IMG/VR virus record: IMGVR_UViG_3300031454_000003
Span: 1 to 61,736 of that record
Origin: a virus
Direction: 5' to 3' (one strand)
Length of the DNA stretch: 61,736 nt
Positions 1 through 61,736 of this stretch are shown one piece after another. Positions within the stretch are counted from its first letter, which is position 1, and every line of letters starts with the position of its first letter. The position numbers and the translations under genes are program-made. The notes below the pieces were generated by a model. It did no database searches. It worked only from the letters and a program-made list of their open reading frames with translations, and was not told the DNA's origin.

Positions 1-44
1 CTATGAGGTTGACGCTTCTCAGCTCATCACAGTAATCTTCGTGG
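1..44. repeat. 44-bp terminal direct repeat, identical to 61693..61736 (circular closure or assembly overlap)
   Basis: ctatgaggttgacgcttctcagctcatcacagtaatcttcgtgg is present at both window ends. Confidence 0.95.
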
Positions 45-277
45 CTCTTCGTGCAGGTAACCAGTTCAGTAAAGAAAGACTTAGATACCTTCAGCTGGTC
101 AGCCATCTTGCCTATGAGAAAATTCCCAATCTCTTTCTCTCTGCCGTGCGACATGCGCGTTTTGGTCACGATCTTGCCATTATGCCTGTAAACGTAATAG
201 TGGTGATGCGTTTCGTCGATCTCGCACGCCAACTTTCCCGTAAGCGCCTGCTTAACCTGCCTAGCTGCTAGCGGCAC
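1..277 (-). CDS. HicA-like small protein (toxin-fold candidate). The ORF is cut by the linearisation point and ends GAG TAA at 61688..61692 after closure
   Basis: GTG at 277 overlaps the upstream ORF. Translation ..ETHHHYYVYRHNGKIVTKTRMSHGREKEIGNFLIGKMADQLKVSKSFF.. resembles the HicA SH-G/KEIG/L..Q.G.S core. Confidence 0.4.
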   Translation of the reverse strand, partial: MPLAARQVKQALTGKLACEIDETHHHYYVYRHNGKIVTKTRMSHGREKEIGNFLIGKMADQLKVSKSFFTELVTCTKSHEDYCDELRSVNLI

Positions 278-695
278 GCCCGCCTTGCCCGTTAGGGAAG
301 TAGTCAGTTCGGTTGTTGCCGCCTACGGAACGCTTACCCGCAGACGAAGATGATTGGGAATTATGACCTAACCTCAACGAGGAGGGATTAAGTACTTTCT
401 CGAGAAAGGCTAGTTCCGCACCCAATCTTAAGGAAAGATTGTCACGCTCGTTTTGCAACATCTCATAAGATTCTCGCACCGCCTGTACGAGGTCGTCTAT
501 GGCCTCCTGTTGGGATGCGCCGACCCCGTAAGTGTCAATCTCCTTCGGAAAAATGATGGTAGCGAAAAACTCGCCGTCTTCATAGCATAACGAAAAGGCA
601 ACACCTACGTTATGGCCGTAGGTGTCTAAAGTTCCAATGTTAAAGGTCGAGGAGACTAATGGGTTTGGACCTTCAATTTTGCCGGTCTGAGTCAT
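261..695 (-). CDS. HicB-like (UPF0150-type) protein, antitoxin candidate
   Basis: ATG at 695 lies behind AGGAGGGGG. CYEDGEFFATIIFPKEIDTYGVGASQQEAIDDLVQAVRESYEML resembles the HicB N-terminal fold signature. No recognisable DNA-binding tail. Confidence 0.4.
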   Translation of the reverse strand: MTQTGKIEGPNPLVSSTFNIGTLDTYGHNVGVAFSLCYEDGEFFATIIFPKEIDTYGVGASQQEAIDDLVQAVRESYEMLQNERDNLSLRLGAELAFLEKVLNPSSLRLGHNSQSSSSAGKRSVGGNNRTDYFPNGQGGRAASS

Positions 696-892
696 TATCC
701 CCCTCCTGTCCTGTAAGTTGTTGAGTAAGCTCTTTTGGTAAAGATATTGGAGCGATTCGCTGCTCATAAACAGTTATGAACGTTTGAAGCAGCAAAACGA
801 AGGCCCGGACGTGTGGAACCACCTTGACCAATACCCCGGCTTTCATCTACGTTAAGACGTATCCATAAACCCCTCCAAATGGGCTAAACCCA

Positions 893-3800
893 TCAGCGCC
901 TCCGGGGGCGACGTGACCACTCGAGGGTGCTGCCCGCTGCGTTCGTCGCCATCTTCTCAACTGCGGCAGCGAATCTTTCGGCAGCGTCAAACTGTAACCG
1001 CGCCGCGTTCATCATCAGGCTCGAGGCGCGTTCCATACCGGCAACGGGCGCGGCAAACGAATCTTTAAGCCCGCTGAAGGTGATGTTTAAGCTCAGCGCG
1101 CGCTCTTGTTTACTGCTGAGTGCGAGCGTCCGCGAAGGTCCGAACAGGTCGAGTAGGCCGGTCGTAGCGGCAGCGTAAGCGAGAGCGCCGCTTGTGGCGT
1201 AACTGTAGTCAGGCAAGAACCCGTCAGCGGCAAACGCGCCGATGCTGGGCATAAAGTCTACGGGTGAGATGACCGGCGCTTCACCTGCGTAGCCCGATGA
1301 GCTGGGTGTAGGTGGCGTCGGCAGTTTCGGATACTTGAAGTTTTTAATTACGTCGGCAATACGGCCAAGCGCCCGCTGTAGGGCGGTCTCCTGATCGTTA
1401 ATAATGCCGATGTACTTGTCCATCCCGGTTTTGTAGGCGTCGCCCTGATCGCTAAACGTCGAGTTCGTTTTACCGATTACGTCGTCTCTCATTTTGCCGA
1501 GTGCGCCGGTGACGGTTGACACCGCCGAGCTGAGCGCCGACTTTTCAACGCCGGACGCTTTATCAATGATGCTGCGGAACTCGCGGCTGCCGTTGTCGAA
1601 CGTGCTGCCGATACCCCGGTAGCCTGAATCGGTGTCGCTAGAGATGGACTTTTGCCACGCGCCGAGCGCGCCGGACAAGAGCTTTTCGGCTCCTGAAATG
1701 GCACTCTGTTCAGATTTGGCGCTGCTGTCTATTTGGTTCTGATAGTCGCGGCTATCAGCCTCGTGCTCACGTTTGAGGGCGTCGTACTCACGTTGTAGGG
1801 TGGCTTTTTCGTCGCCTTTTGCCGACGCGATGAGCCGCTCAAATACGGCGGACTCTGCCGAAAACTTACTTTGCTCGGCTTCATAGGCCCGCTGAATTTG
1901 CGAGACCATCTCGCTCGAGCCTTTGCTAAGTCCGCCCGTCACGTCGCCGTAAAGCGAACCGATAGCCGACGTGATGTTTCCGCTTATGTTGCCGACGGTA
2001 CCTGAGACCGCGCTGCCTTGGGTCGTGAAGGCTTGGCTTTCGTCGTTTCCTGACGCGCTTATCGCCGCCGTGAAGATTCGTGAAGCTACCCCAACGGTGT
2101 TGCCCATGCCCGCGTAATCACCGTTTAGGACGCCGGTGATTTTTGAGACCGTATCGGTAATGCTGCTGCCGATAGCGGTGCCGCTAGTGTTGACCGAGTT
2201 GGTTACGTCGCCGGTCATGCTGTCAAACGTGGCCGCGATCTCCCCGTCTACCTGCCGGGTTGCGTCGGCGATACTCATACCGCCGCGCACAAGTTCTTCA
2301 ATACGGCTGTTTCGGGTCGAGAGTTCCAGGGCGACCTTCTCGCGCCCCGCCGCAATCTCGGCGGCAGTCATGTTCGCGCCGCTGATGAACTCGTCTTGCA
2401 GGCGCTTGGCGGATTCTCTGAGTGCGGGTGTTAGGTCGCTACGCTCGAGTAGACCTTGGAGGGTATTCTCCCGGTCCGTAAGGGCTTGCGCTTCGGTTTC
2501 CGCCCCGGCGTCTATACCTGCGGCGGTCTCCCTGCTGCCTTCTTCGTATGCGCCTGACTGCCCATCGTAAGTTGCTTGAATCAAGCCGATGATTTCATCG
2601 GCGGCGGGACCGAGCAGCGCACGGAGTTGAGCGTAGATATTGTCGAGAGCCGCTAATTGGCTCTGGTTACCTGTTTCAGCCGCTTGTCCGGCCTCTGCGC
2701 CGCCCTCTGTGTGTGCCGCCTGCTGGCCCTCGTACGTCTCATTGATAAGGGCGATAATCTCGTCAGCAGCTGGTCCCAGAATCGCGCGCAACTGTGACTC
2801 AATGTTGGACAGCGCCGCCATATGCTCAGCGTTCCCCTGTTCGGCCCCCTCTGAAACGCGAGCGCCGCCCTCGGTATGCGCGCCGTAGACCTCGTTATAC
2901 ATATCCTCGAGGTACCCGGGCAGCTCAATTCCATACTCGCGGGCGGTGGCGATAAAGTCGAGCAGAGCAAGCCGCTGTTCTTCGGTCATGTCGCCGAGAA
3001 CTTCTTGGTTCCCCTCGATGACGGCTTTCCAGTATTCTCTTTCGGACAAGCCTAGTTCTTCAGCCTGCGTTTGGGACTCGAGCAGAATAGCAGCTGAGGT
3101 GTTCGCGTAGTTTTCTTCCAATGCGTCACGTCCGGGCGCAACGATACTTTCTGCGTACGCTTCAGCTTCCTCACGGCTGATGCCGGGGTTAGCAAGAATG
3201 TACGCCCGGATGATGTCTTCCTTGTCTGTTTCTAAATCAGCCATGTCGTCCATAAACGATTGATGGGCGTCTAGAATTTTTGCGTTCGTCTCGAGTATGA
3301 GTATTTCAATATCAGACGCGCCCTGTGCTTTGGCAAGCCGGATACGTGAGTCTAGTAGGCTGTTCTCCCATTCGTCGGTAGCGTCGTTAAAGCTGTCTAT
3401 CTGATCTTGCAGCGCGGCTTCCATGCTTTCGCGCATTTCAGAACCGGCATTGTCCCAGTCGTTGCCGATGTCCTCGGCGTAACCGTCAATGGCGTCGCCA
3501 ATAATTACCGAGCCGTTGGCTACCGACCCGGCAACACCTGAGTTACCGGACTCGAGTTCAGCGATAAAGTCTTCGGTACTTTGCCCTGCTGCGAGCGCCG
3601 TATCAATACCGCCCTGAACGATGGCGTCGGCATTTAACTCGCCACCTTCTCGAATGGCGGTCTCTTCGGCGTCGAAGCCATCGTTGATTAGAGCGATGTC
3701 ATCAGGGTCGGTAATACCCTGTAGCGCCTCCCGCCTGCGTAGCGCAACGTCGGCTAAATCGTCGTTTACCTGCCGCTGGTTTTCAATGAGGTCAAGCTGG

Positions 3801-6800
3801 GTGTTGATGATGTTAAAGCTAAGCTCATCGAGCGCACCGGTCGCAAGGTCATTTTCGGCAAGTTGACGCATGTTGTCTATAGACTGGTCGATGGCACTGT
3901 CAAGTGCGTCCATCGAGCCCGTCATAGCGTCGGTAAACTGCTGCATCTCGCGCTTTGATTCGCTTACGAAGTCGATAAAGGCGTTTAACAGACCTCCCAG
4001 CGCCGCGATAGCCGCCCCGATATAGTCGCCGCTGGCAGCCTTTAGTGCGACCTGCGCGATGTCATCGATTGCTTTGACGCCCGCGTAGGCGGCGGGGCTA
4101 AGGTCGTCTCGGAAGCCTTCAGCTAGAGCGTCGATACCCGCGCCGAGAACAGCGATGCCTTCAGACGGCGTGACGACGCCATCTGAGAGCGCCTTAGACA
4201 TTCCCTTACTTGCATCCGAGAGGGCTTGCAGACCCCCTCTTGCCTGATCGGAAAGTCCAGGTATGTCGGCAAGCGCCCGGTCTGCCGCTGCACCGATCTC
4301 GTCAAAAGTAGAGGCAACATCACGCGCCAAAGCTAAAGCACGAAGGTCTTCTTGGGTCTGCCGCGCTTGCTCGCTGAGTCTGCCTGTCCCCTCTGCCGCC
4401 GTGTCGAGCGAGCTAATGAGGTCGGCTATGTCCTCGGTGGCGATACCTGAAGCGTCACCTAGTGCTTGCTGGGCGTCGCGGGTAGTTTTGAGGTTTTCGG
4501 CGTAGCGTTCGGCAGCTTCTTTTGCACGTTCTACCGCTTCAGCCTGCGCCTGAGTCTTGTCCTCAGACTCTTGCAGCGCCGTGACCCAGCCCTGTAGCCC
4601 GACCGTCGCCGGGTCGATACCTGCACGGTAGAGAGTCTCGAGTGCGCCTTGATATATCCCGGTCTTGTCGGCGTTGAACTTCGCCGCGTCGCCTGTGATA
4701 GTGAAGGCGTTCTCTGCCTCCTGTAGGGCGTTGCGTACCGTCCCCATCACATCGGCAAGAGTGTTGGTCTGTGAGATGGTCAGGGTAGAGCTAGAGGTGT
4801 ACCCGTCCTGTGTTTCTTTCAGGACACGCCACGAGTCGGAAGCCTCAGCCGCCGCTCTAGCTGCCTCGGCTTGTGCCGCTGCTAGCGTGTTGGTTTGGTC
4901 TGTAGCGATAGCCAGGCCGAGTTGCTCGAGCACGGTGGTCTGCTGATGAAAGACGGTAAGCCCATCCGCAATGGTTTTATTTAGGCCGCGCTGTGCGGCT
5001 TCTTGAGCAAACGCGGCGTCGGTGTTTGCTCTTATCGCAGCTTCGGAGGCGTCTTGGGCGTCAGCGTAAAGGTTGACGTTCTGCGCTGCGGTGCTCCATC
5101 CGAGCTGTTCGATGAGCACGCGCTGCTGGGCGAATATGGTGCTGACCGCTTGGATACTCTTATTCGCTTCGCGCTGCGCGTTGTCGTACTCGGTAACACC
5201 GTCTCTGAAGTTTGCGGCTGCGGTTGTTGCTTCCGTAAGTCGAGCCTGAACCGCCGCGATGTCTTCGTCAAACTTCTGTAAGTCTGCGGCGTCATAATCG
5301 CCAGAGGCCAGCGTATCGGCTTTTTGCTGCTTGAGTTCGGCAAGTTTGGCAGTCAGGGCATTTATCGCGGTCGTAGAGCTTATCTCCCCGCGCTGGAACG
5401 AGCTGACGATATTGTTCGCCATGTCCGCAGCGGTGCGGCCTATCTCTTCAATGTTCGCCGCAAGCCTATCGCCCGCTTCGATCTGTGAATCTATCGCCCG
5501 GATAGCTTGCAGGGCTTCAGCCTGCGCCGCCGACCCGATAGGTGAGTTTTCGTAAATCTCTACCAGCCGCTGACGCTCTTCGCGCAACGCAAGTAGTGAA
5601 CCCTCTTGCGCTTGGTTTGCTTCGCCCGCTTCGCCTTGGGTCTTGATGTATTGCTCTACGCCCGCGATAAGGACGTTGACCTCTTGGGCAACGTGCGGAT
5701 AGGCGGTGCGAAGGGCCTTAAGTTGGTTTAGAAATTGCTGGGCCTGTTCGGTGCTGAGGTTTTGCAGGCCGTTGTATTTTTCTTGCGCCCCGGTAAGACC
5801 GCCGAGTTTGTTCGCCGCCTCAACAGTTGCCTGACCGCCTCGGTTAAGCACTTCTATTTGGGCTTCGCCCTGAGAAATGAGGGGGCGCAAGGCCGCCTCG
5901 AGCTGCGGATAGACCTGCAACGCTGCGTTCAGACGGTCAACGTAAGCTTGCACCTCAGCTTTGTTTGTGCTGTACGCCTTACCCATATTGTCTATAGCGC
6001 GCTGCTGTTCTTGTTCGGCGGTTCCTAGTTTAGCTGCCGAGTCCGCCGCTTCATTTTGTGAGGTTGCAAGGCCGTCTATGCTGTCTGCTGCTGCGTCCGT
6101 AGCGGGCGGTAGACCGAAAACACCGCGTACGAAATTATCTACAGACACTAGGTTCTTTTGGTTCTCCGCTTGAAACGCCTGCATACCCTTAGTGTCAAGA
6201 GCGTCGTCTATAGCCGTGCTGATGGTGGCGTAGGTATCTTTAATGCTCTGACCTACACCGACGATTGCGCCACCGATACCGGCGATACCAGCGCCGAACT
6301 GTGCGAAGGATATACCGATCTGGCGCGCCAGTGTTTCGCTACGCCCCATAATCGGCTCGAGGCCAGCCAGACCCCGCGAAAAGTCAAGGACGTTGTTCAG
6401 TAGTCCCTGAAAAACCGGCAAGACTGCCAGCGCCATTTTGTCGCCTAAGAAACCGAACGCGCTACCGATGAGCGTAACCGTGCTGTTGAGGCTTTTTAAC
6501 TTAGCGTCAACCTCAGTTTGAAGGGCGTTTAAGTCTTCAGCTTCAGCTCGAGCCAACTTAAGTGATAAACCAAAGTCTTCATACCCGCCGACTAAGGCGT
6601 CGAGAACTCGGATGTTTTCAGAACCGCTAAAGCCCAAGTCGGCGTAAATGCCGACAAGGGACTCGCCGGAATCACTTGCTTCTTTAATGCCGCCAGTGAG
6701 CTGATAAAACGCTTCGACCGGGTTTTCCTTAAACAGCTTGGCAAACTCTTCCGAAGTCAAACCCGTGATCGCTGCAAACTTATCTAACGCCGCGCCGCCT

Positions 6801-9800
6801 TCGTCTACAGCCTTAACGATGATGTTAAAGATGCGTACGGTGCTTTCGCCGCCAGCTTCGGCGCTGAACCCTAGACTCGCGAGCGCGCCCGCCATACCTA
6901 AAATCTCAGTCTGAGACGCGCCCGCCGAGGTTGAGAGTCCGGTGAGGCGTGAGGCAAGCGCCAAGATAGGTGCTTCAGTAGTACGCAGGTTGTTGCCGAG
7001 TTCGGTGATAACGTTACCGACCAGATTAGCCGAGTCGGTGATAGACACGTTTGCGTCTTTTGTCAATCCGACGAACGTAGCAAGTTGCTGAGCACCCTCT
7101 TCTCCGACAATATCTGTGGCGATGCCCAGCTTGTTCATGATGTCAACAAAACCCGCGATGTTGTCAGCGCCTTTAATGCCGAGCTGACCCGCAACCGCCG
7201 CGTACTCCTGAAGGGCTAAGACGCCTGTGCCCGTTTCAGTCGAAATGCCTTGTAACTTCGTTTGCAACAAACCGAGTTGGTCTTGAGTCAGGCCGGTAGT
7301 CTTACCGATAGCAACCAGGCCGTCATTTAGGTCGCCAGCCCGGTCGAAAAGTGCTTTGGTCGCTACCGCCGCGCCGATGATCGCGCCGACCACACCGACC
7401 GTCAGGGCGATGTTCAACGCCTTAGCCGACAGCGAAGCTCCGGTCATTCCAGCCGACGCGCTGAACATGGCAACGCCCATCGCTTCACCCGCAGGCCCGA
7501 GGCGGTAAAGGACGTTCTGAAGCTGGTCCGAAACCCCCGCCGTGACACCTGACGCGACCCCAAAGGTGCGTACCCGGCCCTCGGCTTGCGCTAACGACGA
7601 TTCAACCCGAGTGAGACCGGTGGTGTAATTTGCGTAGGCGCGGGTGCTGTTATCCAGACCCGAGCGGCTCTGCTCGAGCGCCACGCCGATGCCGCGCGCC
7701 GAAACACTGAACTGTTCTTGCGAGATGTCGCCACGCTCTAAAGCCAGCTTGAGCTCGTTTAGTGCCGCAACTTGCTGCCGGACGTTCTCAGCCTGAAAAG
7801 CGTCACCGGCCCGCTGCTGGGCTGTGGCTAGACGCGTTGCCGCACTCTCGGTCTGCCCCATCACAGAGGCGAGCGTGCGCTGCTCGTTGGCACTTAGCGT
7901 CGTGCTATTAGCGAACTCGCGTAAACGCCCCTGAAGCGCCTCAATAGCGCGGGCGGTCTGGTCAAACGAGGTGACGCCGTTTTTGTTGGCGGTGACGATC
8001 TGCTCTAGGTCGCTGCGGAACGTCTTGAGCGCGTCAACCCGGAACGCTGCCTCGAGCTTGCTCTGCTCGGCGACAAGGCGGGTCGTTGCGCCCTCAAGCT
8101 CGCGCTCTACATTCTGTAGTGCCGTCAGCTCACGGACCGACAGGTTCGCCGCTTGTCCCGAGTCACGCAGTGAGGTGTCGAGTTTATTCAGTTCGCCTTC
8201 AATGCCTGAGAAAGCGGTACCCAGCTCACGCCCGGTGCTCTGCAAGTCCTTGAGTTCGGTGCTGTAAACCCGCACCGGCCCCGCGTCGAAGGCTCTGCTT
8301 GTGCGCTCGGCTGTGGTGCCGACCTCTAGCAGCGCCCGCTCGGATACGTCTAGCAACTTATTGAAGTCAGCAAACTCGCGGCTGTTCTGGTTCAGGGTGC
8401 TGCCGTACTCGCGCAGTCTGCTCTGCGAATCCGACACGGCGCGGGTAAAACCCTCTGCGCCGATCCCGCCTTTGTCGTAAGCCTGCACCGCGTTTTGCAA
8501 CTCACCGACGAATGAACGCAGTGCCGAAGCGTCAAACGCTCGAGCTGCTCGCTCCTGCGCCCCGGCGAAGGTGTCGGCGCTCCGGCCCGCGTCGATCTGT
8601 AAACGTGAGAAGGTATCCAGCTCACGCTCAGCTATCCCCAGCGCGGCGGCGTAGTCCTTGAACTCGGTTTGTATCTGCTGCACAGCACGAGCCGCTTGCT
8701 CGGTGCTGGTGAGGTTGCTCTTTTGCGCTTTTTCAACGTCACGGAGGCGCGCTGTGAACTGCTCGATTTCAGCACCGCGATAAGCCTGCGCCGCGCGCTC
8801 CTGTTCCCGTGTCAACGACTGTGTAGCGCGCTCGGTGGCGTCCATGACCCGGACGAGTTCCTTGTGCTCACTCGAGCCCTCTGAGAGCCCACGAGCATAG
8901 TCCTGTAACTTACCCCTCAAACCCTCGAGACCGCGCCCTAACCCGTCAAACGACCCACTCAGGCGCTCCTGCTCACCCCGGTACTGTGAAACTGCGCCTG
9001 AGTCGTACTTTAAGGCGCGCTGCTGTGAGTCGAGCCGACCGAGTTCGGCGGTCGTATTGCGGAGGGTACCCTCGAGCTGTTTTAGTTCGGTGCCGTAGGT
9101 GCGGATCTGGGCAGCGTCGTTTGCGCGAGAAGCCTTCTCCGCTGCCGTCTGATACCGCTCCTGCTGCGCTGCCGCCTCTTTAAGTAGACGACTGAACTGA
9201 TCGAACTCACGCCCGGTATTCGTGAGCGCGGCCTGTTGTTCTTTTAGTTCGGCGCTGAGTTTTTGTACACGTGTTGAGGCGTTCTCAAAACCGTCGGTGC
9301 CGGACTTTACCGCGGCGTCAATCTGCTTAAACTCGCCCGCGTAACGGCTGAGTTCATCACTGCGAAAACTAGCCGTGAGTTTGTCGGCGTCCGCCTCGAG
9401 TTTTTTGATCGCCGTCCCGGTGTCGCCCATCGCCTTAATGACAGACTTATACTCGGCGCTGTTTTTCTCGAGCGCGCCGGTCTGCTGTGCTAAGGCACTC
9501 TGATAGCTTTTGAGCTGAGAGATGGCCTGCGTTTGTGATGTGACGCCCGCTTTTTGCGCCTGCACGATGTCGAGTAGTCCCCGACCGTAGCGGGTCAGGT
9601 CTTCAGTCTTGTACGACGCGGTGAGGGACTTGTTGAGTGACTCTAGCTTTTTGCCCTCGTCGCCTGCCGCTTTCATATCTTTAGCGATGCCTAAGTATCC
9701 GGCCCCGGCTTTGTCCAGTACCGCAACCTGACCTTTTAGGATGGCCTCAAGCTCCCGGTAGCGTTGCAAGCTGCTCTGTATCTCTGCCGCGCCAGCCTTG

Positions 9801-10045
9801 ACCGCGTTCGCCAGGTTTTGCATCTCGCGCAGGGTCAGCTGCGCTTGTTTGGCGAGCGGGTCTAGGCGAGCGTTCGCTTCTTTGGCAGCGGTAGCGAGAC
9901 CCTGAAGGGCGCGCTCGAGAGTATCGGTAGATTCCTTTTTAAAGGTTTTCTCTACGGCCTGCTCGACCTCTTTTAGTGCTGTGAGGACTTTGCTGTTATC
10001 GAGTACGATTCCTACGGTTAAGGAAGCTAGCGGAATTTCTGCCAT
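893..10045 (-). CDS. tail tape measure protein, 3050 aa
   Basis: Giant ORF between the tail-tube genes and tail-tip genes. N-terminal third is made of coiled-coil repeats, with central Gly/Ala-rich hydrophobic stretches. SD GGAGGGG lies upstream. Confidence 0.9.
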   Translation of the reverse strand: MAEIPLASLTVGIVLDNSKVLTALKEVEQAVEKTFKKESTDTLERALQGLATAAKEANARLDPLAKQAQLTLREMQNLANAVKAGAAEIQSSLQRYRELEAILKGQVAVLDKAGAGYLGIAKDMKAAGDEGKKLESLNKSLTASYKTEDLTRYGRGLLDIVQAQKAGVTSQTQAISQLKSYQSALAQQTGALEKNSAEYKSVIKAMGDTGTAIKKLEADADKLTASFRSDELSRYAGEFKQIDAAVKSGTDGFENASTRVQKLSAELKEQQAALTNTGREFDQFSRLLKEAAAQQERYQTAAEKASRANDAAQIRTYGTELKQLEGTLRNTTAELGRLDSQQRALKYDSGAVSQYRGEQERLSGSFDGLGRGLEGLRGKLQDYARGLSEGSSEHKELVRVMDATERATQSLTREQERAAQAYRGAEIEQFTARLRDVEKAQKSNLTSTEQAARAVQQIQTEFKDYAAALGIAERELDTFSRLQIDAGRSADTFAGAQERAARAFDASALRSFVGELQNAVQAYDKGGIGAEGFTRAVSDSQSRLREYGSTLNQNSREFADFNKLLDVSERALLEVGTTAERTSRAFDAGPVRVYSTELKDLQSTGRELGTAFSGIEGELNKLDTSLRDSGQAANLSVRELTALQNVERELEGATTRLVAEQSKLEAAFRVDALKTFRSDLEQIVTANKNGVTSFDQTARAIEALQGRLREFANSTTLSANEQRTLASVMGQTESAATRLATAQQRAGDAFQAENVRQQVAALNELKLALERGDISQEQFSVSARGIGVALEQSRSGLDNSTRAYANYTTGLTRVESSLAQAEGRVRTFGVASGVTAGVSDQLQNVLYRLGPAGEAMGVAMFSASAGMTGASLSAKALNIALTVGVVGAIIGAAVATKALFDRAGDLNDGLVAIGKTTGLTQDQLGLLQTKLQGISTETGTGVLALQEYAAVAGQLGIKGADNIAGFVDIMNKLGIATDIVGEEGAQQLATFVGLTKDANVSITDSANLVGNVITELGNNLRTTEAPILALASRLTGLSTSAGASQTEILGMAGALASLGFSAEAGGESTVRIFNIIVKAVDEGGAALDKFAAITGLTSEEFAKLFKENPVEAFYQLTGGIKEASDSGESLVGIYADLGFSGSENIRVLDALVGGYEDFGLSLKLARAEAEDLNALQTEVDAKLKSLNSTVTLIGSAFGFLGDKMALAVLPVFQGLLNNVLDFSRGLAGLEPIMGRSETLARQIGISFAQFGAGIAGIGGAIVGVGQSIKDTYATISTAIDDALDTKGMQAFQAENQKNLVSVDNFVRGVFGLPPATDAAADSIDGLATSQNEAADSAAKLGTAEQEQQRAIDNMGKAYSTNKAEVQAYVDRLNAALQVYPQLEAALRPLISQGEAQIEVLNRGGQATVEAANKLGGLTGAQEKYNGLQNLSTEQAQQFLNQLKALRTAYPHVAQEVNVLIAGVEQYIKTQGEAGEANQAQEGSLLALREERQRLVEIYENSPIGSAAQAEALQAIRAIDSQIEAGDRLAANIEEIGRTAADMANNIVSSFQRGEISSTTAINALTAKLAELKQQKADTLASGDYDAADLQKFDEDIAAVQARLTEATTAAANFRDGVTEYDNAQREANKSIQAVSTIFAQQRVLIEQLGWSTAAQNVNLYADAQDASEAAIRANTDAAFAQEAAQRGLNKTIADGLTVFHQQTTVLEQLGLAIATDQTNTLAAAQAEAARAAAEASDSWRVLKETQDGYTSSSTLTISQTNTLADVMGTVRNALQEAENAFTITGDAAKFNADKTGIYQGALETLYRAGIDPATVGLQGWVTALQESEDKTQAQAEAVERAKEAAERYAENLKTTRDAQQALGDASGIATEDIADLISSLDTAAEGTGRLSEQARQTQEDLRALALARDVASTFDEIGAAADRALADIPGLSDQARGGLQALSDASKGMSKALSDGVVTPSEGIAVLGAGIDALAEGFRDDLSPAAYAGVKAIDDIAQVALKAASGDYIGAAIAALGGLLNAFIDFVSESKREMQQFTDAMTGSMDALDSAIDQSIDNMRQLAENDLATGALDELSFNIINTQLDLIENQRQVNDDLADVALRRREALQGITDPDDIALINDGFDAEETAIREGGELNADAIVQGGIDTALAAGQSTEDFIAELESGNSGVAGSVANGSVIIGDAIDGYAEDIGNDWDNAGSEMRESMEAALQDQIDSFNDATDEWENSLLDSRIRLAKAQGASDIEILILETNAKILDAHQSFMDDMADLETDKEDIIRAYILANPGISREEAEAYAESIVAPGRDALEENYANTSAAILLESQTQAEELGLSEREYWKAVIEGNQEVLGDMTEEQRLALLDFIATAREYGIELPGYLEDMYNEVYGAHTEGGARVSEGAEQGNAEHMAALSNIESQLRAILGPAADEIIALINETYEGQQAAHTEGGAEAGQAAETGNQSQLAALDNIYAQLRALLGPAADEIIGLIQATYDGQSGAYEEGSRETAAGIDAGAETEAQALTDRENTLQGLLERSDLTPALRESAKRLQDEFISGANMTAAEIAAGREKVALELSTRNSRIEELVRGGMSIADATRQVDGEIAATFDSMTGDVTNSVNTSGTAIGSSITDTVSKITGVLNGDYAGMGNTVGVASRIFTAAISASGNDESQAFTTQGSAVSGTVGNISGNITSAIGSLYGDVTGGLSKGSSEMVSQIQRAYEAEQSKFSAESAVFERLIASAKGDEKATLQREYDALKREHEADSRDYQNQIDSSAKSEQSAISGAEKLLSGALGAWQKSISSDTDSGYRGIGSTFDNGSREFRSIIDKASGVEKSALSSAVSTVTGALGKMRDDVIGKTNSTFSDQGDAYKTGMDKYIGIINDQETALQRALGRIADVIKNFKYPKLPTPPTPSSSGYAGEAPVISPVDFMPSIGAFAADGFLPDYSYATSGALAYAAATTGLLDLFGPSRTLALSSKQERALSLNITFSGLKDSFAAPVAGMERASSLMMNAARLQFDAAERFAAAVEKMATNAAGSTLEWSRRPRRR
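2552..2881 (-). repeat. tandem 165-nt (55-aa) duplication inside the tape measure
   Basis: AHTEGGARVSEGAEQGN..LRAILGPAADEIIALINETYEGQ is followed by AHTEGGAEAGQAAETGN..LRALLGPAADEIIGLIQATYDGQ. Confidence 0.8.
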
Positions 10046-10092
10046 ACAAAACCCCTCCTATCATGGCGTCTACTGAAGCCCCGGCGGGGCGG

Positions 10093-10098
10093 TATGAT
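10093..10098 (+). promoter_or_regulatory. candidate -10 box (TATGAT) 5 nt before the ATG at 10104, a leaderless-type arrangement
   Basis: The sequence reads TATGAT tagga ATG. No good -35 box and no SD. Confidence 0.3.
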
Positions 10099-10103
10099 TA
10101 GGA

Positions 10104-10364
10104 ATGGACGCAAACTTCACGACCGAAGAAATGGCCTTAGCCCAGACAGCTATCAACACGGTCAACGAAAACGCCGTAAGCTATGCGGAAGTGACTGCAC
10201 TAATTCAGGCTTTGGCTCAGCGTCTCCAAGCAGGAGACTTCCCCGAAGAATTGCTTGAACGCATCCGCGCCCAACCGACCGCAAAAGCTAGGGTTGAGGC
10301 TTTTGCTAGCAAGCTCGTGACGCAGAACGCTGAAGCTTTAAGGGGGTTAGCCCGTGACGACTGA
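10104..10364 (+). CDS. hypothetical protein (opposite-strand island)
   Basis: 86-aa helical-looking ORF with no competing minus-strand ORF. Confidence 0.6.
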   Translation: MDANFTTEEMALAQTAINTVNENAVSYAEVTALIQALAQRLQAGDFPEELLERIRAQPTAKARVEAFASKLVTQNAEALRGLARDD

Positions 10365-10773
10365 AAAACAAGTGTTTGAGGAAAAACACGTAGCCAGACA
10401 AATAGCCGACCAACTAGAAAGCATTTTCGGCGACACTCAGCTTGGAAACGAGATTATGAGATGGTCTAAGCTGACGCCTGAAGAGCGGGCACAAGCCCAA
10501 GAGCAGCGACAACGCGAAGAGGCCGAAGACGAAGCCGAACGTTTCAGGCTTAACCCGGACTTGAGGCGCTACTTTTTTAGCCCTACCGAGACGTTTGACC
10601 TGAGCGATTTAGCCGACGCCAGACTAGACGACTCAGACCGTCCGCACGTTCACGAATGGCGCGCGTACATCCCCGAAGGCTTACGCGAGCGTTGGGGCGA
10701 ACTGTCAGATGAAACCCGGCAGGTCGCCTACTATATGGCGTGCGAGCAGGCTGACAGGGAGGTTTGGGACTAA
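10354..10773 (+). CDS. hypothetical acidic protein (opposite-strand island)
   Basis: 139-aa ORF with a GTG start overlapping the previous ORF. Confidence 0.6.
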   Translation: MTTEKQVFEEKHVARQIADQLESIFGDTQLGNEIMRWSKLTPEERAQAQEQRQREEAEDEAERFRLNPDLRRYFFSPTETFDLSDLADARLDDSDRPHVHEWRAYIPEGLRERWGELSDETRQVAYYMACEQADREVWD

Positions 10774-11300
10774 TCCCCCGCCAACCGTCTCAGCCGCACC
10801 TCAGCCTCTTTGTCGTCAGCCTTAAGCATCCTCCATAGCGGTGATCTTGACCAAGCATCGTACGTAAACGTCTTGGCGTCCTTGAGCGCGATGATCGCCT
10901 GCGCCGTCTGTTTAGACATCCCGGTAAGCGGCGTCACGACTGGGCCTTGTTTCTGCTCAGGCCAGCCGTGCAAGTAGATGTAAGCTGAACGCTGTAATTC
11001 AGGCATCAAAGAAAAGAGAATGTCCTCACGCATCTGCGCTTTTAGCGGCCCGCCTACCTTCTCCCAGCGTTTGTTTTTCTCAGCTTTCTCTTGCGCCTTT
11101 ACCGGGTCGGTTTCATCGTCAGGTTCTTCAGCCTCACCCAGAGACCGCGCCGAAACGTTCAGCATGGCGAGTTCGACGTGCGGGCGGGCGTACATAGAGA
11201 TTTCTAACTCTTTAGCCCGCCAGCGGCGTTCTATCTCGAGTAGCGTAGTTTGCCCGATGTCGTCATAAGCGACACCAGCAGCGAGGGCGCGCACAGTCAA
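10770..11300 (-). CDS. hypothetical protein, tail-module position
   Basis: 176-aa ORF in the structural chain upstream of the tape measure. Confidence 0.55.
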   Translation of the reverse strand: MTVRALAAGVAYDDIGQTTLLEIERRWRAKELEISMYARPHVELAMLNVSARSLGEAEEPDDETDPVKAQEKAEKNKRWEKVGGPLKAQMREDILFSLMPELQRSAYIYLHGWPEQKQGPVVTPLTGMSKQTAQAIIALKDAKTFTYDAWSRSPLWRMLKADDKEAEVRLRRLAGD

Positions 11301-11323
11301 GTCGCGTTCTCTCTGCGCCGCCG

Positions 11324-12358
11324 TTAGTTGTTTAGCTGTCTCAGCTCTAGGTTGAGTTTCTCTTGATGCGTCAGGAGTCTCGCAACCTTCCCAGACATCC
11401 TCAGTGCGTTTCCCGCAGACACCCAGCCCGCGCCGTTTGCTTTGCTCTGTTCATCCATACGGGCGTACCAGTCGTTAAAGATTTCCGTCACAAGTCCTTC
11501 ACGCTCGGAAAAGATGTGGACGTAGCCCATGTACACGCGCCACACCGCTTCCTCTGCCTCACGGTAAGCCTTTTGCATCGGCCCGATGTCGTTAGCCAGC
11601 TCCTCGGTATCGATGCCGTTTTCATAAGCTTTTAGCTGTCCCTGTACTTCCTTCAGGCGAGCGTCGGCAAGCTGACGGCGACCTAAGATGTTCTCGACCG
11701 TCGTGAGCGGGATGTTCTCGTCAAGTAGCAGGGTGTTGTAACGGTCGATGAGCGCGTTACGGGACGCGGTGATCTGCGGGACTTCGCGCCGCAAGCCGTC
11801 CATCTCTTCGTCACTTGGTGCGAGGTTGATGATGGCGATGAGCGCCTTGCTACGTTTTGCCTCGAGCGCCATGAGGTTCTGCGCCTCGCTGTGCTCGAGC
11901 CACGCCACATGGTCGTCTTTGGTAAATGAACCGGTTTCGTAAACCATGTCACCGATGAGGTATTCTTCCTTGTCTACCGGGCGATGAATCTGCGGGACCA
12001 ACAGCGTGTACTTGCCTTCACGTTCGCCGCCGTACAAAGGCGCTTCGGTGTGAAACGAATCCTTCATTTGGTTCGGGGCGGTGTAGTTAGCGTCGCCCTC
12101 TTTTGCGTTCCGCTGTTTGTTAAGAGCTTCGGCCTCGTCTTTGCTGAGGAAACTGCGGGTGACGATGGCGACTTTGGGAGCTTGGTAAGCTGCGCCCAGC
12201 ACCTTGACGCGCTCTAGGATACTTTCGTCTTTAAGCTTGGGTACTTTCTTGAGAAAGTCTAGCCAGTCTAAATTCTCGAGCTCGAACTCTTTACCCTGGG
12301 CAAAGCGCAGCGTGAAAACGCCCTTGGGTGCGTCGGATGTCGTCTTTTTAGTTGCCAT
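11324..12358 (-). CDS. hypothetical protein, tail-assembly position
   Basis: 344-aa ORF between the major tail protein and the tape measure. Function is inferred from position only. Confidence 0.5.
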   Translation of the reverse strand: MATKKTTSDAPKGVFTLRFAQGKEFELENLDWLDFLKKVPKLKDESILERVKVLGAAYQAPKVAIVTRSFLSKDEAEALNKQRNAKEGDANYTAPNQMKDSFHTEAPLYGGEREGKYTLLVPQIHRPVDKEEYLIGDMVYETGSFTKDDHVAWLEHSEAQNLMALEAKRSKALIAIINLAPSDEEMDGLRREVPQITASRNALIDRYNTLLLDENIPLTTVENILGRRQLADARLKEVQGQLKAYENGIDTEELANDIGPMQKAYREAEEAVWRVYMGYVHIFSEREGLVTEIFNDWYARMDEQSKANGAGWVSAGNALRMSGKVARLLTHQEKLNLELRQLNN

Positions 12359-12638
12359 GTTTTACCTCGCTGATCTGGTATAGGAGCAACGGCTCTTTAA
12401 GTTGCCCGAAATGTTTAGGATCGCCTGGTGCCGCCCAGATACCTGCGCGTACGGCTTCTCTGAGTTCATATGTGTAGGTCGCCCGTTTCGTCTTGAGGGT
12501 GAAGCGAGTAGATACGGGATAATTCTGCTGTGCTAAATAAGTTTGAGCAGATAGGTAGTCGCTGTCGCTGGTTTGAACGTCGAAAATATAAAGTGCAGCC
12601 CCCCCATCGAGAGGCTGCACTTTTAATTCCTTAATCAA
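12348..12638 (-). CDS. hypothetical protein
   Basis: 96-aa ORF directly after the major tail gene. Confidence 0.5.
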   Translation of the reverse strand: MIKELKVQPLDGGAALYIFDVQTSDSDYLSAQTYLAQQNYPVSTRFTLKTKRATYTYELREAVRAGIWAAPGDPKHFGQLKEPLLLYQISEVKHGN

Positions 12639-12640
12639 GG

Positions 12641-13519
12641 TTAAACGGTGACGGTGAAAATTCCAGCGTTTGCCTCGTCGTCGGTGTTAAACACGAGCGT
12701 GACCGTTTTCGGGCCTTCGGTTGCCCCTACAGGGACAACGAAGGTCAGTTCGTTGGTCGTCTGTGTACCAAAGGCCGTAATTGAAGTTGCCCCAAACCGC
12801 ACCGTCGATACTACGTTCAGGTTAAGACCGCGTACTGTGACAGTCGTACCCACAACTCCCTCGCTAGGGCTCAATTGGTTAGCCTGCGGGGTGGTCACTG
12901 AGCCCGCTGCGGGATTCTGCGTGGAGGCGTAGTATTTGCCTGCCTCAAAAGTCACGGTGAACACCCAAGCGTTGGTGTCGGTACCGCGCTCGTACGCCGA
13001 GATGATGCTGAGCTTACCGGCAAAGAACGAACGGTCGCCGTTATAAGACAGGTAGCCCAGCGGACGCCCTTCCTTACCGCTAAGGACATTCTTGTCGATA
13101 GGCGCATAGGCCAGCAGCAGCGCGATCTCAGGGTCGGAGTCAAAGCCTGAGATCGTCCAGGTCGGCGCGCCGTTGGTAACGCCTGTGCGCCGGGTCTGCG
13201 TACGCCCGTTGTGGTAGACCTCGTCTACCGTGGTCGCTGTGGGCTGCGGCGTGTTGGTGCCGGTGATAAGGTTGCCCAGGCTCAGGTAGGTACCGGCAAC
13301 AGCGCGCCCCGTCGCGTTGAACTCGGCAATCTTGATTTCACGCTCACCCAACACGCGGGCGGTGTCGGCTGCTGCGGTTTCGTTGGTGATGTCAATCTCG
13401 AGGTTGTTCGACGCGGCGAAAGCGTAGGCGTTGACGCGCTCGAGGTAGAGATCAATTTCTTGGTTATCAGCGAAGACAACAGCGGAGTTTTGCAGGGCGG
13501 TCTGAATTGCGTTAAGCAT
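12641..13519 (-). CDS. major tail protein with a C-terminal IPT/TIG-like Ig domain
   Basis: Gene-order position, plus the C-terminus SPSEGVVGTTVTVRGLNLNVVSTVRFGATSITAFGTQTTNELTFVVPVGATEGPKTVTLVF. Confidence 0.6.
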   Translation of the reverse strand: MLNAIQTALQNSAVVFADNQEIDLYLERVNAYAFAASNNLEIDITNETAAADTARVLGEREIKIAEFNATGRAVAGTYLSLGNLITGTNTPQPTATTVDEVYHNGRTQTRRTGVTNGAPTWTISGFDSDPEIALLLAYAPIDKNVLSGKEGRPLGYLSYNGDRSFFAGKLSIISAYERGTDTNAWVFTVTFEAGKYYASTQNPAAGSVTTPQANQLSPSEGVVGTTVTVRGLNLNVVSTVRFGATSITAFGTQTTNELTFVVPVGATEGPKTVTLVFNTDDEANAGIFTVTV

Positions 13520-13591
13520 TTGTATCTCCCTATAGAGAAATGAGAACGCCCCAGCTTTTGAAGGCCGGGGCTGGGTTTAGGGTTGTCGGGT

Positions 13592-14023
13592 CTAGTGTGT
13601 GCTGGACTCGAGCCGGAGCATCGTCTCAAGGAATCCCGCCCGCCTAGCCTCGGGGCGGTAGCCACCAACAACGCGAAACGGTGCGATGAGCGGAACGCCG
13701 GGGCGCAGCTCGTCAACGTTTTCAACGCTGTTTTTTATGCCCCTATAAAACTGCTCGAGGTACAGCTTGGAGCTTTCGGAGCGCGCCTCGAACACAACAT
13801 CGATGGGCGTCAGGTAGCGCGCCTTGCCGTTGTGGTAGGTCTCTATCACGGCGTCACCGACGTTCAGCAGGTAGCAATACGGCAGGCCGTCGTACTCGGG
13901 TGAGGTAACGCGGGCCTCGTCGTCTTTGCTGAGGAAACCTTCAGCGACGCAGAGAAAGGGAGCGGTGAGGTCGGCGGGTTTTGCATGTTGATGGCGCAAA
14001 AAGTAACTTAAGGTGATAGCCAC
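13592..14023 (-). CDS. tail terminator-like protein (called by position)
   Basis: 143-aa ORF immediately upstream of the major tail gene. Confidence 0.4.
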   Translation of the reverse strand: MAITLSYFLRHQHAKPADLTAPFLCVAEGFLSKDDEARVTSPEYDGLPYCYLLNVGDAVIETYHNGKARYLTPIDVVFEARSESSKLYLEQFYRGIKNSVENVDELRPGVPLIAPFRVVGGYRPEARRAGFLETMLRLESSTH

Positions 14024-14026
14024 CTC

Positions 14027-14809
14027 CTAAAACAATCTCCCCGCAAAATCTAAAGGTGATTTTGTACCTTTTTGTAAATTGCAGGTTTTGCAGGCACAAA
14101 CTATATTTGAAGGATCATTGCTACCTCCATTCGCCAAAGCAATTACATGGTCAACATGGTATCCAGATTTTTTCAAATCAGTACCACACCACCAACACCT
14201 ACCTTTTTGAATCTGAAACCGCTTTTTAATGTCAGTGGAATTTACTGTCCCGCCGCCTGCGCGTTTGCGTGCCTTGCGTACTCTAGCGTGAAGACGGGCC
14301 GTCTCGGGATTAGCAGCACGATTTCTTCTTGCTCTAGCCCTTTCTTTTTCGGGGTCGGCTCGTCGGCGCGCTTCCCGGCTGAGCGCCCGGCAATGTTCCA
14401 CGTTAGCGTAGTATGCATCCTGACGCCGAGCCTTGCGCGTTTCGGGATTTTCCCTTTTATACAAAACCGCCCTTTGCGCTATACAGCGTTCACGATTTTT
14501 TTCATAGTGCGCGCACTGATACTTGTTATCACATTCTCGGCATGTTCTTTTGAGGCCATCGCCGTGTTTGGAAACCAGAAAGAACTCTGACGTTCTTTCA
14601 TACGAACGTTGACAAGACGTACAAACCGCCCTGTCAACTTCTTTGACGGGGCGGTTTACTTCTCTCCAAGCCTTATTTTTCACACTTACACAAGATTTGC
14701 AATAGTAATCTAAGCCATCATTTCTGTCTCTTCGTATAGAAAAGTTAGAAAATGGCTTAACTTGCTTGCATGAAGCACAGGGCTTGGAGCCTTCGGGTAG
14801 ACTATCCAC
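14027..14809 (-). CDS. HNH endonuclease, family A (CxxC N-terminus, basic middle, C-terminal HNH)
   Basis: QKGRCWWCGTDLKKSGYHVDHVIALANGGSNDPSNIVCACKTCNLQKGTKSPLDFAGRLF. GTG start behind AGGAGG. Confidence 0.85.
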   Translation of the reverse strand: MDSLPEGSKPCASCKQVKPFSNFSIRRDRNDGLDYYCKSCVSVKNKAWREVNRPVKEVDRAVCTSCQRSYERTSEFFLVSKHGDGLKRTCRECDNKYQCAHYEKNRERCIAQRAVLYKRENPETRKARRQDAYYANVEHCRALSREARRRADPEKERARARRNRAANPETARLHARVRKARKRAGGGTVNSTDIKKRFQIQKGRCWWCGTDLKKSGYHVDHVIALANGGSNDPSNIVCACKTCNLQKGTKSPLDFAGRLF

Positions 14810-14832
14810 AGCGGCCTCCTAATAGGTCGTCA

Positions 14833-14886
14833 GTCCCTTTCGGTGCTCTGCCAAGAATCACCGTCTGGGACGCTTTTATTCTACCA
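14833..14886 (-). promoter_or_regulatory. private HNH promoter (TGgTAGAAT) plus nested leader hairpin
   Basis: Sense strand reads TGGTAGAAT aaaa GCGTCCC AGAC GGTG attcttggcagag CACC GAAA GGGAC. Confidence 0.55.
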
Positions 14887-14925
14887 TAAAAACCTTGCGC
14901 TGAGCACGAAGTAGGCGTGAAAGGG

Positions 14926-15336
14926 TCATAGCTTCACCGCCCGCATACGGGCGTGAACGCGGCTATCCATCGCCGTGCGTCTGACCGGAGCCCTTGCAAT
15001 GAGATTCTGACGAGGCGCTCCCAGCTCCAAAGCTAAAGCCTGCTCACGTTCGTCTGCGCCGTTAGGCACAAGCCCGAAGTAAGCACCGTCGGCAGTGAGT
15101 CCAGATTCAACCATGCCTTGCAGCCGCCCGGATTGCTTAATCGGGTACTGTCCGGGCGCAGATGAACGGTTTGGAAGTGAGGCGTATTTCACGCCGCGTC
15201 CGCCGCCCGTATCGCTAAGGTTTTCCCTCAGCGCGTCAGCTCCTACCTCTGCCATCTTCAGCACTACTTTTTGAGCCTCGGCGTTGAGTTGGGCTAGGAT
15301 GTTCGGGTTTTCCTTAACTATGGTCGTGATAGCCAT
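14926..15336 (-). CDS. HK97 gp10-like tail completion protein
   Basis: SSAPGQYPIKQSGRLQGMV matches the gp10-family SAPGxPPxxxTGxL signature, and the position fits. Confidence 0.6.
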   Translation of the reverse strand: MAITTIVKENPNILAQLNAEAQKVVLKMAEVGADALRENLSDTGGGRGVKYASLPNRSSAPGQYPIKQSGRLQGMVESGLTADGAYFGLVPNGADEREQALALELGAPRQNLIARAPVRRTAMDSRVHARMRAVKL

Positions 15337-15731
15337 CAGCCGACCAACTCAACCGAAACTGAATACAACCACCCGAGGTCGTCAGCAACATCAGGTATCT
15401 GCGCCGGGACGAGGCTACCGAGCGTGAGCGTCTGCTTTTGCCCCATCTCGGTAAACGTCCCGGTATCGCCCGCCTTGAGTGTGTCCGGTAGCTTTAGCGG
15501 GGCGTCGCCTACAGTCCCGACGATCTGCATGAGACGACTTGACCGGCTTACCTCTAAACCTTCTCGCTCGTTGCCTTCACGCGGGTTTCTGTCGCGCAAG
15601 AGGAATACCTCGAGCACGACGTTCTCACCTACGGGCGGGCTGTACGTGCCGGTCACGGGGTCGTAGACCTTGACTGTGGGGGCGAAGGTAACGACCACGG
15701 GTGTGCTGAGGGCAATAATTGAAGACTCCAT
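15336..15731 (-). CDS. head closure / head-tail adaptor-like protein (called by position)
   Basis: 131-aa ORF in the head-tail joining block. Confidence 0.4.
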   Translation of the reverse strand: MESSIIALSTPVVVTFAPTVKVYDPVTGTYSPPVGENVVLEVFLLRDRNPREGNEREGLEVSRSSRLMQIVGTVGDAPLKLPDTLKAGDTGTFTEMGQKQTLTLGSLVPAQIPDVADDLGWLYSVSVELVG

Positions 15732-15789
15732 TAGAGCCTTAGCGGGTAGGGTGCGGGGGCTAAAGTCAGAATACGGACCACCTCACTTC

Positions 15790-16173
15790 CTATGTAATGA
15801 CAATAGGGACGCTTGAGCTACCGAATGACGCGCGTGTACCGCCCTGAAAGTCGGCGGCTAGGTATCCAGGCAGCTCGAGCCCAAGCCGCGCATCCTCTGA
15901 CGCCTGTTCAGCGAGTAAGGCCGCTAGTGCTTTGTCGAGGTCGCGGTACTCAGCGCCGATGATGCCGGTCCCTTTGTTTATCCACTTAGGGTTTGCCCCG
16001 AGCCAACGGTAAGCGGCAGCAGCGGGACGCCAGTACGTTACGTTGAAAAACGTAACTGAGGTCTGCACTAGGCGGCGGGTGAGGTCGCCCTTAGTGTCTG
16101 CGTATCCCGTGTAAGCTTTCGCCGCCGCTAGGGCGTCGTCAAAGTTCGTCGGGTCTAAAACGGGCGCGGGCAT
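15790..16173 (-). CDS. head-tail connector-like protein (called by position)
   Basis: 127-aa ORF downstream of the capsid gene. Confidence 0.4.
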   Translation of the reverse strand: MPAPVLDPTNFDDALAAAKAYTGYADTKGDLTRRLVQTSVTFFNVTYWRPAAAAYRWLGANPKWINKGTGIIGAEYRDLDKALAALLAEQASEDARLGLELPGYLAADFQGGTRASFGSSSVPIVIT

Positions 16174-16176
16174 GGC

Positions 16177-16383
16177 TTACAGCCCCTCAGTCACCGTTTT
16201 GCGGGGTGTGCTGCGCTTCTTCTCCGCTGCCAGAGCTTCGGCTTTGCTGACCTCACCCAAATCGACCGCGTCTAAAACTTCTTGCGCGGTCATATCCTCG
16301 AGGGGTTCGGGCTTAACCTGATCGCCATAAGCCTTAAAGACACCGTTATCGAAGGTGCCACTAGCGTTAAATGGGTCGGTCAT
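16177..16383 (-). CDS. hypothetical small protein
   Basis: 68-aa ORF directly after the capsid gene. Confidence 0.5.
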   Translation of the reverse strand: MTDPFNASGTFDNGVFKAYGDQVKPEPLEDMTAQEVLDAVDLGEVSKAEALAAEKKRSTPRKTVTEGL

Positions 16384-16385
16384 GG

Positions 16386-17519
16386 CTAGGCCGCCTTAGC
16401 TGGGATGTTGAGAACGCCAAGTCTTTGTCTACCCTCTGCATTTCGGGTGATCGGCAAAGTCACCTGAGTTCCTTCAGCCTCGACGTTCGGCGCTTTACGA
16501 TTGCCATTGACCCGGAGATAGACCGCCTTACCGTTGGTCGTCTGGGCCGTGGCGATACCGTTACCGACAAATCCGAGAGTGGTCGGGGCGATGAGTTCGG
16601 GACGGTCGGTCACAACAACCGGGTCGATGCTCGAGCTGTTCAGCATCACGAACGCTGTGTCACGCAGGTAACGCACCCGAGTACCGTCAAGCTGCTCATA
16701 GGTCGCCTCGTGAAGCGTAATACCGGGCAAACCGTTAGAGCGCAAGATGTTATCGATAGAGTCCGACAGCACCCGACCCGGTAGGGTTTGAGGTTGGCCT
16801 TGAGCGTTCGTTACCGCCATACCGCCGTAAGCCTTAATCTCGTTGTTCATGCTCATGAGCGACAAAATGCGGCGGCTCGTGATCATATCGGTAACGACGC
16901 CGAGCTTGTCAGCCATTGCAAAAATGTCGTTCAGAATCGAGTAGGCAGGGTCGTACCAGCCCGCAGGCGCGGCAGTTGTACCGGACGGAACAGTGACGCG
17001 GTGCCCTTCCGGGTTGGCATAGGGCACATTTTCAGAGTAACCGGAATCGCCACGACGTTTTACAAGGCCGTCAGCCATCGCCTCCCAACGCTGTTTCTCA
17101 ATAATATCGTTAAGCGGCTTGACAATCTGAGTTAGCAAAAAGTCCTGCAAGATGCGCTCGACGCCATCAATCCGATTTAGGCGAGCAAGCTGCACAATTA
17201 CGTCGTAATCGCGCCCAGTGAGTTGAGCACCCGTGTCGTTTGTCCGCAAGCGTACCGAGATGGGCTCGGATTCCATACCACCACGCGGTACCACCGGGGC
17301 GTAACGGGTCGCGTCGTAAGCAATGACCGAACGGAAGTAGATGCCGTCTTCATCAAACGCGTTCTCACGGTTGACGAGCGGCAGAAAGCGTGCGCCGACG
17401 TAATCGACGGTCGAGCCGTCAGGCATGTTCATAGTGAAACCTGCACGGGCGTCATTTACGAATGACGTAATGCTGCCGTCGTCTAACTTATCGGCAATGA
17501 TCTTAGCGAGATCGCTCAT
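16386..17519 (-). CDS. major capsid protein (lambda gpE-like by order and size)
   Basis: 377-aa ORF preceded by scaffold and decoration-like genes. ATGA overlap with the upstream gene. Confidence 0.75.
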   Translation of the reverse strand: MSDLAKIIADKLDDGSITSFVNDARAGFTMNMPDGSTVDYVGARFLPLVNRENAFDEDGIYFRSVIAYDATRYAPVVPRGGMESEPISVRLRTNDTGAQLTGRDYDVIVQLARLNRIDGVERILQDFLLTQIVKPLNDIIEKQRWEAMADGLVKRRGDSGYSENVPYANPEGHRVTVPSGTTAAPAGWYDPAYSILNDIFAMADKLGVVTDMITSRRILSLMSMNNEIKAYGGMAVTNAQGQPQTLPGRVLSDSIDNILRSNGLPGITLHEATYEQLDGTRVRYLRDTAFVMLNSSSIDPVVVTDRPELIAPTTLGFVGNGIATAQTTNGKAVYLRVNGNRKAPNVEAEGTQVTLPITRNAEGRQRLGVLNIPAKAA

Positions 17520-17917
17520 TCCGCGCCGTCCTTAATTGTCTTGTAGTTGTCAAACACGAGCGTCTGTTGCGCGACGGGCAAAGTAGCCCAGCCGGGTAGA
17601 CGTTCGGGGACGACGGTAAAGTTTTTGCCGACCACAATCAGCTCGACCTCGTTATCTCTAGCTGCGTCAATTACATCAAACGCCGTTAGGTAGAACTCCG
17701 TGTCGCCTGTGGCGTACGGTCCGAACAGGTTTTCAGTAGCCCGCACACGGCCCACGAGCGTTCCGGCAGACACGTACTTTCTACCTGAAGCGTCAGCGGT
17801 AATCGCCGCCTCGTCAAGCCGTCCACCAACGCGCATCAAGTGATACTCGCTATGTAAGAACTCCCCATAGAACGGCACAGAGGTGCGCGTCCGGGGTCCC
17901 ATCAAAATAGGGTCCAT
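17516..17917 (-). CDS. head decoration-like protein (called by position)
   Basis: 133-aa ORF between scaffold and capsid, as in the lambda D-E order. Confidence 0.4.
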   Translation of the reverse strand: MDPILMGPRTRTSVPFYGEFLHSEYHLMRVGGRLDEAAITADASGRKYVSAGTLVGRVRATENLFGPYATGDTEFYLTAFDVIDAARDNEVELIVVGKNFTVVPERLPGWATLPVAQQTLVFDNYKTIKDGAE

Positions 17918-17933
17918 TTATTTTACTCCATTC

Positions 17934-18572
17934 TTATTTCTTTACGCCAAAGCGGTCGTTTGCCGCTTGGCTCCATGTGTCCTGTGTTTGCTGCGTGCGG
18001 TTGCCCGCTTGCGACATGACGACGGGGCGGGCTGTCGAATTAAGCTTGAACCAACCGCTGTTGACTAAATCGGTTATTTTTTCGCTTTCGGCCCATTCGC
18101 TGAAAGCTAGCTCTTTATCGTCTAATACGACGCTAACCTTCCGGCCTTCGCCTTCACCCTCGACTTTTAACGACTTACCCCTTAAAAAAGTTTCAAGCTT
18201 TTCGGGATCAAGCTCAACGCCACGAATCGTTCCGTAACGGTCGTTTTTACCTTTCTCAGCCTCGAGTGTTGCCATGCGCTCTAACGAAGTTTTAAGCTGA
18301 TCGACTTTCCCCAGTGCTGTATAAGCCTGCCAGCGTTCACCGTCGGCCTTGCTAAGCGTCACGCTACCGTCAGCGGGCACTTTGCCCCTAAACTCGTCGC
18401 GTTCGGTCTCAGCGGTCTGGGCGCGGTCTCTAAGCTTCGCAACGTCGGTCTCGAGCTTTTCTTTGCTGCCGAGTAGCCGATCACGTTCAGCCTCGAGCGG
18501 GCCGATCTTGCCTTTTAAGATGCCGAGTTCAGATAATGCCTCTTCTAAAGTCAGGGCCATAGTTCCTTTCAC
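17934..18572 (-). CDS. scaffolding protein
   Basis: 212-aa charged coiled-coil protein between portal and capsid. Confidence 0.6.
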   Translation of the reverse strand: MKGTMALTLEEALSELGILKGKIGPLEAERDRLLGSKEKLETDVAKLRDRAQTAETERDEFRGKVPADGSVTLSKADGERWQAYTALGKVDQLKTSLERMATLEAEKGKNDRYGTIRGVELDPEKLETFLRGKSLKVEGEGEGRKVSVVLDDKELAFSEWAESEKITDLVNSGWFKLNSTARPVVMSQAGNRTQQTQDTWSQAANDRFGVKK

Positions 18573-18661
18573 ACGCCACGGGCGCGGTACTCGCCTCCAC
18601 GGGGGGCTAGGTGTTTAGGTTTCTGGACTCACAGCGCGCCTACAAGACGCGACAAGCCACG

Positions 18662-18684
18662 AAAAAACCGCCGGGTTAGGGCGG
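18662..18684 (-). terminator. intrinsic terminator after the portal gene
   Basis: Sense strand reads CCGCC ctaaccc GGCGG TTTTTT. Confidence 0.5.
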
Positions 18685-18703
18685 CTGGGTAGAAATTGAA
18701 GGG

Positions 18704-20179
18704 TTAGTTTTCCACGGTTGGCTCCGGCGGTTCGGGTTCGTCGAGTTCTGCGCCCTCCTCCGCTATCTGTGCTTGCATCGCCGCAACGTCGGAAACGCCC
18801 ACACGCCGCATTGCCTCAGCTTCGGAAATGAACCCGGCTGTTCGCAGCTCTATGGTCATGCGCTGATCGTCGGGCGTCGGCGCAGCGGCCCATAACGTCA
18901 CCCGTCCATCAACGTCAGTATCGGCAAAGGCGTTCCGTCCGGTGTCAAGGTAGCTACCGAGCATGAGCGCCGTCTTGAGCGTCCAGTTTAATGCGAGCTT
19001 CACCTGCGTTACGGTCGGGCCTAAAGATGTTGTGAAATCCTGAAGGGCTTGTACCCGGGAAACCGCGCTGCTCGTCGCGTCGCCTAAGATGAGCCGGTGC
19101 TGCTGATTGCATAGCTCGAGAATGGCCTCACGGTGCGCCTTGATGTTCTCTAATAGCGGCTGTGAGCTGCTCACTCCCCGGTAGTTCATGCTCGGGGTTG
19201 TCAAGCTGCCATCGGGCAAGGTGATACCCGTGATGAAGTTAGACTGCCCGTTGCCAGCGATGTACGGCATCCGCTTGTAGACCTGTTCAATGCCTTCTTT
19301 ATTTCTCCGGCGCGGGCCGTCGTCGTTCGTATATCCGGCAGCGTCTACCCATTGTCCGGGCGGCATCCCGTTTAAGATGACACGCTCCTCAAACGCTGAC
19401 GCGCTGCTATGCCGATTGAGGTACGTCCATTGTGTGTTGAGGCCGTCCTGTTGGCTTACCACATCCTCAGTGATAAGCGGCGGGCGTGACATCTCGAATA
19501 TCGTCAGGTTGCCCGCTAGCGGATAGGTGGTTTCGGAGACGATGGTTTCAAAGTCAATCCCGCTGCGTATCTGCACAACGGTATCGTCACCGGAGATAGA
19601 GCGGCGCTTTTCGGAGCGTGTCCACTCTTCAGCCGCGAAGGTAGACTCTAGCGCGACCAACTCGAGATGAGGTTCGTCTTTTTGCAGCGCATGGTCATAA
19701 GCGCCGTAAGCGTACCAGCCTGCAATGATCTCGTCGTCCTCGTCGCGTAACATCCCCGCCGTACCGGGCCGGGGGTGTGTGAGCCGGACGGCTGTTTCTA
19801 AGACCGGCTCGAGTCCCGACGCTTTCGCCTGTCCCTGTTCGTTAAGCCCGCGCTTAGGGATGCGGAAGCGCAGAATAGAACTCGTTTCGTCGGGGGTACG
19901 TGTGGCCCATAGCAGCGGCAAACAGGCATCTTGTAACGTCTCCTGCACGCGCCGCCCGTAGTACCATCCGGTCAGCGCGTCGTTAGCCTCTACGTTCAGC
20001 GGCGCTAACTCCCAGTCAACCTCTTTGCCGACCACGGCGTTAACGTGCGTCCCCATGACTGACGAGAGCATGTTCTGTATCACGTAGTTCTGCCGGACAC
20101 GTCTCAGGCTCGCTTCATAGTCGGGATTGTCAGACTCGAGGCGCGGACCCGCCCAGTGTTCGCCGTTCTCACCGAACAT
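18704..20179 (-). CDS. portal protein (may extend to an ATC at 20269, see findings)
   Basis: 491-aa ORF directly downstream of the large terminase. Confidence 0.8.
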   Translation of the reverse strand: MFGENGEHWAGPRLESDNPDYEASLRRVRQNYVIQNMLSSVMGTHVNAVVGKEVDWELAPLNVEANDALTGWYYGRRVQETLQDACLPLLWATRTPDETSSILRFRIPKRGLNEQGQAKASGLEPVLETAVRLTHPRPGTAGMLRDEDDEIIAGWYAYGAYDHALQKDEPHLELVALESTFAAEEWTRSEKRRSISGDDTVVQIRSGIDFETIVSETTYPLAGNLTIFEMSRPPLITEDVVSQQDGLNTQWTYLNRHSSASAFEERVILNGMPPGQWVDAAGYTNDDGPRRRNKEGIEQVYKRMPYIAGNGQSNFITGITLPDGSLTTPSMNYRGVSSSQPLLENIKAHREAILELCNQQHRLILGDATSSAVSRVQALQDFTTSLGPTVTQVKLALNWTLKTALMLGSYLDTGRNAFADTDVDGRVTLWAAAPTPDDQRMTIELRTAGFISEAEAMRRVGVSDVAAMQAQIAEEGAELDEPEPPEPTVEN

Positions 20180-20300
20180 ACCCGCTTTTGTTCCGATAAA
20201 ATATGCGTAGAGCGTCGCAAAACGTTCTTCATCGGCGGCGCGGGTTTGAAAATAATCTTTAAGGGTGATGGTCGCACCTCCTTGGGATGACGGCTAAGAA

Positions 20301-21638
20301 CTAAAAACTAGGAAACGAATACGAAGCGGGGTAGTCGGTGGTGGGTTCGGGCTCGAGCAAATGCATGACCATGTACCGCACGCAGTCCACGCCGTCGTCA
20401 AACTCTTTCACGGGATGTTCTTTTAACGTCTCACCGCCTGCACCTTTAGCCCAGGTGTAACCCTCGATTTCTTCTTCGGTGCAAGTGGGGCCGTTACTGA
20501 GGTCGGTCGTCTCGTCTATGAGCAGCGGGTCACGCTCTACTAACGCGCCACGCATTAAGTAGAGGCGCGGCTTACCATCGTCAGCAATCGCTAAGCGGTC
20601 TAGGACGGCCTGTATGCCGGTAGTCACGGCTTTGTTTGCCGCTGTAGTTTTTATGTTGAGTTCCTGCTCGAGGGTCGCCCTGTCCTCAGCGTCATGATCG
20701 GTGATGGTCGCTTCTATTCGCTCACCTTCGCTTAGCCGCCTGATCTGCGCCGCGTGGTCTTTCACAGTGCGCTGCGTTTTATATATCTCGCGGTAGCGGT
20801 ACAGGCGACCGTCAGGGTCGAGCGCAAACCAGCTACAGACAAAAGGGTGAGTGAATCCGAAATCCACTACCCTAAACTTTCGCCAGTCGGCGGGGATAGG
20901 AAAGTTGTCTATAAGATGCACAGCGGCGTCGTAGTTCTCGAATACGACGCCCTCAGACGCTACCCACTTGCCATAGCGGAGGCGTTGCTTACGCGCCCCT
21001 GTGAGTTTGTCCAGACGCGCCATGTAAGAGACGCCGAACGGGGTCAGCTCGCCCTTTGCGGTGTAAAGACGCGGGTTCTCTTCGTGCCTGCTGAGTAGCC
21101 TGTGAGTCAAGGCCGCGTCCATACGTTTATTCAGCCAGTGCGAGGGCGGGCCGGGATTACAGTCCCCAAAAAGCTGCTGGTAGGGGATGACGCCGTTTCT
21201 AAGGCGCGTGCTTAAGAACTCCCAGTCATTCAGGGTTAGCTCGGTAGCCTCTTGCACGTAGATCACATCGAACTCGGCAGACATAAGCTTGACCGGATTG
21301 TCGATACCGGCCACGATGATCTCGGAACCGTTCGGGTATTCGTATGACTGCCTTACCCGCCGCTTTTGGTTCGTGGTGTCGCAGCCGGGTTTGACGTGTG
21401 CCTCGAACGTCACTAAAGCCGTCTCGGTTATCGCTGCCCTTGCTTTACGCACGATAGCAAGGCGGCAGCCGGGATACTTCTCGGCAAGGGCGTTAAGTTT
21501 CTCGAGTGCTACGCGACTCTTGCCAGTCCCTGCCGGACCGTCGAGCAGAAACTCGTCAAGCTTGCACCGTAAAGCAGCAAGTGCAGAGCCTCGGGGGAAG
21601 TAAACGTTTGCGTTTGTCGGTATAGCTCTAGAGATCAT
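20301..21638 (-). CDS. terL: terminase large subunit
   Basis: Walker A LLDGPAGTGKS, C-terminal nuclease-like half, ATG overlapping the end of the small subunit gene. Confidence 0.9.
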   Translation of the reverse strand: MISRAIPTNANVYFPRGSALAALRCKLDEFLLDGPAGTGKSRVALEKLNALAEKYPGCRLAIVRKARAAITETALVTFEAHVKPGCDTTNQKRRVRQSYEYPNGSEIIVAGIDNPVKLMSAEFDVIYVQEATELTLNDWEFLSTRLRNGVIPYQQLFGDCNPGPPSHWLNKRMDAALTHRLLSRHEENPRLYTAKGELTPFGVSYMARLDKLTGARKQRLRYGKWVASEGVVFENYDAAVHLIDNFPIPADWRKFRVVDFGFTHPFVCSWFALDPDGRLYRYREIYKTQRTVKDHAAQIRRLSEGERIEATITDHDAEDRATLEQELNIKTTAANKAVTTGIQAVLDRLAIADDGKPRLYLMRGALVERDPLLIDETTDLSNGPTCTEEEIEGYTWAKGAGGETLKEHPVKEFDDGVDCVRYMVMHLLEPEPTTDYPASYSFPSF

Positions 21639-22143
21639 CTTCAGACACGCCCACAAGGTATTTCAGGCCAACGTTGCCACTATGCTCAAGCTTGTCGGTG
21701 AACCGTCCGTGCAATTTTAGGATATCCACCAAGGCGCTCTGTGCGTCGTAAAGCTTAGCCTTGCGCTTAACCCGCATTGCACCGCCGTCTTTATCGTAGA
21801 CTTCGGTTTCCTCTAACTCTTTAATTAAGTGCGTGACGCCTAAAGCTCGAGCTTTATCTAAATCGAGGTTGTTATCTGCATCTATAAAGGCGCTCATGTC
21901 ACCCTTTGCGATACGACCTAACCTTGCTACAGCTTCATCTGCGCTCATCGCCGCTTCGGTTAAGTGCTCATCTATCAGTACACGAATCTTAGGGTTTCTT
22001 AGGTTGTCGTATCCTGTAACGCTTAAGGTACGATAGTCACCTTTGTAGCCTGCCGTTTGCGCCGCGTCGGTGGCATTGAACCCATTGGAAAGATAATTAT
22101 AAACGAAAAGGCGCTGCTTATCTGTCAATTGCGGTTTTGCCAT
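21628..22143 (-). CDS. terS: terminase small subunit
   Basis: MAKPQLTDKQRLFVYNYLSNGFNATDAAQTAGYK is a typical Terminase_2-type N-terminus. SD GGAGGGAGGTG. Confidence 0.8.
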   Translation of the reverse strand: MAKPQLTDKQRLFVYNYLSNGFNATDAAQTAGYKGDYRTLSVTGYDNLRNPKIRVLIDEHLTEAAMSADEAVARLGRIAKGDMSAFIDADNNLDLDKARALGVTHLIKELEETEVYDKDGGAMRVKRKAKLYDAQSALVDILKLHGRFTDKLEHSGNVGLKYLVGVSEDDL

Positions 22144-22175
22144 CACCTCCCTCCTCCAGAAAGTCTCGAGCCAAA

Positions 22176-22199
22176 GAAAAAGCCGCCCTTTCGGACGAC
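22176..22199 (-). terminator. intrinsic terminator just upstream of the small terminase SD
   Basis: Sense strand reads GGUCGUCC GAAA GGGCGGC UUUUUC. The two G.U pairs form only in the minus-sense RNA. Confidence 0.5.
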
Positions 22200-22255
22200 C
22201 GTAGCTACTTTTATAAGCCCACCTTAGCACATGAGTAACGATCTTGCTACAAAAC

Positions 22256-22777
22256 TCAGAACGCAGCCCAGTCTTCTCTGTACTCTCTTACTACCGCTCG
22301 CTTCCATATAGCGTTCATACAAAGACGTTCGGGGCGTCCGGTGCGGGCGTTCTGCCGGACGGTCAGGACTTCGGTATGGGTAACACCTTTAACCTTGCCC
22401 GCGTCGTTACGCTTGATGAGGTCGGTGTTGTCCTGCCGCACTATCCAGTAAAGCTGCCAGCCGGTAGCAAAGAACTCTCGCCATACCTCACCGTAGCCGA
22501 GGCCGTCAATCTCGCGCAAAGCATCAATATATTCTTGTTCCATGATTGACACTTCAAGGTGCTTATTCTGAAAAAAAGGATGCGGCGGGAGTAGGGCCGT
22601 AAGGTAACGCGGTGGTGAGCTGCCCTTGCCTCCCGGCAGCTGAAACGTCGGCAGTTCAAGCAGCAGCTCCGGCGGCAAACGTTTCCAACCTCCGGCTCGC
22701 AACTCGAATAGCAGCTCGTCGGCTGCCATGCGCTTCTCAAAAATCGTCAGCTCTAGGCGTTCAGCTGTCTGCGTCAT
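22256..22777 (-). CDS. hypothetical protein
   Basis: 173-aa ORF with an ATGA overlap with the upstream gene. Confidence 0.55.
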   Translation of the reverse strand: MTQTAERLELTIFEKRMAADELLFELRAGGWKRLPPELLLELPTFQLPGGKGSSPPRYLTALLPPHPFFQNKHLEVSIMEQEYIDALREIDGLGYGEVWREFFATGWQLYWIVRQDNTDLIKRNDAGKVKGVTHTEVLTVRQNARTGRPERLCMNAIWKRAVVREYREDWAAF

Positions 22778-23088
22778 TGCGCCTCGAGTACAGCTAGGTA
22801 GGCAGCAAGCAAAGCCTTGGCAGGTGTACAACTCACATAACCGTTACCTGTGTGCACAGTAGCTTCGTAAAGGGGGCCTTGGCTTGACAGTGAGCTATGG
22901 AGCCCTATGTACCAACCGCGCGCCTCTGCCGCCTCTTGCACAGCGGCTTGAATAACGGCGCGACCCACCCGGCCTGATGCGTGAACGTTTTGGGGTCCTT
23001 CGTTAAGCCATATTTGCACTGACATACTACGCACAAAACAACAGCGGCCCGGTTCTAGTTTTTCCCACAGCTCTAAAAGTTCAAGCAT
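22774..23088 (-). CDS. hypothetical protein
   Basis: 104-aa ORF with SD GAGGAG. Confidence 0.55.
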   Translation of the reverse strand: MLELLELWEKLEPGRCCFVRSMSVQIWLNEGPQNVHASGRVGRAVIQAAVQEAAEARGWYIGLHSSLSSQGPLYEATVHTGNGYVSCTPAKALLAAYLAVLEAQ

Positions 23089-23126
23089 CCAAACTCCTCA
23101 GCGCGTGTACACTCAACTCAAGCGCG

Positions 23127-23165
23127 CCCGTCCCCGCTCTGGCAAGCAAGGGACGGGAGTTTTTT
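23127..23165 (+). terminator. plus-strand intrinsic terminator-like hairpin in a minus-strand operon gap
   Basis: CCCGTCCC (15-nt loop) GGGACGGG ag TTTTTT. Confidence 0.4.
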
Positions 23166-23183
23166 GTTGGTCTAAAGGTTTCG

Positions 23184-23648
23184 TCAGACTCTCTCTAATG
23201 GAACCTTTTGGTACTCTTTGGGGGCCGCACGTGCTAGGAATGTTCTAGGCTCATCCTTATAATAAAAATCATTTTCGAGTGATGGCTGTATCTGAAAGTC
23301 AATATTGAGCCCTGTGTAGTTGCATAGGCTGTCACCCTGCTTAACGCACTCACTTCCCCAACGTAACCGTAAAGCTGTCCACTCACCTGTGCGGCCCTCT
23401 TGCATCCACTGATGAGCAGCGGCCTCTTCGGGCAGGAGAGAACCCCACTCGATGTTTAACTCGGCTGCAAAAATCTGATAGAACGTGCGGTGTGTCATCA
23501 CTACCCGCACATCCCAGTCTCGAGGGTTTTCTGCCTTGAGCGCCGAGCCGACAAGAAACACGGGTGAGCGATAGCGCACAGAGGTAAGGCGACTTCGGGC
23601 GTGCAGTATTTTCCGCTTTTTAGGGTCGAGCTTTTCATAGGCGTTCAC
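23184..23648 (-). CDS. minimal Pol-beta-fold nucleotidyltransferase
   Basis: VFLVGSALKAENPRDWDVRVV fits hG[GS]-x8-DxD, with a later NIDFQI acidic residue. GTGA-coupled start. Confidence 0.5.
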   Translation of the reverse strand: MNAYEKLDPKKRKILHARSRLTSVRYRSPVFLVGSALKAENPRDWDVRVVMTHRTFYQIFAAELNIEWGSLLPEEAAAHQWMQEGRTGEWTALRLRWGSECVKQGDSLCNYTGLNIDFQIQPSLENDFYYKDEPRTFLARAAPKEYQKVPLERV

Positions 23649-23806
23649 TTTTTGCCTCCATCCCCGAAGCCCCTTTTAACAATCTCTGCCGCCTCCCTCT
23701 GCCCGTGAAACTCCAGGACGCCGATGATGGAGAGGAGGAGGGCGCGGCGGTAGCGGTCTTGTTGGGCGGTGCGCTGCGCGGGTTGGACGGGTTGGGTAGG
23801 AGTCAC
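23645..23806 (-). CDS. small ORF (53 aa), not on the ORF track
   Basis: GTGA overlaps at both ends link it into the gene chain. Confidence 0.35.
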   Translation of the reverse strand: MTPTQPVQPAQRTAQQDRYRRALLLSIIGVLEFHGQREAAEIVKRGFGDGGKK

Positions 23807-24108
23807 AGCTCTCGCCCCTCCGAGACCGCAGCCCGCACGATCTCAACCTGCCGCCGCAACTCATCGTGGGCCTCGTCTAAAGATCTTTGGGATGCTACTA
23901 GAGCAAATTCCAAATCTTCTTTTTCCCGGTTGGCAAGGTAAAGGCGATACTCGAGCCAGCCCTCACGTTCGCGTACGTCGCGCAATGTCGTTTCGTCGTC
24001 CGCGAAAGCTTCGGCCTCATAACACGCCTCGGTTAAATCGTTGGCCTCAAGCGTCCGCACGCTTTCTCGGTCTGTAGTGTCTTGATAAAAAGCTATGTAG
24101 TTTTTCAC
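23803..24108 (-). CDS. hypothetical acidic protein
   Basis: 101-aa ORF in the chain. Confidence 0.6.
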   Translation of the reverse strand: MKNYIAFYQDTTDRESVRTLEANDLTEACYEAEAFADDETTLRDVREREGWLEYRLYLANREKEDLEFALVASQRSLDEAHDELRRQVEIVRAAVSEGREL

Positions 24109-24425
24109 AGTCTCGCCTCCAGAAGTCTCTTAATGGTTTCTTTGGCCTTACCGCTCATAATCTGACCCGTAGTGAATCGAAGAACGACCCAACCGAGAAC
24201 AGCCGCCTCCGCATATTTTTCGCAATCGCTCTCAAAACCCTTGCCAGTGACGTGTCTCCCGCCTGAGTAAGTCGCCCCCTCGCACTCGACTAAAAGTTTG
24301 TGGTCAAGCTCGACAAAATCTGCCCTCCAGCGCCGGGTAGGGTGAAAAGTGTGTTCAGAGACCCAGGTTGTACCTTCGATTTCTCGCAAATGGGCCTCGA
24401 GCAAAGCCTCACCGGGACTTCTCAC
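24105..24425 (-). CDS. Vsr/DUF559-like endonuclease-fold protein
   Basis: FHPTRRWRADFVELDHKLLVECEGATYSGGRH..D..KYAEAAVLGWVVLRFT. Confidence 0.55.
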   Translation of the reverse strand: MRSPGEALLEAHLREIEGTTWVSEHTFHPTRRWRADFVELDHKLLVECEGATYSGGRHVTGKGFESDCEKYAEAAVLGWVVLRFTTGQIMSGKAKETIKRLLEARL

Positions 24426-24706
24426 GAGTCGTTTACCGGGCTAAGAAACTTCTTAAACCGTCTAATCCACTCGCCATTATCATCCTTGACCTCCTCCGAA
24501 AACTCCCTTAGTGGGCGGGCGTGAAGAGTCCGCCAAGGCTCTGCCAAATCCCGGTAGAGAACAACTTGGGTCAGGTTGTCACACTCCGCGTCCGTATACA
24601 TGGCGAAACCTGAAACTTTGTAAAGCGCCCCCTTCCAATGGCGCATGATCATTCCAATTTGTGGCAGCCCCTCTGCGGTCAAGCGAACTGTGCGCGACTC
24701 TCTCAT
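24422..24706 (-). CDS. DUF1653-like protein
   Basis: RHWKGALYKVSGFAMYTDAECDNLTQVVLYRDL...ARPLREF. Confidence 0.55.
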   Translation of the reverse strand: MRESRTVRLTAEGLPQIGMIMRHWKGALYKVSGFAMYTDAECDNLTQVVLYRDLAEPWRTLHARPLREFSEEVKDDNGEWIRRFKKFLSPVNDS

Positions 24707-25077
24707 GGCCCCTCCCTATCCTCTACCGACTCGGGCTCTACAGCAGGGTCTTCGGCATCAGCCCAATCACCTTGACTCACCGCAGTCGTTTCACCTGTGG
24801 GCGGGTCGTCTGAGGCGTCGGGTGTGGGGGCGGGCTGATACTTAGGGAATACCGGCTCACCTTCCTCGGCTATCCGCATCGCTGCCGTCGCTACCTGTAC
24901 CGCTTCTCTGTAGACATCTTCAGAAGAAACACCATGCCCGTACTCCTGCTCTAGCAGAGCATTAGCAAGCTCGCCCACTTCCTCCATAAGGGCGGGTAAT
25001 AGGTGCCGTCCGTTCGGAAACTTTGCCCTAGCCTTCTGGACCTCTATCGCAACATCATCCAGAAATTCACTAGCCAT
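24703..25077 (-). CDS. MazG-like nucleotide pyrophosphohydrolase
   Basis: LLPALMEEVGELANALLEQEY ... REAVQVATAAMRIAEEG. SD GGAGGAG. Confidence 0.65.
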   Translation of the reverse strand: MASEFLDDVAIEVQKARAKFPNGRHLLPALMEEVGELANALLEQEYGHGVSSEDVYREAVQVATAAMRIAEEGEPVFPKYQPAPTPDASDDPPTGETTAVSQGDWADAEDPAVEPESVEDREGP

Positions 25078-25408
25078 TAGCTCCTCCTTCCTCCGCCGTG
25101 GTCTCACCTTGTGGTGTGGGCTGCTGGGCGTCCGGTGTAGTGAGGGTTTCTTTTGCCCCGGCTTTTAGAGTCTCTGCCATTCGGTAAAACGTTTTTTGAT
25201 CTATGTCTGGCAACTCTGCGGTGAAGCTATAAGCAGCTCTAAATGCCCCTATAAGCTTCTCGGCCTCCGCAAGTGTTAAGCGGGGTAAATCTTCAGCCTC
25301 CGGTTTGATAGCAGGGTCGGGCGGGCGCTCGTAAGACGACAGCCGGGAGAGTTCAGCCCAGAGCGGGGCGCGGCGGGCGAAGTAGCCGGGGGCGTACAAG
25401 GCACTCAC
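25070..25408 (-). CDS. hypothetical protein
   Basis: GTGA overlap with the HNH gene stop. Confidence 0.5.
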   Translation of the reverse strand: MSALYAPGYFARRAPLWAELSRLSSYERPPDPAIKPEAEDLPRLTLAEAEKLIGAFRAAYSFTAELPDIDQKTFYRMAETLKAGAKETLTTPDAQQPTPQGETTAEEGGANG

Positions 25409-26091
25409 ACGAGGCTCCAAGTTCTGCCGAGTTTAATTGCACTGATTGCCGATTGAGTGACGTTAAATCTTTTAGCTATTTCTTTTTGCGTAATTTTTTC
25501 GTTCAAAAGGTCTCGAATTTGAACAACATCTTTTTTGGACAGTTTTGAAAGATTACATTCTTCAGCCAAGGGGATATAATTACGCCCCTTAGCGAGCATG
25601 TCCTTGATGTTATCAAGCTGCGTACCAAGCCATAAATGTTCAGGGTTGACACAGCGGGGGTTATCGCAGGTATGGCAGACAAAAAAAGCGCCCGGCTCTT
25701 CTCCGTGAGCGAGGTAGTAACTGTAACGATGTGCTTTTAAGTTTTTCCCCGCCAGTTTGAAATACCCATAACCATTTGGCTGAAGAGCTCCCCTCCAAAG
25801 CCAGCAAGTGTCAGTTTTTTCTACTTTGCTCCAAAATCTTTTTTCATCGTTACCGATGATTGTTCCGATTTCTAGAGTTCCATTATTTGTAAATCTGCTG
25901 TAATGCTTAGAGCAAAAGCCCTTACCCCGGTGCTTGCTTTCGCAACCTTCAACTGAGCAAGATTCTCGAAAACTACTTTCAAGCTTGCCTGTGCGCTTTA
26001 CCCGCGCATAATGTTTGCCACACAATCCTTTTGCTAGATACTTGTCCTCACACCCATCAACAGTGCAAGTACGAACAGGTATACTTCCCAT
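25405..26091 (-). CDS. HNH endonuclease, family B (HNH_3-like plus C-terminal HTH)
   Basis: CWLWRGALQPNGYGYF..AHRYSYYLAHGEEP..VCHTCDNPRCVNPEHLWLGTQLDN and ITQKEIAKRFNVTQSAISAIKLG. Confidence 0.8.
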   Translation of the reverse strand: MGSIPVRTCTVDGCEDKYLAKGLCGKHYARVKRTGKLESSFRESCSVEGCESKHRGKGFCSKHYSRFTNNGTLEIGTIIGNDEKRFWSKVEKTDTCWLWRGALQPNGYGYFKLAGKNLKAHRYSYYLAHGEEPGAFFVCHTCDNPRCVNPEHLWLGTQLDNIKDMLAKGRNYIPLAEECNLSKLSKKDVVQIRDLLNEKITQKEIAKRFNVTQSAISAIKLGRTWSLV

Positions 26092-26116
26092 TGCAGTCAC
26101 CTCCAGTGGTTGTCGC

Positions 26117-26164
26117 GTCCGGGAGGTGCTGATACACCGAGTCCCGGACACTTCTATAATATCA
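26117..26164 (-). promoter_or_regulatory. private HNH promoter (TGaTATTAT) plus nested leader hairpin
   Basis: GTCCGGG ACTC GGTG tatcag CACC T CCCGGAC, followed by GGAGGT and ATG. Confidence 0.55.
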
Positions 26165-26186
26165 CAATTTGCCGTGCTAGACAGCA

Positions 26187-27101
26187 TTAGTTTAGCCTTC
26201 CTCTCTGTAGATTTAACTCATCGTTCCAGTCCATTCCTGGGATTGCGGGTATGTAGACCTTAACGTTTCTCCCTTGTCTGCTAAAACGTTGCGCTGCGGC
26301 GTAGGCCGCAAGCTGACCTGCAAACTCGGTTGTGCTGTCTTCATCCCCGAAAATGGTGACGTTGCGGATGCTTTCAGGCAGCTCTACAGTCTCGAGGCCG
26401 AATGCTGAGACGCACGCCCACACCGGTAGGTTGAAAAGCTCGGCGGCGGCGGCGGCGGTCTCTATTCCTTCGGCTAATCCAACCTCACTAGCGGCAGTCC
26501 ATAACCGTACTGCCGCCCCCTTAATGGTTGTCGTCGGCGTCATCGTCCTTTTCGGATCGGGTATCACTGCCTTGCGATTGCCCTCCAGAAACGTCCTGTG
26601 TATGGACACGGCCTTACCGCTCACGTTTTGCAGAATGCCGAGCATGGCTGGAAACGTCCTGCCCTCAGCCCGTAAGCCAGGGTGAAAGCGCAAACCGGTA
26701 GGTAAACGGGATAGACCTCTTGCCCGTAGGTACTGGTGAGCCTGGTCGCCATGCTTTACCGGGTGTGAACCTAGCCAGATGCGGTTGAGTGCTTTCGCAG
26801 GATCGCGTTTAGGCTGAAACCTGACTTTTTCGGGTACACCTAAGACGCGCTCGACCTCGCGGGCAGTGCGCTTGAAGTCCCATGAGTTGAGAGACATAAG
26901 CAAATCGAAGCCGTCATGAGGGCCACACGCACGGCAGTAGTAGGTGCCGCGTCCCTCGAGGTCGGTAAACGACGCCCGGTCGTTGCCACCGCACAGCACA
27001 CACGGGCGGTTAGGTTTAGATAACGCCGACTCGGGTACGCCTAGCTGAGTAAGTACGTGCAGCCAATGCCCGCTCGCGGCTTCTTTCGCGGAAGTTGTCA
27101 A
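26187..27101 (-). CDS. DNA primase (zinc-ribbon plus Toprim type)
   Basis: CVLCGGNDRASFTDLEGRGTYYCRACGPHDGFDLL, later Toprim-like GLAEGIETAAA ... IFGDED. Confidence 0.7.
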   Translation of the reverse strand: MTTSAKEAASGHWLHVLTQLGVPESALSKPNRPCVLCGGNDRASFTDLEGRGTYYCRACGPHDGFDLLMSLNSWDFKRTAREVERVLGVPEKVRFQPKRDPAKALNRIWLGSHPVKHGDQAHQYLRARGLSRLPTGLRFHPGLRAEGRTFPAMLGILQNVSGKAVSIHRTFLEGNRKAVIPDPKRTMTPTTTIKGAAVRLWTAASEVGLAEGIETAAAAAELFNLPVWACVSAFGLETVELPESIRNVTIFGDEDSTTEFAGQLAAYAAAQRFSRQGRNVKVYIPAIPGMDWNDELNLQRGRLN

Positions 27102-27769
27102 AACAACCGCCCCGCAAACTCTAAGGGAGTTTTTGCACTCTTACTTTGGTTGCACCAAGCGCATGAACACACAATATTTTCAGGGCCGTTAGAGCCGCCT
27201 CGAGCAAGGGCTATCACATGATCAACGTGGAACTTACCTTTGCCGGACTTTTTTAGTTTGACGCCACACCACCAGCAACGGCCTTTTTGAGCCTCACACT
27301 GCTTTGCAACATCTAACGCAGTGTGAACACCGCCAACACTTTTAACCCGAGAGCGCCGCTTGCGAGTATTCGCTAAGCCCTCTTCGGGTCGGTCACGCCA
27401 GTACTGGCGGTTTTTTTCACGAAGAGCCTCACGGTTTGCCTCACGGTACTTCGCTTTATGCTCAAGGTTTCTGACAGGGTTTGCTTGCACCCAGCGTACA
27501 AGCCTTTCGGCAGCTGCTTCAGGGTTTTCAAGCTGATACTTTGAGCGTGTTGCCCGAGCCCGCTCAAGGTTGTTTTGATACCAAGCGCGCTCTTTTGCTT
27601 TGCACTTTTCGAGGTTATTCTCTCTGTAAGCTTTATCCGAAAGGGACTTGCAGGTTTTACAAGAAGGGCTCAGGCCATCTCGCTTTTGACTGTTTCGAAC
27701 GAAAAACTCAGGAGTAGGGGGTTTAGAAACGCCGCACTTAGTGCAGACCTTTTCAGGTACAATACCCAT
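27098..27769 (-). CDS. HNH endonuclease, family A
   Basis: QKGRCWWCGVKLKKSGKGKFHVDHVIALARGGSNGPENIVCSCAWCNQSKSAKTPLEFAGRLF. Confidence 0.85.
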   Translation of the reverse strand: MGIVPEKVCTKCGVSKPPTPEFFVRNSQKRDGLSPSCKTCKSLSDKAYRENNLEKCKAKERAWYQNNLERARATRSKYQLENPEAAAERLVRWVQANPVRNLEHKAKYREANREALREKNRQYWRDRPEEGLANTRKRRSRVKSVGGVHTALDVAKQCEAQKGRCWWCGVKLKKSGKGKFHVDHVIALARGGSNGPENIVCSCAWCNQSKSAKTPLEFAGRLF

Positions 27770-27791
27770 TGCAGACCTCCGCGTCTGTCGT

Positions 27792-27836
27792 GCCAGGGCG
27801 GTGTTGAAGCACCGAGTCCCTGGCTTTATTGTATCA
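27792..27836 (-). promoter_or_regulatory. private HNH promoter (TGaTACAAT) plus nested leader hairpin, abutting the helicase stop
   Basis: GCCAGGG ACTC GGTG cttcaa CACC G CCCTGGC, followed by GGAGGT and ATG. Confidence 0.55.
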
Positions 27837-29333
27837 CCTCCAGGACGCATTTTGTACCTCCTTACGCTTCGCATACGCAATGTTTCGGCTTCTGATAAAA
27901 CCGTTGACTTCCTTGCTAGGTGGCGTCGGGTGAGCTAGGCGCACGTCAGCCGTAGCCGGTTCCTTAAACTTTTGTAGATACATATTTAATATCCAGCCGT
28001 CAGACTTACTTTTTGTAGCAGCGTAGTAAAGCAAACCGCCATAGAAGGCGCGCTTATCGGTGAAGGCGTAAAGGTTGCGACGTGTTTTCGGTTTGACCTC
28101 GGTAAGGTCGGCGTCAATACGTGCGCCCGGTTCGTACTCAGCTTCTTTCTTCTGCGGGATAGCGCCGCAATTCGGGCACTTCGCAGCAGGCTTGTAAACG
28201 TGAGCGCACTCTCTACACGTCACGTCTTTGGGCTTTTTCTTAAGCTCTTCTTCTCTTTCGGTTTGCGGGTCAACGTCGCCGGATATGTCCCAAGTCACAG
28301 GGTCACTTACAAAATCGCCATGCCTGTGAATGTTAAAGCCAAGATCAAGCACAACGCAGTCCGTTTTGCCCCGGTAGGAGCGAAGGCCGCGCCCGACGAT
28401 CTGTATCCAGGTCGTCAAGCTTTTCGTTTCCCGCTCTACTATCACGCATGAGATGGCGGGACAGTCGAAACCGCGCCCGAGCACTCCGTAGTTGCAAATT
28501 ATCTTCAGATCGCCACATGCAATAGCCTCAAAAGCTGCTTGACGTTCGTGCTGAGGGGTATTGCTATCTATATGGAAAGACGGTATGCCCGCCTCGTTGA
28601 ACAGTTCGGCGTTACGTCTGCTTGTTGCCACGTTAGGGCCGAACAGCACCGTAGGGCGTCCCTCTGCGAAAGTCTGCCAGTGTTTGACGACACCGCCGAT
28701 CAGGGTTAGCTTCTCAAACGCCGCTGCCTGTGACGCTTCGGTGTAGTCGCCGCCGGAGAGTTTTAGCAGTTCGCTGTCTGACTCTTTGACGCTGAAGTAA
28801 CGCGGGCGTACTAGGTAGCCTTCGCGTATCAGGGACTCGCAAGAAGGGCCGCGTGCCATAGCTGTGTAAACGTCTGTAGGCTTTGGCGTAGCGGTCAAGC
28901 CGACTTCGTAAGCGTTAGGCCAACGCGCCCGGATAGCTGCCCACATGCCGGTATCCTTTGAAGCTTCGTGCGCTTCGTCGGTGATGATCAAATCGGGCTC
29001 GAGCCAGTCCAGGTAAGCAAGACGGCTGTAAACGGTGTGTACTGAAGCAACCTGTACCGGCGCGTCCGTGCGGTAGGTGTTGCCCGCCATGAGTACCGCT
29101 GCGTCGATGCCTAGAGCCGTGTAGGAGTCTAAAGCCTGCTTGACTAGGGTGCGGCCTGAGACGATGAATAAAACCCGTTTGCCTTTACGGACGGCACTCT
29201 CGACGATGTGCGCGCTAGTTCGAGTCTTGCCTGAACCTGTTGCGCTCTGCATGATGACTTTGCGGTGACTTTGTGACAGCAGCCGTCTTGTCTGGTCGAT
29301 CAGTACCTGCTGATACGGCCTCAGAGAAATCAT
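27834..29333 (-). CDS. SF2 (DEAH-type) helicase with a C-terminal zinc ribbon
   Basis: MQSATGSGKT (Walker A), ITDEAHEAS (DEAH box), CRECAHVYKPAAKCPNCG. Confidence 0.85.
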   Translation of the reverse strand: MISLRPYQQVLIDQTRRLLSQSHRKVIMQSATGSGKTRTSAHIVESAVRKGKRVLFIVSGRTLVKQALDSYTALGIDAAVLMAGNTYRTDAPVQVASVHTVYSRLAYLDWLEPDLIITDEAHEASKDTGMWAAIRARWPNAYEVGLTATPKPTDVYTAMARGPSCESLIREGYLVRPRYFSVKESDSELLKLSGGDYTEASQAAAFEKLTLIGGVVKHWQTFAEGRPTVLFGPNVATSRRNAELFNEAGIPSFHIDSNTPQHERQAAFEAIACGDLKIICNYGVLGRGFDCPAISCVIVERETKSLTTWIQIVGRGLRSYRGKTDCVVLDLGFNIHRHGDFVSDPVTWDISGDVDPQTEREEELKKKPKDVTCRECAHVYKPAAKCPNCGAIPQKKEAEYEPGARIDADLTEVKPKTRRNLYAFTDKRAFYGGLLYYAATKSKSDGWILNMYLQKFKEPATADVRLAHPTPPSKEVNGFIRSRNIAYAKRKEVQNASWR

Positions 29334-29556
29334 GAGAAAACCGCCGTTTTTTCACACACGCGCGCATTAACAGAAACCCTTTTAGCTTCTGCCCTTGCAC
29401 CTAAGTTTAGACTGATCCGGTTTCGACCCTTAAAAGCCCCGGTAAGGGATGAGTGATTAAGGGCTGGCTTTTCTTCGGCTGAGTCACCACGCCAAACCTC
29501 GCCCTTTAAGTTCTCTCTTACCGGGCGCTTTTTGCTTTTAGAAGAAACCCATTCAC

Positions 29557-29655
29557 TATATATATAAAGGGGTGCTGTTTTAGACACGGGGGGGGTGTGC
29601 AGGGGACAGCACGGGGGGGGGGTGCTAAAACGGACATAGGGGGGGGTGCTAAAAA
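29557..29655. other. putative replication origin: G-tract iterons next to (TA)5
   Basis: (TA)5 at 29557..29566. G runs of 4, 8, 4, 10 and 8 nt. GGGGTGCT occurs 3 times plus GGGGTGTGC once. Lies directly 3' of the initiator-like gene. Confidence 0.45.
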
Positions 29656-29993
29656 TCACCTTTAACCGCCTCCCAATCCTCTGCAAACTCTCGAGTCTCG
29701 GATTGTCTGATGTGCTTAAACGGGTTGCCGAAAGCTAGGTAGTAAGTGTTTTCCGACTGACTGCCGTCCTTGCGGTACTGGGCCTGTCGTTTGACAAGCC
29801 CGTCGTCTATAAGTGCATTGAGATGACTGATTGCCACACGGCGAGAAACACCCGTTGCTTTGACGATCTCCCTAACAGTCAGGTTGCATTCTCCTGAGTC
29901 ATTAGAGTTAGAGGCTAGGTAAAGCAGAATGAGCTTCCGGCCCGCTGGAGTCACGGGAGTATTCCAAGCCCACCGATAAGCGGTGCGGCTCAT
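29649..29993 (-). CDS. winged-HTH replication initiator/organiser-like protein
   Basis: YRWAWNTPVTPAGRKLILLYLASNSNDSGECNLTVREIVKATGVSRRVAISHLNALIDDGLV. ATGA-coupled start. Confidence 0.5.
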   Translation of the reverse strand: MSRTAYRWAWNTPVTPAGRKLILLYLASNSNDSGECNLTVREIVKATGVSRRVAISHLNALIDDGLVKRQAQYRKDGSQSENTYYLAFGNPFKHIRQSETREFAEDWEAVKGDF

Positions 29994-30175
29994 GCTGCGT
30001 CGTCCTCGAGCCCGGTAAGAAGCAAGAAGGCGGTTTCGGCGTCGCCTCTCTCGGCGTAACAGTTGTGACATTCGGCGTCCCATTCGGCGTAGTGCGCGCC
30101 GCAGTTTTCGCAGTGCCATACCGGGACGCTAAACACGCCGCCGCAGGTAAGACACTGATACTCGGGGCCGGTCAT
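29990..30175 (-). CDS. small double zinc-ribbon protein
   Basis: CLTCGG...CENCG...CHNC. Confidence 0.5.
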   Translation of the reverse strand: MTGPEYQCLTCGGVFSVPVWHCENCGAHYAEWDAECHNCYAERGDAETAFLLLTGLEDDAA

Positions 30176-30645
30176 GCCGCTAGCTGCTGTCTGCTTTGCA
30201 GATACGCCCGTAGTGCGGCCTCTGCCTGCTTGTTCATAGCCTTCGTTACCGAGTTCTCCCAGCCGGTGCTATTTGCGTAGGAGAACCATTTTTCTACCCA
30301 GCCCTTTAATTCGTCCTCACCCGTTAGCCACACCTTTTCGGTCGTGTAGCCGGGGTAAGGATAAAAGCATTGCAAGGCGGCGGGTTTATTAGGCTGCCCC
30401 CAGATAACGAAGGTTGTTACAAGCCCGGTTGCCTGCAAGCTGCAAAACATCCGGCGTTGCCCTTCGGGGATCGGGTTATTCGGTAGCTTTGCCTCAAAAA
30501 GTAACAGGTGACTGTTTCTCTCGACCATCCCGTCACCGTCTGATACCCGTATCTTTGTGCTACCAAAACAACCGTTTAGAAATGACCAGTCCCATACTGT
30601 TGCAGCGTATTTGCCTAAGTCGCGGATATTGCCGTGAGTTGTCAT
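30172..30645 (-). CDS. PD-(D/E)xK-like nuclease-fold protein (tentative)
   Basis: SDGDGMVERNSHLLLFEAKLP...EGQRRMF has D...E.K spacing. Confidence 0.35.
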   Translation of the reverse strand: MTTHGNIRDLGKYAATVWDWSFLNGCFGSTKIRVSDGDGMVERNSHLLLFEAKLPNNPIPEGQRRMFCSLQATGLVTTFVIWGQPNKPAALQCFYPYPGYTTEKVWLTGEDELKGWVEKWFSYANSTGWENSVTKAMNKQAEAALRAYLQSRQQLAA

Positions 30646-31751
30646 GCTACCCGCCTGACAACTGGCCCGAACTGCTTAAACACTTCGGCAAATTTCTCTA
30701 CGTTTTCGCCCATGTAAATAAAGCAGCTACCGTGCGTGCTGCCGCTGGCCTCACCCGTCGGTGCGTAGAAGTTGATACGGCCCTTTGTAAAGCAAAGCGT
30801 ATGGTTCCATAAGGGCGCAAACCATTCGGTTTCATTGCTGTTGCTGTTGAGTAGCAGTATGGCCTCGGTAACGTTCCCGGCTTCAAACTCTGCTACCGCC
30901 TTACGGACAAACTTTCTGCAAAGGTCGCCCCAGGGCGGGTTAAGCCATAGACGACCTGACCATTCCTTGTCTAGCCCGTTTGTCTCGGCGGTGTAGTAGA
31001 CCGCCGCCTGAATAACCTTTTGTGCGGTGTCGTTTGACGCCGGGTCAATATCAAACCCGCCCATAACCTCACACGCCGCCTCTATATAGATCGGTGGCGT
31101 GTACCATTCGACGCTTTCGTTTAAGAGAACGTTAAGGTGCCGCCGCCGCTCTTTTTCCTCGGGCTTTACTTTGCCCTGTGCGTCGTGCGTTTCGTAATGT
31201 TGTTTCTGATACTGCTTTTGTCGAGCGGTTGCTTCGTATTCAGTAGCAGCGATAGCGGCAAACAGGGCGCTACTCTCACCGCTGCCCGTGTCTACATGCC
31301 CGGTTAATTCGGCTTCCTCTAAGACGCTGCCGACACGCTCGAGCATCCCGGCTGTAACTGGCTTACCCGTAGACTTTGCGTAACCGTTAGCAAGCCGGAC
31401 GATAGCGGGCTGTATTTCAGGGTCGAAACTCGTCAACGCTCGAGCCTGTCTCTCGTTAGCAGGTAGCGGCGTTTGTGTCCCATGGGACACATTTTCGTTT
31501 TCTATCCTATGGACAACTTCAGCCGACTCCATAAGCCGGTAGGCTTGACGCCTCGGTATCTGCCATTTCTGCTGGCAGTAGTCCTCAAACGTTCCGTATT
31601 CTTCCCGGTAGAGTTTGCCGTCACGAATAGCTAAAAGTGCGTCGCCTACTTCGTAAAACGTCTTTAGGCCCGCTTCGATTTTCAGCTCGAGCATTTCGTA
31701 CTCGGTTACTTCGTCAAAGCTAAGCGTCTCCGGTATAACAACGTCAGTCAC
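30642..31751 (-). CDS. phage Dam-family N6-adenine DNA methyltransferase with an N-terminal extension of about 200 aa
   Basis: VEWYTPPIYIEAACEVMGGFDIDPASN...LWLNPPWG...ILLLNSNSNETEWF. Confidence 0.8.
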   Translation of the reverse strand: MTDVVIPETLSFDEVTEYEMLELKIEAGLKTFYEVGDALLAIRDGKLYREEYGTFEDYCQQKWQIPRRQAYRLMESAEVVHRIENENVSHGTQTPLPANERQARALTSFDPEIQPAIVRLANGYAKSTGKPVTAGMLERVGSVLEEAELTGHVDTGSGESSALFAAIAATEYEATARQKQYQKQHYETHDAQGKVKPEEKERRRHLNVLLNESVEWYTPPIYIEAACEVMGGFDIDPASNDTAQKVIQAAVYYTAETNGLDKEWSGRLWLNPPWGDLCRKFVRKAVAEFEAGNVTEAILLLNSNSNETEWFAPLWNHTLCFTKGRINFYAPTGEASGSTHGSCFIYMGENVEKFAEVFKQFGPVVRRVA

Positions 31752-31951
31752 GCCGACGCCCTATCGAGTTTTATCAGTTCGTGCGGAAAGTAGCCTTCAA
31801 GGTTTTTCGGGTTGCACTCCGGCGGCAGATTGTCACGCAAAACACCGTAGGCCGGTGCATGCGAAGTTTCTTTAATTGTGCCGATACCGTCAGGCGTTTG
31901 CACCCTGTCGCCTATGTCAAAACGTTGTGTCACGTTTCTCCTAAAAAGCAT
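31748..31951 (-). CDS. hypothetical small protein
   Basis: 67-aa ORF in the chain. Confidence 0.5.
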   Translation of the reverse strand: MLFRRNVTQRFDIGDRVQTPDGIGTIKETSHAPAYGVLRDNLPPECNPKNLEGYFPHELIKLDRASA

Positions 31952-32001
31952 GTAAAAAGGCTGCCTGAATAGCAGCCCTGCAAGGTTGTTTTAGGTTTTA
32001 T

Positions 32002-33042
32002 TTAAGCGGCTTTCGGATCAGGCGGGTAGTGGTTCGCCTCCTCGTGGAAGGCCGCCTCTTCCCGCGCATCGGCTTTTTTGTCGAGCTCTACTCGAGCGTT
32101 GACAAACTCAAACCATCTCCGGTAGAGGTTGCTAAGGTCGCCCTCGCTTACTTTTCCTACCTGGGCCTTTACTTCATCCCAAGCAAGCATGAGCGTATGT
32201 CCGCCCTGACTAAAGGTTCCGGACTTCGCACCGTAGCTTCGAGCGTCCTCGTCAGACTGCCACTTCTCCCATACAGGTTTAGCGGCTTCAGCTTCACGCT
32301 TAGCTGCGCCCATAACGCGCTTTGCCTCGTCAACGGTAAGGTCTGAAGGTTCGATACCGATAACGTCACGTGTCGCTTTCGTTACCCGGTCGAACAAGGC
32401 GAGTTGCTTTTCTACGGTCAAGCCGAGCTTAGCGAGCGCCTTTAGCATCTCTCTAGCCCTACCCGGCCCTATGCCCTCGGGTATTGCCGTCTCCTGTACG
32501 GGCGTCTCAGCTGCTACAGGGGCAGCCTCTACGGTGTTCTCGCGTTCGGGTGTCACGGCGGTAGGGGCTACAGGCTCGGGCGTCTCAGGGGCGCTCTCAG
32601 CTTCATTGCGGGTAAGCAACTTGTGCAGAAAGTAATCGTCTTGAGACCAAAGCGCCAAACCAAGTCCCAGTCTCATCCAACACCGCTTTACGGCGTCGCT
32701 CATGGCGTCCTTGGCCCGCGCGCCGTCGTTGCTTTTTTGCAGCGGGTTCTCAACGTCTCCGGCCTCGATAACGCTGACTTCACGCCCATCGACCACGCAG
32801 CGTATTGTCACGAGCGCTCCTACTACTACGTTTTCTTGGGCCGGGAAGGTTGCGCTTTTCGTCGTTTCCTCCGGCGCGTAGCCTCGGATAAGCTCGACCG
32901 GCCCGACTGAATAGGCTCCTACGACAGACAGCGCACGCTCGGTAACGCTCGAGTGGCTGACATAATCGCCGCCCTTGCTACCCGGTTTTCGTTGCACGAG
33001 CTTTTCATTAAACGGTTTTGCCAAATCCTTAAGTTGCGACAT
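32002..33042 (-). CDS. Rad52/Sak-like single-strand annealing protein with a long C-terminal extension
   Basis: GGDYVSHSSVTERALSVVG ... AKDAMSDAVKRCWMRLGLGLALW. Confidence 0.6.
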   Translation of the reverse strand: MSQLKDLAKPFNEKLVQRKPGSKGGDYVSHSSVTERALSVVGAYSVGPVELIRGYAPEETTKSATFPAQENVVVGALVTIRCVVDGREVSVIEAGDVENPLQKSNDGARAKDAMSDAVKRCWMRLGLGLALWSQDDYFLHKLLTRNEAESAPETPEPVAPTAVTPERENTVEAAPVAAETPVQETAIPEGIGPGRAREMLKALAKLGLTVEKQLALFDRVTKATRDVIGIEPSDLTVDEAKRVMGAAKREAEAAKPVWEKWQSDEDARSYGAKSGTFSQGGHTLMLAWDEVKAQVGKVSEGDLSNLYRRWFEFVNARVELDKKADAREEAAFHEEANHYPPDPKAA

Positions 33043-33289
33043 CTTCTAAATCCTCCGCCTTCTCCAGCGTCAGCACACCGCGCCCGCCGACAAACGTCAG
33101 GGTGCGCTTAACGTCCTCCGCCGACACGCGCAGACGTAAAACCATGGTGTCCGGTTCGGTGTCATAGCTGAGGCCCAGAAACTCTCCGGTGATGGTCTCG
33201 AGATTAAGCGGGTCGGCGCTTGCAAGGTGGTCGGCGTCGTAATCGTCCTGACGCTCGTCATGGCTGGGTGAGTCTAGTGGGTCGGTCAC
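33029..33289 (-). CDS. hypothetical acidic protein
   Basis: GTGA-coupled 86-aa ORF. Confidence 0.5.
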   Translation of the reverse strand: MTDPLDSPSHDERQDDYDADHLASADPLNLETITGEFLGLSYDTEPDTMVLRLRVSAEDVKRTLTFVGGRGVLTLEKAEDLEDVAT

Positions 33290-33699
33290 GCCGTCGCCCG
33301 CAGAAACGACACGAACGCACGTAAGGCGGCCTCGGCGCGGTTTTCGCCGTCTGCTTGAAAAAAACGGGCGTTACCTTTTGGATAGAAATCTATCCCGAAG
33401 CTTTCATATCGCTCTTTGTTCCCATTATTCAAGAGATGGCAGATACGAAATTCAGCCTCGCCTTTGCGCGCAATCTCCTCAACCGAACTGCACACCCCCG
33501 CGTAGATATGGTTACGAAAAGCGGGTTCAGAGCAGGTGCTGAAGTCATCCCAAGGCAGCGTCCGGTAGTAGCCGTCGAAAGTCACGGCCACGTCGTAGCC
33601 TTCGTCTTGCCATCTATCCGGGTCGCGTTCCGTGCACTCCTTTACGAGTTGCAAGATGCCCATGTCTGAAACTTTTGTCGGTACAACTTCTATCGCCAT
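33286..33699 (-). CDS. hypothetical protein
   Basis: 137-aa ORF in the chain. Confidence 0.55.
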   Translation of the reverse strand: MAIEVVPTKVSDMGILQLVKECTERDPDRWQDEGYDVAVTFDGYYRTLPWDDFSTCSEPAFRNHIYAGVCSSVEEIARKGEAEFRICHLLNNGNKERYESFGIDFYPKGNARFFQADGENRAEAALRAFVSFLRATA

Positions 33700-33802
33700 C
33701 AGCTATCCTCTCCACTCAGTTTTGTTGCCATTCGCCGCTCCCAAAGCGCCATGAGGACGCCCGCCAAAATCCAAGCGGGCAGAAATGTAGTGAAGAAGTA
33801 GG

Positions 33803-34060
33803 TCAGTTCCATGATCCGCCGCCTTTTACGCCTTCCAGCTCCTCATCCGAACTCAACCTCACCCATCCCCCGGTCTGAAGGCTATGCTGTAGCGCCTGGT
33901 ATGCCGCCTCAGATTCGCTCAGCCGCTCGCTAAGCGTCGTCGCCCGGTCCTGGTACCGCTCAGCCCGCTCACGCCACACCTGCGCCTGTGTATAGGCCAC
34001 AGCGCCGACGATGTTAGTGGCGAGTAGGGCGGCGAAAAGTAGGATGATGAGTAAGGTCAC
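33803..34060 (-). CDS. small membrane protein
   Basis: N-terminal TM segment LLIILLFAALLATNIVGAVAY. GTGA-coupled. Confidence 0.5.
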   Translation of the reverse strand: MTLLIILLFAALLATNIVGAVAYTQAQVWRERAERYQDRATTLSERLSESEAAYQALQHSLQTGGWVRLSSDEELEGVKGGGSWN

Positions 34061-34326
34061 GTTGGCATCTCGAAAACATGTAAGACGAGCTGACCGTTGT
34101 ACATGACTGCTGTACCGAGGTGAGTAGAACTTGGACCGGTTATCTCATGACCGGTCCCGGCGATTCTGAATTTTCGGGTGATTTTCTTAGCGGCGGGGCT
34201 GACCAACGCCCAGAGGCAAAGCTGTTCGTTATCCTGCACACCTACGTGCAAGATTCTCGCGCCCATCGGCATCTCGAGCCGCACTTCATCTTGCGATGGG
34301 AGCAGGTATTTATAAACCTTTTTCAT
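34057..34326 (-). CDS. 89-aa protein, paralogue A of 34723..34992
   Basis: MKKVYKYLLPSQDEVRLEMPMGARILHVGVQDNEQLCLWALV... ATGA-coupled. Confidence 0.65.
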   Translation of the reverse strand: MKKVYKYLLPSQDEVRLEMPMGARILHVGVQDNEQLCLWALVSPAAKKITRKFRIAGTGHEITGPSSTHLGTAVMYNGQLVLHVFEMPT

Positions 34327-34511
34327 GGCGCGGCCCAATCAAGAGCCTTTACTGCTGCCGCCTCTTTACCGAGCGCCTTAAGCCGCTTTGCGCCTCCTAC
34401 GAGCACGTTCAGCTGCTTAGCTGCGCTTTGTGCCGTGGTGCTGTGGTGTGGTGCGGCTAGTCGTCTGACGATTGACTCGGCGTTAGCTAGACGTATTTCG
34501 TACGGAGTCAC
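34323..34511 (-). CDS. hypothetical small protein
   Basis: 62-aa ORF, GTGA-coupled. Confidence 0.45.
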   Translation of the reverse strand: MTPYEIRLANAESIVRRLAAPHHSTTAQSAAKQLNVLVGGAKRLKALGKEAAAVKALDWAAP

Positions 34512-34726
34512 GACGTACCCATCTCAGCGTTACGCCGGTACAAAATGCCGAGTACCTTGCCTACATGCTCCGGCCTAATCTCGACATCCGGAAACTCCCC
34601 CGGTTTCGCACTCAGCAGCGCGTCGGCGTCACACTCGGACATGTAGCGTTTGAGTTCCCTGCGGTATTTAGTCGTGCGGTCTAGCACGGCGGTATCGCTG
34701 CGGGATGCGAGTCTAAGACGGGTCAC
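34508..34726 (-). CDS. hypothetical small protein (short form of track ORF 34508..34885)
   Basis: GTG overlaps the TGA of paralogue B. Confidence 0.45.
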   Translation of the reverse strand: MTRLRLASRSDTAVLDRTTKYRRELKRYMSECDADALLSAKPGEFPDVEIRPEHVGKVLGILYRRNAEMGTS

Positions 34727-34992
34727 ATCGGCACCTCGAAAACGTGCAGGACGAAAGTCCCGTTGTGCATAAGCGCGGTACCGAGGTGGGTTGGGCTCGC
34801 CCCGGCCACCTCGTGGCCTGTCCCGGCGATTCTGAAACTTCGCGTTTTTGTCTCGCCTTTGGGGTTCACGAGCGCCCAGAGACAAAGCTGCTCGTTATCC
34901 TGCACACCTACGTGCAAGACTCTCGCGCCTATAGGCATCTCGAGTTTTACTTCGTCTTGCACTGGTAGAAGGTATTTGTGAACGACTCTCAC
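34723..34992 (-). CDS. 89-aa protein, paralogue B of 34057..34326
   Basis: (M)RVVHKYLLPVQDEVKLEMPIGARVLHVGVQDNEQLCLWALV... GTGA-coupled. Confidence 0.65.
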   Translation of the reverse strand: MRVVHKYLLPVQDEVKLEMPIGARVLHVGVQDNEQLCLWALVNPKGETKTRSFRIAGTGHEVAGASPTHLGTALMHNGTFVLHVFEVPM

Positions 34993-35147
34993 GTCGTCGC
35001 CTCGAGCAGCAGCGCATACCGCGTCTTGACACTTGCCCAAGCGCCATGTTTTGAGTTTGCTAAACCGGTATAGCCCCAACCTCTGAAATAAACGTGCCAG
35101 CGGTAAAGCTGACCGTCGGGACCATCAGGGTGAATAACGACGCGCAT
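34989..35147 (-). CDS. small ORF (52 aa), not on the track
   Basis: TGATG and GTGA overlaps link it into the chain. Confidence 0.35.
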   Translation of the reverse strand: MRVVIHPDGPDGQLYRWHVYFRGWGYTGLANSKHGAWASVKTRYALLLEATT

Positions 35148-35311
35148 CAGGCGGCTCTCCTCTGTTCTCTCTCGGCCTTCTTTCGGTTTACGAATGCCCG
35201 CAACGCCGTTATGGACTCGGGGTGCTTGCGTTTGAGTTCGTCAACGAGGCGGTGGTGTGGATTGGTGGGGGTTGGGGCGGCGGGTTCGGTGAGATTGCGT
35301 TCAAGACTCAT
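35147..35311 (-). CDS. small ORF (54 aa), not on the track
   Basis: The ATG overlaps the end of 35301..35585 and the stop overlaps the next ATG. Confidence 0.35.
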   Translation of the reverse strand: MSLERNLTEPAAPTPTNPHHRLVDELKRKHPESITALRAFVNRKKAEREQRRAA

Positions 35312-35585
35312 GCGCTGCCCCCATCTCCCCCATCAGCGCGGCGTAACCCGCTAGGTCTATGGCGCTGTCAGTGTGGGCCGGATTGTGCTGAAACCGCGCA
35401 AGCTTCATCAGCGCAAGCAGCGCAGCGGCGTCGTGAGGGGTTAGAGACCGCTCGGCAGGCAGGTCTAGGTATGCACTCCAGAGGCGTGCGATGCTTGCAA
35501 AACTGTCTTCAGCATCGCCGTGAACGGTTGCCCTCGAGCTGATGACGCACTCTTCAGCGGCGGCCAAAATGCCTACTCGGTTCAT
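35301..35585 (-). CDS. DUF6378-like protein
   Basis: TVHGDAEDSFASIARLWSAYL...LMKLARFQHNPAHTDSAIDLAGYAAL. Confidence 0.5.
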   Translation of the reverse strand: MNRVGILAAAEECVISSRATVHGDAEDSFASIARLWSAYLDLPAERSLTPHDAAALLALMKLARFQHNPAHTDSAIDLAGYAALMGEMGAAHES

Positions 35586-35806
35586 GCCTCGTCCTCTGTC
35601 GCAATCTCTATCGCCGCAAGGTAATTCCGGGCGTCGTATTCGGTGCGGGCGCGAATATACGTTTTGATAAGTTCGAGGGCGGTATCTACCGTTGCCTCGT
35701 CGGGCGTATTAGCAAAACGACTGCCAAAACCGCCCGGCTCAATAAAAAATGAACCGATTCTAAAACTGAGTCGCTTTAGGGCTTGAGTCGCTAAATTTTC
35801 TCTCAC
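35582..35806 (-). CDS. hypothetical protein (short form)
   Basis: GTGA overlap with the upstream small ORF. Confidence 0.45.
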   Translation of the reverse strand: MRENLATQALKRLSFRIGSFFIEPGGFGSRFANTPDEATVDTALELIKTYIRARTEYDARNYLAAIEIATEDEA

Positions 35807-35949
35807 GCTTTCACCTCGACCTTCTTCTCTCGGTTCGCTTTGATCCACGCCCTAAAGCCCGCCCGGACAAGCGGGATGCGGTCTTTAGGGATGCGGGGGG
35901 TGGGGGGGACGGTTAAGGTTCCGGTGTAGGGGGTTGGGGTGGTGGTCAT
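35803..35949 (-). CDS. small Thr/Pro-rich ORF (48 aa)
   Basis: MTTTPTPYTGTLTVPPTPRIPKDRIPLVRAGFRAWIKANREKKVEVKA. The C-rich coding strand is the complement of the G-tract. Confidence 0.3.
   Translation of the reverse strand: MTTTPTPYTGTLTVPPTPRIPKDRIPLVRAGFRAWIKANREKKVEVKA
35888..35939 (+). repeat. G-run cluster (G3, G6, G7, G5, G4) with G-quadruplex potential on the plus strand
   Basis: ggg atgc gggggg t ggggggg ... ggggg tt gggg. Confidence 0.6.
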
Positions 35950-35970
35950 GACGCCCTGCTAAGCTGGTAC

Positions 35971-36228
35971 ATGGATGAAATCGACCGCTTGACCGCGATG
36001 GTCGTCATGCTCAGCAACCAAGTAGCTCTAAGCCAGTACCGGTTGGCGATTCTTGAAAACGCAACCGAGGTTGAGGCGATGGCCCAGCTCAAGACAAATC
36101 TGATGGGCAGTCTTTGCGCGCTCGCCGAGATTGAACCTGAAGACGTACCGGAAGAGATGCTCGAGAAACTTGACGAAAATGCCGCTAAGCTAGTTGCGTC
36201 CTTGAACCTGCTTAGATCGGTCAACTGA
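35971..36228 (+). CDS. hypothetical helical protein encoded antisense to the early operon (alternative: the 141-aa minus ORF)
   Basis: The 85-aa Glu/Leu/Ala-rich translation looks native. The competing minus ORF has about 23 percent Ser and a single Glu. Confidence 0.45.
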   Translation: MDEIDRLTAMVVMLSNQVALSQYRLAILENATEVEAMAQLKTNLMGSLCALAEIEPEDVPEEMLEKLDENAAKLVASLNLLRSVN

Positions 36229-36367
36229 GACTTTCGCCGCCCTGAGCTGAATATCTGCCGCTTTCTCCATAAGGCGGATTCGCCGCAGCATCCGGCGGCG
36301 TTTGAACCAACGAAACATAAAACTCCTTTTGTGGTGGGGTCAGTGGACGGTGATGGTGTCGGGGTGG

Positions 36368-36601
36368 TCATGATCTGGTCTCTTTTTCTTCAGCATCGAT
36401 TAACGCGTGGGTAACGTCCCCGGCCCAGTCATAGAGGTAAGCCCAAACGCCCGTTTGCTCGTCTCTGAGGTAGTCGCTAGCTGCCAAATACATATCCGAC
36501 GCGGCGTTTTTAGCCCCCTTCAGATCGCCTCTGCGCTTGGCCTCGAGCATCGCCTCGAAAGCGTCGGTATAGAGAGCGTTAAACCAGTCTTCATCGGTCA
36601 T
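36368..36601 (-). CDS. hypothetical acidic protein
   Basis: MTDEDWFNALYTDAFEAMLEAKRRGD... The start is uncertain (track start 36664). Confidence 0.5.
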   Translation of the reverse strand: MTDEDWFNALYTDAFEAMLEAKRRGDLKGAKNAASDMYLAASDYLRDEQTGVWAYLYDWAGDVTHALIDAEEKETRS

Positions 36602-36614
36602 TTCGGAAGCGGGC

Positions 36615-37607
36615 TTAGTTGAGGTTGGCTGTAATGGTTCGGTTGTCACCGGGCATCTCCACAATGCGGATTGCCTCCGCTGCTTTTTGTAGGTGGGTTA
36701 TGGCGTCCTCAATTCCGATCTCAACGGCGTTGACGTTGTAACGCGCCGTCTCTTTGCTGTGCGCTGCGCGGTGATAGTCCGAAAGCTCGAGGTTTGTTAT
36801 CGACTCGAGCGCGTTAAGAACCTTGTGGGTGATGTCGTAATCAAGCTCTCGTTTCTGGGCTAGACGAGCTTCTTTCATCTGCTTAGCGACTGACACCGCT
36901 TCGTGTATGGTCTTTTTGCCTTCGGTCACTTCTTTGCTTAGAGCTTTGTCTTTTGCAACTGCTATACCGTCATTAACGGACACAGCACCGGTACTTATCG
37001 CCTCTTGGATAGGATCAGGTGCTCTAACAACGGTGTGCGCCGCATGAGTGCTGATCTCGTCTTTTTGCCACGCTTCCTTGACAGGCTCAGGCGCACCTGC
37101 CTTAACCTGTTTTCCTCTGCGATACTGACTTTCCGACATCCCTAAGAGCTGACCGGTTTGCTTAGCTGTTGTAGGGACTCGCTGACCCTGCGGTAAATTT
37201 ACTGTAGGGTCAGCTTTACCGGCTTTCATGCGCTCTTCGGCTTTTGGTGCAAAGTAGATTTCATAGGCTTCGCCGATATCTATACGTTGTGAATCCGTTA
37301 GGTGTCGCCTAAAGCGTGCTGCACCAGCTAGGAAGGTGATCTCTTCGCCCTCATCTGCAAATTGTTCGGTGATGGCCTCTAGGGTCTGATAGCCGACCTC
37401 TCGAGCGGCCCTTACGCGCTGATGACCGTCTACGATGACGGGTGAGCCGGTCCGAAGAGAAACCCTTATGGGCTCTTTGATGCCTCTTGCCTGTACGTCG
37501 GCAATAAAGGCCGTCCAGTCGTCGCCCTCAATGTTCGGAATGTTCTTTTGCCAGGGGTGACTCTGTAACTCTTCGGTCCGGTACTCGCTAAGAGAGTTCG
37601 CGTTCAT
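36615..37607 (-). CDS. ParB-like nuclease-domain protein
   Basis: IKEPIRVSLRTGSPVIVDGHQRVRAAREVGY. Confidence 0.7.
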   Translation of the reverse strand: MNANSLSEYRTEELQSHPWQKNIPNIEGDDWTAFIADVQARGIKEPIRVSLRTGSPVIVDGHQRVRAAREVGYQTLEAITEQFADEGEEITFLAGAARFRRHLTDSQRIDIGEAYEIYFAPKAEERMKAGKADPTVNLPQGQRVPTTAKQTGQLLGMSESQYRRGKQVKAGAPEPVKEAWQKDEISTHAAHTVVRAPDPIQEAISTGAVSVNDGIAVAKDKALSKEVTEGKKTIHEAVSVAKQMKEARLAQKRELDYDITHKVLNALESITNLELSDYHRAAHSKETARYNVNAVEIGIEDAITHLQKAAEAIRIVEMPGDNRTITANLN

Positions 37608-38223
37608 CGTCAGCCACCGCCGCGAAGAGGGTTAGCTGCGCGGTCGCTTCGCTGTCTGAAAACATCCCCTGGCTACGGAAAACCTGATTATCTTTGTCGC
37701 CGTTATTCGCAATAGCCACGAGCATTTCGCCTCGGAAGTTTTGCCTTCGCTCCATACCCTGCTGAGTGAGGACGCGCAGATAACCCTTATCGCTACCTAC
37801 CGCGATCTTCAGGTGCTCTCTGCAAAGTTCTTTGATGGCGTTTATAATCCCGTTCAGCCTTGTGTCTGTCGGCGCAATGTCGAAGAACGCCGCCATGTCG
37901 CTGCGCTTCCAACCCCTCATCAAGTCACCCCGTTTAGTCCATTCAAGGATGCCTTGCTTTACCCGACCCTCGCGCACAACTGCTCTAAGCCTGCCGCTCG
38001 AGTCGGTGACTTTAACGCTCATTAGGACTTCCCCGAACATACCGGGGTTTTGTTTGTTCGCGGCGACCAGCTCGGCTAGGTCTATAAACTTGTCTTGGTC
38101 GTACACGGCTAGCTTGCCGATCTTCTTGCCCATCACGTCTACTACGTCCATGATCCGCTGGGCTTCTTCCAAAAGAGCTACTTGCCCTCTCGGTTTTGCT
38201 ACAATTTGGTTGTTGAGGGACAT
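37588..38223 (-). CDS. hypothetical protein
   Basis: 211-aa ORF, second gene of the early operon. Confidence 0.6.
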   Translation of the reverse strand: MSLNNQIVAKPRGQVALLEEAQRIMDVVDVMGKKIGKLAVYDQDKFIDLAELVAANKQNPGMFGEVLMSVKVTDSSGRLRAVVREGRVKQGILEWTKRGDLMRGWKRSDMAAFFDIAPTDTRLNGIINAIKELCREHLKIAVGSDKGYLRVLTQQGMERRQNFRGEMLVAIANNGDKDNQVFRSQGMFSDSEATAQLTLFAAVADDERELS

Positions 38224-38232
38224 TAAAACCTT

Positions 38233-38511
38233 TCAGGCTGCGACTTCATGGGTCGCAGTTTCACTTTTTGCAGAGATGAAACGGGCATAAACTTTGCCGC
38301 CCGTTTTCGCTTTGCGGGCCTTGAACTCCCAGACACCATCAGGTATCCGGTAGCGCCTGTTCACAAGCTCGGTACGGATGTTGTAAGCGGTGCGGGCTGT
38401 ATTCGCTTCATAGACCATTGCCCACTTACCGGGTCGCTTCATCAAGGGCTCGAGTCTTTCGATCCAAACTCCCGGCCCCATTGAAATGGGGTCTTCCCAT
38501 AAAACTGTCAA
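38233..38511 (-). CDS. hypothetical protein, first gene of the early operon
   Basis: TTG start 4 nt after GGAGGT. Confidence 0.55.
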   Translation of the reverse strand: MTVLWEDPISMGPGVWIERLEPLMKRPGKWAMVYEANTARTAYNIRTELVNRRYRIPDGVWEFKARKAKTGGKVYARFISAKSETATHEVAA

Positions 38512-38550
38512 GTGACCTCCGTATAATCAAATTAGTAATAAGGTCGGGCT

Positions 38551-38600
38551 TAAAAATAGCTCTGCTAAGATGCACTTCTCACAGCAGCATCTAGCAGAGC
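38551..38600 (-). terminator. strong intrinsic terminator inside the early-operon leader
   Basis: Sense strand reads GCTCTGCTAGATGC (13-nt loop) GCATCTTAGCAGAGC TATTTTTA. Confidence 0.6.
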
Positions 38601-38870
38601 CAAGCGGACGGGGTGGTAGTCAGTCTATCACCTCTTTTTATTTGTAGCTCGGTTAATACGTTGAACGCACGACCTAAGCATTTGCCGGTGCGCCCCCAGT
38701 GGATCATTAGCTACCTTTGTTTTTAAGAGCCTGAACTGGCTCCCGCTACCTACACGGTTCCGGGTGGGTCCGATCCCCATAACTCGGATGCCATAAAGCA
38801 GTTGCTAAGTGCTCTATGTATCCTCCAAAGTTTTCAATGTTCTCAGGTCTTCATCGGTTCTTAACCTAGC

Positions 38871-38899
38871 TTGACCTAAACCAAAGCTTATAGTATAAA
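38871..38899 (+). promoter_or_regulatory. repressor promoter: TTGACC-17-TATAAA, 7 nt before the ATG (leaderless)
   Basis: ttgacc taaaccaaagcttatag tataaa tctagta ATG. Confidence 0.55.
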
Positions 38900-38913
38900 T
38901 CTAGTAATGTCAA
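38887..38913 (-). promoter_or_regulatory. divergent early promoter candidate: TTGACA-15-TATAAG (or -17-TAAGCT), interlocked with the repressor promoter
   Basis: The perfect TTGACA is the complement of 38908..38913, inside the first repressor codons. Confidence 0.4.
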
Positions 38914-39782
38914 TTGCCCACATTACTACCATGATATCTTCACCCTTAATGAAGGTTTGGGCAACAGCTAATGTCAAAACCGCCAAGACTCTTGGTGAAT
39001 TGCTTACGGCGAAACGGTCTGATTATGAAGGTACGCCTGAACAGTTCGACCAGTATGTTGTGGCAGACGCTATTGGCTTTAGCCAGCCTTACGTGAGCCA
39101 AATAGAGAAAGGACATGCCGAAAACCGAGTTCGCAAGTGGCCTTCCAAAAAACAACAGGCTCTACTCGAGGCTTATAAATTCACGACCGAAGAGATTGCA
39201 GAGATCGGCGAGAAGTTTAACCTTGACCTCCCCGGCGTGACCGCCACCGCAACCTTCAGACAACCCGCCGGGCGTTTTCAGGCCACGGCGGAGATCGGCG
39301 CACCCCCGGAGAACACCACCACCCTCGAGGCCACCCGGCGTTTCGAGGTACAAGATACTCACATCACCTTTCGGGTCTACGCGGGTATTTCTGCCGGTCA
39401 TGAAGAAGCGGAGCCTATAGAGGGTGAGGCGTTTAGTATCCCAAGTGCTGACCTGTCAGGCATTGACCCGGTGTGCGTGCGCGTCTACCGCGTCAACGGC
39501 GATTGCATGGTGAGTGAGTCTGCGCGCGGCCTCACTATGAACATCTGTAGCGGTGACAAGATCGCGGTAGATATATCCCAGCGGATCGTCAACAACAACG
39601 ACGTGATAGCGGCCTACTGGCGACCGGGTGACAAGCTCGTGGTCAAACGCTACGTGGAGGCGGGCGACCATATCGTGCTTAAACCGACCTCACCGACCCA
39701 CCCGCCGTTGATAGCCCAGAACAACGATGATTTTGAGATTATCGGCAAAGTAGTATGGCGTGGCGGCCCTTTCCGCGCTTAG
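38907..39782 (+). CDS. LexA/CI-type repressor (XRE HTH plus S24 peptidase)
   Basis: HTH VADAIGFSQPYVSQIEKG. LexA-like cleavage region FRVYAGISAG. Catalytic region VNGDCM ... VVKR. Confidence 0.85.
   Translation: MSIAHITTMISSPLMKVWATANVKTAKTLGELLTAKRSDYEGTPEQFDQYVVADAIGFSQPYVSQIEKGHAENRVRKWPSKKQQALLEAYKFTTEEIAEIGEKFNLDLPGVTATATFRQPAGRFQATAEIGAPPENTTTLEATRRFEVQDTHITFRVYAGISAGHEEAEPIEGEAFSIPSADLSGIDPVCVRVYRVNGDCMVSESARGLTMNICSGDKIAVDISQRIVNNNDVIAAYWRPGDKLVVKRYVEAGDHIVLKPTSPTHPPLIAQNNDDFEIIGKVVWRGGPFRA
39240..39356 (+). repeat. repressor-linker copy of the ATFRQPA(P/G)R..AE(V/I)G repeat shared with the tail fibre
   Basis: TATATFRQPAGRFQATAEIG, then the degenerate TTTLEATRRFEVQ. About 80 percent nt identity to the fibre repeat on the opposite strand. 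Confidence 0.7.
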
Positions 39783-39803
39783 TTATCCACAGGCTTATCC
39801 ACA
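39783..39803 (+). promoter_or_regulatory. two perfect DnaA-box 9-mers (TTATCCACA) between the repressor stop and the lipoprotein SD
   Basis: gTTATCCACAggcTTATCCACAggagg. Confidence 0.6.
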
Positions 39804-39812
39804 GGAGGCAAT

Positions 39813-40418
39813 ATGAAACACATCCGCACCGCTTTACCCTTCGTCCTTACTTTGCTACTCGCTGCCTGCGGCGGCAACGGCCAGACGCCGACCCCGCCCG
39901 CACCGCCGGTAGAGCAGCCCGTACCACCTGTTGTCACGCCACCCGTCACACCTGCCCCGCCTGTAACTCCGCCTACTGAACCGCCCGCGCCGCCTAGCAT
40001 TCCTTACTACGGTGAGTGGGCTTGGAGTTTTACCTTAAACGAAGGTTGCTGTAACGAAGAAGGCCGCTATAGCATCGTCCAAGTACGCGACGTTGACCCG
40101 GCTGGCAGCGGCTTTGGGTTTTATCAAACCTGTTATCAGGGCGACTGTTACGACTCACTCGAGGGCGGGGCCATCATGGGACCGGGTGAAGACAACACTC
40201 TTACGATTACGTTGTTTCAAGTCGATAGCGCGGGCGATTTCGTAGCTATTTACGAAGCTACCGATGATGACGGTGGGCTAACTAAAGACGAGCAAGGTAG
40301 AGATGTTTTCGAGGGTGACGGTCAATATTTCGACCCGAATTATGACGATGGTGATGAGCGCGGCACGTTCAAAGCCATACTTACGGACTTCCCGGTAGCT
40401 TTCCCGCCTGCCCAATAA
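39813..40418 (+). CDS. lipoprotein with a Pro-rich linker (moron or lysogenic-conversion candidate)
   Basis: Signal peptide plus lipobox MKHIRTALPFVLTLLLAAC. Confidence 0.7.
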   Translation: MKHIRTALPFVLTLLLAACGGNGQTPTPPAPPVEQPVPPVVTPPVTPAPPVTPPTEPPAPPSIPYYGEWAWSFTLNEGCCNEEGRYSIVQVRDVDPAGSGFGFYQTCYQGDCYDSLEGGAIMGPGEDNTLTITLFQVDSAGDFVAIYEATDDDGGLTKDEQGRDVFEGDGQYFDPNYDDGDERGTFKAILTDFPVAFPPAQ

Positions 40419-40421
40419 AAG

Positions 40422-40488
40422 TTATCCACAGGTTATCCACAGCCCCCATGCCCATCCCCGCCGCTGCTTATCTACAGCCCCCATGCCC
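40422..40488 (+). promoter_or_regulatory. two perfect and one 8/9 DnaA boxes, within a 21-bp direct repeat
   Basis: TTATCCACA at 40422 and 40433, TTATCTACA at 40468. TTATC(C/T)ACAGCCCCCATGCCC occurs twice. Confidence 0.6.
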
Positions 40489-40520
40489 GAAGACCCCGAC
40501 ACCGACCTCGAGCGCCTAGG

Positions 40521-41000
40521 CTACGGGCGTTTATTGCCTAAACTTTTCCCCTGCTGGTAGCGAGCGTAGACAAAGACCCCGGCGAGCGATCCGAGAGCGG
40601 TGATGATGCCAGCCAGACCCAATAGCCCGTGCCCATCCCTGATGAGTCCTACACTCCACCAGATCGTAAGAATAGCGATAGCCGCAGCAGTTATTGTTCC
40701 CATCCAACTCTGAACGATATCGGAGCCGATACGCCATGACTCAACACGCCGCCGATGCCTCCCCTGCTGCCGAACATCCTCGTACATCCCCTGCGCCATA
40801 CCTGGGACAATCTCGTCATAGCGGGCAAGTGTTTCGGGATCCGGCAGCGGGCCTGAATGGAACGACCCATAAATCTGTGTTGGTTGCTCTAAACCGAGCA
40901 TCCCCTGAGGGGCTTGCCTGGCCTCAAGGCGTGCTTGTCGCTCTGCGTTCTGGCGTTCTAAAGCTTCTTGAGTTCTTTTCGAGCGAGATTTACGACCCAC
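40521..41000 (-). CDS. DUF2335-like membrane protein
   Basis: GSFHSGPLPDPETLARYDEIVPGMAQ followed by two TM helices. Confidence 0.55.
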   Translation of the reverse strand: MGRKSRSKRTQEALERQNAERQARLEARQAPQGMLGLEQPTQIYGSFHSGPLPDPETLARYDEIVPGMAQGMYEDVRQQGRHRRRVESWRIGSDIVQSWMGTITAAAIAILTIWWSVGLIRDGHGLLGLAGIITALGSLAGVFVYARYQQGKSLGNKRP

Positions 41001-41005
41001 CCGGC

Positions 41006-41272
41006 TTATTTAGAAACAACCACACGGTGGGGCTTGGTGACTCTCGCTCTTTCCGCCAAGGCCACCGTGGGTTTCGCCTGATTCATCACGGTTCTGAGAT
41101 CATGGCCGACCATTTGCCAGTCCGAGGCGATGGCGTATGCGTCGGCTTCCTCGGGCGTCCTGCTCACGTTATAGCGATCAAAGGTGCCGAAAAGATCGAG
41201 GACGCGTGCAATACCGGAAATGAATGTCGGTTTGGCAAACAGAATGTCGGTACGCGGTTTGGTCTCGTCCAT
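41006..41272 (-). CDS. hypothetical protein (short form of track ORF 41006..41569)
   Basis: MDETKPRTDILFAKPTFISGIARVLDLFGTFDRYN... Confidence 0.45.
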   Translation of the reverse strand: MDETKPRTDILFAKPTFISGIARVLDLFGTFDRYNVSRTPEEADAYAIASDWQMVGHDLRTVMNQAKPTVALAERARVTKPHRVVVSK

Positions 41273-41455
41273 GTCAACCCCTTTAGTCAGACAACTATAG
41301 CAGATGCTCGCGCGATGTTTGCCGGGGTCAGTTACAGATTTCAAGACCCAGACCCCCTCGAGCCCTGGCTCATCCCCGAACAGGAGTGGGTGCTGATCCC
41401 GGTCATGCCTGTAGAGCCGGACGAAGAGCCGAAGCCGGAGGGCGACTGAGAAACC

Positions 41456-42787
41456 ATGTCTCAACTTGCTACCAAAGCAACCCCCGCCGCCTTCTTGGGC
41501 CGAGTCTCCACACAAAATCAAGCAAAACTCGACAAGCAAGGGTTGCCTGAACAGCGCCGCGCTGCCCAAGCTTACGCTGAAGCGAATGATTTTGAGATTG
41601 TCGCAACATTTGAAGATGTGATTTCCGGGGCGTCGGAAGCGCGCCCCGCTTTTTACGAGATGCTGTCACGGTCTTACGAGTTCAAGGCCGTGATCGTTTC
41701 GCATACCGACCGGCTGGCTCGTGACCTCGAGCTGGGCCTGAGACATATGCGCCTCATCCGTGAGGCGGGTCTCGAGCTGCACAGCGCCGCGCGGGGGCTT
41801 GTAGAAAAGGGCATCGTCTCCGGCGTCGATATGCTCTTAGGTGAACACGAGAAAGAGCGGATCAAAGAGCGGACGCAAAACGGTTTGATAGCAGAGGCTC
41901 GGGACGGTAAATTGCCGAACGGTCTCCACCTTTTTGGCTACCACAACGTACCGGGACAAAACCGAGGTGTGATCAACCCGGACGCAGCCGCTGTCGTACG
42001 GCGCGTCTTCGACCTTGGGGCGCAGGGTCTCAGCTACCGCGCCATTGCACGTGTGATGATGGCGACGCGCGCCCTTACACCGCTCGGTAAAGAGAGCTGG
42101 TATCAGCACACCGTCCGGCGCATGATCTGTAACACCGCCTATAAGGGTGAGTTCGTTTGGACACACAAACGCGGCGGTCGCTTTGTGCTGCCTGTGCCAG
42201 CTATCGTGTCAGCCGAAGAGTGGGCAAAAGCGCAGCGCCACAAGCGCGGCCCGCCTGTACAGGTGCCGCTCCCCTTATCAGGTCGGCTCCGGTGCGGTCG
42301 GTGCGGTGCGGCGATGGGCGTGCGGAAAGTTGACCGGGGCGGCAAGCACGTCTACCTCTACTACCGCTGTGGCAGCGCAGGAACCCCGAGCGGCGCGTGC
42401 GGCGTGGGGCTCGTCAGGCGCGACAAGCTCGAGCCTAAAGCCGAAATCCTCTTACGCGACACGTTGCAACATCCTGACCTGTTACGGGACCTCACGCGCC
42501 CTGACACAGAGCGAGACCAGCACGAGCAGCGCCGCCTTGACGACTTAGGCGAAAGAGCGGAGCGGGTGAAAGAGATGCGTTTAGATGGACTCTACAGCCG
42601 CGAAGAAGCGCGGATAAAAGTAGCGGAAATCGACGCCGAACGACGTGCGCTAACGCAGCAAGACGACACCGAATTTCCCCTCGAGGAGTTTGCCCTGGCA
42701 GCCCGTGAAATGCCTTTTGCCGAGCTTTTAGAGCTTACACAACCGACGTTTTACGTGCAGGGCGACGTTCTTACGCTGGAGTTTTGA
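41456..42787 (+). CDS. int: large serine recombinase (integrase)
   Basis: N-terminal resolvase domain FLGRVSTQNQ, recombinase domain, and Cys-rich zinc ribbon CGRCGAAM...YYRCG. Confidence 0.9.
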   Translation: MSQLATKATPAAFLGRVSTQNQAKLDKQGLPEQRRAAQAYAEANDFEIVATFEDVISGASEARPAFYEMLSRSYEFKAVIVSHTDRLARDLELGLRHMRLIREAGLELHSAARGLVEKGIVSGVDMLLGEHEKERIKERTQNGLIAEARDGKLPNGLHLFGYHNVPGQNRGVINPDAAAVVRRVFDLGAQGLSYRAIARVMMATRALTPLGKESWYQHTVRRMICNTAYKGEFVWTHKRGGRFVLPVPAIVSAEEWAKAQRHKRGPPVQVPLPLSGRLRCGRCGAAMGVRKVDRGGKHVYLYYRCGSAGTPSGACGVGLVRRDKLEPKAEILLRDTLQHPDLLRDLTRPDTERDQHEQRRLDDLGERAERVKEMRLDGLYSREEARIKVAEIDAERRALTQQDDTEFPLEEFALAAREMPFAELLELTQPTFYVQGDVLTLEF

Positions 42788-42807
42788 CGATGCACGAAGG
42801 GGCACTA

Positions 42808-42850
42808 TGTTACAATAGATGTGCCTCACGAGGTTCGAGCCTCTAGGCAC
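42808..42850 (+). promoter_or_regulatory. private HNH promoter (TGtTACAAT) plus nested leader hairpin
   Basis: GTGCCT CAC GAGG ttcgag CCTC T AGGCAC, followed by GGAAGGAG and ATG. Confidence 0.55.
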
Positions 42851-42875
42851 TCTGCGCTCTGGAAGGAGCAACAGC

Positions 42876-43535
42876 ATGTCAAATATAGCACCGGAACTAA
42901 AAGTATGTTTGAAATGTGGAGTGGCATATCCACTTGATGACTACCGTATTGAGATGAGACGAGGTAAGCCATATCGTCGGCCCGATTGTAGGACTTGTAG
43001 GGCAGAGACGTCTAAACAGTATTATGAGGCGAATAAAGAAAAGATCATGCAGACTGGCAGGGTTTGGGCAAAACAGAATAGAGAGCACGTCGCCGCTAAA
43101 ATACGACAACGACGACGTGCAAAAACACAAGAGAAAAAAGCCGCTCGAGCAGTCGTACCACATCCTGATAATATTGTTTTAATATCGGCCTTAAGGCGCT
43201 CCTTAAAACAGTGGAGTCCTGAAAAAGACCGAGCGGCTGCTCATAACACTAGAGCCAAGAATTTAGGTATTAAAGGCCGAATTACCTTTTTCGATATACA
43301 AGCCAAGCTTTTAGAGCAGGATTTTTTCTGCTACCTGTGTGGCGCTATGTTAGAAGACAACTACCATGTAGACCATGTTCTGGCGTTGGCGAGGGGCGGC
43401 GCGAACGATCCGGGTAACATTGCTATAGCATGTTCGCTTTGTAACTGGTCAAAAAATGACCGTGACCTTAAAGAGTATAAGGATTTTGAGAAACAGACCC
43501 TTAAGAAACCCACTCCGAAAACGGCGTTTCATTAG
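42876..43535 (+). CDS. HNH endonuclease, family A
   Basis: YHVDHVLALARGGANDPGNIAIACSLCNWSKNDR. N-terminal CLKCG...CRTC. Confidence 0.85.
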   Translation: MSNIAPELKVCLKCGVAYPLDDYRIEMRRGKPYRRPDCRTCRAETSKQYYEANKEKIMQTGRVWAKQNREHVAAKIRQRRRAKTQEKKAARAVVPHPDNIVLISALRRSLKQWSPEKDRAAAHNTRAKNLGIKGRITFFDIQAKLLEQDFFCYLCGAMLEDNYHVDHVLALARGGANDPGNIAIACSLCNWSKNDRDLKEYKDFEKQTLKKPTPKTAFH

Positions 43536-43640
43536 CACCCGCAAGCATTACCCGTGGCGACACCGTCACCTGGCAAGGCACGCCTTACACTGTCGCCGCC
43601 GTCCGCAGCGTGCCGGACAGTGTACACGGGGAGCTGTTCT

Positions 43641-43913
43641 TCATTTCGCTCGAGGCTCCGGGTCGGCGTGTTGAGGTGACTTGTTCGGAGCGGTATCGGT
43701 TTGCCGTGCCTTAATTCGTGCCACAGCTTCTAGGCCCATCTTTTGCAGATATTCATGGCGTCGTTTCGTAATTGGTCCCATATTGGTACCTAAGCGTCCA
43801 ACGCTATCGGGTACGGCCTCCCCCGTCAGCTCTTGGTATTTTTCTTGGAATGTGGAGAAGGGCAACTGCCCAGAACGGAACAGGCTCCATAATTTTTCTT
43901 CGTTGTGCGTCAT
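43641..43913 (-). CDS. hypothetical protein
   Basis: ATG at 43913 behind GGAGGT. Confidence 0.5.
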   Translation of the reverse strand: MTHNEEKLWSLFRSGQLPFSTFQEKYQELTGEAVPDSVGRLGTNMGPITKRRHEYLQKMGLEAVARIKARQTDTAPNKSPQHADPEPRAK

Positions 43914-43944
43914 TATTTGACCTCCGGCGCGGTATCGATTCCAG

Positions 43945-44160
43945 CTATGAGTTTTTATCCCGATATTGAAACTTAGTAGCAAGTATCCGACAAGCAATCT
44001 CTCTGTTTTTTACGTTGCTCTTGGCACTACCTGACTCGCCGTAAAGCCCAGTAGGTATATGCGTCACTCTTATAACAGGCCACACCATACCCTCGTTAGA
44101 ATCTGCGAATGGCCTACCGCCGCCGATCATATCTACCCTGATGTTTTTGGGCTCAAACAT
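43945..44160 (-). CDS. release-factor GGQ-domain-like mini-protein with GGR in place of GGQ
   Basis: NIRVDMIGGGRPF...VIRVTHIPTGLYGESGSAKSNVKNREIACRIL lines up with class-I RF DIRID..SGAGGQHVN..VRITHIPTG..RSQHKNK. SD GAAGGGGA. Confidence 0.55.
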   Translation of the reverse strand: MFEPKNIRVDMIGGGRPFADSNEGMVWPVIRVTHIPTGLYGESGSAKSNVKNREIACRILATKFQYRDKNS

Positions 44161-44193
44161 TATTTCCCCTTCGGTGCGGTATCGCTTTGCCGT

Positions 44194-44397
44194 TTAATGC
44201 TTTCCAATCAGTCTGTAGATTGGGGCTAGGATTTTGCGAAGCCCATACCTAAGCTCAATCATCCGCCCGTATAGCGAATCTCTCAGGGTTCGCCGGTAAG
44301 CCTCGTCGTGCTCATCTTCGATCACTTCAACACCCGAGTAATGGTAGAGGGCGTTGTACTCCTCTTGTCGTGCCGTCTCGTACCACGGCTTAATCAT
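44194..44397 (-). CDS. hypothetical small protein
   Basis: 67-aa ORF with SD GGAGGGG. Confidence 0.5.
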   Translation of the reverse strand: MIKPWYETARQEEYNALYHYSGVEVIEDEHDEAYRRTLRDSLYGRMIELRYGLRKILAPIYRLIGKH

Positions 44398-44581
44398 TTC
44401 CCCTCCTCGCTTCCCGCCGCGACATTTGCGCCCGTATCAGCGCCAAAAGACGACGCGGACTAATCGCCGACACAGAGCTGTCTACAAAGGGCGTCCCTTC
44501 GGCTGAAAACTTGACCGGGGCTTTGTAGCTGTCAAGGATGTCGGCGTCTAGGCGTTTTATGGCCTCAACCTTGTGTTGCAT
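44390..44581 (-). CDS. hypothetical small protein
   Basis: MQHKVEAIKRLDADIL... Start is uncertain. Confidence 0.45.
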   Translation of the reverse strand: MQHKVEAIKRLDADILDSYKAPVKFSAEGTPFVDSSVSAISPRRLLALIRAQMSRREARRGND

Positions 44582-44792
44582 TGTTGCCTCTCGGTGTCGT
44601 CTCATAACGTCGATCTACTAGCTCGCTCAACTCGTTAAGCCATTCTTTTACTGACGGCTCATTTTTGTAATTGTACGGAAAATGCCCAGCATTAGCATAT
44701 CGGCTGATGGCGTCAGCGAGAGTGCACATTCTTAGCTCATCATGACGAAAGCGCGGCATAACACCGAAGGGCGGTTTTAGATCGTCGGTCAC
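44565..44792 (-). CDS. hypothetical small protein
   Basis: 75-aa ORF in the chain. Confidence 0.5.
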   Translation of the reverse strand: MTDDLKPPFGVMPRFRHDELRMCTLADAISRYANAGHFPYNYKNEPSVKEWLNELSELVDRRYETTPRGNNATQG

Positions 44793-45211
44793 TTGTTTAC
44801 CTCTGGCGATACAAACCCCTTCAAGCTAAACGCATCCGGCTCGAGGCATTGCTTCAGGCAGTCGAGTACCGCGTACTCGAATATCTCAGACTCGCCTATA
44901 CGACCGATCCCGAGCATTGAAGTGCTGACTCGGTAGATTTCCATCCCCTCGTCATCATCGGTATCTATTCGGATAGTCGCGTCGGTAATCTCCGAAAGTC
45001 CGGTGTGAAGGATTTGCAGCGCCCAGCCGGTCACGATAGCGAAGTCTGAATATCCTTCACCATCTTCTTTGTCGCCATCTATGCCGGTGTCGATCTGCAA
45101 CGGCTGCGACCCATCCGGAAAGCGCAGGGTAAAGTTTCGCCCGTCGTATTCGCACAAGTCAGGGCGCGTCTTGGCAATGGCCTCGAGGGTGTCGATGATT
45201 TCAATGTCCAT
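44789..45211 (-). CDS. hypothetical acidic protein
   Basis: 140-aa ORF in the chain. Confidence 0.55.
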   Translation of the reverse strand: MDIEIIDTLEAIAKTRPDLCEYDGRNFTLRFPDGSQPLQIDTGIDGDKEDGEGYSDFAIVTGWALQILHTGLSEITDATIRIDTDDDEGMEIYRVSTSMLGIGRIGESEIFEYAVLDCLKQCLEPDAFSLKGFVSPEVNK

Positions 45212-45441
45212 TATTTGTCTCCCTCCGGCGGCCCGTCGGTCTTCGGCTCTACGGTTAGCGTCAGCCCCAGCGCCTCGAGGATCGCCGTGGCAGCTTCAGC
45301 GGCTTTGTTCCTATCGCCGCTGAGAAAACGGGACACGGTGGCCTGCTTTACACCGGCCTCTTTTGCCAGTCGCTCTTGTGTCCAACCCTTATTGCCCAAG
45401 GCTTTTTGCGCCGCTTTTCTTATCTCATCATTCATTCTCAT
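45211..45441 (-). CDS. Cro/XRE-type HTH regulator, leaderless start
   Basis: GWTQERLAKEAGVKQATVSRFLSG. The -10 box TATGCT ends 6 nt before the ATG at 45441. Confidence 0.7.
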   Translation of the reverse strand: MRMNDEIRKAAQKALGNKGWTQERLAKEAGVKQATVSRFLSGDRNKAAEAATAILEALGLTLTVEPKTDGPPEGDK

Positions 45442-45447
45442 GACTAT

Positions 45448-45493
45448 AGCATACCACTTAGGTATTGACATGTCTATACCTATATGTCATAAT
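45448..45493. promoter_or_regulatory. divergent promoters with abutting -35 boxes inside a 24-bp near-palindrome (45459..45482)
   Basis: Plus strand: TTGACA(45465)-17-CATAAT. Minus strand: TAGACA(45476..45471)-17-TATGCT. Palindrome TAGGTATTGACATGTCTATACCTA is 22/24 symmetric. Confidence 0.6.
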
Positions 45494-45572
45494 GTAGACA
45501 AGTAAGCGACGCCTACCCCGTCAAGAGAAGCGCCGCTCACTAAATGACCGAGAACCCGAAAGGAACTCAGCA

Positions 45573-45869
45573 ATGATCAGCTTACCCGTATTTCATCCTA
45601 AGGCCGTTGTAAGTCGAACCCTTCAGCTTAAAGTAGCTCACGGCTTAGCCCACCAGCTTGGATACGTTACCCGCGTAGGCGACCCCCGGCGCGAGCGGTA
45701 CAGCGACAGACTCGAGCAGATCATAGGCAAACGGAGCTTAAAAGGTGCAACGAGAGCCGAACGCAACGCCGTGATTAGGGCACTCGAGGCAGAGCTTCAG
45801 ACACGCCGCGGATTAACCTCCGCGGCAGACGACTACAGCAACGAGAGCTGCCTCGAGGTCTTGGGATGA
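45573..45869 (+). CDS. hypothetical protein (weak GemA/DUF1018-like flavour)
   Basis: 98-aa ORF downstream of the plus-strand promoter. Confidence 0.5.
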   Translation: MISLPVFHPKAVVSRTLQLKVAHGLAHQLGYVTRVGDPRRERYSDRLEQIIGKRSLKGATRAERNAVIRALEAELQTRRGLTSAADDYSNESCLEVLG

Positions 45870-46117
45870 TCGGCGCTATCACAGCCCCCCTTATTATCCC
45901 GCCGTGTAACGAGTGCGCCGGACAGGGTTCATTCGTTACCTCAGATTGCACAGAGGTTCGGTGCGAGCCTTGTAGCGGCACGGGAGAAGGAATACCGATC
46001 TGCTCAGCCTGTAACGCCCCCCCTCAGCTTGTAAACGGGCTCGAGTCGTGTCAGTGCGACCCGAGCCAAGAGATAGAATGGGCTATGGAGTTTACGGACT
46101 GGCTGGCGGCAGCGTGA
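45866..46117 (+). CDS. small DnaJ-type zinc-finger (CxxCxGxG x2) protein
   Basis: CNECAGQG ... CEPCSGTG ... CSAC. Confidence 0.55.
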   Translation: MIGAITAPLIIPPCNECAGQGSFVTSDCTEVRCEPCSGTGEGIPICSACNAPPQLVNGLESCQCDPSQEIEWAMEFTDWLAAA

Positions 46118-46320
46118 CAGCCCTGGCAGCAACAATCGCCCGTGACCATCCCGACGTGCCCGAACACGTTGTGCAGGCCGTCGTAGAGGCGACGACAAAA
46201 GAGATATGGGCGCTTGCTGTTACCCGGTGTTTAGAGTTTCGAGACCAGGGCGATATTTTGAGGTGGGACTGTCTCAGAAGTTTCGCAAGTGAGTTTCACG
46301 GGGAGGGGGTTGCCGCTTGA
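46114..46320 (+). CDS. hypothetical protein
   Basis: GTGA overlap with the upstream stop. Confidence 0.45.
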   Translation: MTALAATIARDHPDVPEHVVQAVVEATTKEIWALAVTRCLEFRDQGDILRWDCLRSFASEFHGEGVAA

Positions 46321-46391
46321 TATATTTGCTTCGGGTTTTCTGTGCCAAGCCCGGTTCGGCGGGGCGATAGAATGTTCAGCAAGGAGAAGCG

Positions 46392-46562
46392 ATGATCGAG
46401 ATTCACGTAGAAGTCATACTCGATAACGGCAAAACCGAAGTGATTTCGGAATATTTAGAGTTGCCCCCAGGGGCCACGGTCGAACGCGTAGGATTTAGTG
46501 TCAAGCCGGGAGGCTGGAAGGGCGTAGTCTACCCCTCGGCCCGCGTGAAAGGTAGGCGTTAG
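46392..46562 (+). CDS. small ORF (56 aa), not on the track
   Basis: AAGGAG lies 5 nt before the ATG. Confidence 0.4.
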   Translation: MIEIHVEVILDNGKTEVISEYLELPPGATVERVGFSVKPGGWKGVVYPSARVKGRR

Positions 46563-46653
46563 AGGCGGGGCTGCTATACTAAGGCGTACTTGCACCCTCA
46601 ACCGCACACGACCTTCAGGGCGGAGGCAAAGCGGTTGGGGGACTTCTTTGTTG

Positions 46654-47250
46654 TTAGCGGCTTCTCGTAGGTAGCCGCCCGCACGCTACCCCATCGCCGT
46701 CCGCGTCAAGCCGGTGAACATCTCCCGGTCGCGCACCTCCGAAGAACGCTTGCGCCTCACCTTGCGTCTTAAACGAATTGCAGTTGCGGTCAACGAAACG
46801 CCCCGGCAGGTTATGCCACATCCCTTTTTTGACACTACGCGCGCCCGCCTCTGCTGCCTCGTAGAGCGCCCGGTAGCGCGCATCGTCTATAATCTGCACG
46901 CGCGCTAGCCCTGCTTGCAAGAGCTGTAGCCCCACGTCTCGCCCGTCTACAAATGCGTAAGCCAGGAGCCGCCCGAAGCGGTCACGCTCTACAAGTCCGG
47001 GCTCGAGCATGACCTGCTTGCCCGCCACGAGGCTCCGTACAAAGGCCGTCGCCTCGAGTCCGAACGGCTCAATACGTCGCCACGTCTCGGGCGAATCTAC
47101 GCCGATGAATCGCAGGTACTCAAGTTTGCCGTCTATCTCGAGTCTAAGTGTATCGCCATCTGTGACGCGGTAGATGTCAAAAGGCCCGCGCATCTGGGCG
47201 AGGGCAAACGTCAGCATGAGCGTGAGGGTAAGTGAGATAGTTTTAAGCAC
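46654..47250 (-). CDS. secreted staphylococcal-type thermonuclease with a C-terminal Excalibur domain
   Basis: Signal peptide LKTISLTLTLMLTFALA. SNase core VTDGDTLRLE..RFIGVDSPE..RDRFGRLLAYAF. Excalibur domain CNSFKTQGEAQAFF..HRLDADGDGVAC. Confidence 0.85.
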   Translation of the reverse strand: MLKTISLTLTLMLTFALAQMRGPFDIYRVTDGDTLRLEIDGKLEYLRFIGVDSPETWRRIEPFGLEATAFVRSLVAGKQVMLEPGLVERDRFGRLLAYAFVDGRDVGLQLLQAGLARVQIIDDARYRALYEAAEAGARSVKKGMWHNLPGRFVDRNCNSFKTQGEAQAFFGGARPGDVHRLDADGDGVACGRLPTRSR

Positions 47251-47251
47251 G

Positions 47252-47770
47252 TCAGTTTCCTTTCTGTTCTTTCGATACACAGGTCGTCGGGATTGTAAAC
47301 GGCAACGCCACGACAGCAGGCGAAGCACCCTCTGCGACAATGCCCATCCGAACCTCGTATCGCCCCGGAAGAATAGGGGCGCCAAACCTGTCTGTATGGG
47401 GAACGTAGAAACGACCAGGGTTGTGGATGGTCTCTCCGCTTAGGTAGATAGTATCCAGCTCCTGATCACGGCCCTGAGCAATGGCGGTCCGGCTGTGGTC
47501 ACGGTCCCAAAGTGTCGTGACGACATGCCCGACAAAAGGCAGGCGTAACGGGTCTATGGTCACGGCAAAATCAATCCACTCGCCAGGGCAATAAGGCAGG
47601 TCTTCAAGGTCCTGCGCTAACTCGATCGAAATAGCGGGCGTCGGCTCCGTGCGGATGATGGCTTTATGCAAAAAGCTCCAGGCCCCGCCCGCTATGATAA
47701 ATAGGCTGCCCACGCCGATAATAGCGAGGAGGAGTATAGCTAGCAGCATCCGCTCCAGTGAAAACTTCAT
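47252..47770 (-). CDS. N-terminally membrane-anchored protein
   Basis: TM segment MLLAILLLAIIGVGSLFIIAGGAW. ATGA-coupled. Confidence 0.55.
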   Translation of the reverse strand: MKFSLERMLLAILLLAIIGVGSLFIIAGGAWSFLHKAIIRTEPTPAISIELAQDLEDLPYCPGEWIDFAVTIDPLRLPFVGHVVTTLWDRDHSRTAIAQGRDQELDTIYLSGETIHNPGRFYVPHTDRFGAPILPGRYEVRMGIVAEGASPAVVALPFTIPTTCVSKEQKGN

Positions 47771-48135
47771 GGCCCACCTCCGACAATTTTCTCACCAAGT
47801 GCAGAAAGCTGGTTAGCGAAATACAGGAACGTGCCCAGCAACGTAACGATTGTCACCAAACCCGCGATAAGCGATTTACGGCCCACGCTAAAGCCCTTCT
47901 CGCTGGTACTTTCAGCTTCGAGAGCTTTAATCCGTTTTTCGTGGTCGCCATAGTCGCTCACTGTTCGTTTCAGCTCGCGCATCTCTGCGCGCAGCCCGAT
48001 GCTTTGGGCGTCGTCACCGTCAAGCAGGCGCAGCGCGCGGTCTAGCCTTCTCTGGTTATCCCCGCCTTGGCGCTGCAATTCGTCAACCGAGCGGTAGATT
48101 TTTGCTAGTAGTCCAGCCTCAATATTGTCGGACAT
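47767..48135 (-). CDS. coiled-coil protein with a C-terminal TM helix
   Basis: SLIAGLVTIVTLLGTFLYF. SD GAGGGGGG. Confidence 0.55.
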   Translation of the reverse strand: MSDNIEAGLLAKIYRSVDELQRQGGDNQRRLDRALRLLDGDDAQSIGLRAEMRELKRTVSDYGDHEKRIKALEAESTSEKGFSVGRKSLIAGLVTIVTLLGTFLYFANQLSALGEKIVGGGP

Positions 48136-48191
48136 GCTGCCCCCCTCGGGTCGGCGTCATTCGCGGTCTGGGGTTCGCTTGCGGTAGCGGC

Positions 48192-48586
48192 TCACGGCCT
48201 CAACTCGACACGGAAGGACTCATTTACATTTTCTAAATTGACATCCGCAAAACCCTCGAGCATCCCCGGAGGTTTGTCTATTCTTGCAACCACCACCCGA
48301 AGGCCATAATTCCCCGGAGGCAAGTCCAGAGCCCGCCAGTCACCTGCTACGGGCTTGCATGGGCGAGGCAGGACTGTTACAGCACCGGAGCAGTAGCGCG
48401 ATGTCACAGGTCCCTCGAGACTGACATAGGCTTCGGTCACGTTAGCGTCTGCCGTAATGACGCACTCGCCCTTGGCGCAGGTAAATCGCACGGGCGCGCC
48501 GGGGTCGGTTGGGTCTACGGTGGTTAAGGTTGGCACGCATGAGGTCAGGAGCAGCGCGAGTATCGCAGCGACGAGGTATTTAGACA
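48192..48586 (-). CDS. lipoprotein (short form)
   Basis: GTG start, sequence SKYLVAAILALLLTSC with a lipobox. Confidence 0.55.
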
Positions 48587-48599
48587 CAGATACTCCAAT

Positions 48600-48686
48600 C
48601 TTGAATAGGGTTGACAAGTAGGCTTGAATAGAGTACACTTAGTTATCAGAGAGAGGGGAGTAGAGACCCCAAAACAAACTCTCTGA
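48600..48686 (+). promoter_or_regulatory. promoter TTGACA-17-TACACT flanked by two CTTGAATAG direct repeats, followed by a nested leader hairpin
   Basis: CTTGAATAG at 48600 and 48623. Hairpin TCAGAGAG a GGGG agtagaga CCCC aaaacaaa CTCTCTGA. Confidence 0.5.
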
Positions 48687-48701
48687 CACGAGGAGAACGA
48701 A

Positions 48702-49133
48702 ATGACCTACCGAGTCGAATACAACACGGGCGGTACCACCCACACAGACGCAATCCGGGTTTCCGAAGGCTACAAATGGGCATTGTTTGACGGCGCACTC
48801 AACGCCGTACTGGTCGGCACCGGCATGTGTGAGCTGAGCGACCTAGACGCCGCCCGGACTGCCGCTGAAGCTTGGTTACAAAAGGGTGAGGCTAAAGTTG
48901 CAGCGGCAGCCACCGCAGAGGCTGGCAAAGTTGTCGTAACCGTTCGCAATACCGGCAAGGGCCGCGACTTCTACCGCGCGAACGACTACGCCAAGGCCAA
49001 CGAAGGTGATTTCGACCCCTCGAGCAAAACCTGGTCAATCCGCATCCCCCGTGAGGACGTAGCCTTTCTGTACATGCACACCCTCGAGGTCGTCAAGTCC
49101 TCCGATCTGACAAACTACGGCGACTGGCAGTGA
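48702..49133 (+). CDS. hypothetical protein
   Basis: 143-aa ORF with SD GAGGAG. Confidence 0.6.
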   Translation: MTYRVEYNTGGTTHTDAIRVSEGYKWALFDGALNAVLVGTGMCELSDLDAARTAAEAWLQKGEAKVAAAATAEAGKVVVTVRNTGKGRDFYRANDYAKANEGDFDPSSKTWSIRIPREDVAFLYMHTLEVVKSSDLTNYGDWQ

Positions 49134-49324
49134 CCCGCCAAATCGTGCAAGATCTAAAAAGCGGTGAAAAGTACGCGGTACGATTTGAGGGCAACGGCAC
49201 CGTTTACATGAGCGAGGCATTACGCCACACCGAGACCGAGTTAAATTTTGACGATTACGAATACGACAACGAAGAGACCGAGTGGTACAACGCGCAGGAG
49301 TGGCAGGTTATCCGCAATGCTTAA
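49130..49324 (+). CDS. hypothetical small protein
   Basis: 64-aa ORF with a 4-nt overlap. Confidence 0.5.
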   Translation: MTRQIVQDLKSGEKYAVRFEGNGTVYMSEALRHTETELNFDDYEYDNEETEWYNAQEWQVIRNA

Positions 49325-49382
49325 ACAACCCCGGCCCCGCAGTAGAGAGCGGGCCGGGGTATCTCGCGAGGAGGAGTTTAGT

Positions 49383-49577
49383 ATGTCACAAACCAGCAAA
49401 CACGGTGGCGCACGTCCTGGCACCGGCCCCAAGCCCAAGTTTCAGAACCGCGCGCGCGTCGTCGTAGATTTTGAGGCGACCGACCGTGACGCCATCGACG
49501 CATTGGCGAGGCGGGCGAAGTGTACCCGAACCGATGTTGTCAGGGCGGCGGTAAAGCAGTATCTCGAGCTTGGCTAG
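49383..49577 (+). CDS. ribbon-helix-helix (CopG-like) protein
   Basis: RARVVVDFEATDRDAIDALARRAKCTRTDVVRAAVKQYL. SD GAGGAGG. Confidence 0.55.
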   Translation: MSQTSKHGGARPGTGPKPKFQNRARVVVDFEATDRDAIDALARRAKCTRTDVVRAAVKQYLELG

Positions 49578-49680
49578 CCCTCACCGACCGTCACCCTTTA
49601 TCTCTACATCGAAGAGATGATAGCCTTCGGGTTTATGTAGCAGCGCCAGATCCGTCGCTGCCGAAACGTTGGGAGATACT

Positions 49681-50172
49681 TCACTGTCCGGCCCTGCGTT
49701 TCAGCTCCGCGTCTCTCGAGGCTTTGAGTTGTTCGCTCGTCAGGGCTTTTTTAGTAGCGTTACGCGACGCCTCGAGTGCGATCTTTGCCGCTTCCGGCCC
49801 GACCATTGCTGCAAAGTTAGCGGGAAAACCTGCCGCCACAAGCGCTGCTGTAAGTGCGGGCGGGATGATGGTATTGACCGCACCCTCAAGGACTTTTCGG
49901 GCTACTTTTGTCCCGGCGAAAGGAACGCTGCCGGTAGTGTCAGCGGCGCGAACGGCTTTAGCCAGCACCTCACGCTGCTCTTTAATTTGTTCGGCGGTAG
50001 CGGGGCTGTAGATTAGCCCCCGGAGTAGCAAGGTAAAGGCGCTCACCGCTGCGATAATCGCCGCCGCTTGCTCCGGCGAAATGAGATCGAAACCGAAGGC
50101 CGCCACGAGTGCTAAAAGACTCTGTACAGTCCCGACAATAATCGCCGGTTCTTGCTTGAGTAGATTTTTCAT
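49681..50172 (-). CDS. membrane protein, holin-like by position
   Basis: Hydrophobic segments IIVGTVQSLLALVAAFGF and AAIIAAVSAFTLLL. SD GGAGG. Confidence 0.4.
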   Translation of the reverse strand: MKNLLKQEPAIIVGTVQSLLALVAAFGFDLISPEQAAAIIAAVSAFTLLLRGLIYSPATAEQIKEQREVLAKAVRAADTTGSVPFAGTKVARKVLEGAVNTIIPPALTAALVAAGFPANFAAMVGPEAAKIALEASRNATKKALTSEQLKASRDAELKRRAGQ

Positions 50173-50189
50173 TGTGCCTCCAAAAAGAT

Positions 50190-50211
50190 ACTCGGGTATC
50201 ACTACCCGAGT
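50190..50211 (-). promoter_or_regulatory. leader hairpin ahead of the holin-like gene
   Basis: ACTCGGGTA gtga TACCCGAGT, perfect 9-bp stem. Confidence 0.45.
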
Positions 50212-50251
50212 CCTTGCGATACCAAAACAGTGCGGCGGTATCTTTACGCCG

Positions 50252-50278
50252 AAAAACGAGGCGGTACATGACCGCCTC
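50252..50278 (-). terminator. intrinsic terminator
   Basis: Sense strand reads GAGGCGGT catgt ACCGCCTC G TTTTT. Confidence 0.55.
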
Positions 50279-50542
50279 GAGAGTGTTTAGATCGACCTAG
50301 GCGCTAGGCATTGTGAGCGAAAACGCGGAAATGGTAAATTCCCCGTTCTAAAGAGATTTTCAGCTCAGCAAAGTTTCAGTTTCAGCCCGCGCCCTTATTT
50401 CGAGCATCTGCGCGGCCTTCAGCGTGCGAAAGCTCATGTGCGTGTCACGTTAAGGCCAGCCAAACATCTTCAGGGCTGCCTACAAGTGCCGGGTATTTCA
50501 CATCGACATCTAAAATTTCAAGGCATTTTCGTGTCCTAGACG

Positions 50543-50595
50543 TGTTATAATGGAAAAACCGACAGGTCATAGGGATGTCCGTCCCTCGCTGCCGG
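50543..50595 (+). promoter_or_regulatory. private HNH promoter (TGtTATAAT) plus nested leader hairpin
   Basis: CCGACAG g tcat AGGGA tgtccg TCCCT cg CTGCCGG, followed by GGAGGT and ATG. Confidence 0.5.
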
Positions 50596-50622
50596 TCACT
50601 AGGCACATCGGAGGTGCATAGC

Positions 50623-51216
50623 ATGACAATTTTACCCCTTTCTAAAACTTGCGTACATTGTGATAACGAGTTTCCGGCTACCGCTGAGTATTTTCACCGC
50701 GATAAAAAACGTGAGGGTGGACTTTATCCGCGTTGCAAAGTTTGTAAGTACATAGCGACGCGAAACCTAACAACCGCACAACGTTTTGGGCAATCCGTAA
50801 ATAAAACGTCAGATTGTTGGTTATGGACAGATCGGCTTAAAGACAACGGCTATGCAACATTTACATGGAAAGGCGTCGGGCATTATGTGCACCGTTATAG
50901 CTATGGACTACACTATGGAAAATTTGACACAACCTTACAGGTTTTACATACATGCGATGTCCGAAATTGCGTTAATCCTGAACATCTCTTCCTTGGCACA
51001 ATTGCGGACAATATGGCTGACAAAGTGGCTAAAGGTAGACAGCGGCGGGGTGTAGCACATCTAATGGCAAAGCTTACGGAAGAGGATGTAACGAAGATTC
51101 GGCATGCCTACGCCGAGAAACGTTACAGCCAGAGCCAACTAGGTAAGCAATTCGGTGTTACCCAAACTTGTATCGGGGCGATTGTGAGACGGAAAACTTG
51201 GTCTCATATTATGTGA
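50623..51216 (+). CDS. HNH endonuclease, family B
   Basis: CWLWTDRLKDNGYATF..HRYSYGLHYG..HTCDVRNCVNPEHLFLGTIADN and a C-terminal HTH. Confidence 0.8.
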   Translation: MTILPLSKTCVHCDNEFPATAEYFHRDKKREGGLYPRCKVCKYIATRNLTTAQRFGQSVNKTSDCWLWTDRLKDNGYATFTWKGVGHYVHRYSYGLHYGKFDTTLQVLHTCDVRNCVNPEHLFLGTIADNMADKVAKGRQRRGVAHLMAKLTEEDVTKIRHAYAEKRYSQSQLGKQFGVTQTCIGAIVRRKTWSHIM

Positions 51217-51631
51217 GCCAAATATCTTCGGCGGTTCCAATTAAAGCCGGATATTTTGCGTCAATATCCATCAGTTCCAAATGAGGCCAGTCCCAATCCC
51301 ACAGCTGCCCGCCGCTAACGAGTCCATAACGGCGCGGGTCGCACAGGGTGTAGGCTGCTTTGTAAGCAAGGTCTGACCAGTCAATTTGTCCAGTTACGGT
51401 ATTTAGTAGAGCTATATCTATAGCCCTGCCGAGTAAGTGGTTTGAGTGCATCGTTTTTGATGCGCCTTTAGCTTTTAGAAACTCTTGGCGTTCTTTACTG
51501 CGCCGCGTCTCGGTAACGATAATTTTGTAGTTTGGTAGGCGCTTTTGCAACGCTGCCAGATAGACGGTGAAAAGCCCCAGATAATCAGCGTCCAGGGCTT
51601 CCAGATCTCTATTCTGTTCAGGTTCTATCAT
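51209..51631 (-). CDS. M15-family (VanY / L-Ala-D-Glu peptidase-like) endolysin
   Basis: ETRRSKERQEFL..SNHLLGRAIDIAL. ATGA-coupled. Confidence 0.75.
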   Translation of the reverse strand: MIEPEQNRDLEALDADYLGLFTVYLAALQKRLPNYKIIVTETRRSKERQEFLKAKGASKTMHSNHLLGRAIDIALLNTVTGQIDWSDLAYKAAYTLCDPRRYGLVSGGQLWDWDWPHLELMDIDAKYPALIGTAEDIWLT

Positions 51632-52878
51632 CGGCTCGCTCCCAAAATCACGCTCACGGCGGGCGCTATAAAGTCGCCGTCGTGTAGCCGTTCGGAGACG
51701 TTCACAATCTCCCCCGTTTCATCCCAACGTGCAAGCAGGGCATACCCTCGGGTTTTCCACTCCCAGCCCGTGCCGCGTGGTTCGGCGGGCGGATTGAAGT
51801 GCGTCACCTTACCCAGCAGCGGATAGTACAGATCGCCCCCGGTATCGCCGGAGCAGTTGCTTGACAACAGGCCTACGGCTTTACCGTCGAGCATATTGTC
51901 CGTGACCGTGTTAGCGAACCGCTGCATATCCTCCTCGGTCAAGACGCCCTCGAGTCCCAGGTCAGCCACAGCATTCAGAGTTTCGCCCGAGTAAGAGCAC
52001 TTCTGAAATATCCAGCCGTAGTTACCGACAGCCCGGTAGCTGTTGACTATGTGCGGCCAGACATATGAGCTGCCCTTTACCATCAGCTCTTTTCGCACGA
52101 CGCGGATCAGCCGGTCACGTTCGGTGTGATACTTCGCTTCGCCCGTCAGATCGCCCAGATAGTGCATGAGCTGAACCGAGTTCGTAAACGGGTGAAACAG
52201 GTCTTTTTCGATAAACGGGAATCCGGTCGGCTTGTTGCTGCGTTTGCGCCACTTCGCCTCGAACTCGTTTACGAGGTAGTCAATCCAGAAGTCGGCAGCC
52301 TCGGCATACTCCGGCACGTCCCGGTTCACGTCAAACAGGCGAGCCGCCAGCGCCACCATAGAGTGCGCCATGATTTCTTCCATAGTCGTTGTGTCTTTGT
52401 TGTGCAGCTTCAGATCGTTAGGATTGTAGTAGAGCCAGCCCCGAAAGCCGTCGCCGGTGTTTGCCTTCAGTGTTGCCCGCGCAAACTGCATAACCTCGTA
52501 AACGCGCCTCACGAGCGCGCCGTCACCTGTAACCCGAAAGGCAGAGATGACCTGCTCGAGCTGCAAATTCGCGTGACGGCTCATGTCGTTCAGCCGTCCC
52601 GACTTACCCAGCGCGTCAAGGTCGTACTCTTCACGAGTGCCACCGGGCGCGTAGACTTTGCACGCCTTGAGACGCCCTAGCCACAGCTTCTGCGTATCAG
52701 TGAGGGGTACGTCTCGAATCTTCAGCGACGGCGCCCGCGGGTCTACTGTAGGCGTAATGGGCGTCGGTTCCGGCGTCACCTCCACAACTACCTCATCTGG
52801 CAACATCAGGATTTCAGCCCGCAACGCTGCGGTGTGAGACTCGATAACGGCAACGCTTGCGAGCATGTCGTTTTTCAT
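51628..52878 (-). CDS. large hypothetical protein (416 aa), helical-repeat-like
   Basis: ATGA-coupled on both sides, directly upstream of the endolysin. Confidence 0.6.
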   Translation of the reverse strand: MKNDMLASVAVIESHTAALRAEILMLPDEVVVEVTPEPTPITPTVDPRAPSLKIRDVPLTDTQKLWLGRLKACKVYAPGGTREEYDLDALGKSGRLNDMSRHANLQLEQVISAFRVTGDGALVRRVYEVMQFARATLKANTGDGFRGWLYYNPNDLKLHNKDTTTMEEIMAHSMVALAARLFDVNRDVPEYAEAADFWIDYLVNEFEAKWRKRSNKPTGFPFIEKDLFHPFTNSVQLMHYLGDLTGEAKYHTERDRLIRVVRKELMVKGSSYVWPHIVNSYRAVGNYGWIFQKCSYSGETLNAVADLGLEGVLTEEDMQRFANTVTDNMLDGKAVGLLSSNCSGDTGGDLYYPLLGKVTHFNPPAEPRGTGWEWKTRGYALLARWDETGEIVNVSERLHDGDFIAPAVSVILGASR

Positions 52879-53165
52879 AGTGCATCCAAACGCCGATATT
52901 TTTCTTCGTCGGTATGACCATCCCAAGTGCGTCCCGCATCACGTGCTAGATGTGAATAAAGGTGCAAGTCGTCTAGCGCGATATGCCAGCTAACTTGTCC
53001 GGTTGGCAAGTCGATAAAGCAGACATTGCGCCAATCATCCTCCCAGTCCTCGCCAACATGCTGCTCGATGCTGCTTGGGTATAGCTTGGACAATGCCGCC
53101 ACTAAATGCGCTCGTTCGGTATAAACAGAATTACTCACAGTCTTTCCCCTTTCATCTCGGTTCAT
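52875..53165 (-). CDS. small WDGH-motif protein
   Basis: GQVSWHIALDDLHLYSHL..TWDGHTDEEKYRRL. ATGA-coupled. Confidence 0.5.
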   Translation of the reverse strand: MNRDERGKTVSNSVYTERAHLVAALSKLYPSSIEQHVGEDWEDDWRNVCFIDLPTGQVSWHIALDDLHLYSHLARDAGRTWDGHTDEEKYRRLDAL

Positions 53166-54739
53166 GGCATCCTCTTTTCGTACAGCAACAAGCTCACCCA
53201 CGACGCCTTCCGGTTCTCTCTACCCGAGTCCGGGCGGGCGTTGAGGGCGTGCAGGGTATCGACGAACTCAGGCCGGTCGGTTGCAAACGCCGAGCCGAGT
53301 GTGGCGAGCCCGCGTGAGATTTGGAACACGTCTTCAGTCACGGTCGCCCTCGTTTGCAGCGGCCCACAGGGATAGGTCTTACCCCGGTATGAGACGACCC
53401 GCTGACCGTTATTCGACAGCGGCCCGTTACCCCCGACAGTCGCCGCAATCTTGTCACCCGCGCCCTGAAACATGACCACGAGCTGCACCGTACGCGCCCA
53501 CGCTGCCATGTACCGAGCCGTGTAGTGTGGTGCGCCGCTGCGGTGCATGGCCCACTCGTGGGGTACGTCTTTACGCTTGTACGTCGCGTCCTGCATCGCT
53601 GGCCTAGCGGCGTCGAGTACAAAGTGAGGTGCTACCGCAACCTCACCCTCGGGCGTTTGCACGTAGCTCACACCCGCCATAAGCTTGTCTGCCCAGTAGG
53701 TATAAGCCTCGAGGTAGTAATCCTTGCCATGCGTTAGCCAGCGATGCCAGAAAAAGCTAGCCATCGACACGACGGCGTGCCGCAAGTCTTTAACGTAGGC
53801 GTACCAGGGCTGACCTGGTTTCAGCTTCTCGGACAGAAAGCGAAGGCGCGCCTCGAGGTCGTCAGCGTAGGAGCTTACCCGTTCGTACTCCACACCGCCG
53901 CCCGGTTTCAGGATGTACTCGAGTTCGCCGACGGTGCCGAAATGTAGACACCAGTCCAAGTCGTGCCAAAAGTCAAGGTCTAGGTATGGGGGTGCTATCC
54001 CGTCACCCGGAGTGCCGGAGTCGATGAGTTGATAGTTGATTCTTTTAAGGCCAACCTGCTCGAGGTCGTCAACCGTATAGCGCCCTTTTGTAAGCGCCCG
54101 GTTGGCTTTTGCCCCATATCCTGTCGCCATAGTCGCGGGGTTAAAGATGATACCCGCCTGTTTCCGTAACAGCACCTCAGCTTTAGGGTCGCCGTAGTGG
54201 TCAAGCAGCACCTGAAGGCCGTGCGCGATGTAGCCCTGATCGCGCATGTTCTTGAGGTGCATGTGGCCTTCGATCAGCGGCTCATTACTAAAGGGCCGGA
54301 TACCGCGCTCAACCTTGCCGGGGTTGGCTGCCCACTCTCGCTCGAGCCACGCCCAAGAGCCGTCATACGCGGCTTTGGCGCTGCCTGTCAGCTTGCTCGA
54401 GTCGAAGTCCGAGTTGGCCCCATAGAGGGGCCGTGGTTTGCCGCTAGACGCGGCCCAGGTCTTTTTTGCTGCGACCTCGGCGGGCGTCAGTTGCTTAAAC
54501 CTTTCGTAACTTCCCCCCGCCAGCACACGCCACGCCCACGACTCAGCGCGCCACGCCTCTTTGTAAACTGTCTGGTTGGCTACCTCTATTTTTAGAGCGT
54601 CGAGTTCGGCACGCAGCGCCGCAACGTCTACGGGCGGTTGCATGGTTGCCTCTAGCTCGAGTAGTTTTCCTTCCGCGCTGGCAATGTCGGCGCGCGCTCC
54701 GGTCACTAAGTTTTCGGGGTTTGTCGGTTCTGTCGTCAT
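53162..54739 (-). CDS. large hypothetical protein (525 aa) with an N-terminal coiled coil
   Basis: SD AAGGAAA. Trp/Tyr/His-rich helical body, so a possible polysaccharide-active enzyme, but unproven. Confidence 0.6.
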   Translation of the reverse strand: MTTEPTNPENLVTGARADIASAEGKLLELEATMQPPVDVAALRAELDALKIEVANQTVYKEAWRAESWAWRVLAGGSYERFKQLTPAEVAAKKTWAASSGKPRPLYGANSDFDSSKLTGSAKAAYDGSWAWLEREWAANPGKVERGIRPFSNEPLIEGHMHLKNMRDQGYIAHGLQVLLDHYGDPKAEVLLRKQAGIIFNPATMATGYGAKANRALTKGRYTVDDLEQVGLKRINYQLIDSGTPGDGIAPPYLDLDFWHDLDWCLHFGTVGELEYILKPGGGVEYERVSSYADDLEARLRFLSEKLKPGQPWYAYVKDLRHAVVSMASFFWHRWLTHGKDYYLEAYTYWADKLMAGVSYVQTPEGEVAVAPHFVLDAARPAMQDATYKRKDVPHEWAMHRSGAPHYTARYMAAWARTVQLVVMFQGAGDKIAATVGGNGPLSNNGQRVVSYRGKTYPCGPLQTRATVTEDVFQISRGLATLGSAFATDRPEFVDTLHALNARPDSGRENRKASWVSLLLYEKRMP

Positions 54740-54750
54740 AATTTCCTTTC

Positions 54751-55398
54751 CTAACTATTCCTTTGGCCTAAAAGGCGGGCGGGGCGACCACGCTCAAGGA
54801 TGGCAGTCTGCACGTTGCCGCCAACGGAGGCGATACCTAGGCTGTATTTTTGAGACTCAGCCGTGAGATCAATAAGCCAACTTGCGAAGTCCGCTGACGC
54901 CGCTAGAGGAAATAGCTCGAGCGTTGGTTTGACCGTGCCGATAATCAGCCGCGCCAGTTCGTCTTTGCCGCCTGTAGCTATCCCCCAAGACGCTTGTGGG
55001 TAAAGTTCTTTCAGCTCGCCGGGTAAGTTGATCTGAAACATGCGTCCGTAAAAGTTTGTGGCGTCGAAACCGGCAACAGTAAGCGCGATGTTGCCGAGCC
55101 CCATCGGCCTAAGTTTGCCGTGCAGATCCTGCGCGATCTCCTCAACGGTTTTACGGACGCCGACCGCTTCACCGTATTCGCGCAGTAGCGAGCCGACCGA
55201 GCGCACGCCCGAGGCGGCTTGGCCGACGAAGCCGACCGCGCAAAAATTGTTAGGTGGCGATAGGATAAAAACCTTCACACCGGAATCGAAGTAGGCCGTA
55301 TCCGGCAGCGGTGTGCCATTTGGTTGAGAAACTGACAAACGTGAATCCGAAGCGATGACTATCGCTTCGGGCGTCTTTACCGAAATTAAAAGTGAGAT
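54751..55398 (-). CDS. HslV/proteasome-beta-like Ntn-hydrolase-fold protein. Proposed ATC start, then Ser1
   Basis: (I)SLLISVKTPEAIVIASDSR.., VGFVGQAASG, ATGGK and SVGGNVQTAIL align with TT.V..K..D.VV.A.D.R, AG..GD, GSGS and SGG of proteasome beta/HslV. AGGAGG lies 5 nt upstream of the ATC. Confidence 0.55.
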   Translation of the reverse strand: MSLLISVKTPEAIVIASDSRLSVSQPNGTPLPDTAYFDSGVKVFILSPPNNFCAVGFVGQAASGVRSVGSLLREYGEAVGVRKTVEEIAQDLHGKLRPMGLGNIALTVAGFDATNFYGRMFQINLPGELKELYPQASWGIATGGKDELARLIIGTVKPTLELFPLAASADFASWLIDLTAESQKYSLGIASVGGNVQTAILERGRPARLLGQRNS

Positions 55399-55413
55399 GA
55401 GTACCTCCTAACT

Positions 55414-55440
55414 AAAAAGCTCTCTGCTTTTGCAGAGAGC
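55414..55440 (-). terminator. intrinsic terminator after the fibre gene, abutting the next SD
   Basis: Sense strand reads GCTCTCTGC aaaa GCAGAGAGC TTTTT, then AGTTAGGAGG. Confidence 0.65.
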
Positions 55441-55462
55441 GGGCGTCAAGTTTTAGGGTTTA

Positions 55463-58400
55463 CTACGCACCAAGCAAGGTTTTCACATCCGCCTCCTGAT
55501 CAGCGCCTACTAACCCTCGGCAGATAATCAGCGCAAGGTTCTTTGTCTTTGTGCTCTCAGCGTAGACACCGTTTGCTCTTGGGATTGCACCGATACCGAC
55601 GACGAGGTTTCCCGGATACGTATTGTCACTAACTCGCGCCCTTGCGCCTGCCGGGTCGTAGTAAGACAAGCCCTCTATCCGTTTCTCGGTCGGTTTCCAA
55701 ATGAGCCGGTGAACAGTCTCGGCGGGCACGGGCTTCGCGCCAACATAGATGCTGTTTGTAAAGAAATCGTTGTTACGGATGAGCAAGAAGGGTCGCCCGT
55801 CGGCGTGTCGCCCAAGCTCTCCGGACGCTTGCGCCCGAACACTGTCAGCGAGCGCCACTTGCGCGTTGTATTCAACCGTCTCAGCAGCGGAGATACCCTG
55901 AATCTTGGTGAACACGGTGGTCGGTTCGGTATTGCTGACTCCCGTGTTTATCCGTACGCAAGCGCCGCCACCTTGGGGGTAAACACCTCCGGGTATCTCA
56001 AGTACGTTGCCGATAACTTGCGCTGTGATGGCGAGTGCGGGCGCTGCGTCGTTGACGTACTTTCGAGCACCGTCGTCCCACAAGAAAATACCCACAGCCC
56101 GGTCAGGATGTTCCACAACGTCGTTACCGGGGTCGTACGGCGTAAGCGCGCCCATGTTGCGGCGGCGTTGCAGCGCGCTAAACGAGTAGGGGTGCATGGT
56201 AAGCGTGTGCAGGTGAGCGCGCGCAAGCTCGTACGCGACGCCGTTTGTATCGCGCAACCCGCCGACGATAATCCGCACGGTCGCGTCAGGCCACGCGGGC
56301 CGGTTGAGTTTGATACTGCGCCCGTCGGTGTGGTCGTACAGCACGATCTCGGTCGTGCCGATGTCAAGGATGAGGCGCGGGTGGTCGCCGGTCCAGGTGA
56401 GGGTGTCGGGTGAGGTTACGGTGGTCGTGCCGATAACGGTGCGGAGCTTGAAGCCGCCCTGCACCTTAAGCAGGTGTACCCCGTCTTCGCCCCCGGAGGC
56501 GTCTACTTGCAACATCACGCCATCGTTGGCGGTTTTACTGACCTCACCCCAAATCATGCAGATGATCGCATTGCCGTTCATGCGCTGCGCCTGCGCCGGG
56601 TTATTCAGGGCCAGGGAACGCACCTGAGAACCGTACACGCCGGTCGAAAGGATGCCCTTAAAGCGGATGTCAGGCCGCGCTAGACCTTCCCACAGCAAAG
56701 CGTTGTTGTTGCCCGAGCTGTCGGTAAGTATCGTGGTTGGGTTTTTGTTCACGGGGTCGTTGGCGTAAATCACGAGGGTAGGGTTCGGCATGATGGCGGG
56801 TCCGGCGGCGACCTCCACAACCGCGCTGAAGGTATCGCGCACGTCTGCCAGCACCGAACCAGGCGTGTCGGCTCCAGCGGCTTTAATCTCAACAAGCATG
56901 GTGTAGGCGGCTTCAACCGTCCCAGTCGGCGCGGTGACGGTAACGCGCCAGAGGTCAAGGTTTCCGGTCTGTGAAATGAGTGCAGCGGTAGCGGTAAGTC
57001 CTTCGCCCATCGTCACGGTCATCGTCAGGTTGCCCGCGTAACCACCGACCCGGCGCACATTAAAGTCAACCGTCAGCGACTCACCCGGTGCAAGGTCGAG
57101 TGATTTTGTGTCGGTGCGTGAAAGTGCAAGGGAGAAGTCGGGCGGCATAACGGCCCAACTCAGGTCCGGTTCATTTAGGTCGGCGTAGCCCCGGCGGGTC
57201 AGGGTCTCGGCTTCGGTCTCGTCAAAGTAGCGCGGCGCAAAGACCGGCTCACCGATGAACCCCGCTACCGCGAGGCCGTCGCTCCGTACACCCGCCGTCA
57301 GCAATGGTTCAGTAAGCGCCTGCAATGGCGCAGGCAATGGTGCGCTTACTATTGACGAGCCGTTATCACTCGTGACGTTCAGCCGTGCGTACGCACCCCG
57401 CCACGCCAGCAGCGCCGAAAACTTCTGCACGCTGAGACGCGGCAGCTTCACCGCCATCTGAACGTCGCCGACCCTGCCGTAGATGTAATCTATCCCTTCG
57501 CCCAGCCTCGCGTAGATCGCTGCGCCTGACGTTTGTCCGTAGGCGTCAACGGGCGGCCCGACCGACACCAGGCCCCACGTGCCGTCGGCGGTTATGTAAG
57601 CGTCAACCTTCAGCGTGCCTTTGCTCACATCTTTCGCTAGCAGCGGAGCCCGGATGCTGCCCGCCGGGTCAAAACCGTAGATCGGGCGCTCGGGAGTGCT
57701 GCTCTCGGTCGGTAAGGCAAGGTTAAGCGTGCCGAGGTCAAGAAAGGGGTGCTGCGGATCGGGGCCGGTCGGGAACAAAGTCAGCTCGAGCTTGTCGTCA
57801 TAAGGTCTACCGACAAAGGCAACGTACTCGAGTCCTATCACGTCGCCGTCCGGTAGCCACAGCTCGCGTACGTCGGGCAAAAGCCGCTTCATCCGGTCGC
57901 CGTCGCGCCGGGGGTCGTCTCGGTCTATCAGAAGCGCAGTGATAGGCTTGGTCTCCGGCAAACGCGAGCGCAGACCCGCTTCTGCAAACCACGCGCCCGG
58001 AAGGTCGGACTCGCCCGCGATACCTGTTCGGACGCCGCCGAGGGTGGTATCAAACCCCGCCGAAAAGCGCAGCACTTCGCCCGACTCGGTAACGAAAGCG
58101 TGCGTGTCGGCGTCGGACATCTCGAACGAAAAAGGGGTGTTAGCGCTTGAACTGGCTATCGTCGCCGTCAGCTGCAAACGCGGGGCGGGCTGCCTGAAGG
58201 TGGCGGTCGCGGAGCGTGGCGCGGGGGTACCAACCTCGGCCTCGGCGTAGAAACGTGGGGCGCTCTGTCTAAAGGTAGCGGCAGCAGTCGTTAAATTGCC
58301 GACTTCTGCTTGAGCTATAAGGCGCGGGGCTGGTTGCCTAAAGGTAGCTGCTGCGTCAACGCCCTGAGGTGTAGTAACGCTCAGGGTTGCCGCGCCGCCA

Positions 58401-58879
58401 CCTTCTATAGATTTGTGGGTTGTTTTACCACCCACGAGGTCGGGTGCTTTCCTGATGATGACGACAATTGAGCCGCCCTTGACCCAACCCGGCTTGTTGA
58501 CCTGCTCTTGTAACGCGGGTGCGATGTTGTAAGTACGCAAGCCGTTCGGGGCGTTTGCCGGGACTACATGCGTTCCGATGGCGGTAGTACAAGCGGTCGT
58601 CCGCATTGCAGGCGCGTCCAGAGGAAACGTCGGATTTATGGCAGCGAAGAGACGCAGGTCGTAATTAGAGTCGAAGGTCGTAGCAGCGGTCATCTCAAGC
58701 GTAAACGTTGCGGCGTTTACCACTGCACCTTGCGAGACCTGAATATCGGGGAACTCGATGGCGCTATAGGCGTCTTGAGAACTCGCGTTACCAAAATAAA
58801 GGATGGTCGCGGTGGCGTCGTAAACGCCACCGGCGTAACTATAGGCGTCTTTGGTCGCGGTACGCGTAATGGTGGGCAT
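55463..58879 (-). CDS. large tail fibre / host-recognition protein (1138 aa)
   Basis: Size and position. The N-terminus looks like a DNRLRE-type domain (ATILYFGNASSQDAYSAIEFPDIQVSQGAVVNAATFTLEM). Contains an internal triple repeat. Confidence 0.65.
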   Translation of the reverse strand: MPTITRTATKDAYSYAGGVYDATATILYFGNASSQDAYSAIEFPDIQVSQGAVVNAATFTLEMTAATTFDSNYDLRLFAAINPTFPLDAPAMRTTACTTAIGTHVVPANAPNGLRTYNIAPALQEQVNKPGWVKGGSIVVIIRKAPDLVGGKTTHKSIEGGGAATLSVTTPQGVDAAATFRQPAPRLIAQAEVGNLTTAAATFRQSAPRFYAEAEVGTPAPRSATATFRQPAPRLQLTATIASSSANTPFSFEMSDADTHAFVTESGEVLRFSAGFDTTLGGVRTGIAGESDLPGAWFAEAGLRSRLPETKPITALLIDRDDPRRDGDRMKRLLPDVRELWLPDGDVIGLEYVAFVGRPYDDKLELTLFPTGPDPQHPFLDLGTLNLALPTESSTPERPIYGFDPAGSIRAPLLAKDVSKGTLKVDAYITADGTWGLVSVGPPVDAYGQTSGAAIYARLGEGIDYIYGRVGDVQMAVKLPRLSVQKFSALLAWRGAYARLNVTSDNGSSIVSAPLPAPLQALTEPLLTAGVRSDGLAVAGFIGEPVFAPRYFDETEAETLTRRGYADLNEPDLSWAVMPPDFSLALSRTDTKSLDLAPGESLTVDFNVRRVGGYAGNLTMTVTMGEGLTATAALISQTGNLDLWRVTVTAPTGTVEAAYTMLVEIKAAGADTPGSVLADVRDTFSAVVEVAAGPAIMPNPTLVIYANDPVNKNPTTILTDSSGNNNALLWEGLARPDIRFKGILSTGVYGSQVRSLALNNPAQAQRMNGNAIICMIWGEVSKTANDGVMLQVDASGGEDGVHLLKVQGGFKLRTVIGTTTVTSPDTLTWTGDHPRLILDIGTTEIVLYDHTDGRSIKLNRPAWPDATVRIIVGGLRDTNGVAYELARAHLHTLTMHPYSFSALQRRRNMGALTPYDPGNDVVEHPDRAVGIFLWDDGARKYVNDAAPALAITAQVIGNVLEIPGGVYPQGGGACVRINTGVSNTEPTTVFTKIQGISAAETVEYNAQVALADSVRAQASGELGRHADGRPFLLIRNNDFFTNSIYVGAKPVPAETVHRLIWKPTEKRIEGLSYYDPAGARARVSDNTYPGNLVVGIGAIPRANGVYAESTKTKNLALIICRGLVGADQEADVKTLLGA
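58160..58354 (-). repeat. three tandem ATFRQ(P/S)APR(L/F)..A(E/T)(V/I)(G/A) units in the fibre
   Basis: AAATFRQPAPRLIAQAEVG / AAATFRQSAPRFYAEAEVG / ATATFRQPAPRLQLTATIA. Confidence 0.8.
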
Positions 58880-58891
58880 GTCTCAGCCCCC

Positions 58892-59314
58892 TTAAGGTAG
58901 CGGATCGAGTTCGATGGTGTAACCGGTGATGCTAAAGGGTGCGCCCTGGGCGACAGTTGCGGCGCTGACGATCAGCTGCCCCGGTACCGCTCCGGCAGCC
59001 ACACCGCAAGGGCCGCGTTGAACGATAACGCCTAGCGAGTTCGTGACGGTAAAGCAGCCGAACGTACCGCCCGCGTTTGCAGCGGCGTCTTGCCACACGC
59101 CGCTCAGGGTTGCCCGCGCAAAGCCGCCCGTGTTCCAGGTGGCGGCGTTATGCGAAGGGTTCGGTAAGACAACTTCAGCGAGCAGCAGGCCCGTAGGCGT
59201 AGCCGTAAAGGTCGTTGGCAGCGCCCCCACGTAAAGGCGCATCGTGCCGCCATCGAGTTTTGAGGTACGAAAGTCTAAAAGCTCGAGTTCTATTGTTTGG
59301 GCCATTGGTGGCAT
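58892..59314 (-). CDS. tail-tip associated protein (short form, 140 aa)
   Basis: ATG at 59314 behind AAGGGAGAA. Confidence 0.5.
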   Translation of the reverse strand: MPPMAQTIELELLDFRTSKLDGGTMRLYVGALPTTFTATPTGLLLAEVVLPNPSHNAATWNTGGFARATLSGVWQDAAANAGGTFGCFTVTNSLGVIVQRGPCGVAAGAVPGQLIVSAATVAQGAPFSITGYTIELDPLP

Positions 59315-59333
59315 GTTTTCTCCCTTTTTTGTA

Positions 59334-60782
59334 CTAAGAACGATAGTAGGAACGCACAAGCTTATTTTTGCCGGAGAACTCGGCTTCAAACGCGCTAGCT
59401 GATAGGTCGGTAACGGTGGTATCGCCCTCTTGAGGTGTCCAAGTCCAGCGGAGGCCCGCATTCTCAAGCTCTTTCGTGCCTCTTGGCCCGTCCAGCAGCT
59501 TCACGATTGAAGGGTTAGAACCTATACCGTCCCTCACCAGCTGCCCTGGTTGCGCCTCGGGAACGATGGCGCGGGTTGTGCTATCGAGCGCGTCGATGTC
59601 AAGGCGCAAGAGATAAAAGGCGTGCAATTCGGCTATCCCCGTAGCGCCGCAGCTAAAGCGGAACCACTCCCAGCGGGTGAACGTCCCGGCGTGCGGTGGC
59701 AAGATGATGTCGAGTTCCTGCACCTCGCCTTGAGTGTTGGGCAGCGCCACGTCGTACAGCACGCCACACCATGCGCGAAAGCGGACGGCCTCAACCGTCT
59801 CGGCTGTCATGTAGCGCAGACGTACACCGAGCACGGTCGGTTCGGGGTTGTCGAGTCTAAAGCTGCCTGCCGTACCGCTCGCCTTGACCGAGGGCGGCGC
59901 GACGCTTGCGTCCACAGCGTTTGCCGGGTTGCTGAAGCCGGTGACGATATAAGAGGCGTCATACTCAGGCGTGAAGGCGTAGGGCGGTATTTGCTTTGTC
60001 CGGGTGTAGCCGTACTTGGCGTGTAGCTCGGCGTCCGGAATGCTCAGATGAGTGTATGGTTTCGGGACGTACGCGCCCGACCACGGCGCGATGGCGGGCG
60101 GCTCATTAAAGATGTGCCTCACCGCTGTGGTGATGGCAGGGGCTGTTTGCGGTAATCCTTCATAATCACTCGCTACATAAGGAACCTCGAGTACGGCCCG
60201 ATTTGGCTTGAAAAAAACGTAACCTTCAGGGCTGACGCCGGAACCATAGTCGGCGTCGGCGGTAGCTGTCAGCAGTTCGTCCAGCACCTCTCCCAACTGA
60301 CCTATAGCCGTGAACTCCGGCATGGCCGAGCCGGACGCTGGAAAGTCGGACGCCCTCACGTTCAGCGCCACGTGTTTGTTTTTACTGGCAAGGTCGTAAG
60401 CAATGGCGGCGGTGTCGGTATCCTTATACGTCTCACCGTTGCACGCGCTGCCGATGAGTAGAGCGCGGGCGTTGGCCTGGTAGCCCTCGAGCGACCCGCT
60501 CCCTTCAGTCGTGTTGTTAGGGATAACCGCCCCGTAGAAAACGCTGTGCAGCGCCCCGGTGCGGTCACGGATAAAAGCACGCAGCACTTCGCCGCCGCTG
60601 AGTTTCAGCAGATCGGGACGGCCTGAGAACTCAAGCACGTCACAACCCGATAGTGGATCGACGGCGGCAGCGATACCGCCGCTTATCCCTTTGCCCTCCG
60701 CCTCACTGGTGAAGGTCTGGGCGGTCGGTTCGCCTGTAGGTGATAAAACGTTAACGATGTAACCGCTTTTTGATGTTGACAT
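59334..60782 (-). CDS. tail-tip/baseplate protein (called by position)
   Basis: 482-aa ORF, the first structural gene after the tape-measure region. Confidence 0.5.
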   Translation of the reverse strand: MSTSKSGYIVNVLSPTGEPTAQTFTSEAEGKGISGGIAAAVDPLSGCDVLEFSGRPDLLKLSGGEVLRAFIRDRTGALHSVFYGAVIPNNTTEGSGSLEGYQANARALLIGSACNGETYKDTDTAAIAYDLASKNKHVALNVRASDFPASGSAMPEFTAIGQLGEVLDELLTATADADYGSGVSPEGYVFFKPNRAVLEVPYVASDYEGLPQTAPAITTAVRHIFNEPPAIAPWSGAYVPKPYTHLSIPDAELHAKYGYTRTKQIPPYAFTPEYDASYIVTGFSNPANAVDASVAPPSVKASGTAGSFRLDNPEPTVLGVRLRYMTAETVEAVRFRAWCGVLYDVALPNTQGEVQELDIILPPHAGTFTRWEWFRFSCGATGIAELHAFYLLRLDIDALDSTTRAIVPEAQPGQLVRDGIGSNPSIVKLLDGPRGTKELENAGLRWTWTPQEGDTTVTDLSASAFEAEFSGKNKLVRSYYRS

Positions 60783-60796
60783 TCAACCTCCCCCCG

Positions 60797-61405
60797 TTAA
60801 AAAAGCCTCCCTGCAAAATCAAGGGGGCTTCTAGCGTGCTTACTCAAATTGCATGTAGGGCAACTGCACACTAGATTCTCTGGGCCGTTAGAACCGCCTT
60901 TTGAAAGTGCTACAACATGGTCAACGTGGTACTTACCCTTGCCGGACTTCTTGAGCTTGGCTCCACACCACCAGCACATGCCTTTTTGGGCATCAAACTG
61001 CCTAGCCACATCCTCGGCGGTATGTGTGCCTTGAGCGCCGCGCTTAAGTGCCTGCCTTTTTCTTTGATAAGCTGCATCTTTGTCAAGGTTTGCTTTTCTC
61101 CAAGCTGTTTTTCTTCCTGGGTTTTCTTCACACCACCTTGCAGTACGCGCCCTTGCTTCTGCGGCATGGGTGGCGCTATACTCCCTATTTTTTTCTATAA
61201 ACCTTGTGCGATTGGCTGCGTAATGTATTTTCGCTTTGTGTCTATTTTCCGCGCGATTGGCTAGGTAGTGTTCTCTCTGATACTCCTTAACGCAAACTCT
61301 ACAGTGTGATGATAAACCACTTTTAGACCGAGAGTATTTAAGAAATTCCGATGGGGGTTTCTTTTCCTTGCACTTATTACAACATTTCAGCGATAAACTA
61401 TCCAT
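60797..61405 (-). CDS. HNH endonuclease, family A
   Basis: QKGMCWWCGAKLKKSGKGKYHVDHVVALSKGGSNGPENLVCSCPTCNLSKHARSPLDFAGRLF. Confidence 0.85.
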   Translation of the reverse strand: MDSLSLKCCNKCKEKKPPSEFLKYSRSKSGLSSHCRVCVKEYQREHYLANRAENRHKAKIHYAANRTRFIEKNREYSATHAAEARARTARWCEENPGRKTAWRKANLDKDAAYQRKRQALKRGAQGTHTAEDVARQFDAQKGMCWWCGAKLKKSGKGKYHVDHVVALSKGGSNGPENLVCSCPTCNLSKHARSPLDFAGRLF

Positions 61406-61432
61406 TAGCTCAACTCCTCATAAGTTGGGTTA

Positions 61433-61487
61433 GCGTCCCTTTCGGCAAACTTCCACGTATGCCGTCTGGGACGCGCTTATTATATCA
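61433..61487 (-). promoter_or_regulatory. private HNH promoter (TGaTATAAT) plus nested leader hairpin
   Basis: TGATATAAT aagc GCGTCCC AGAC GGCA tacgtggaagtt TGCC GAAA GGGACGC. Confidence 0.55.
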
Positions 61488-61490
61488 TCA

Positions 61491-61622
61491 TCAGCGCCGC
61501 CTCGGTCGCCGCGACCACTCGAGGGTGCTAGCCGGTTCAGCGCCGCGCCCCAGACGCTCTACGGTGTCACGCATCATCTCAGCGGTAACGCGGTTGGGGA
61601 CCGGGTTACGAATTCTTGGCAT
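61491..61622 (-). CDS. 43-aa ORF ending in the same 12 residues as the tape measure
   Basis: AAGGAG lies 6 nt before the ATG. MPRIRNPVPNRVTAEMMRDTVERLGRGAEPASTLEWSRRPRRR. Confidence 0.5.
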   Translation of the reverse strand: MPRIRNPVPNRVTAEMMRDTVERLGRGAEPASTLEWSRRPRRR

Positions 61623-61642
61623 GGTGGCTCCTTAAAGGCATG

Positions 61643-61667
61643 AAAAAAGCGCCCGGTGAGGGGCGCT
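61643..61667 (-). terminator. intrinsic terminator after the HicA-like gene, abutting the next SD
   Basis: Sense strand reads AGCGCCC ctcacc GGGCGCT TTTTTT. Confidence 0.65.
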
Positions 61668-61692
61668 GGTATATCAGGTTCTTTCTTTTACT

Positions 61693-61736
61693 CTATGAGG
61701 TTGACGCTTCTCAGCTCATCACAGTAATCTTCGTGG
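61693..61736. repeat. second copy of the 44-bp terminal repeat
   Basis: Identical to 1..44. Confidence 0.95.

Follow-up and report, generated by a model that had tools for sequence, protein, structure and literature searches.

The window, the whole stretch of 61,736 nucleotides of viral DNA analysed here (IMG/VR record IMGVR_UViG_3300031454_000003), encodes on its minus strand a 71-residue protein, here called mini-RF (43945..44160), which is almost certainly a true remote homologue of domain 3 of the class-I release factors, consisting of that domain alone and having lost the GGQ motif. The assignment of this coding sequence to a stand-alone, GGQ-less domain-3 homologue is based on the open reading frame, on profile matches in PHROG and the PDB, on Foldseek and on codon comparison. 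As the whole explanation, we propose, with a probability of about 0.4, that mini-RF is a copy of release-factor domain 3 with a replaced loop, which would act by occupying a site on the 50S subunit without catalysis.

In the ORF list the gene has 71 codons and starts with ATG. A Shine-Dalgarno-like GAAGGGGA (44165..44172, minus strand), read directly from the sequence, lies before this ATG with a spacer of 5 nt. The protein is basic, with a computed pI of 9.6 and a net charge of about +3.6. Two close relatives were found, P0001 on a Logan contig (96% identical) and P0002 on a MAG contig (71% identical), and the three sequences together form the family referred to below.

The only Pfam match of mini-RF is a partial one to the RF-1 domain (PF00472; 21.7 bits, E=2.1e-4), which covers profile positions 34-71 of 116 and the second half of mini-RF only, and which stays below the gathering threshold of 35 bits. 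PHROG 20323, 'RF-1 domain peptide chain release factor', matches with E=2.2e-8, residues 1-64 of mini-RF lying on profile positions 1-62. Considering that this match covers nearly the full length of the 73-position profile, that the protein is phage-encoded and that its 71 aa fall within ~60-80 aa, mini-RF is a member of this family. In a phmmer search of the PDB the protein matched mtRF1 (E=9.5e-6) and Thermus thermophilus RF2 (E=1.3e-4), and the three-sequence family profile reached E=1.1e-8 against the same database. Among the NCBIfam models, prfA gave E=1.7e-5, the matches to prfA, prfB and prfH all being weak. An exhaustive scan of 1.84 billion proteins with the three-sequence profile returned, outside the family, RF-1-domain proteins from E=2.6e-8. 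The first-pass annotation had proposed kinship to the release-factor GGQ domain for this ORF, together with a good Shine-Dalgarno sequence, and both claims are borne out. It had also staked its reading on a significant profile match to the RF-1/GGQ domain, which PHROG 20323 provides, though PF00472 remains below its gathering score.

The two motif matches put forward in that annotation are present in the HMMER alignments, where VIRVTHIPTG of mini-RF corresponds to VRITHIPTG and SNVKNREIA to SQxKNKxxA. The first of these, V29-G38 (codons at 44047..44076, minus strand), is the conserved beta2/turn element common to all class-I release factors. The second lies in A46-L60 (AKSNVKNREIACRIL; codons at 43981..44025, minus strand), the start of a helix equivalent to release-factor helix alpha7 (ERSQHKNK..A...L). 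In an alignment of 21 mini and canonical sequences, R31, T33, H34, P36, T37 and G38 are conserved at a level of at least 90%, and S48, N52, A56 and L60 are likewise conserved across the minis and the canonical factors.

The structure of mini-RF was predicted with AF2, from an alignment dominated by canonical release factors. The resulting model (pLDDT 80) consists of a strand at 7-12, a loop at 13-28, strands at 29-34 and 40-43 and a helix at 49-70. The 47 best matches to this model in a Foldseek search of the PDB are all RF1, RF2, mtRF1, PrfH or C12orf65, with TM values up to 0.76, and the RF1-PrmC complex 2B3T is among the matches. Since the main model depends on an alignment containing release factors, a control run was made with the three family sequences only. 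The control model has a pLDDT of 55.6 and the same order of secondary-structure elements, and its top 45 PDB matches are again release factors. The loop is of low confidence in both models. Canonical release-factor fragments dominated the output of a profile search made with the mini alignment, and this output was used solely as the structure-prediction alignment.

Compared to domain 3 of RF1, RF2 and mtRF1, mini-RF has the same fold and the same VRxTHxPTG and SxxxN[KR]..A...L elements (SQxKN[KR] in the class-I signature), and shares with them the lack of an insertion between beta2 and beta3. Unlike these factors, it is without domains 1, 2 and 4, without the codon-recognition superdomain (PCRF PF03462, PxT/SPF motif), and without the GGQ tripeptide and its flanking R..SG.GGQHVN.T.S, and its helix is shortened. 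The earlier description of the protein as this domain alone, lacking the codon-recognition domains and the ArfB tail, agrees with its 71 aa and the absence of PCRF. ArfB (YaeJ), ICT1 and C12orf65 are also small proteins built on the GGQ domain, and they act without codon recognition. However, GGQ is retained in these factors, a helix is inserted between their strands beta2 and beta3, and their ribosome binding requires a basic C-terminal tail (PMC3950681), which binds the mRNA channel in ArfB and ICT1; mini-RF has none of the three. Its C-terminus extends only 7 residues past the aligned helix region, and its THIPTG leads directly into strand 40-43. Because THIPTG runs straight into the next strand, with no inserted helix of the ArfB/ICT1 type, we regard mini-RF as a derivative of the RF1/RF2 type. 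PrfH (RF-H, the partner of RtcB2) likewise contains a GGQ-type domain homologous to release-factor domain 3 (PMC9304027). In contrast to mini-RF, PrfH carries a GGQ and is anchored to damaged ribosomes by a domain for rRNA recognition. The PrfH model TIGR03072 covers only residues 30-69 of mini-RF, with 17 bits against a cutoff of 166 (E=3.2e-3), so that mini-RF is not a PrfH. [quoted passage not shown]

The segment found in place of the GGQ loop is G13-P28 (GGGRPFADSNEGMVWP; codons at 44077..44124, minus strand), as delimited by alignments and family comparison. The first-pass annotation had placed a GGR opposite GGQ, with the catalytic Gln replaced by Arg and an insertion of 3-4 residues after the motif. 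The absence of the Gln is confirmed, but GGQ is paired with G14-G15-R16 in none of the computed alignments. HMMER pairs it with F18-A19-D20 against T. thermophilus RF2 and with P17-F18-A19 against mtRF1, and the canonical-only profile pairs GGQHVN with P-F-A-D-S-N in P0002, N22 being the conserved Asn. MAFFT places GGQ opposite A19-D20-S21 when mini-RF is aligned with other minis, and opposite G15-R16-P17 when it is aligned with many canonical factors. The glycine run G13-G15 (to R16) falls on canonical R-S-S-G / S-G-A, just upstream of GGQ. A mini that retains GGQ, P0064 (...RPPGGQHVGLNWP..., ...RPPGGQHVGLNWPK...), has RP before the motif and WP after it in common with mini-RF (...RPFADSNEGMVWPV...), and these shared residues place GGQ opposite A-D-S. 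The alignment of the mini-RF loop is unstable, as the loop shows no conservation with release factors. In every version, the catalytic position in mini-RF has neither the two glycines nor the glutamine. The apparent change from GGQ to GGR is, judged by these alignments, an artefact; the motif is gone, and a family-specific loop GGGRPFADSNEGM has replaced it. The supposed insertion of 3-4 residues is not seen either. Between the RVD and IRVTH strands, the loop has 19 residues in mini-RF versus 18 in canonical factors, and the canonical-only profile alignment contains one deletion and a two-residue insertion, E23-G24, for a net change of +1.

Residues G13-M25 of the loop are invariant in all three family members, and the loop therefore matters to the mini-RF lineage. 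Its codons 13-28 differ from those of P0002 by four synonymous changes and one non-synonymous change. In the loop-coding segment (44077-44124), 11 of the 16 codons are identical in nucleotides between the window and L001, the contig of P0002, the DNA overall being only 75% identical. This conservation of codons beyond the constraint on the protein may be due to chance or to recent recombination.

The hunt for relatives comprised a word-indexed search of 5.8 billion clusters, an exhaustive HMMER search over 1.84 billion representatives, and searches with family-specific peptide patterns in IMG/VR, GTDB genomes and JGI metagenomes. Beyond P0001 and P0002, these cluster, protein, IMG/VR, GTDB and JGI searches gave no close relative; the extra loci from the GTDB and JGI pattern searches were ordinary RF1/RF2 genes or a spurious frame. 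A megablast search of the mini-RF region against phage genomes gave no match. At the codon level, 19 synonymous and 15 non-synonymous differences separate mini-RF of the window from P0002, and 7 synonymous and 3 non-synonymous ones separate it from P0001. The synonymous excess over the two relatives argues that mini-RF is a real gene under purifying selection. Chance similarity and a non-coding region were considered as readings, and were ruled out by the PHROG and PDB profile matches and the codon comparison.

Each of the three copies of mini-RF lies in a different gene neighbourhood. On L020, the contig of the 96%-identical relative, the order is a different XRE HTH gene, a homologue of the window ORF at 44390-44605, and mini-RF. 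On L001, the gene upstream of mini-RF encodes a Rad52-like protein. A conserved partner gene was not found in the neighbourhoods of the window, L020 and L001. The three different neighbourhoods indicate that mini-RF is a single cassette, mobile among phage regulatory and early-type regions and kept intact.

The first 44 bases of the window (1-44) are repeated exactly at 61693-61736. Because of this exact repeat at both ends, the window is a complete phage genome of ~61.7 kb, circularly closed or terminally redundant, which confirms the earlier statement that the protein is phage-encoded. The phage is a temperate siphovirus-type phage, and its genome (GC ~55%) encodes a large terminase, a major head (capsid) protein, a tape measure, a helicase, a methyltransferase and a ParB-like protein, in addition to a CI-like repressor with an S24 peptidase domain (38907-39782; PHROG 4, E=3e-25) and a large serine integrase (41456-42787). 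The large terminase is 49% identical to those of Thermobifida and Streptomyces phages, and relatives of the capsid protein were found in metagenome contigs only. The long ORFs read normally in code 11. There are no tRNA or tmRNA genes in the window, and no link to stop-codon recoding was found there. The tape-measure gene is a single ORF of 3050 aa (893-10045, minus strand), in which tape-measure families match only approximately residues 170-1300; this is unusually long given a genome of 62 kb, and suggests either a very long tail or additional domains. An HNH endonuclease gene lies at 42819-43535 (plus strand; PHROG 1035, 'endonuclease VII'), and with those at 50575-51216 (plus strand) and 60797-61405 (minus strand) there are three in one 62-kb phage; the genes at 42819 and 60797 match the same PHROG 1035 family. 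A 243-aa protein with a staphylococcal-nuclease domain and an Excalibur calcium-binding domain, a secreted-type nuclease, is encoded in an accessory region at 46654-47385 (minus strand).

Mini-RF is the seventh of eight close-packed minus-strand ORFs that run from 45471 to 43641 as a string in which no terminator-like site was seen. The first of them is an XRE-family HTH gene of 86 aa (45211..45471, minus strand; Pfam HTH_3, E=1.2e-11, and PHROG repressor/regulator families). Four small ORFs, overlapping or abutting, lie between the HTH gene and mini-RF (44789-45211, 44565-44792, 44390-44605 and 44194-44397, all on the minus strand), and none of them has a family match in PHROG, Pfam, PADLOC or NCBIfam. 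The last ORF of the string, of 90 aa from an ATG at 43913 in the ORF list (43641..43913, minus strand), has a basic C-terminal half and no match in the same four collections; it is absent from L020 and L001. A 'split ArfB', in which the basic half of this 90-aa ORF would serve as the tail, was considered and set aside, as the ORF is absent beside both relatives. A 16-nt motif that includes the Shine-Dalgarno sequence, GATACCGCRCCGRAGG, occurs exactly on the minus strand at 44168-44183, before mini-RF, and at 43921-43936, before the next ORF, and a weaker copy with 3 mismatches lies ~240 nt further on, at 43682-43697. With up to 3 mismatches the motif has 9 matches versus 2.3 expected, and it may mark the border of a cassette, or serve both genes as an element of translation initiation or regulation. 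A 34-aa plus-strand ORF (43610-43714) runs over the 3' end of the final ORF in the string. On L020, a convergent ORF of 59 aa lies beside mini-RF, and its C-terminal half is homologous to the 34-aa ORF (75% identical nucleotides over 139 nt; plus-strand region 43564-43714 of the window). The 34-aa ORF has the appearance of a shortened leftover from an adjacent gene.

The first-pass annotation had assigned mini-RF to a Cro-like operon that would be expressed early. The gene does share its strand with the XRE HTH gene, and the small ORFs form a string without interruption, but that the string is Cro-like and early is unproven, the CI-like switch being ~5 kb away. The CI-like repressor, with a divergent long minus-strand operon leading into replication and structural genes, is located at ~38.2-39.8 kb, and the XRE-headed string is not the main immunity switch. 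The string has its own divergent partner, the plus-strand ORFs from 45573. A near-consensus promoter-like site on the plus strand (TTGACA-17-CATAAT, 11/12, the -10 being extended by a TG) is found at 45465-45493, in the region 45443-45493, and shares its position both with the beginning of the XRE gene and with weaker promoter-like sites of the minus strand. The region 45443-45493 has the look of another divergent switch in the genome, distinct from that of the CI-like repressor. At its other end, the string runs convergently against the HNH and integrase genes. From this arrangement, mini-RF could be either an early or a prophage-expressed accessory gene.

Stand-alone GGQ-less RF-1 domains are already an annotated phage family, and by its sequence mini-RF is one rare lineage of this loose, homology-annotated class of the PHROG 20323 type. 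The exhaustive search and a scan of IMG/VR found many short, GGQ-less proteins (59-80 aa) that are built on the scaffold of mini-RF. They keep VRVTHIPTG...S..xN[KR]..A...L, and their loops of 8-21 residues are hypervariable, have no common sequence and are mostly without GG or Q. All 21 of the aligned minis match PHROG 20323. In BFVD, a series of phage proteins of 64-83 aa has the mini-RF fold (Acinetobacter phages Henu6 and 133, Cellulophaga phage phi14:2 and uncultured Caudovirales), and the phages with PHROG 20323-type proteins include Acinetobacter phages Berthold, Konradin, Abraxas, Henu6 and 133. The relative in vB_AbaM_Berthold, YP_009886173 (78 aa; NC_049490.1 75936-76172, L002 2989-3225), is annotated 'RF-1 domain peptide chain release factor / putative peptidyl-tRNA hydrolase'. 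Like mini-RF, the PHROG 20323 proteins of this kind are stand-alone, of ~70-80 aa, with a strand-loop-strand-strand-helix topology and no GGQ. The Berthold protein is ~33% identical to mini-RF, with the loop YRTGGARRWVNRPFNA versus GGGRPFADSNEGM in mini-RF. Its gene is located inside the T4-like tRNA gene cluster of Berthold, which includes a tRNA annotated 'Pyl', whereas mini-RF is found in an XRE-headed string of small ORFs in a temperate siphovirus-type phage with no tRNA genes. GGQ-less RF-1 domains with N- or C-terminal extensions of 120-150 aa were also seen in IMG/VR contigs of 115-343 kb (L009 7923-8555, L014 1426-2049 and L015 7866-8597), and these extensions have no Pfam match and no recognisable second domain. 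The same contig set also holds full-length RF1/RF2 and PrfH-like genes. Our search of the literature on phage GGQ-less or stand-alone release-factor domains found nothing that tests such proteins or remarks on the absence of GGQ. In one group of mycobacterial tRNA arrays, an RF-1-domain gene was described as belonging to the core (PMC5966550). The position of the Berthold relative in a tRNA cluster and the RF-1-domain genes of the mycobacterial arrays point towards translation.

The most likely role of mini-RF is that of a non-hydrolytic ligand of the 50S A site/PTC, or of a decoy for a binder of release-factor domain 3. In the first case, mini-RF would occupy the domain-3 site on the 50S subunit, on the A-site side of the peptidyl-transferase center, without catalysis, and would compete there with RF1/RF2, ArfB or PrfH, or shield the site. 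Termination or ribosome rescue would then be modulated during infection or lysogeny. This binding mode is favored by the residues that the class has kept, which every ribosome-bound release factor shares, and the basic charge of mini-RF (pI 9.6) and the proximity of relatives to tRNA genes are also counted toward it. A precedent is Balon, an aeRF1 homologue without GGQ that is a non-catalytic occupant of the A site/PTC (PMC10901736). The comparison with Balon is one of functional analogy only and no homology is claimed, as Balon is a cellular protein of three domains and 41 kDa, of the unrelated aeRF1/Pelota fold family, that is delivered with EF-Tu. A non-catalytic ligand of the domain-3 site is the single most likely mode for mini-RF, but a tentative assignment, the odds lying against it. 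We know of no ribosome anchor in an isolated GGQ domain. RF1 and RF2 bind the ribosome mainly via domains 2/4. PrfH binds via its rRNA-recognition domain (PMC9304027), and single substitutions in the C-terminal tail of ArfB reduce its ribosome binding (PMC3950681). Because the anchors of RF1/RF2, PrfH and ArfB are all outside the GGQ domain, the affinity of a lone 71-aa domain for the ribosome may be low. The lack of an anchor also weakens the hypothesis of the first-pass annotation that such a domain could stall, rescue or reprogramme ribosomes. The conserved residues may have been kept only to hold the small fold together.

A role away from the ribosome is a rather unlikely alternative, although it survives better than the others. 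In this case mini-RF would be a decoy for a partner that binds release-factor domain 3, such as the GGQ methyltransferase PrmC/HemK, a host toxin or a defence sensor, or else a small RNA-binding protein. A scaffold that is conserved while the loop is free to vary fits a partner that reads the body of the domain, and domain 3 of RF1 is the substrate surface of PrmC, as in the complex 2B3T found among the structural matches. However, the recognition by PrmC is centered on the GGQ loop itself (2B3T), which is the varying part of the minis, and the benefit to a phage from blocking the methylation of release factors is not obvious. Accessory regions next to an integrase often hold prophage-expressed genes, and the mini-RF gene is in such an accessory-looking region. 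Against a role away from the ribosome, PADLOC gave no defence or anti-defence match for mini-RF or its neighbours, and no neighbour is conserved at the three loci. Organellar homologues of release factors exist that have lost GGQ and gained other roles. Other GGQ-less relatives with presumed new functions are also on record, for example an extra ICT1 without GGQ (PMC3472500).

Two glycines and the backbone at the Gln position are needed for ester hydrolysis in the PTC, and as there is no Gly-Gly-Gln at the loop tip of mini-RF, canonical peptidyl-tRNA hydrolysis is very unlikely. A residual activity, with mini-RF as a minimal ArfB-like rescue or release factor that uses G13-G14-G15-R16 or another part of the loop, which corresponds to the 'hydrolysis-altered' domain of the first-pass annotation, is quite improbable as well. 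The loop is near canonical length (19 versus 18), contains the glycine run and is strictly conserved in the family, and relatives are annotated 'putative peptidyl-tRNA hydrolase'. In mutagenesis of release factors, catalysis was found to depend less on the Gln side chain than on the glycine pair and the backbone, which would favor a residual activity. However, the glycine run is 3-5 residues before the GGQ position, at RSSG/SGA, the expected tip is P-F-A-D-S, and the GGQ of P0064 falls opposite A-D-S of mini-RF. In addition, the loops of other class members are too short for the PTC, and mini-RF is without a ribosome anchor. A decaying, functionless remnant of a captured release-factor gene is just as improbable and is disfavored by the selection signal. 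In its favor, fragmentary RF-1-domain ORFs are common in metagenomic data, and only three sequences in 5.8 billion clusters make up the close family. Against it, the ORF is intact with its Shine-Dalgarno sequence in three mosaic contexts, the synonymous excess is 19:15 against the 71%-identical relative and 4:1 in the loop, and similar minis recur in unrelated phages.

Some class members have loops of 8-9 residues, which are too short for the PTC, and a function common to the class cannot depend on the loop tip. In a more speculative reading, which we consider unlikely, the GGQ-less domains would form a phage toolkit of PTC-directed 'loop presenters', in which the scaffold docks in the 50S A-site cleft and places a lineage-specific loop, here GGGRPFADSNEGM, beside the P-site peptidyl-tRNA. 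If so, host release or rescue factors would be blocked, phage translation would be shielded from abortive-infection ribotoxins, or stop-codon readthrough would be promoted. The phage annotations 'RF-1 domain / putative peptidyl-tRNA hydrolase' cover proteins without the catalytic motif, and the annotated activity is probably wrong. If mini-RF and its relatives do bind the ribosome, they would be the smallest known protein ligands of the A site/PTC, would represent a phage strategy of tampering with termination or ribosome rescue, and may be of use as compact probes of the PTC.

Follow-up and report, generated by a model that had tools for sequence, protein, structure and literature searches.

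Analysis of the IMG/VR virus record IMGVR_UViG_3300031454_000003, the whole 61,736-nt stretch of which we term the window, points with high confidence to a phage-encoded proteasome-like N-terminal-nucleophile (Ntn) hydrolase. The explanation that we favour, and regard as reasonably probable, is that this protein is translated from an ATC codon, uses the serine that follows (Ser1) as its nucleophile and functions as a low-abundance, specific peptidase late in infection. The coordinates of the gene, its predicted functional residues and its neighbours are collected in Table 1.

Table 1. The Ntn hydrolase gene of the window, its predicted functional sites and its surroundings
Feature	Position	Strand	Remarks
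Ntn hydrolase CDS, proteasome-beta-like (predicted)	54754..55398	minus	215 codons from ATC; 214-residue chain once Met is removed
Stop codon TAG of the Ntn hydrolase gene	54751-54753	minus	
Non-canonical start codon ATC (putative)	55396..55398	minus	
Shine-Dalgarno sequence AGGAGG	55404..55409	minus	5 nt before ATC; overlaps in-frame TAG 55408-55410
TTG	55336..55338	minus	Start in public annotation (P0001, 195-aa product); Leu21 of the full-length protein
Ser1 codon, predicted N-terminal nucleophile	55393..55395	minus	Aligns gap-free to Thr1 of T. acidophilum beta
Asp17 codon (D18 in 215-codon numbering)	55345..55347	minus	Invariant in 122 sequences; followed by S18, R19
Lys41 codon (K42 in 215-codon numbering)	55273..55275	minus	Invariant in 122 sequences; aligns to K33 of T. 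acidophilum beta
Invariant Gly codon (G59, 215-codon numbering)	55222..55224	minus	End of strand S4
Terminator-like hairpin	55414..55440	minus	9-bp stem, 6 G-C pairs, AAAA loop, T5 tail; between fibre gene and Shine-Dalgarno sequence
Tail-fibre-like protein, upstream neighbour	55463..58879	minus	1138 aa, three ATFRQxAPR repeats; no Pfam/PHROG match
525-aa protein, downstream neighbour	53162..54739	minus	No Pfam/PHROG family match
Endolysin, M15 peptidase type, lysis module	51209..51631	minus	Pfam/PHROG matches
Holin-like protein	49681..50202	minus	phrog_9752, E 1.2e-6

Single-sequence searches with the window protein (Pfam, PHROGs, NCBIfam, PADLOC and phmmer against the PDB) gave no match, Pfam returning nothing even at E<=10, and the family is revealed only by profiles and structure. 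When IMG/VR and the GTDB representative genomes were pattern-scanned with A1, the alignment of the close family, no relative was recovered. The AlphaFold2 model built from a 122-sequence alignment (pLDDT 92.5, pTM 0.89) is a four-layer alpha-beta-beta-alpha sandwich with the strand and helix order of the proteasome-like peptidase family T1 (Ntn-hydrolase clan), in which H1 occupies positions 68-78 and H2 positions 85-99. Foldseek searches of the PDB with this model recovered 827 matches at E<=1e-3, the best 50 of which are all proteasome subunits (20S beta and alpha) or Anbu; T. acidophilum beta was recovered at a TM of 0.68-0.72 and Anbu (5nyw) at E 6.5e-8 and a TM of 0.67, and an earlier AlphaFold model gave the same picture. 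Likewise, the family profile A2 yielded 222 matches in the PDB with a best E of 2.3e-7, the 60 listed all being proteasome subunits, and HHalign comparison of A5 with T. acidophilum beta gave a probability of 96.3% (E 1.5e-9). Distant members match PF00227 and TIGR03634 below threshold but in the correct register, and some of them carry precomputed PF00227 matches or are named in their source as, for example, '20S proteasome alpha/beta subunit'. The relatives score 12-22 bits against PF00227, for which the cut-off is 22.4, and the window protein lies below this gathering score, since it has no Pfam match at all. The proteasome-beta-like fold that an earlier note had proposed from the bare sequence, and the structural similarity to Ntn hydrolases on which it had staked that proposal, are both borne out by these AlphaFold2, Foldseek, profile and HHalign results.

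The gene is situated between the tail-fibre-like gene and the lysis module of a phage whose large terminase shares only 49% identity with its counterparts in Thermobifida and Streptomyces phages. Megablast with 24 kb of the window gave no match among deposited phages. Its 525-aa downstream neighbour has about 135 residues in common with the counterpart in the related locus L003 and about 80 with that in L004, a pattern that fits a variable, receptor-binding-protein-like tail protein. The window phage lacks the direct adjacency to an endolysin seen in several relatives, its own endolysin lying 3 kb downstream of the Ntn gene. An endolysin immediately precedes the Ntn gene in L001 (GH108), L007-L011 (Amidase_2) and L092 (M15), and in the closest relatives the Ntn gene begins at the endolysin stop codon itself (stop-start TAG-GTG). 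A Bacillus prophage shows the order Dit, a 1569-aa tail protein, Ntn, holin and Amidase_3 endolysin, and in IMG/VR contigs the Ntn gene is followed by a holin and an endolysin of non-orthologous types. Distant Firmicute prophages repeat this slot, which runs from the last tail gene through the Ntn gene to the lysis genes; what had earlier been taken for an oddity of position is a conserved feature of the phage-borne relatives. Taken together, the tail-fibre/lysis junction, the endolysin abutment and the Firmicute prophage slot make a late role the most likely one, and we tentatively propose a function linked to lysis or to the tail. The ATFRQPAPR-repeat proteins, previously put forward as candidate substrates, gain no support: the fibre of L001 is without the repeats though L001 carries the Ntn gene.

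The bacterial relatives show a different context. About 40% of the 80 that were examined lie directly upstream of small-protein-plus-toxin (toxin-antitoxin-like) pairs, in which a classical type II toxin comes after the small partner, and these toxin-linked relatives are spread over many bacterial phyla and Methanobacterium. The small partner, D1, combines an N-terminal [ST]xx[DN]W motif with a C-terminal tail matched to the toxin, and is conserved beside cousins of the Ntn protein of ~270 aa. Only 1/32 D1 proteins matched a Pfam antitoxin model, and assignment of D1 to known antitoxin families was rejected on this count. The placement of these bacterial cousins ahead of such pairs suggests that the family may have a common theme, the control of a lethal effector via a small partner. 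A literature search for links between proteasome homologues and toxin-antitoxin or lysis cassettes found nothing relevant.

The same contexts admit another reading, to which we assign a low but appreciable probability, namely that the gene is cargo (a 'moron'). It would then encode an active or inactive homologue, expressed from the prophage or else independently of the late genes, that is of use to the lysogen for defence or counter-defence, as in the toxin-linked bacterial relatives, and takes no part in lysis or in building the virion. The junction of tail and lysis genes is a classic site for such cargo and the upstream terminator fits this reading, so that the conserved position does not prove that the gene serves lysis or the assembly of the tail. 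The phage is temperate, as judged from its serine integrase and S24 repressor; the strong terminator-like hairpin (fold z-score -3.6, with a similar hairpin also at L003 and L006) insulates the Ntn gene from the fibre gene; and the toxin-linked setting of the bacterial relatives is defence-like. Moreover, tblastn with the window protein, P0012, P0120 and P0225 found no match in 50,697 deposited phage genomes, yet the family is present in prophages and metagenomes. However, inspection of the stretch from the terminator to the Ntn gene revealed no sigma-70-like promoter, and in seven related loci, where the gene begins at the endolysin stop codon, there is no room for a promoter of its own. The phage loci are also without a toxin gene, a regex scan of them for a D1-type small partner gave chance-like matches only, for which reason such a partner was rejected, and PADLOC returned no match.

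The late peptidase that we favour presupposes catalysis, and here the family alignment is informative. Residue 2 is Ser or Thr in 120/120 aligned relatives, and D18, S19, R20, K42, G59, G144, G193 and G194 are invariant (here and below in 215-codon numbering wherever one-letter codes are used for the window protein). The 20S beta subunit of T. acidophilum (PsmB, PDB 1PMA/3C91) is the best structural and profile match, with the same order of strands and helices; Ser1 aligns to its Thr1 and Asp17 (D18) to its Glu17, in both cases without a gap, Arg19 and the Lys33 equivalent also align, and 'GGxVQTAIL' of the window protein resembles 'GGMIDVAVIT' of PsmB. The window protein differs from 20S beta in having Ser for Thr, no propeptide and no alpha-ring partner. 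Most of the motifs matched by eye in the earlier note hold up: VK-VFIL is the Lys33 region, with K42 at Lys33 after an insertion of ~9-12 residues relative to 20S beta; ATGGK corresponds to GSGS, T142-G143-G144 matching G128-S129-G130; and SVGGNVQTAIL corresponds to SGG, V192-G193-G194 matching S169-G170-G171. The exception is the register of VGFVGQAASG, which had been equated with the 'AGxxGD' loop and is ambiguous. Depending on the alignment method G59 falls opposite G47, G48 or G50; it ends strand S4 in the model and is the probable, though register-uncertain, equivalent of the oxyanion-hole Gly47.

The second shell of the active site is not kept. The equivalents of Ser129, Asp166 and Ser169 of 20S beta are G143, I189 and V192, and family-wide these positions are G/D/N, I/V/L and V/C, which agrees with the suspicion already voiced that Asp166 is not conserved. 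In the proteasome these three residues position Thr1, and with their loss activity may be weak, different or absent; they are not among the defining residues of the wider family given by Fuchs et al. 2021 (PMC8665760). According to the paper on BPH (Betaproteobacteria proteasome homologue), Ser1 serves the proteasome less well as a nucleophile than Thr1 does. On the strength of the conserved residues we nonetheless judge the protein to be probably active. The opposite reading, of a full-length but non-catalytic protein acting as a scaffold, chaperone or decoy in the manner of alpha subunits, for instance in aiding tail-fibre assembly, appears unlikely. It draws on the missing second shell, on the A2 profile, which matches alpha subunits almost as well as beta, and on the window clade, in which the Ntn gene lies between two fibre-like genes. 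Against this, sequences that are only 20-30% identical retain Ser/Thr2, Asp17, Ser18, Arg19 and the Lys33 equivalent without exception, which is hard to explain without catalysis. Furthermore, alpha subunits have an N-terminal extension that no relative possesses, and in seven related loci the Ntn gene is not beside a fibre gene.

The prediction of a catalytic protein hinges on where translation begins. The minus-strand frame reads TAG(55410-55408) GAG GTA CTC ATC(55398-55396) TCA CTT TTA ATT TCG GTA AAG ... CGT TTG(55338-55336), and inspection of it found no ATG, GTG or TTG between the in-frame TAG and TTG 55338. This agrees in every detail with the earlier description of an ATC that follows AGGAGG by 5 nt below an in-frame TAG. 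The extended product would be (I/fM)SLLISVKTPEAIVIASDSRLS..., with Ser as residue 1 past the initiator and Asp as residue 17, as the earlier note had placed them. All 11 relatives keep the 20 extra codons with many synonymous changes, and every full-length relative conforms to the N-terminal consensus M-S-L-x-[IV]-x-[VIL]-K-[TS]-P-E-[AG]-[IL]-[VI]-x-x-[ST]-D-S-R-L-S. Whole-gene dN/dS is 0.08-0.2 in all pairs with finite estimates, those with an ATC start included, except for the near-identical pair L010-L011 (0.39). These substitution patterns indicate that the gene, together with its 20-codon extension, is under purifying selection.

The codon at the start position is ATC in three diverged phages (that of the window, L003 and L004), TTG in L002 and L006, GTG in L005 and L007-L011, and GTT, which is no recognised start codon, in L001. 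ATG is found there in 0/11 related loci, and ~65% of the Shine-Dalgarno-supported starts in the window genome are ATG. AGGAG or GGAG occurs at the same distance from the start in L002, L003, L004 and L006. Although model bacteria initiate only very weakly at ATC, translation very likely starts at ATC 55398 and not at the annotated TTG, given its recurrence behind a Shine-Dalgarno sequence in diverged phages and the conserved N-terminus. We rejected a pseudogene or a sequencing error at the start codon, because ATC is present in three diverged assemblies with a dN/dS of ~0.12-0.16 among them, and also a propeptide from an upstream start, because of the in-frame TAG three codons upstream in the window.

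Were the public annotation right, the protein would begin at TTG 55338 and comprise 195 aa without strand S1 and the nucleophile, and the upstream 60 nt would be untranslated. This we consider very improbable: no canonical start comes earlier in the frame than the TTG, which was picked by gene callers in both the window and L001, and ATC is a poor initiator, but the 20 upstream codons are conserved as protein in all relatives, in 7/11 of these the very codon that is ATC in the window is a canonical GTG or TTG, no purine run resembling a Shine-Dalgarno sequence was seen before the TTG as AGGAGG is before the ATC, and truncation would cost S1, half of S2 and the invariant D-S-R. The public gene call thereby removes the nucleophile region, and the catalytic N-terminus is truncated in 5/11 database entries of the family, including that of this genome. 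Automatic annotation hides the enzyme because gene callers permit only ATG, GTG or TTG.

Among cellular proteins, Anbu (PDB 5NYW) is a bacterial proteasome homologue that is likewise without an unfoldase. It differs in its Thr1, in a long C-terminal helix and in its operon, which also encodes ATP-grasp, alpha-E and transglutaminase proteins; no such operon partners were found among the Pfam/PHROG-scanned proteins of the window. BPH (PDB 5OVS) provides the precedent for a Ser1 nucleophile and also has neither a propeptide nor an HslU-type partner. The earlier appeal to a Ser1 variant in this betaproteobacterial homologue stands, with the detail that the BPH paper gives Ser-1 in all BPH outside Betaproteobacteria. 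However, BPH derives from HslV, whereas the window family is without an HslV signal, and BPH is absent from the best 50 of the 827 Foldseek matches. HslV (ClpQ) itself is an Ntn-fold protein whose Thr1 is likewise exposed by simple Met removal; it is about 175 aa long and works with HslU, while the window protein has 214 aa and no HslU. HHalign against E. coli HslV gave a probability of 1.1%, HslV too is absent from the best 50 of the 827 Foldseek matches, and no HslU or AAA+ gene was found in the genome, so the HslV membership initially suggested was rejected.

A Walker-A ORF scan and family searches found no AAA+ unfoldase in the 61.7-kb genome; Walker-A motifs turned up only in the terminase and, by chance, in the tape measure protein, and the sole further NTPase found is an SF2 helicase, in keeping with the earlier remark that an ATPase partner is missing. 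A classical self-compartmentalising bulk protease, forming HslV- or 20S-like rings served by a host AAA+ unfoldase to break down host or phage proteins, is as improbable as the TTG start: the proteasome fold and catalytic core are kept and the H3/H4 insertion said by Fuchs et al. to block double-ring assembly is lacking, but the likeness to HslV ends at the common fold, the phage encodes no unfoldase, the expression signals suggest low abundance, and not one of the new homologue families of Fuchs et al. (PMC8665760) was found to have an AAA+ partner.

The gene is another phage proteasome homologue, of a kind that was known before but is uncharacterised. Phage-encoded proteasome homologues have already been described by Fuchs, Alva and Lupas 2021 (PMC8665760), who distinguish 22 families in all, place the PMI and Firmicute (FC) clusters in 'group II', list phage members in five families (PPH, AAH, CPH, PMI-4 and DAH) and report no functional clue for any newly described homologue. 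BFVD adds about a dozen viral proteins with a proteasome-like fold, and the presence of such a protein in a phage is thus less unusual than had been supposed. The Fuchs homologues and the window protein share Ser1 or Thr1, Asp17, Lys33, probably Gly47, and a sheet core with H1-H4, and are alike in lacking a propeptide, an AAA+ partner and an assigned function, and in occurring in phages or prophages. The profile of the window family matches both alpha and beta subunits, as those authors state for group II. The H3/H4 insertion, which they argue blocks double-ring assembly (PMC8665760), is present in the ~270-aa bacterial relatives, as in PMI-2 to PMI-6, and absent from the window protein. PPH, by its description, is ~140 aa long and without H2, whereas the window protein has 214 aa with H2 and hence is not a PPH. 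None of the Bacillus and Clostridium relatives has an accession that matches a published representative of Fuchs 2021. Whereas Fuchs et al. report no conserved gene context, we observe the tail-to-lysis slot and the toxin-module context. As a working model we take the connectase, a protein ligase which by its description in PMC7980362 is a monomeric, sequence-specific proteasome homologue with one partner protein; it differs in being without H1 and H2, in having a two-helix S3/S4 insertion and in being archaeal only.

On the ATC-start reading, the protein would be initiated with fMet at ATC 55398 behind the strong Shine-Dalgarno sequence, and deformylase and then methionine aminopeptidase would strip the Met, because residue 2 is Ser. 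Met-Ser is an established substrate of methionine aminopeptidase. In the absence of a propeptide Ser1 would thereby become the free N-terminal nucleophile, set in the proteasome-type alpha-beta-beta-alpha sandwich with Asp17, Arg19, Lys41 (the Lys33 equivalent) and the Gly that ends S4. The lack of an AAA+ unfoldase, the terminator hairpin and the weak start in every relative together suggest an enzyme that is probably of low abundance, ATP-independent and specific. Present in small catalytic amounts, it would cleave a specific peptide or protein bond without ATP, acting as a peptidase or possibly, like connectase, as a transpeptidase, and probably not as a bulk degradation machine. Such an enzyme may act at a late step of infection, on a lysis or tail-completion factor that it would process or regulate. 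More speculatively, the whole group might consist of single-substrate 'trigger' enzymes for lethal modules, an idea we consider rather doubtful: the phage members would be Ser1 peptidases, held at trace level by a non-AUG start, that time the end of infection by cleaving a lysis or tail-completion factor, and the ~270-aa cousins of bacteria and archaea, together with D1 and the toxin, would constitute an undescribed three-component toxin-antitoxin system with its own protease.

The phage copy offers a simple genetic system in which a first function might be assigned among the homologues of Fuchs 2021. The conserved ATC, in a family that never uses ATG, would be a natural case of expression held low by the choice of start codon. 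The recurring contexts, namely the tail-Ntn-holin/endolysin order in unrelated phages and the Ntn-small partner-type II toxin order across bacterial phyla and Methanobacterium, are the first leads to a function that can be put to the test in this branch of the proteasome family.

The product of the minus-strand proteasome-beta-like Ntn hydrolase gene (hereafter the Ntn gene), used as a single sequence, has no match in Pfam, PHROGs, NCBIfam, PADLOC or PDB sequences. A profile of 12 close sequences, however, recovered 417 proteins at E<=1e-3 from 1.8 billion cluster representatives; these are mostly 210-290 aa long and align from residue 1, with M-S at the start of 96 of the 160 matches retrieved and M-T in a further 28. 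A 50-sequence family profile matched 222 PDB sequences (best E 2.3e-7), with all 60 of those listed being proteasome subunits. The earlier note had proposed an HslV/proteasome-beta-like protein. In HHalign comparisons a 122-sequence family alignment matched the T. acidophilum proteasome beta subunit with a probability of 96.3% (E 1.5e-9), whereas E. coli HslV reached only 1%; the T. acidophilum sequence used agrees with the PDB alignment segments. AlphaFold2 yielded a pLDDT of 68.9 from a shallow alignment and of 92.5 (pTM 0.89) from the 122-sequence alignment, and Foldseek searches of the PDB with both models retrieved only 20S subunits, T. acidophilum beta (TM ~0.7) and Anbu. Hence, the proteasome-beta half of the proposal stands and the HslV half does not, the models showing a predicted proteasome-type fold. 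Against BFVD the best match of the shallow model was 'Proteasome beta type-2 subunit [Siphoviridae sp. ct3o911]' (TM 0.81), followed by about a dozen further phage proteins. Proteasome homologues have been grouped into 22 clusters, with PPH, AAH, CPH, PMI-4 and DAH being on record as phage-encoded (Fuchs et al. 2021, PMC8665760); as such phage homologues are already documented, the window protein joins a known kind lacking an assigned function.

At position 2 of the 122-sequence alignment we found Ser in 101 sequences, Thr in 19 and no other residue, while D18, S19, R20, D38, K42, G59, G110, G144, G193 and G194 (215-codon numbering) are invariant. Ser2-Asp18 aligns without gaps to Thr1-Glu17 of T. 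acidophilum beta, K42 to Lys33 after an insertion of ~9-12 residues (the lowest-confidence part of the AlphaFold2 model), and G193-G194 to G170-G171, with a 'GGxIDVAVIT' motif common to both families. The invariant Gly59 ends strand S4, like Gly47, the exact register differing between sequence alignments. The alignments thus show a conserved, putatively catalytic Ser/Thr1-Asp17-Lys33 set. In contrast, proteasome Ser129, Asp166 and Ser169 are replaced by Gly, Ile and Val in the window protein, in line with the earlier remark that Asp166 is not conserved. MetAP readily acts on Met-Ser and Met-Thr. A Ser1 nucleophile has a precedent in BPH members outside the Betaproteobacteria, in which it is held to be a poorer nucleophile than Thr1 (BPH paper).

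On re-reading of the window sequence, every position and sequence detail given in the earlier note proved correct. Upstream of the Ntn gene, after a hairpin, lies T-AGGAGG-TACTC-ATC; the frame from an in-frame TAG, which overlaps this Shine-Dalgarno (SD) sequence, reads GAG GTA CTC ATC TCA CTT TTA ATT TCG GTA AAG, and has no ATG, GTG or TTG between the TAG and the TTG at 55338, where the public entry P0001 (195 aa) starts. We recovered 11 relatives (loci L001-L011; 50-99% identical) from metagenome assemblies, all deriving from a few projects and with genes called simply as longest ORFs. Those called at full length start with M-S-L-x-[IV]-x-[VIL]-K-[TS]-P-E-[AG]-[IL]-[VI]-x-x-[ST]-D-S-R-L-S, colinear with I-S-L-L-I-S-V-K-T-P-E-A-I-V-I-A-S-D-S-R-L-S in the window, and at the DNA level all 11 keep this stretch open and conserved, with many synonymous differences. 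Judging from this conservation, the 20 codons upstream of the annotated TTG are translated.

The window, L003 and L004 carry ATC at the 'Met' position; L002 and L006 have TTG there, L005 and L007-L011 GTG, and L001 GTT, with ATG in neither the window nor any of the 11 relatives. ATC is an alternative initiator in translation table 11, though a poor one in E. coli; by a rough count, ATG is used at ~65% of SD-supported starts in the window genome. AGGAG or GGAG precedes the start by 5-6 nt in the five window-clade loci, for ATC and TTG alike. Wherever a pair gave a finite estimate, whole-gene dN/dS is 0.08-0.2, the one exception being the near-identical L010 and L011 (0.39), which marks this as a conserved gene under selection; among the ATC-start genes it is 0.12 (window-L003), 0.16 (window-L004) and 0.12 (L003-L004), at dS of ~0.8-1.1. 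Given these ratios and the occurrence of ATC in three loci, the ATC-start genes are functional rather than decaying and the codon is no one-off sequencing error. That the ATG-free family appears to be selected for weak initiation is suggestive only, because the loci are related. The conserved ATC/non-ATG start and the consequent mis-annotation appear to be new. In L001 the GTT is not a recognised initiator; it has AGGTG 5 nt upstream and no canonical in-frame start within 26 codons upstream, and may be a genuine, if unusual, start, or else reflect translational coupling, re-initiation or a fault in the assembly. L002 has an in-frame ATG four codons upstream of its TTG (M-E-P-P-L-S-L-L...), which the database entry P0285 (218 aa) uses; if it is used, Ser1 would be freed only after removal of a 5-residue propeptide.

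Coordinates of features in the window and in related loci
Feature	Position	Strand	Remarks
Tape measure protein	893-10045	-	3050 aa; PHROG tape-measure families, E 1e-42
HNH endonuclease genes (three, scattered)	25405-26187, 27098-27880, 60797-61405
S24-peptidase repressor-like protein	38907-39782	+
Large serine recombinase (serine integrase)	41456-42787	+
Block with repressor-like and recombinase genes	38907-42787	+
Small WDGH-domain protein	52875-53201	-	PF25311, E 5e-10
525-aa protein	53162-54739	-	downstream of Ntn gene; no Pfam or PHROG match
Ntn gene	54751-55398	-	ATC at 55398-55396
In-frame TAG	55410-55408	-
Hairpin	55440-55414	-	9-bp, G+C-rich, T5 tail; downstream of fibre-like stop; fold z-score -3.6
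1138-aa fibre-like gene	stop at 55463	-	upstream neighbour of Ntn gene
Tandem repeat A-T-F-R-Q-[PS]-A-P-R-[LF]	58201-58345	-	3 copies; fibre-like protein, residues ~176-236
Ntn gene in Bacillus prophages L093/L094	7001-7657
GTT at start position, L001	9941-9943
Region of upstream in-frame ATG, L002	6779-6793

The window is a complete siphovirus-like genome (61.7 kb, 55.5% G+C), whose S24 repressor-like protein and large serine recombinase indicate a temperate phage. Its large terminase is 49% identical to those of Thermobifida and Streptomyces phages, and the genome also encodes an M15 endolysin, a holin-like protein, an SF2 helicase, a primase, Rad52 and Dam. At the customary ~0.15 nm of tail per residue, the tape measure, which has a 3029-aa relative in L001, implies an exceptionally long tail of ~450 nm. 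Within the 61.7-kb genome a genuine Walker A motif occurs in the terminase only, the tape measure match being due to chance, and no AAA+ protein was found; the earlier observation that the genome lacks an ATPase partner thus holds for AAA+ unfoldases across the whole window.

The window, L002, L003 and L006 all have the Ntn gene next after the fibre gene, the terminator-like hairpin lying between the two in the window; L004 is cut just upstream of the gene, with the same junction sequence as the window clade. The 525-aa protein shares only ~135 residues with its L003 counterpart (44% identity) and ~80 with that of L004, the rest being unrelated, which suggests a variable, swappable receptor-binding protein; the WDGH-domain gene overlaps its end and the start of a 432-aa gene. 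In the other clade the Ntn gene begins right at the endolysin stop (TAG-GTG), the abutting endolysins being non-orthologous: L007-L011 have Amidase_2 and the more distant L092 has M15. In L001 a GH108 endolysin gene (stop TAA) lies directly upstream, its 3' end running into the Ntn frame, while in L010 the genes after Ntn resemble membrane and lipoprotein lysis factors. The ATFRQPAPR-repeat proteins, earlier suggested as substrates, find no support: the copies, 23-25 residues apart, are kept in L002 but absent from the L001 homologue, and are thus not co-conserved with the Ntn gene.

More distant relatives from Firmicute phages (~216-221 aa, 22-25% identical to the window protein) were found in none of 50,697 deposited phage genomes. 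Bacillus cereus-group prophages have the order Dit, 1569-aa tail protein, Ntn, Phage_holin_4_1, Amidase_3/CBD_PlyG, prophage end, and the same tail-Ntn-holin-endolysin order recurs in at least six further IMG/VR contigs (among loci L097-L108), with differing holins (Holin_SPP1, holin_4_1) and endolysins (Amidase_2, GH25, Amidase_3, M15). The order recurs with lysis genes of non-orthologous types, so that even very distant phages keep the Ntn gene in one place, after the last tail gene and ahead of the lysis cassette. This synteny also appears to be new.

Relatives of ~270 aa, which carry an H3/H4 insertion, occur in at least 214 species genomes, including Acidobacteriota, Chloroflexota, Bacteroidota, Spirochaetota, Desulfobacterota and Methanobacterium. 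We surveyed 80 such loci from GTDB species genomes (L012-L091; Ntn at ~8001-8820 in most). In 74 of the 80 the next ORF on the same strand is a small one, D1 (mostly 60-120 aa), and in 66 a second, D2, comes behind it. Classical type II toxins account for 32 of the 41 D2 ORFs scanned (at least 32 of the 80 loci), namely PemK/MazF (15), Fic/Doc (6), ParE (5) and ParE_like (1), PIN (2), YoeB (1), YafQ (1) and Gp49/HigB (1). The N-terminal motif [ST]xx[DN]W[LI]xxxxG, with a strand after it, is common to 35 of the 74 D1 proteins; the D1 C-termini follow toxin type, and a known Pfam antitoxin family was matched by only one of 32. Gene order and sequence suggest an undescribed toxin-antitoxin (TA) architecture of three genes, headed by a proteasome homologue. 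Our literature search returned nothing linking proteasome homologues to TA or lysis modules, and Fuchs et al. 2021 (PMC8665760) reported no informative gene context for them; the association of the bacterial branch with toxin modules also appears to be new.

The main rival reading of the phage gene is that it is prophage cargo serving defence or counter-defence; however, no D1-like partner was seen in the phage loci examined. A role late in infection is the reading we favour, in view of the conserved tail/lysis position; the weak start codon and the upstream terminator point to a protein of low abundance. Initiation with fMet at the ATC, followed by Met removal, would expose Ser1, and the resulting low-copy, ATP-independent enzyme may act late in infection to cleave or ligate a specific substrate. 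Taken as analogies, connectase-type specificity and the bacterial cousins lying beside a small partner and a toxin would make a lysis or tail-completion factor the most plausible target.

Follow-up and report, generated by a model that had tools for sequence, protein, structure and literature searches.

Free-standing HNH endonuclease genes of phages can spread by intronless homing, as do the seg and mob genes of phage T4. Insertions that leave a piece of a host gene at their far border have been described in another setting. According to the account in PMC13626634, the cryptic prophage e14 of Escherichia coli K-12 is flanked by the essential gene icd and by icdC, a C-terminal pseudogene; the changes between the two are synonymous except for two D-to-E substitutions. 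Recombination between icd and icdC removes e14 and gives a chimeric functional gene (Hill et al. 1989, as reported in PMC13626634). Phages themselves carry morons and have hot spots for accessory genes (Juhala et al. 2000; Rousset et al. 2022; as outlined in PMC10884400 and PMC11364771). One moron product, Tab of Pseudomonas phage JBD26, is an 83-aa tail assembly blocker whose activity requires the C-terminal part of the tape measure protein (TMP) (PMC10884400).

The locus described here lies at the 3′ end of a giant TMP gene in the window, the whole stretch of 61,736 nt that was analysed. An insert is bounded on one side by the complete 3′ end of the gene and on the other by a short displaced C-terminal fragment, in direct orientation, as at icd/icdC, and the pair around e14 appears to be the closest analogue, in outcome. 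There are differences. Integration of e14 depends on a site-specific recombinase, and the element brings the replacement end with it; in the 0.9-kb cargo here, searches of Pfam, PHROG, NCBIfam and PADLOC detected no site-specific recombinase. The present locus is part of a phage genome, and its fragment keeps a Shine-Dalgarno sequence (SD) and an ATG. The fragment forms most of an ORF of 43 aa. We consider it likely that this ORF is a stranded 3′ piece, of about 35 codons, of another TMP allele, located at an insertion hot spot.

The ends of the window overlap by 44 nt, positions 61693..61736 repeating positions 1..44, which gives a circle of 61,692 bp. The circular join is real because an independent contig (L013, ENA sample ERZ27247728) reads across it; this contig is 100% identical to the window from 6695 to 1 and then continues into 61736..61679. 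As a consequence, the repeat copies are 1,094 nt apart and not 60 kb. They flank, in direct orientation, a low-GC cargo of 0.9 kb with two genes. The order of features on the circle, all of them on the minus strand, is TMP, a 144-aa gene, a 93-aa gene, a terminator-like hairpin, AAGGAG, the 43-aa ORF, an HNH gene and a 482-aa tail gene.

The TMP gene (893..10045, 3050 aa) was assigned by matches to PHROG tape-measure families (E = 1e-42 and 2e-40) and by giant-TMP homologues found with HMMER. Its product ends in ...VEKMATNAAGSTLEWSRRPRRR (...AAAVEKMATNAAGSTLEWSRRPRRR) before the stop. Cargo gene 1 (261..695, 144 aa) was taken from the ORF list and has a GGAGG-type SD. Cargo gene 2 (93 aa) was read on the circularised sequence, from 277 to 1 and then across the join through 61692..61688 (its 3′ end is listed as 61688..61736), in agreement with the contiguity of L013. 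The hairpin of the intrinsic-terminator type (AGCGCCCCTCACCGGGCGCT followed by TTTTTT; 61642..61667) came from a terminator scan, and the variable cargo has its right border at the hairpin base. It is followed by the SD (61628..61633), the 43-aa ORF (61491..61622), the HNH endonuclease gene (60797..61405; Pfam HNH, E = 2e-10, and PHROG endonuclease VII/HNH) and the 482-aa tail-module gene (59334..60782), which is supported by homologues at 46-87% identity and by the junction sequences described below. GC content is 55.5% for the whole genome, 48.3% for the cargo between the repeats and 47.0% for the HNH segment, a second low-GC insert placed between the TMP-end fragment and the 482-aa gene. 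At 65.9%, the small ORF stands out as a GC-rich stretch between two low-GC inserts of foreign appearance.

The left copy of the direct repeat (891..934) runs through the last 12 codons of the TMP gene and its stop to the ATG that overlaps it (…CCCCGGAGGCGCTGATG), and was located by self-BLAST and pattern search; relatives use this stretch as the SD and start codon for the tail gene that follows. The right copy (61489..61533, …CCGAGGCGGCGCTGATG) has 84% identity to it across 45 nt. Self-BLAST gave no more than three repeat pairs for the whole genome, this pair among them, and a degenerate 41-nt pattern occurs at exactly two sites in the window, the TMP end and the small-ORF end (0.00 expected by chance). 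Codon comparison bore out the preliminary description, in which the TMP and the 43-aa ORF were said to share a 12-aa C-terminal peptide, STLEWSRRPRRR before the stop, with six nucleotide differences that are all synonymous. The last 12 codons read AGC ACC CTC GAG TGG TCA CGT CGC CCC CGG AGG CGC in the TMP gene (from 893) and AGC ACC CTC GAG TGG TCG CGG CGA CCG AGG CGG CGC in the 43-aa ORF (from 61491). Four of the differences are at third positions and two at CGG/AGG first positions; pS is 0.6 and dN 0. When six random substitutions were simulated (n = 200,000), the peptide was left unchanged in 0.017% of the sets (P about 2e-4). The match runs beyond the stop codon, both copies continuing as ...GGCGCTGATG, and 17 identical bases, AGCACCCTCGAGTGGTC, are common to them.

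The 43-aa ORF reads MPRIRNPVPNRVTAEMMRDTVERLGRGAEPASTLEWSRRPRRR up to its stop. To compare it with TMPs other than the resident one, a profile was built from nine distant giant-TMP C-termini (the last ~130 residues), with the window and its closest relative L001 left out. Residues 10-43 of the small ORF aligned to the last 33 positions of this profile (hmmsearch, E = 1e-8 in a single comparison). The residues upstream of the 12-mer, previously described as loosely similar, are truly homologous: residues 1-31 alone scored 9.6 bits against the profile, a score that none of 5,000 shuffles attained. When the genome was scanned in six frames with the same profile, only the TMP (E = 3e-30) and the small ORF (E = 2e-5) scored. 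The 43-aa ORF is thus homologous to TMP ends over most of its length, and its likeness is not confined to the 12-mer.

The first nine residues, MPRIRNPVP, have no clear TMP likeness, although a MAFFT alignment places Met1, Arg3 and Asn6 on a conserved TMP motif, [ML][ED]RA. The 5′ end of the 482-aa gene, whose relatives start with MP..., was considered as a source of the small-ORF start, but the similarity is limited to the first two codons. A TAA stop codon lies three codons upstream of the small-ORF ATG, with the terminator further upstream. No long TMP reading frame runs into the 43-codon ORF, which is a detached fragment.

The AAGGAG reported for the small ORF was found at 61633..61628, 5 nt before the ATG, and its spacing and type match the SDs of clear genes in this phage. 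Since the ORF is intact and its SD strong and well spaced, any transcript of it is probably translated. On the minus strand, the promoter search gave no sigma-70-like match. The carriers compared (the window, L011 and L012) are 100% identical to each other, and the intactness of the ORF is therefore uninformative on constraint.

Relatives of the TMP were collected by a HMMER scan of 1.84 billion representative proteins with the last 499 aa of the TMP as query. Giant-TMP homologues of 3,263-3,854 aa, together with fragments, form a small family; the C-terminal family considered here consists of the window TMP, P0013-P0019, L001, L003 and L009. Most of these C-termini conform to ...[LM][ED]RA.N..W....ERETA.INRETAELL......[ST]x[EQ][LMW][AS]R[RKN]P.[KR]R.., and the end motif, [ST]x[EQ][LMW][AS]R[RKN]P.[KR]R, is present on most giant TMPs found, down to about 30% identity. 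Two members, P0013 and P0019, end in another basic tail, ...KLQRKRR and ...KLQSRRRR respectively. The preliminary description had argued that the basic tail peptide is itself under selection. On TMPs this holds, as the motif recurs across most giant TMPs and the 12-mer is identical in the closest relative, and a conserved motif at this position is a candidate docking element for the tail tip. The search for the same ending in related phages, which had been suggested as a check, returned a related motif on most TMPs and no free small ORF.

The window TMP was also compared with that of L001 over the last 618 nt. The two are about 94% identical over nt 211-485, are unrelated for about 90 nt, and are identical again in the last 41 nt. 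Judged from this one pair, the TMP alleles of the clade differ by a replaced segment located just upstream of an invariant 12-mer. As the same pattern is seen between these two resident genes, synonymous-only divergence is what would be expected of two functional TMP ends from different lineages. A two-allele origin of the repeat explains the silent differences, and selection on the small ORF in its present place is then needless. The best reading is that the shared peptide reflects common descent and selection on TMPs, and there is no evidence for a second protein using the docking tag.

These considerations bear on the reading of the small ORF as a working gene, whose product would carry the TMP docking tag and act at the tail tip, on a chaperone or on DNA. 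The intact ORF with AAGGAG 5 nt from its ATG and the 12-mer that is identical in protein despite six nucleotide differences would fit such a gene. The motif on most TMPs of the family very likely contacts something, and Tab provides an instance of a moron protein acting through the TMP C-terminal region (PMC10884400). However, the synonymous-only pattern is equally expected of two TMP alleles. No relative with the free ORF was encountered, and relatives with an empty site manage without it; the other relics of TMP ends, described below, are truncated or have no start codon. A word-indexed protein search returned no homologues of the ORF, though such a search is insensitive for a query of 43 aa. 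Moreover, with the docking peptide of its own TMP present in free form, a phage would more plausibly have its tail assembly poisoned than helped. We regard a working gene as unlikely. The peptide may be made, but nothing points to a need for it.

Contigs with homologues of the 482-aa protein (46-87% identity) were compared at the junction between the TMP gene and the next tail gene. The closest relative is represented in two assemblies, L001 (ENA sample) and L010 (NCBI-style accession, metagenome collection). In both, the TMP ends in ...VERLEKMVDNLGATGAASTLEWSRRPRRR and its last 41 nt are identical to the TMP end of the window; CGGAGGCGCTGATG provides the SD, the TMP stop and the start of a 480-aa gene together, by a TGATG overlap. 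The insert-free junction of L001 reads …CGGAGGCGCTGATGCCTCACTCGGGTTAC…. In L009, the TMP ends in ...GTYELARRPERRKRP and its stop overlaps the next start as ATGA. These unoccupied sites (L001, L010 and L009) have a single copy of the TMP end and no small ORF, and the TMP directly adjoins the next gene. With the TMP stop overlapping the start codon of the tail gene behind it, the ribosome-binding site of that gene falls within the last TMP codons.

In most of the other relatives this position is occupied. L004 has a HicA/HicB pair on the opposite strand, with Pfam support. L003 has an HTH gene, to the left of which the first three codons of the tail gene are kept; to the right of this insert, a terminator, GGAGAG and an ATG are rebuilt, and the cargo is flanked by a shorter duplication of the junction, GCCATGA. 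L006 is similar to L003 on the right, with weaker hairpin evidence. In L007, a 97-aa ORF starts on the TGATG of the TMP. L002 has an HNH gene with 57% identity to that of the window, in the same position, and other inserts are present in L005, L006 and L008. By the junction sequences compared, the boundary of TMP and next tail gene is an insertion hot spot for accessory DNA. It is a cargo hot spot defined in a poorly known phage family with tape measures of 3,000-3,850 aa.

The HNH gene is found in the window, L011, L012 and L002, and is absent from L001, L010 and L009. The presence or absence of this gene at one precise intergenic position among relatives resembles intronless homing and may have arisen in that way. 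The likeness concerns the HNH gene, which adjoins the fragment, and not the fragment itself.

Some occupied junctions retain scraps of a TMP end next to the tail gene. That of L004 reads ...VYDLARGKKRRR before the stop and has no start codon; that of L005, MLERASMFKLACDKERRR, is a mini-ORF of 18 codons that ends on TGATG directly before the tail gene; and that of L008 ends in ...DLSCGKKRS. A core of SD, stop and start, (A/C)GGAG.CGCTGATG, is kept in all three. The small ORF is not conserved as an ORF in the relics of L004, L005 and L008, which are decayed or truncated. The idea that the peptide is deliberately displayed on a second protein finds no support, given this lack of recurrence in relatives and the finding that the small ORF is itself a TMP fragment.

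The retained core brings up the possibility of a coupling leader, a short upstream ORF which ends at TGATG and, after insertion of cargo, hands ribosomes to the next gene. Insert-free relatives do start the next gene on the TGATG or ATGA of the TMP, with the SD in the last TMP codons. The 18-codon mini-ORF of L005 ends on TGATG before the tail gene, and in L007 a cargo ORF has taken over the coupled start. In the window, however, the TGATG after the small ORF opens only ATG ATG ATA TAA. The start of the HNH gene is 86 nt downstream and is served by a separate GAGGAG; for the 482-aa gene, a further GGAGG follows the HNH gene. Coupling could explain why the fragment was first retained but not a present role, and as an account of the ORF as it stands it is very unlikely.

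Turnover of the cargo could be followed on a background of identical sequence. L001, L013 and L011 (contig k141_128291) come from one ENA sample. From 61666 downward, L011 agrees with the window at 6,870 of 6,870 nt, a stretch that spans the terminator, the SD, the small ORF, the HNH gene and the tail genes. Upstream of 61666 it differs, with an unrelated gene of at least 393 aa for which no protein-family match was found. L013 has the cargo of the window and ends 12 nt short of the terminator border. Throughout their overlaps with the window, both L011 and L013 show 100% identity to it, and the slot therefore holds different cargo within one sample. The terminator (61667..61642) belongs to the constant part common to the window and L011. 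As read from these contigs, the fixed right border of the cargo slot is the terminator with the TMP-end fragment.

The cargo lies between genes that are adjacent in relatives, deviates in GC and varies between close strains, all features of hot-spot cargo. Genes of foreign composition between two genes that adjoin in relatives, and variable cargo at a fixed slot, are features shared with morons and accessory hot spots; a terminator also follows the cargo, but within the constant part. The locus differs from these in that the slot is the stop-start overlap of TMP and next tail gene, and in that insertions leave duplicated TMP-end sequence. Neither cargo gene 1 nor cargo gene 2 had a significant match in Pfam, PHROG, NCBIfam or PADLOC, and PADLOC assigned no defence function to the cargo. 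A HicAB identity was also considered but could not be established. There was no Pfam match to HicA_toxin (PF07927) or HicB (PF05534) at E<0.1, and BLASTP of the cargo against HicA and HicB of L004 gave E = 1.2 and 0.058 respectively, the latter being a weak match of cargo gene 1 to HicB. An AF2 model of cargo gene 2 was of low confidence, with a pLDDT of 58.6, and Foldseek retrieved nothing for it at E<0.1. Self-BLAST of the genome found no inverted repeats at the cargo borders.

With direct repeats flanking the cargo exactly, insertion might itself have copied the resident TMP 3′ end, in the manner of a long target-site duplication, the copies later diverging by silent changes only, because both were under selection or because loss of the cargo by way of the repeats was selected against. 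The GCCATGA duplication around the cargo of L003 is a small-scale example, and divergence of the repeats would stabilise the cargo. Three observations argue against such an in-situ duplication. The 31 codons upstream of the 12-mer are unrelated to the resident TMP at the nucleotide level. The NR.TAE.. segment of the fragment is nearer to the family consensus than is that of the resident TMP. Finally, pS is 0.6 in the 12-mer, whereas cargo variants sit on 6.9-kb backgrounds that are 100% identical; copies from a recent duplication of one gene should not have diverged so far. We find an origin by duplication in place decidedly unlikely.

A stranded end of another TMP allele, the reading we favour, can be laid out as a series of steps. 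The stranded fragment would include the stop and the overlapping ATG. Recombination between related phages may have placed a complete TMP gene with its cargo to the left of an older TMP end which already preceded the HNH gene or the tail gene; an illegitimate join could have done this, as could one crossover within the 41 nt of conserved junction sequence. The six synonymous differences would have arisen while both copies were working TMP ends in separate lineages, where purifying selection on the TMPs held STLEWSRRPRRR constant. The SD and ATG of the small ORF may derive from the right end of the cargo, where the order terminator, SD, ATG is clearest in L003, or from the conserved Met/Leu of [ML][ED]RA. 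The fragment was perhaps first kept because, as in L005, it supplied the tail gene with its SD and a coupled start; since the HNH insert brings its own SDs, this coupling role would have become redundant. The last TMP codons are dual-coded, for the basic tail and for the SD and start of the next gene, and insertions there consequently tend to leave duplicated TMP-end sequence. Were a crossover to fall in the 17 bases AGCACCCTCGAGTGGTC, the cargo would be lost and the TMP would stay functional, as happens to icd/icdC on excision of e14 (PMC13626634).

A donor TMP allele ending in ...NRVTAEMMRDTVERLGRGAEPASTLEWSRRPRRR was not found in any collection searched. DNA search of INPHARED with both flanks gave no match, and no relatives were found in IMG/VR with the TMP C-terminus, the 482-aa protein, the degenerate 12-mer DNA pattern and two alignments. 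A scan of GTDB genomes yielded nothing. In the JGI metagenomes, the TMP-end alignment retrieved nothing and the 482-aa alignment a single locus, L010, which is identical to L001 at the junction. The first alignment, of 12 sequences, was too diverse for locus finding. In a word-indexed search of 5.8 billion proteins, the 43-aa query returned itself only, in an index that also missed the resident TMP, and the last 300 aa of the TMP gave no match. Since TMP relatives did turn up in the full HMMER scan, the index is evidently insensitive here. No homologue of the small ORF was found outside the carriers that are 100% identical to the window.

A role of the mini-protein as competitor, cofactor or decoy had also been put forward, and what was found is a second copy that has the appearance of a scar only. 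A fragment of this kind could still have been co-opted, the 43-aa peptide, translated from its strong SD, serving as a free mimic of the TMP C-terminus which blocks tail-tip docking in co-infecting relatives, in the manner of Tab, or as a decoy for a host defence that recognises the TMP C-terminus. Tab seems to be the only precedent for a functional reading of the mini-protein. It differs in having no sequence relation to TMPs and in lying between terminase genes, whereas the small ORF is a TMP piece. There is only a slim chance of such a co-option; were it true, the peptide would form the constant right-hand edge of the variable cargo slot and move along with it. A more general caution follows from the stranded-end reading. 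An identical peptide with synonymous-only differences, shared by a large gene and a nearby mini-ORF, mimics selection on the mini-ORF, and this signal can come from a mini-ORF that is the stranded end of another allele of the same gene.

The right repeat copy was also inspected for loss of its SD. The swap of CGG AGG to AGG CGG was considered as a cause of such a loss and rejected, as GAGG still lies 8 nt from the ATG. With this GAGG in place, the copy could have been a working junction.

The slot at the junction of the tape measure protein (TMP) gene and the next tail gene is filled differently in a contig that is otherwise the same as the window. In this contig, L011, the slot that holds the window cargo is taken by a different gene (L011 3..1184), which codes for at least 393 aa and lies upstream of a border at a terminator hairpin that corresponds to window position 61666. 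The other 6,870 nt of L011 match the window exactly. The encoded protein contains a stretch, ...HLVIELKRP..., that looks like a PD-(D/E)xK nuclease motif; no significant match to the protein was found in Pfam, PADLOC or NCBIfam. Another contig with 100% identity to the window is L012, a Logan assembly of SRR8416043, whose position 1 corresponds to window 61486. L012 begins directly after the right repeat copy, which lies at the end of the 43-aa ORF (…TGATGAT/GATATAA, the slash marking the start). Such a start would fit a branch of the assembly graph at this point, that is, more than one upstream context in SRR8416043.

The same junction was compared in relatives of the phage. A Pfam-supported HicA/HicB pair is located there in L004 (631..1261, minus strand), a 92-aa gene with a weak HTH in L003 (2273..2551), and a 97-aa ORF that is translationally coupled at both ends in L007 (39..332). 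The slot thus gathers toxin-antitoxin-like and regulator-like cargo. At L003 2060..2100, on the left side of the cargo, three initial tail-gene codons (ATGAGCAAA) are still fused to the TMP stop and match the tail-gene start of L009, a contig without an insert at the junction. On the right side of the L003 cargo lies a new start, GGAGAGCCATGA. L003 is thus a second, shorter case of junction duplication flanking cargo.

The 3′ region of the TMP gene was compared between the window and L001, the closest relative. A segment of ~90 nt directly upstream of the invariant C-terminal 12-mer is wholly replaced (window 936..1025, minus strand, versus L001 486..575), while the two TMP 3′ regions are otherwise ~94-100% identical. 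Divergence is also seen upstream of nt 210. The 3′ end of the TMP gene is thus mosaic on a fine scale.

The TMP gene itself (893..10045, minus strand) encodes 3050 aa, for which Pfam yielded zero matches. The family, with members of 3,000-3,850 aa, is sparsely sampled, with only 10 matches among 1.84 billion representative proteins. The usual tail length per TMP residue is ~0.15 nm, which gives an expected tail length of about 450 nm for this protein.

The 44 nt at window 1..44 recur exactly at 61693..61736; the window is therefore a complete phage genome of 61,692 bp, circular or terminally redundant. One 93-aa ORF runs across the end join, and the join is confirmed by contig L013 (ENA sample ERZ27247728).

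Paralogous genes are found elsewhere in the window. The HNH endonuclease gene at 60797..61405 (minus strand) has a paralogue at 27098..27880 (minus strand), around which no duplicated flanks were seen. Overall, the two are 43% identical in aa sequence; at the catalytic end, a stretch of 146 nt (27168-27313 versus 60867-61012) is 80% identical in nt sequence. Two small minus-strand genes of 93 aa and 118 aa (34057..34338 and 34723..35079), ~660 nt apart, are 77% identical in nt sequence over 260 nt and have in common the motif ...KYLLP.QDEV.LEMP.GAR.LHVGVQDNEQLCLWALV....
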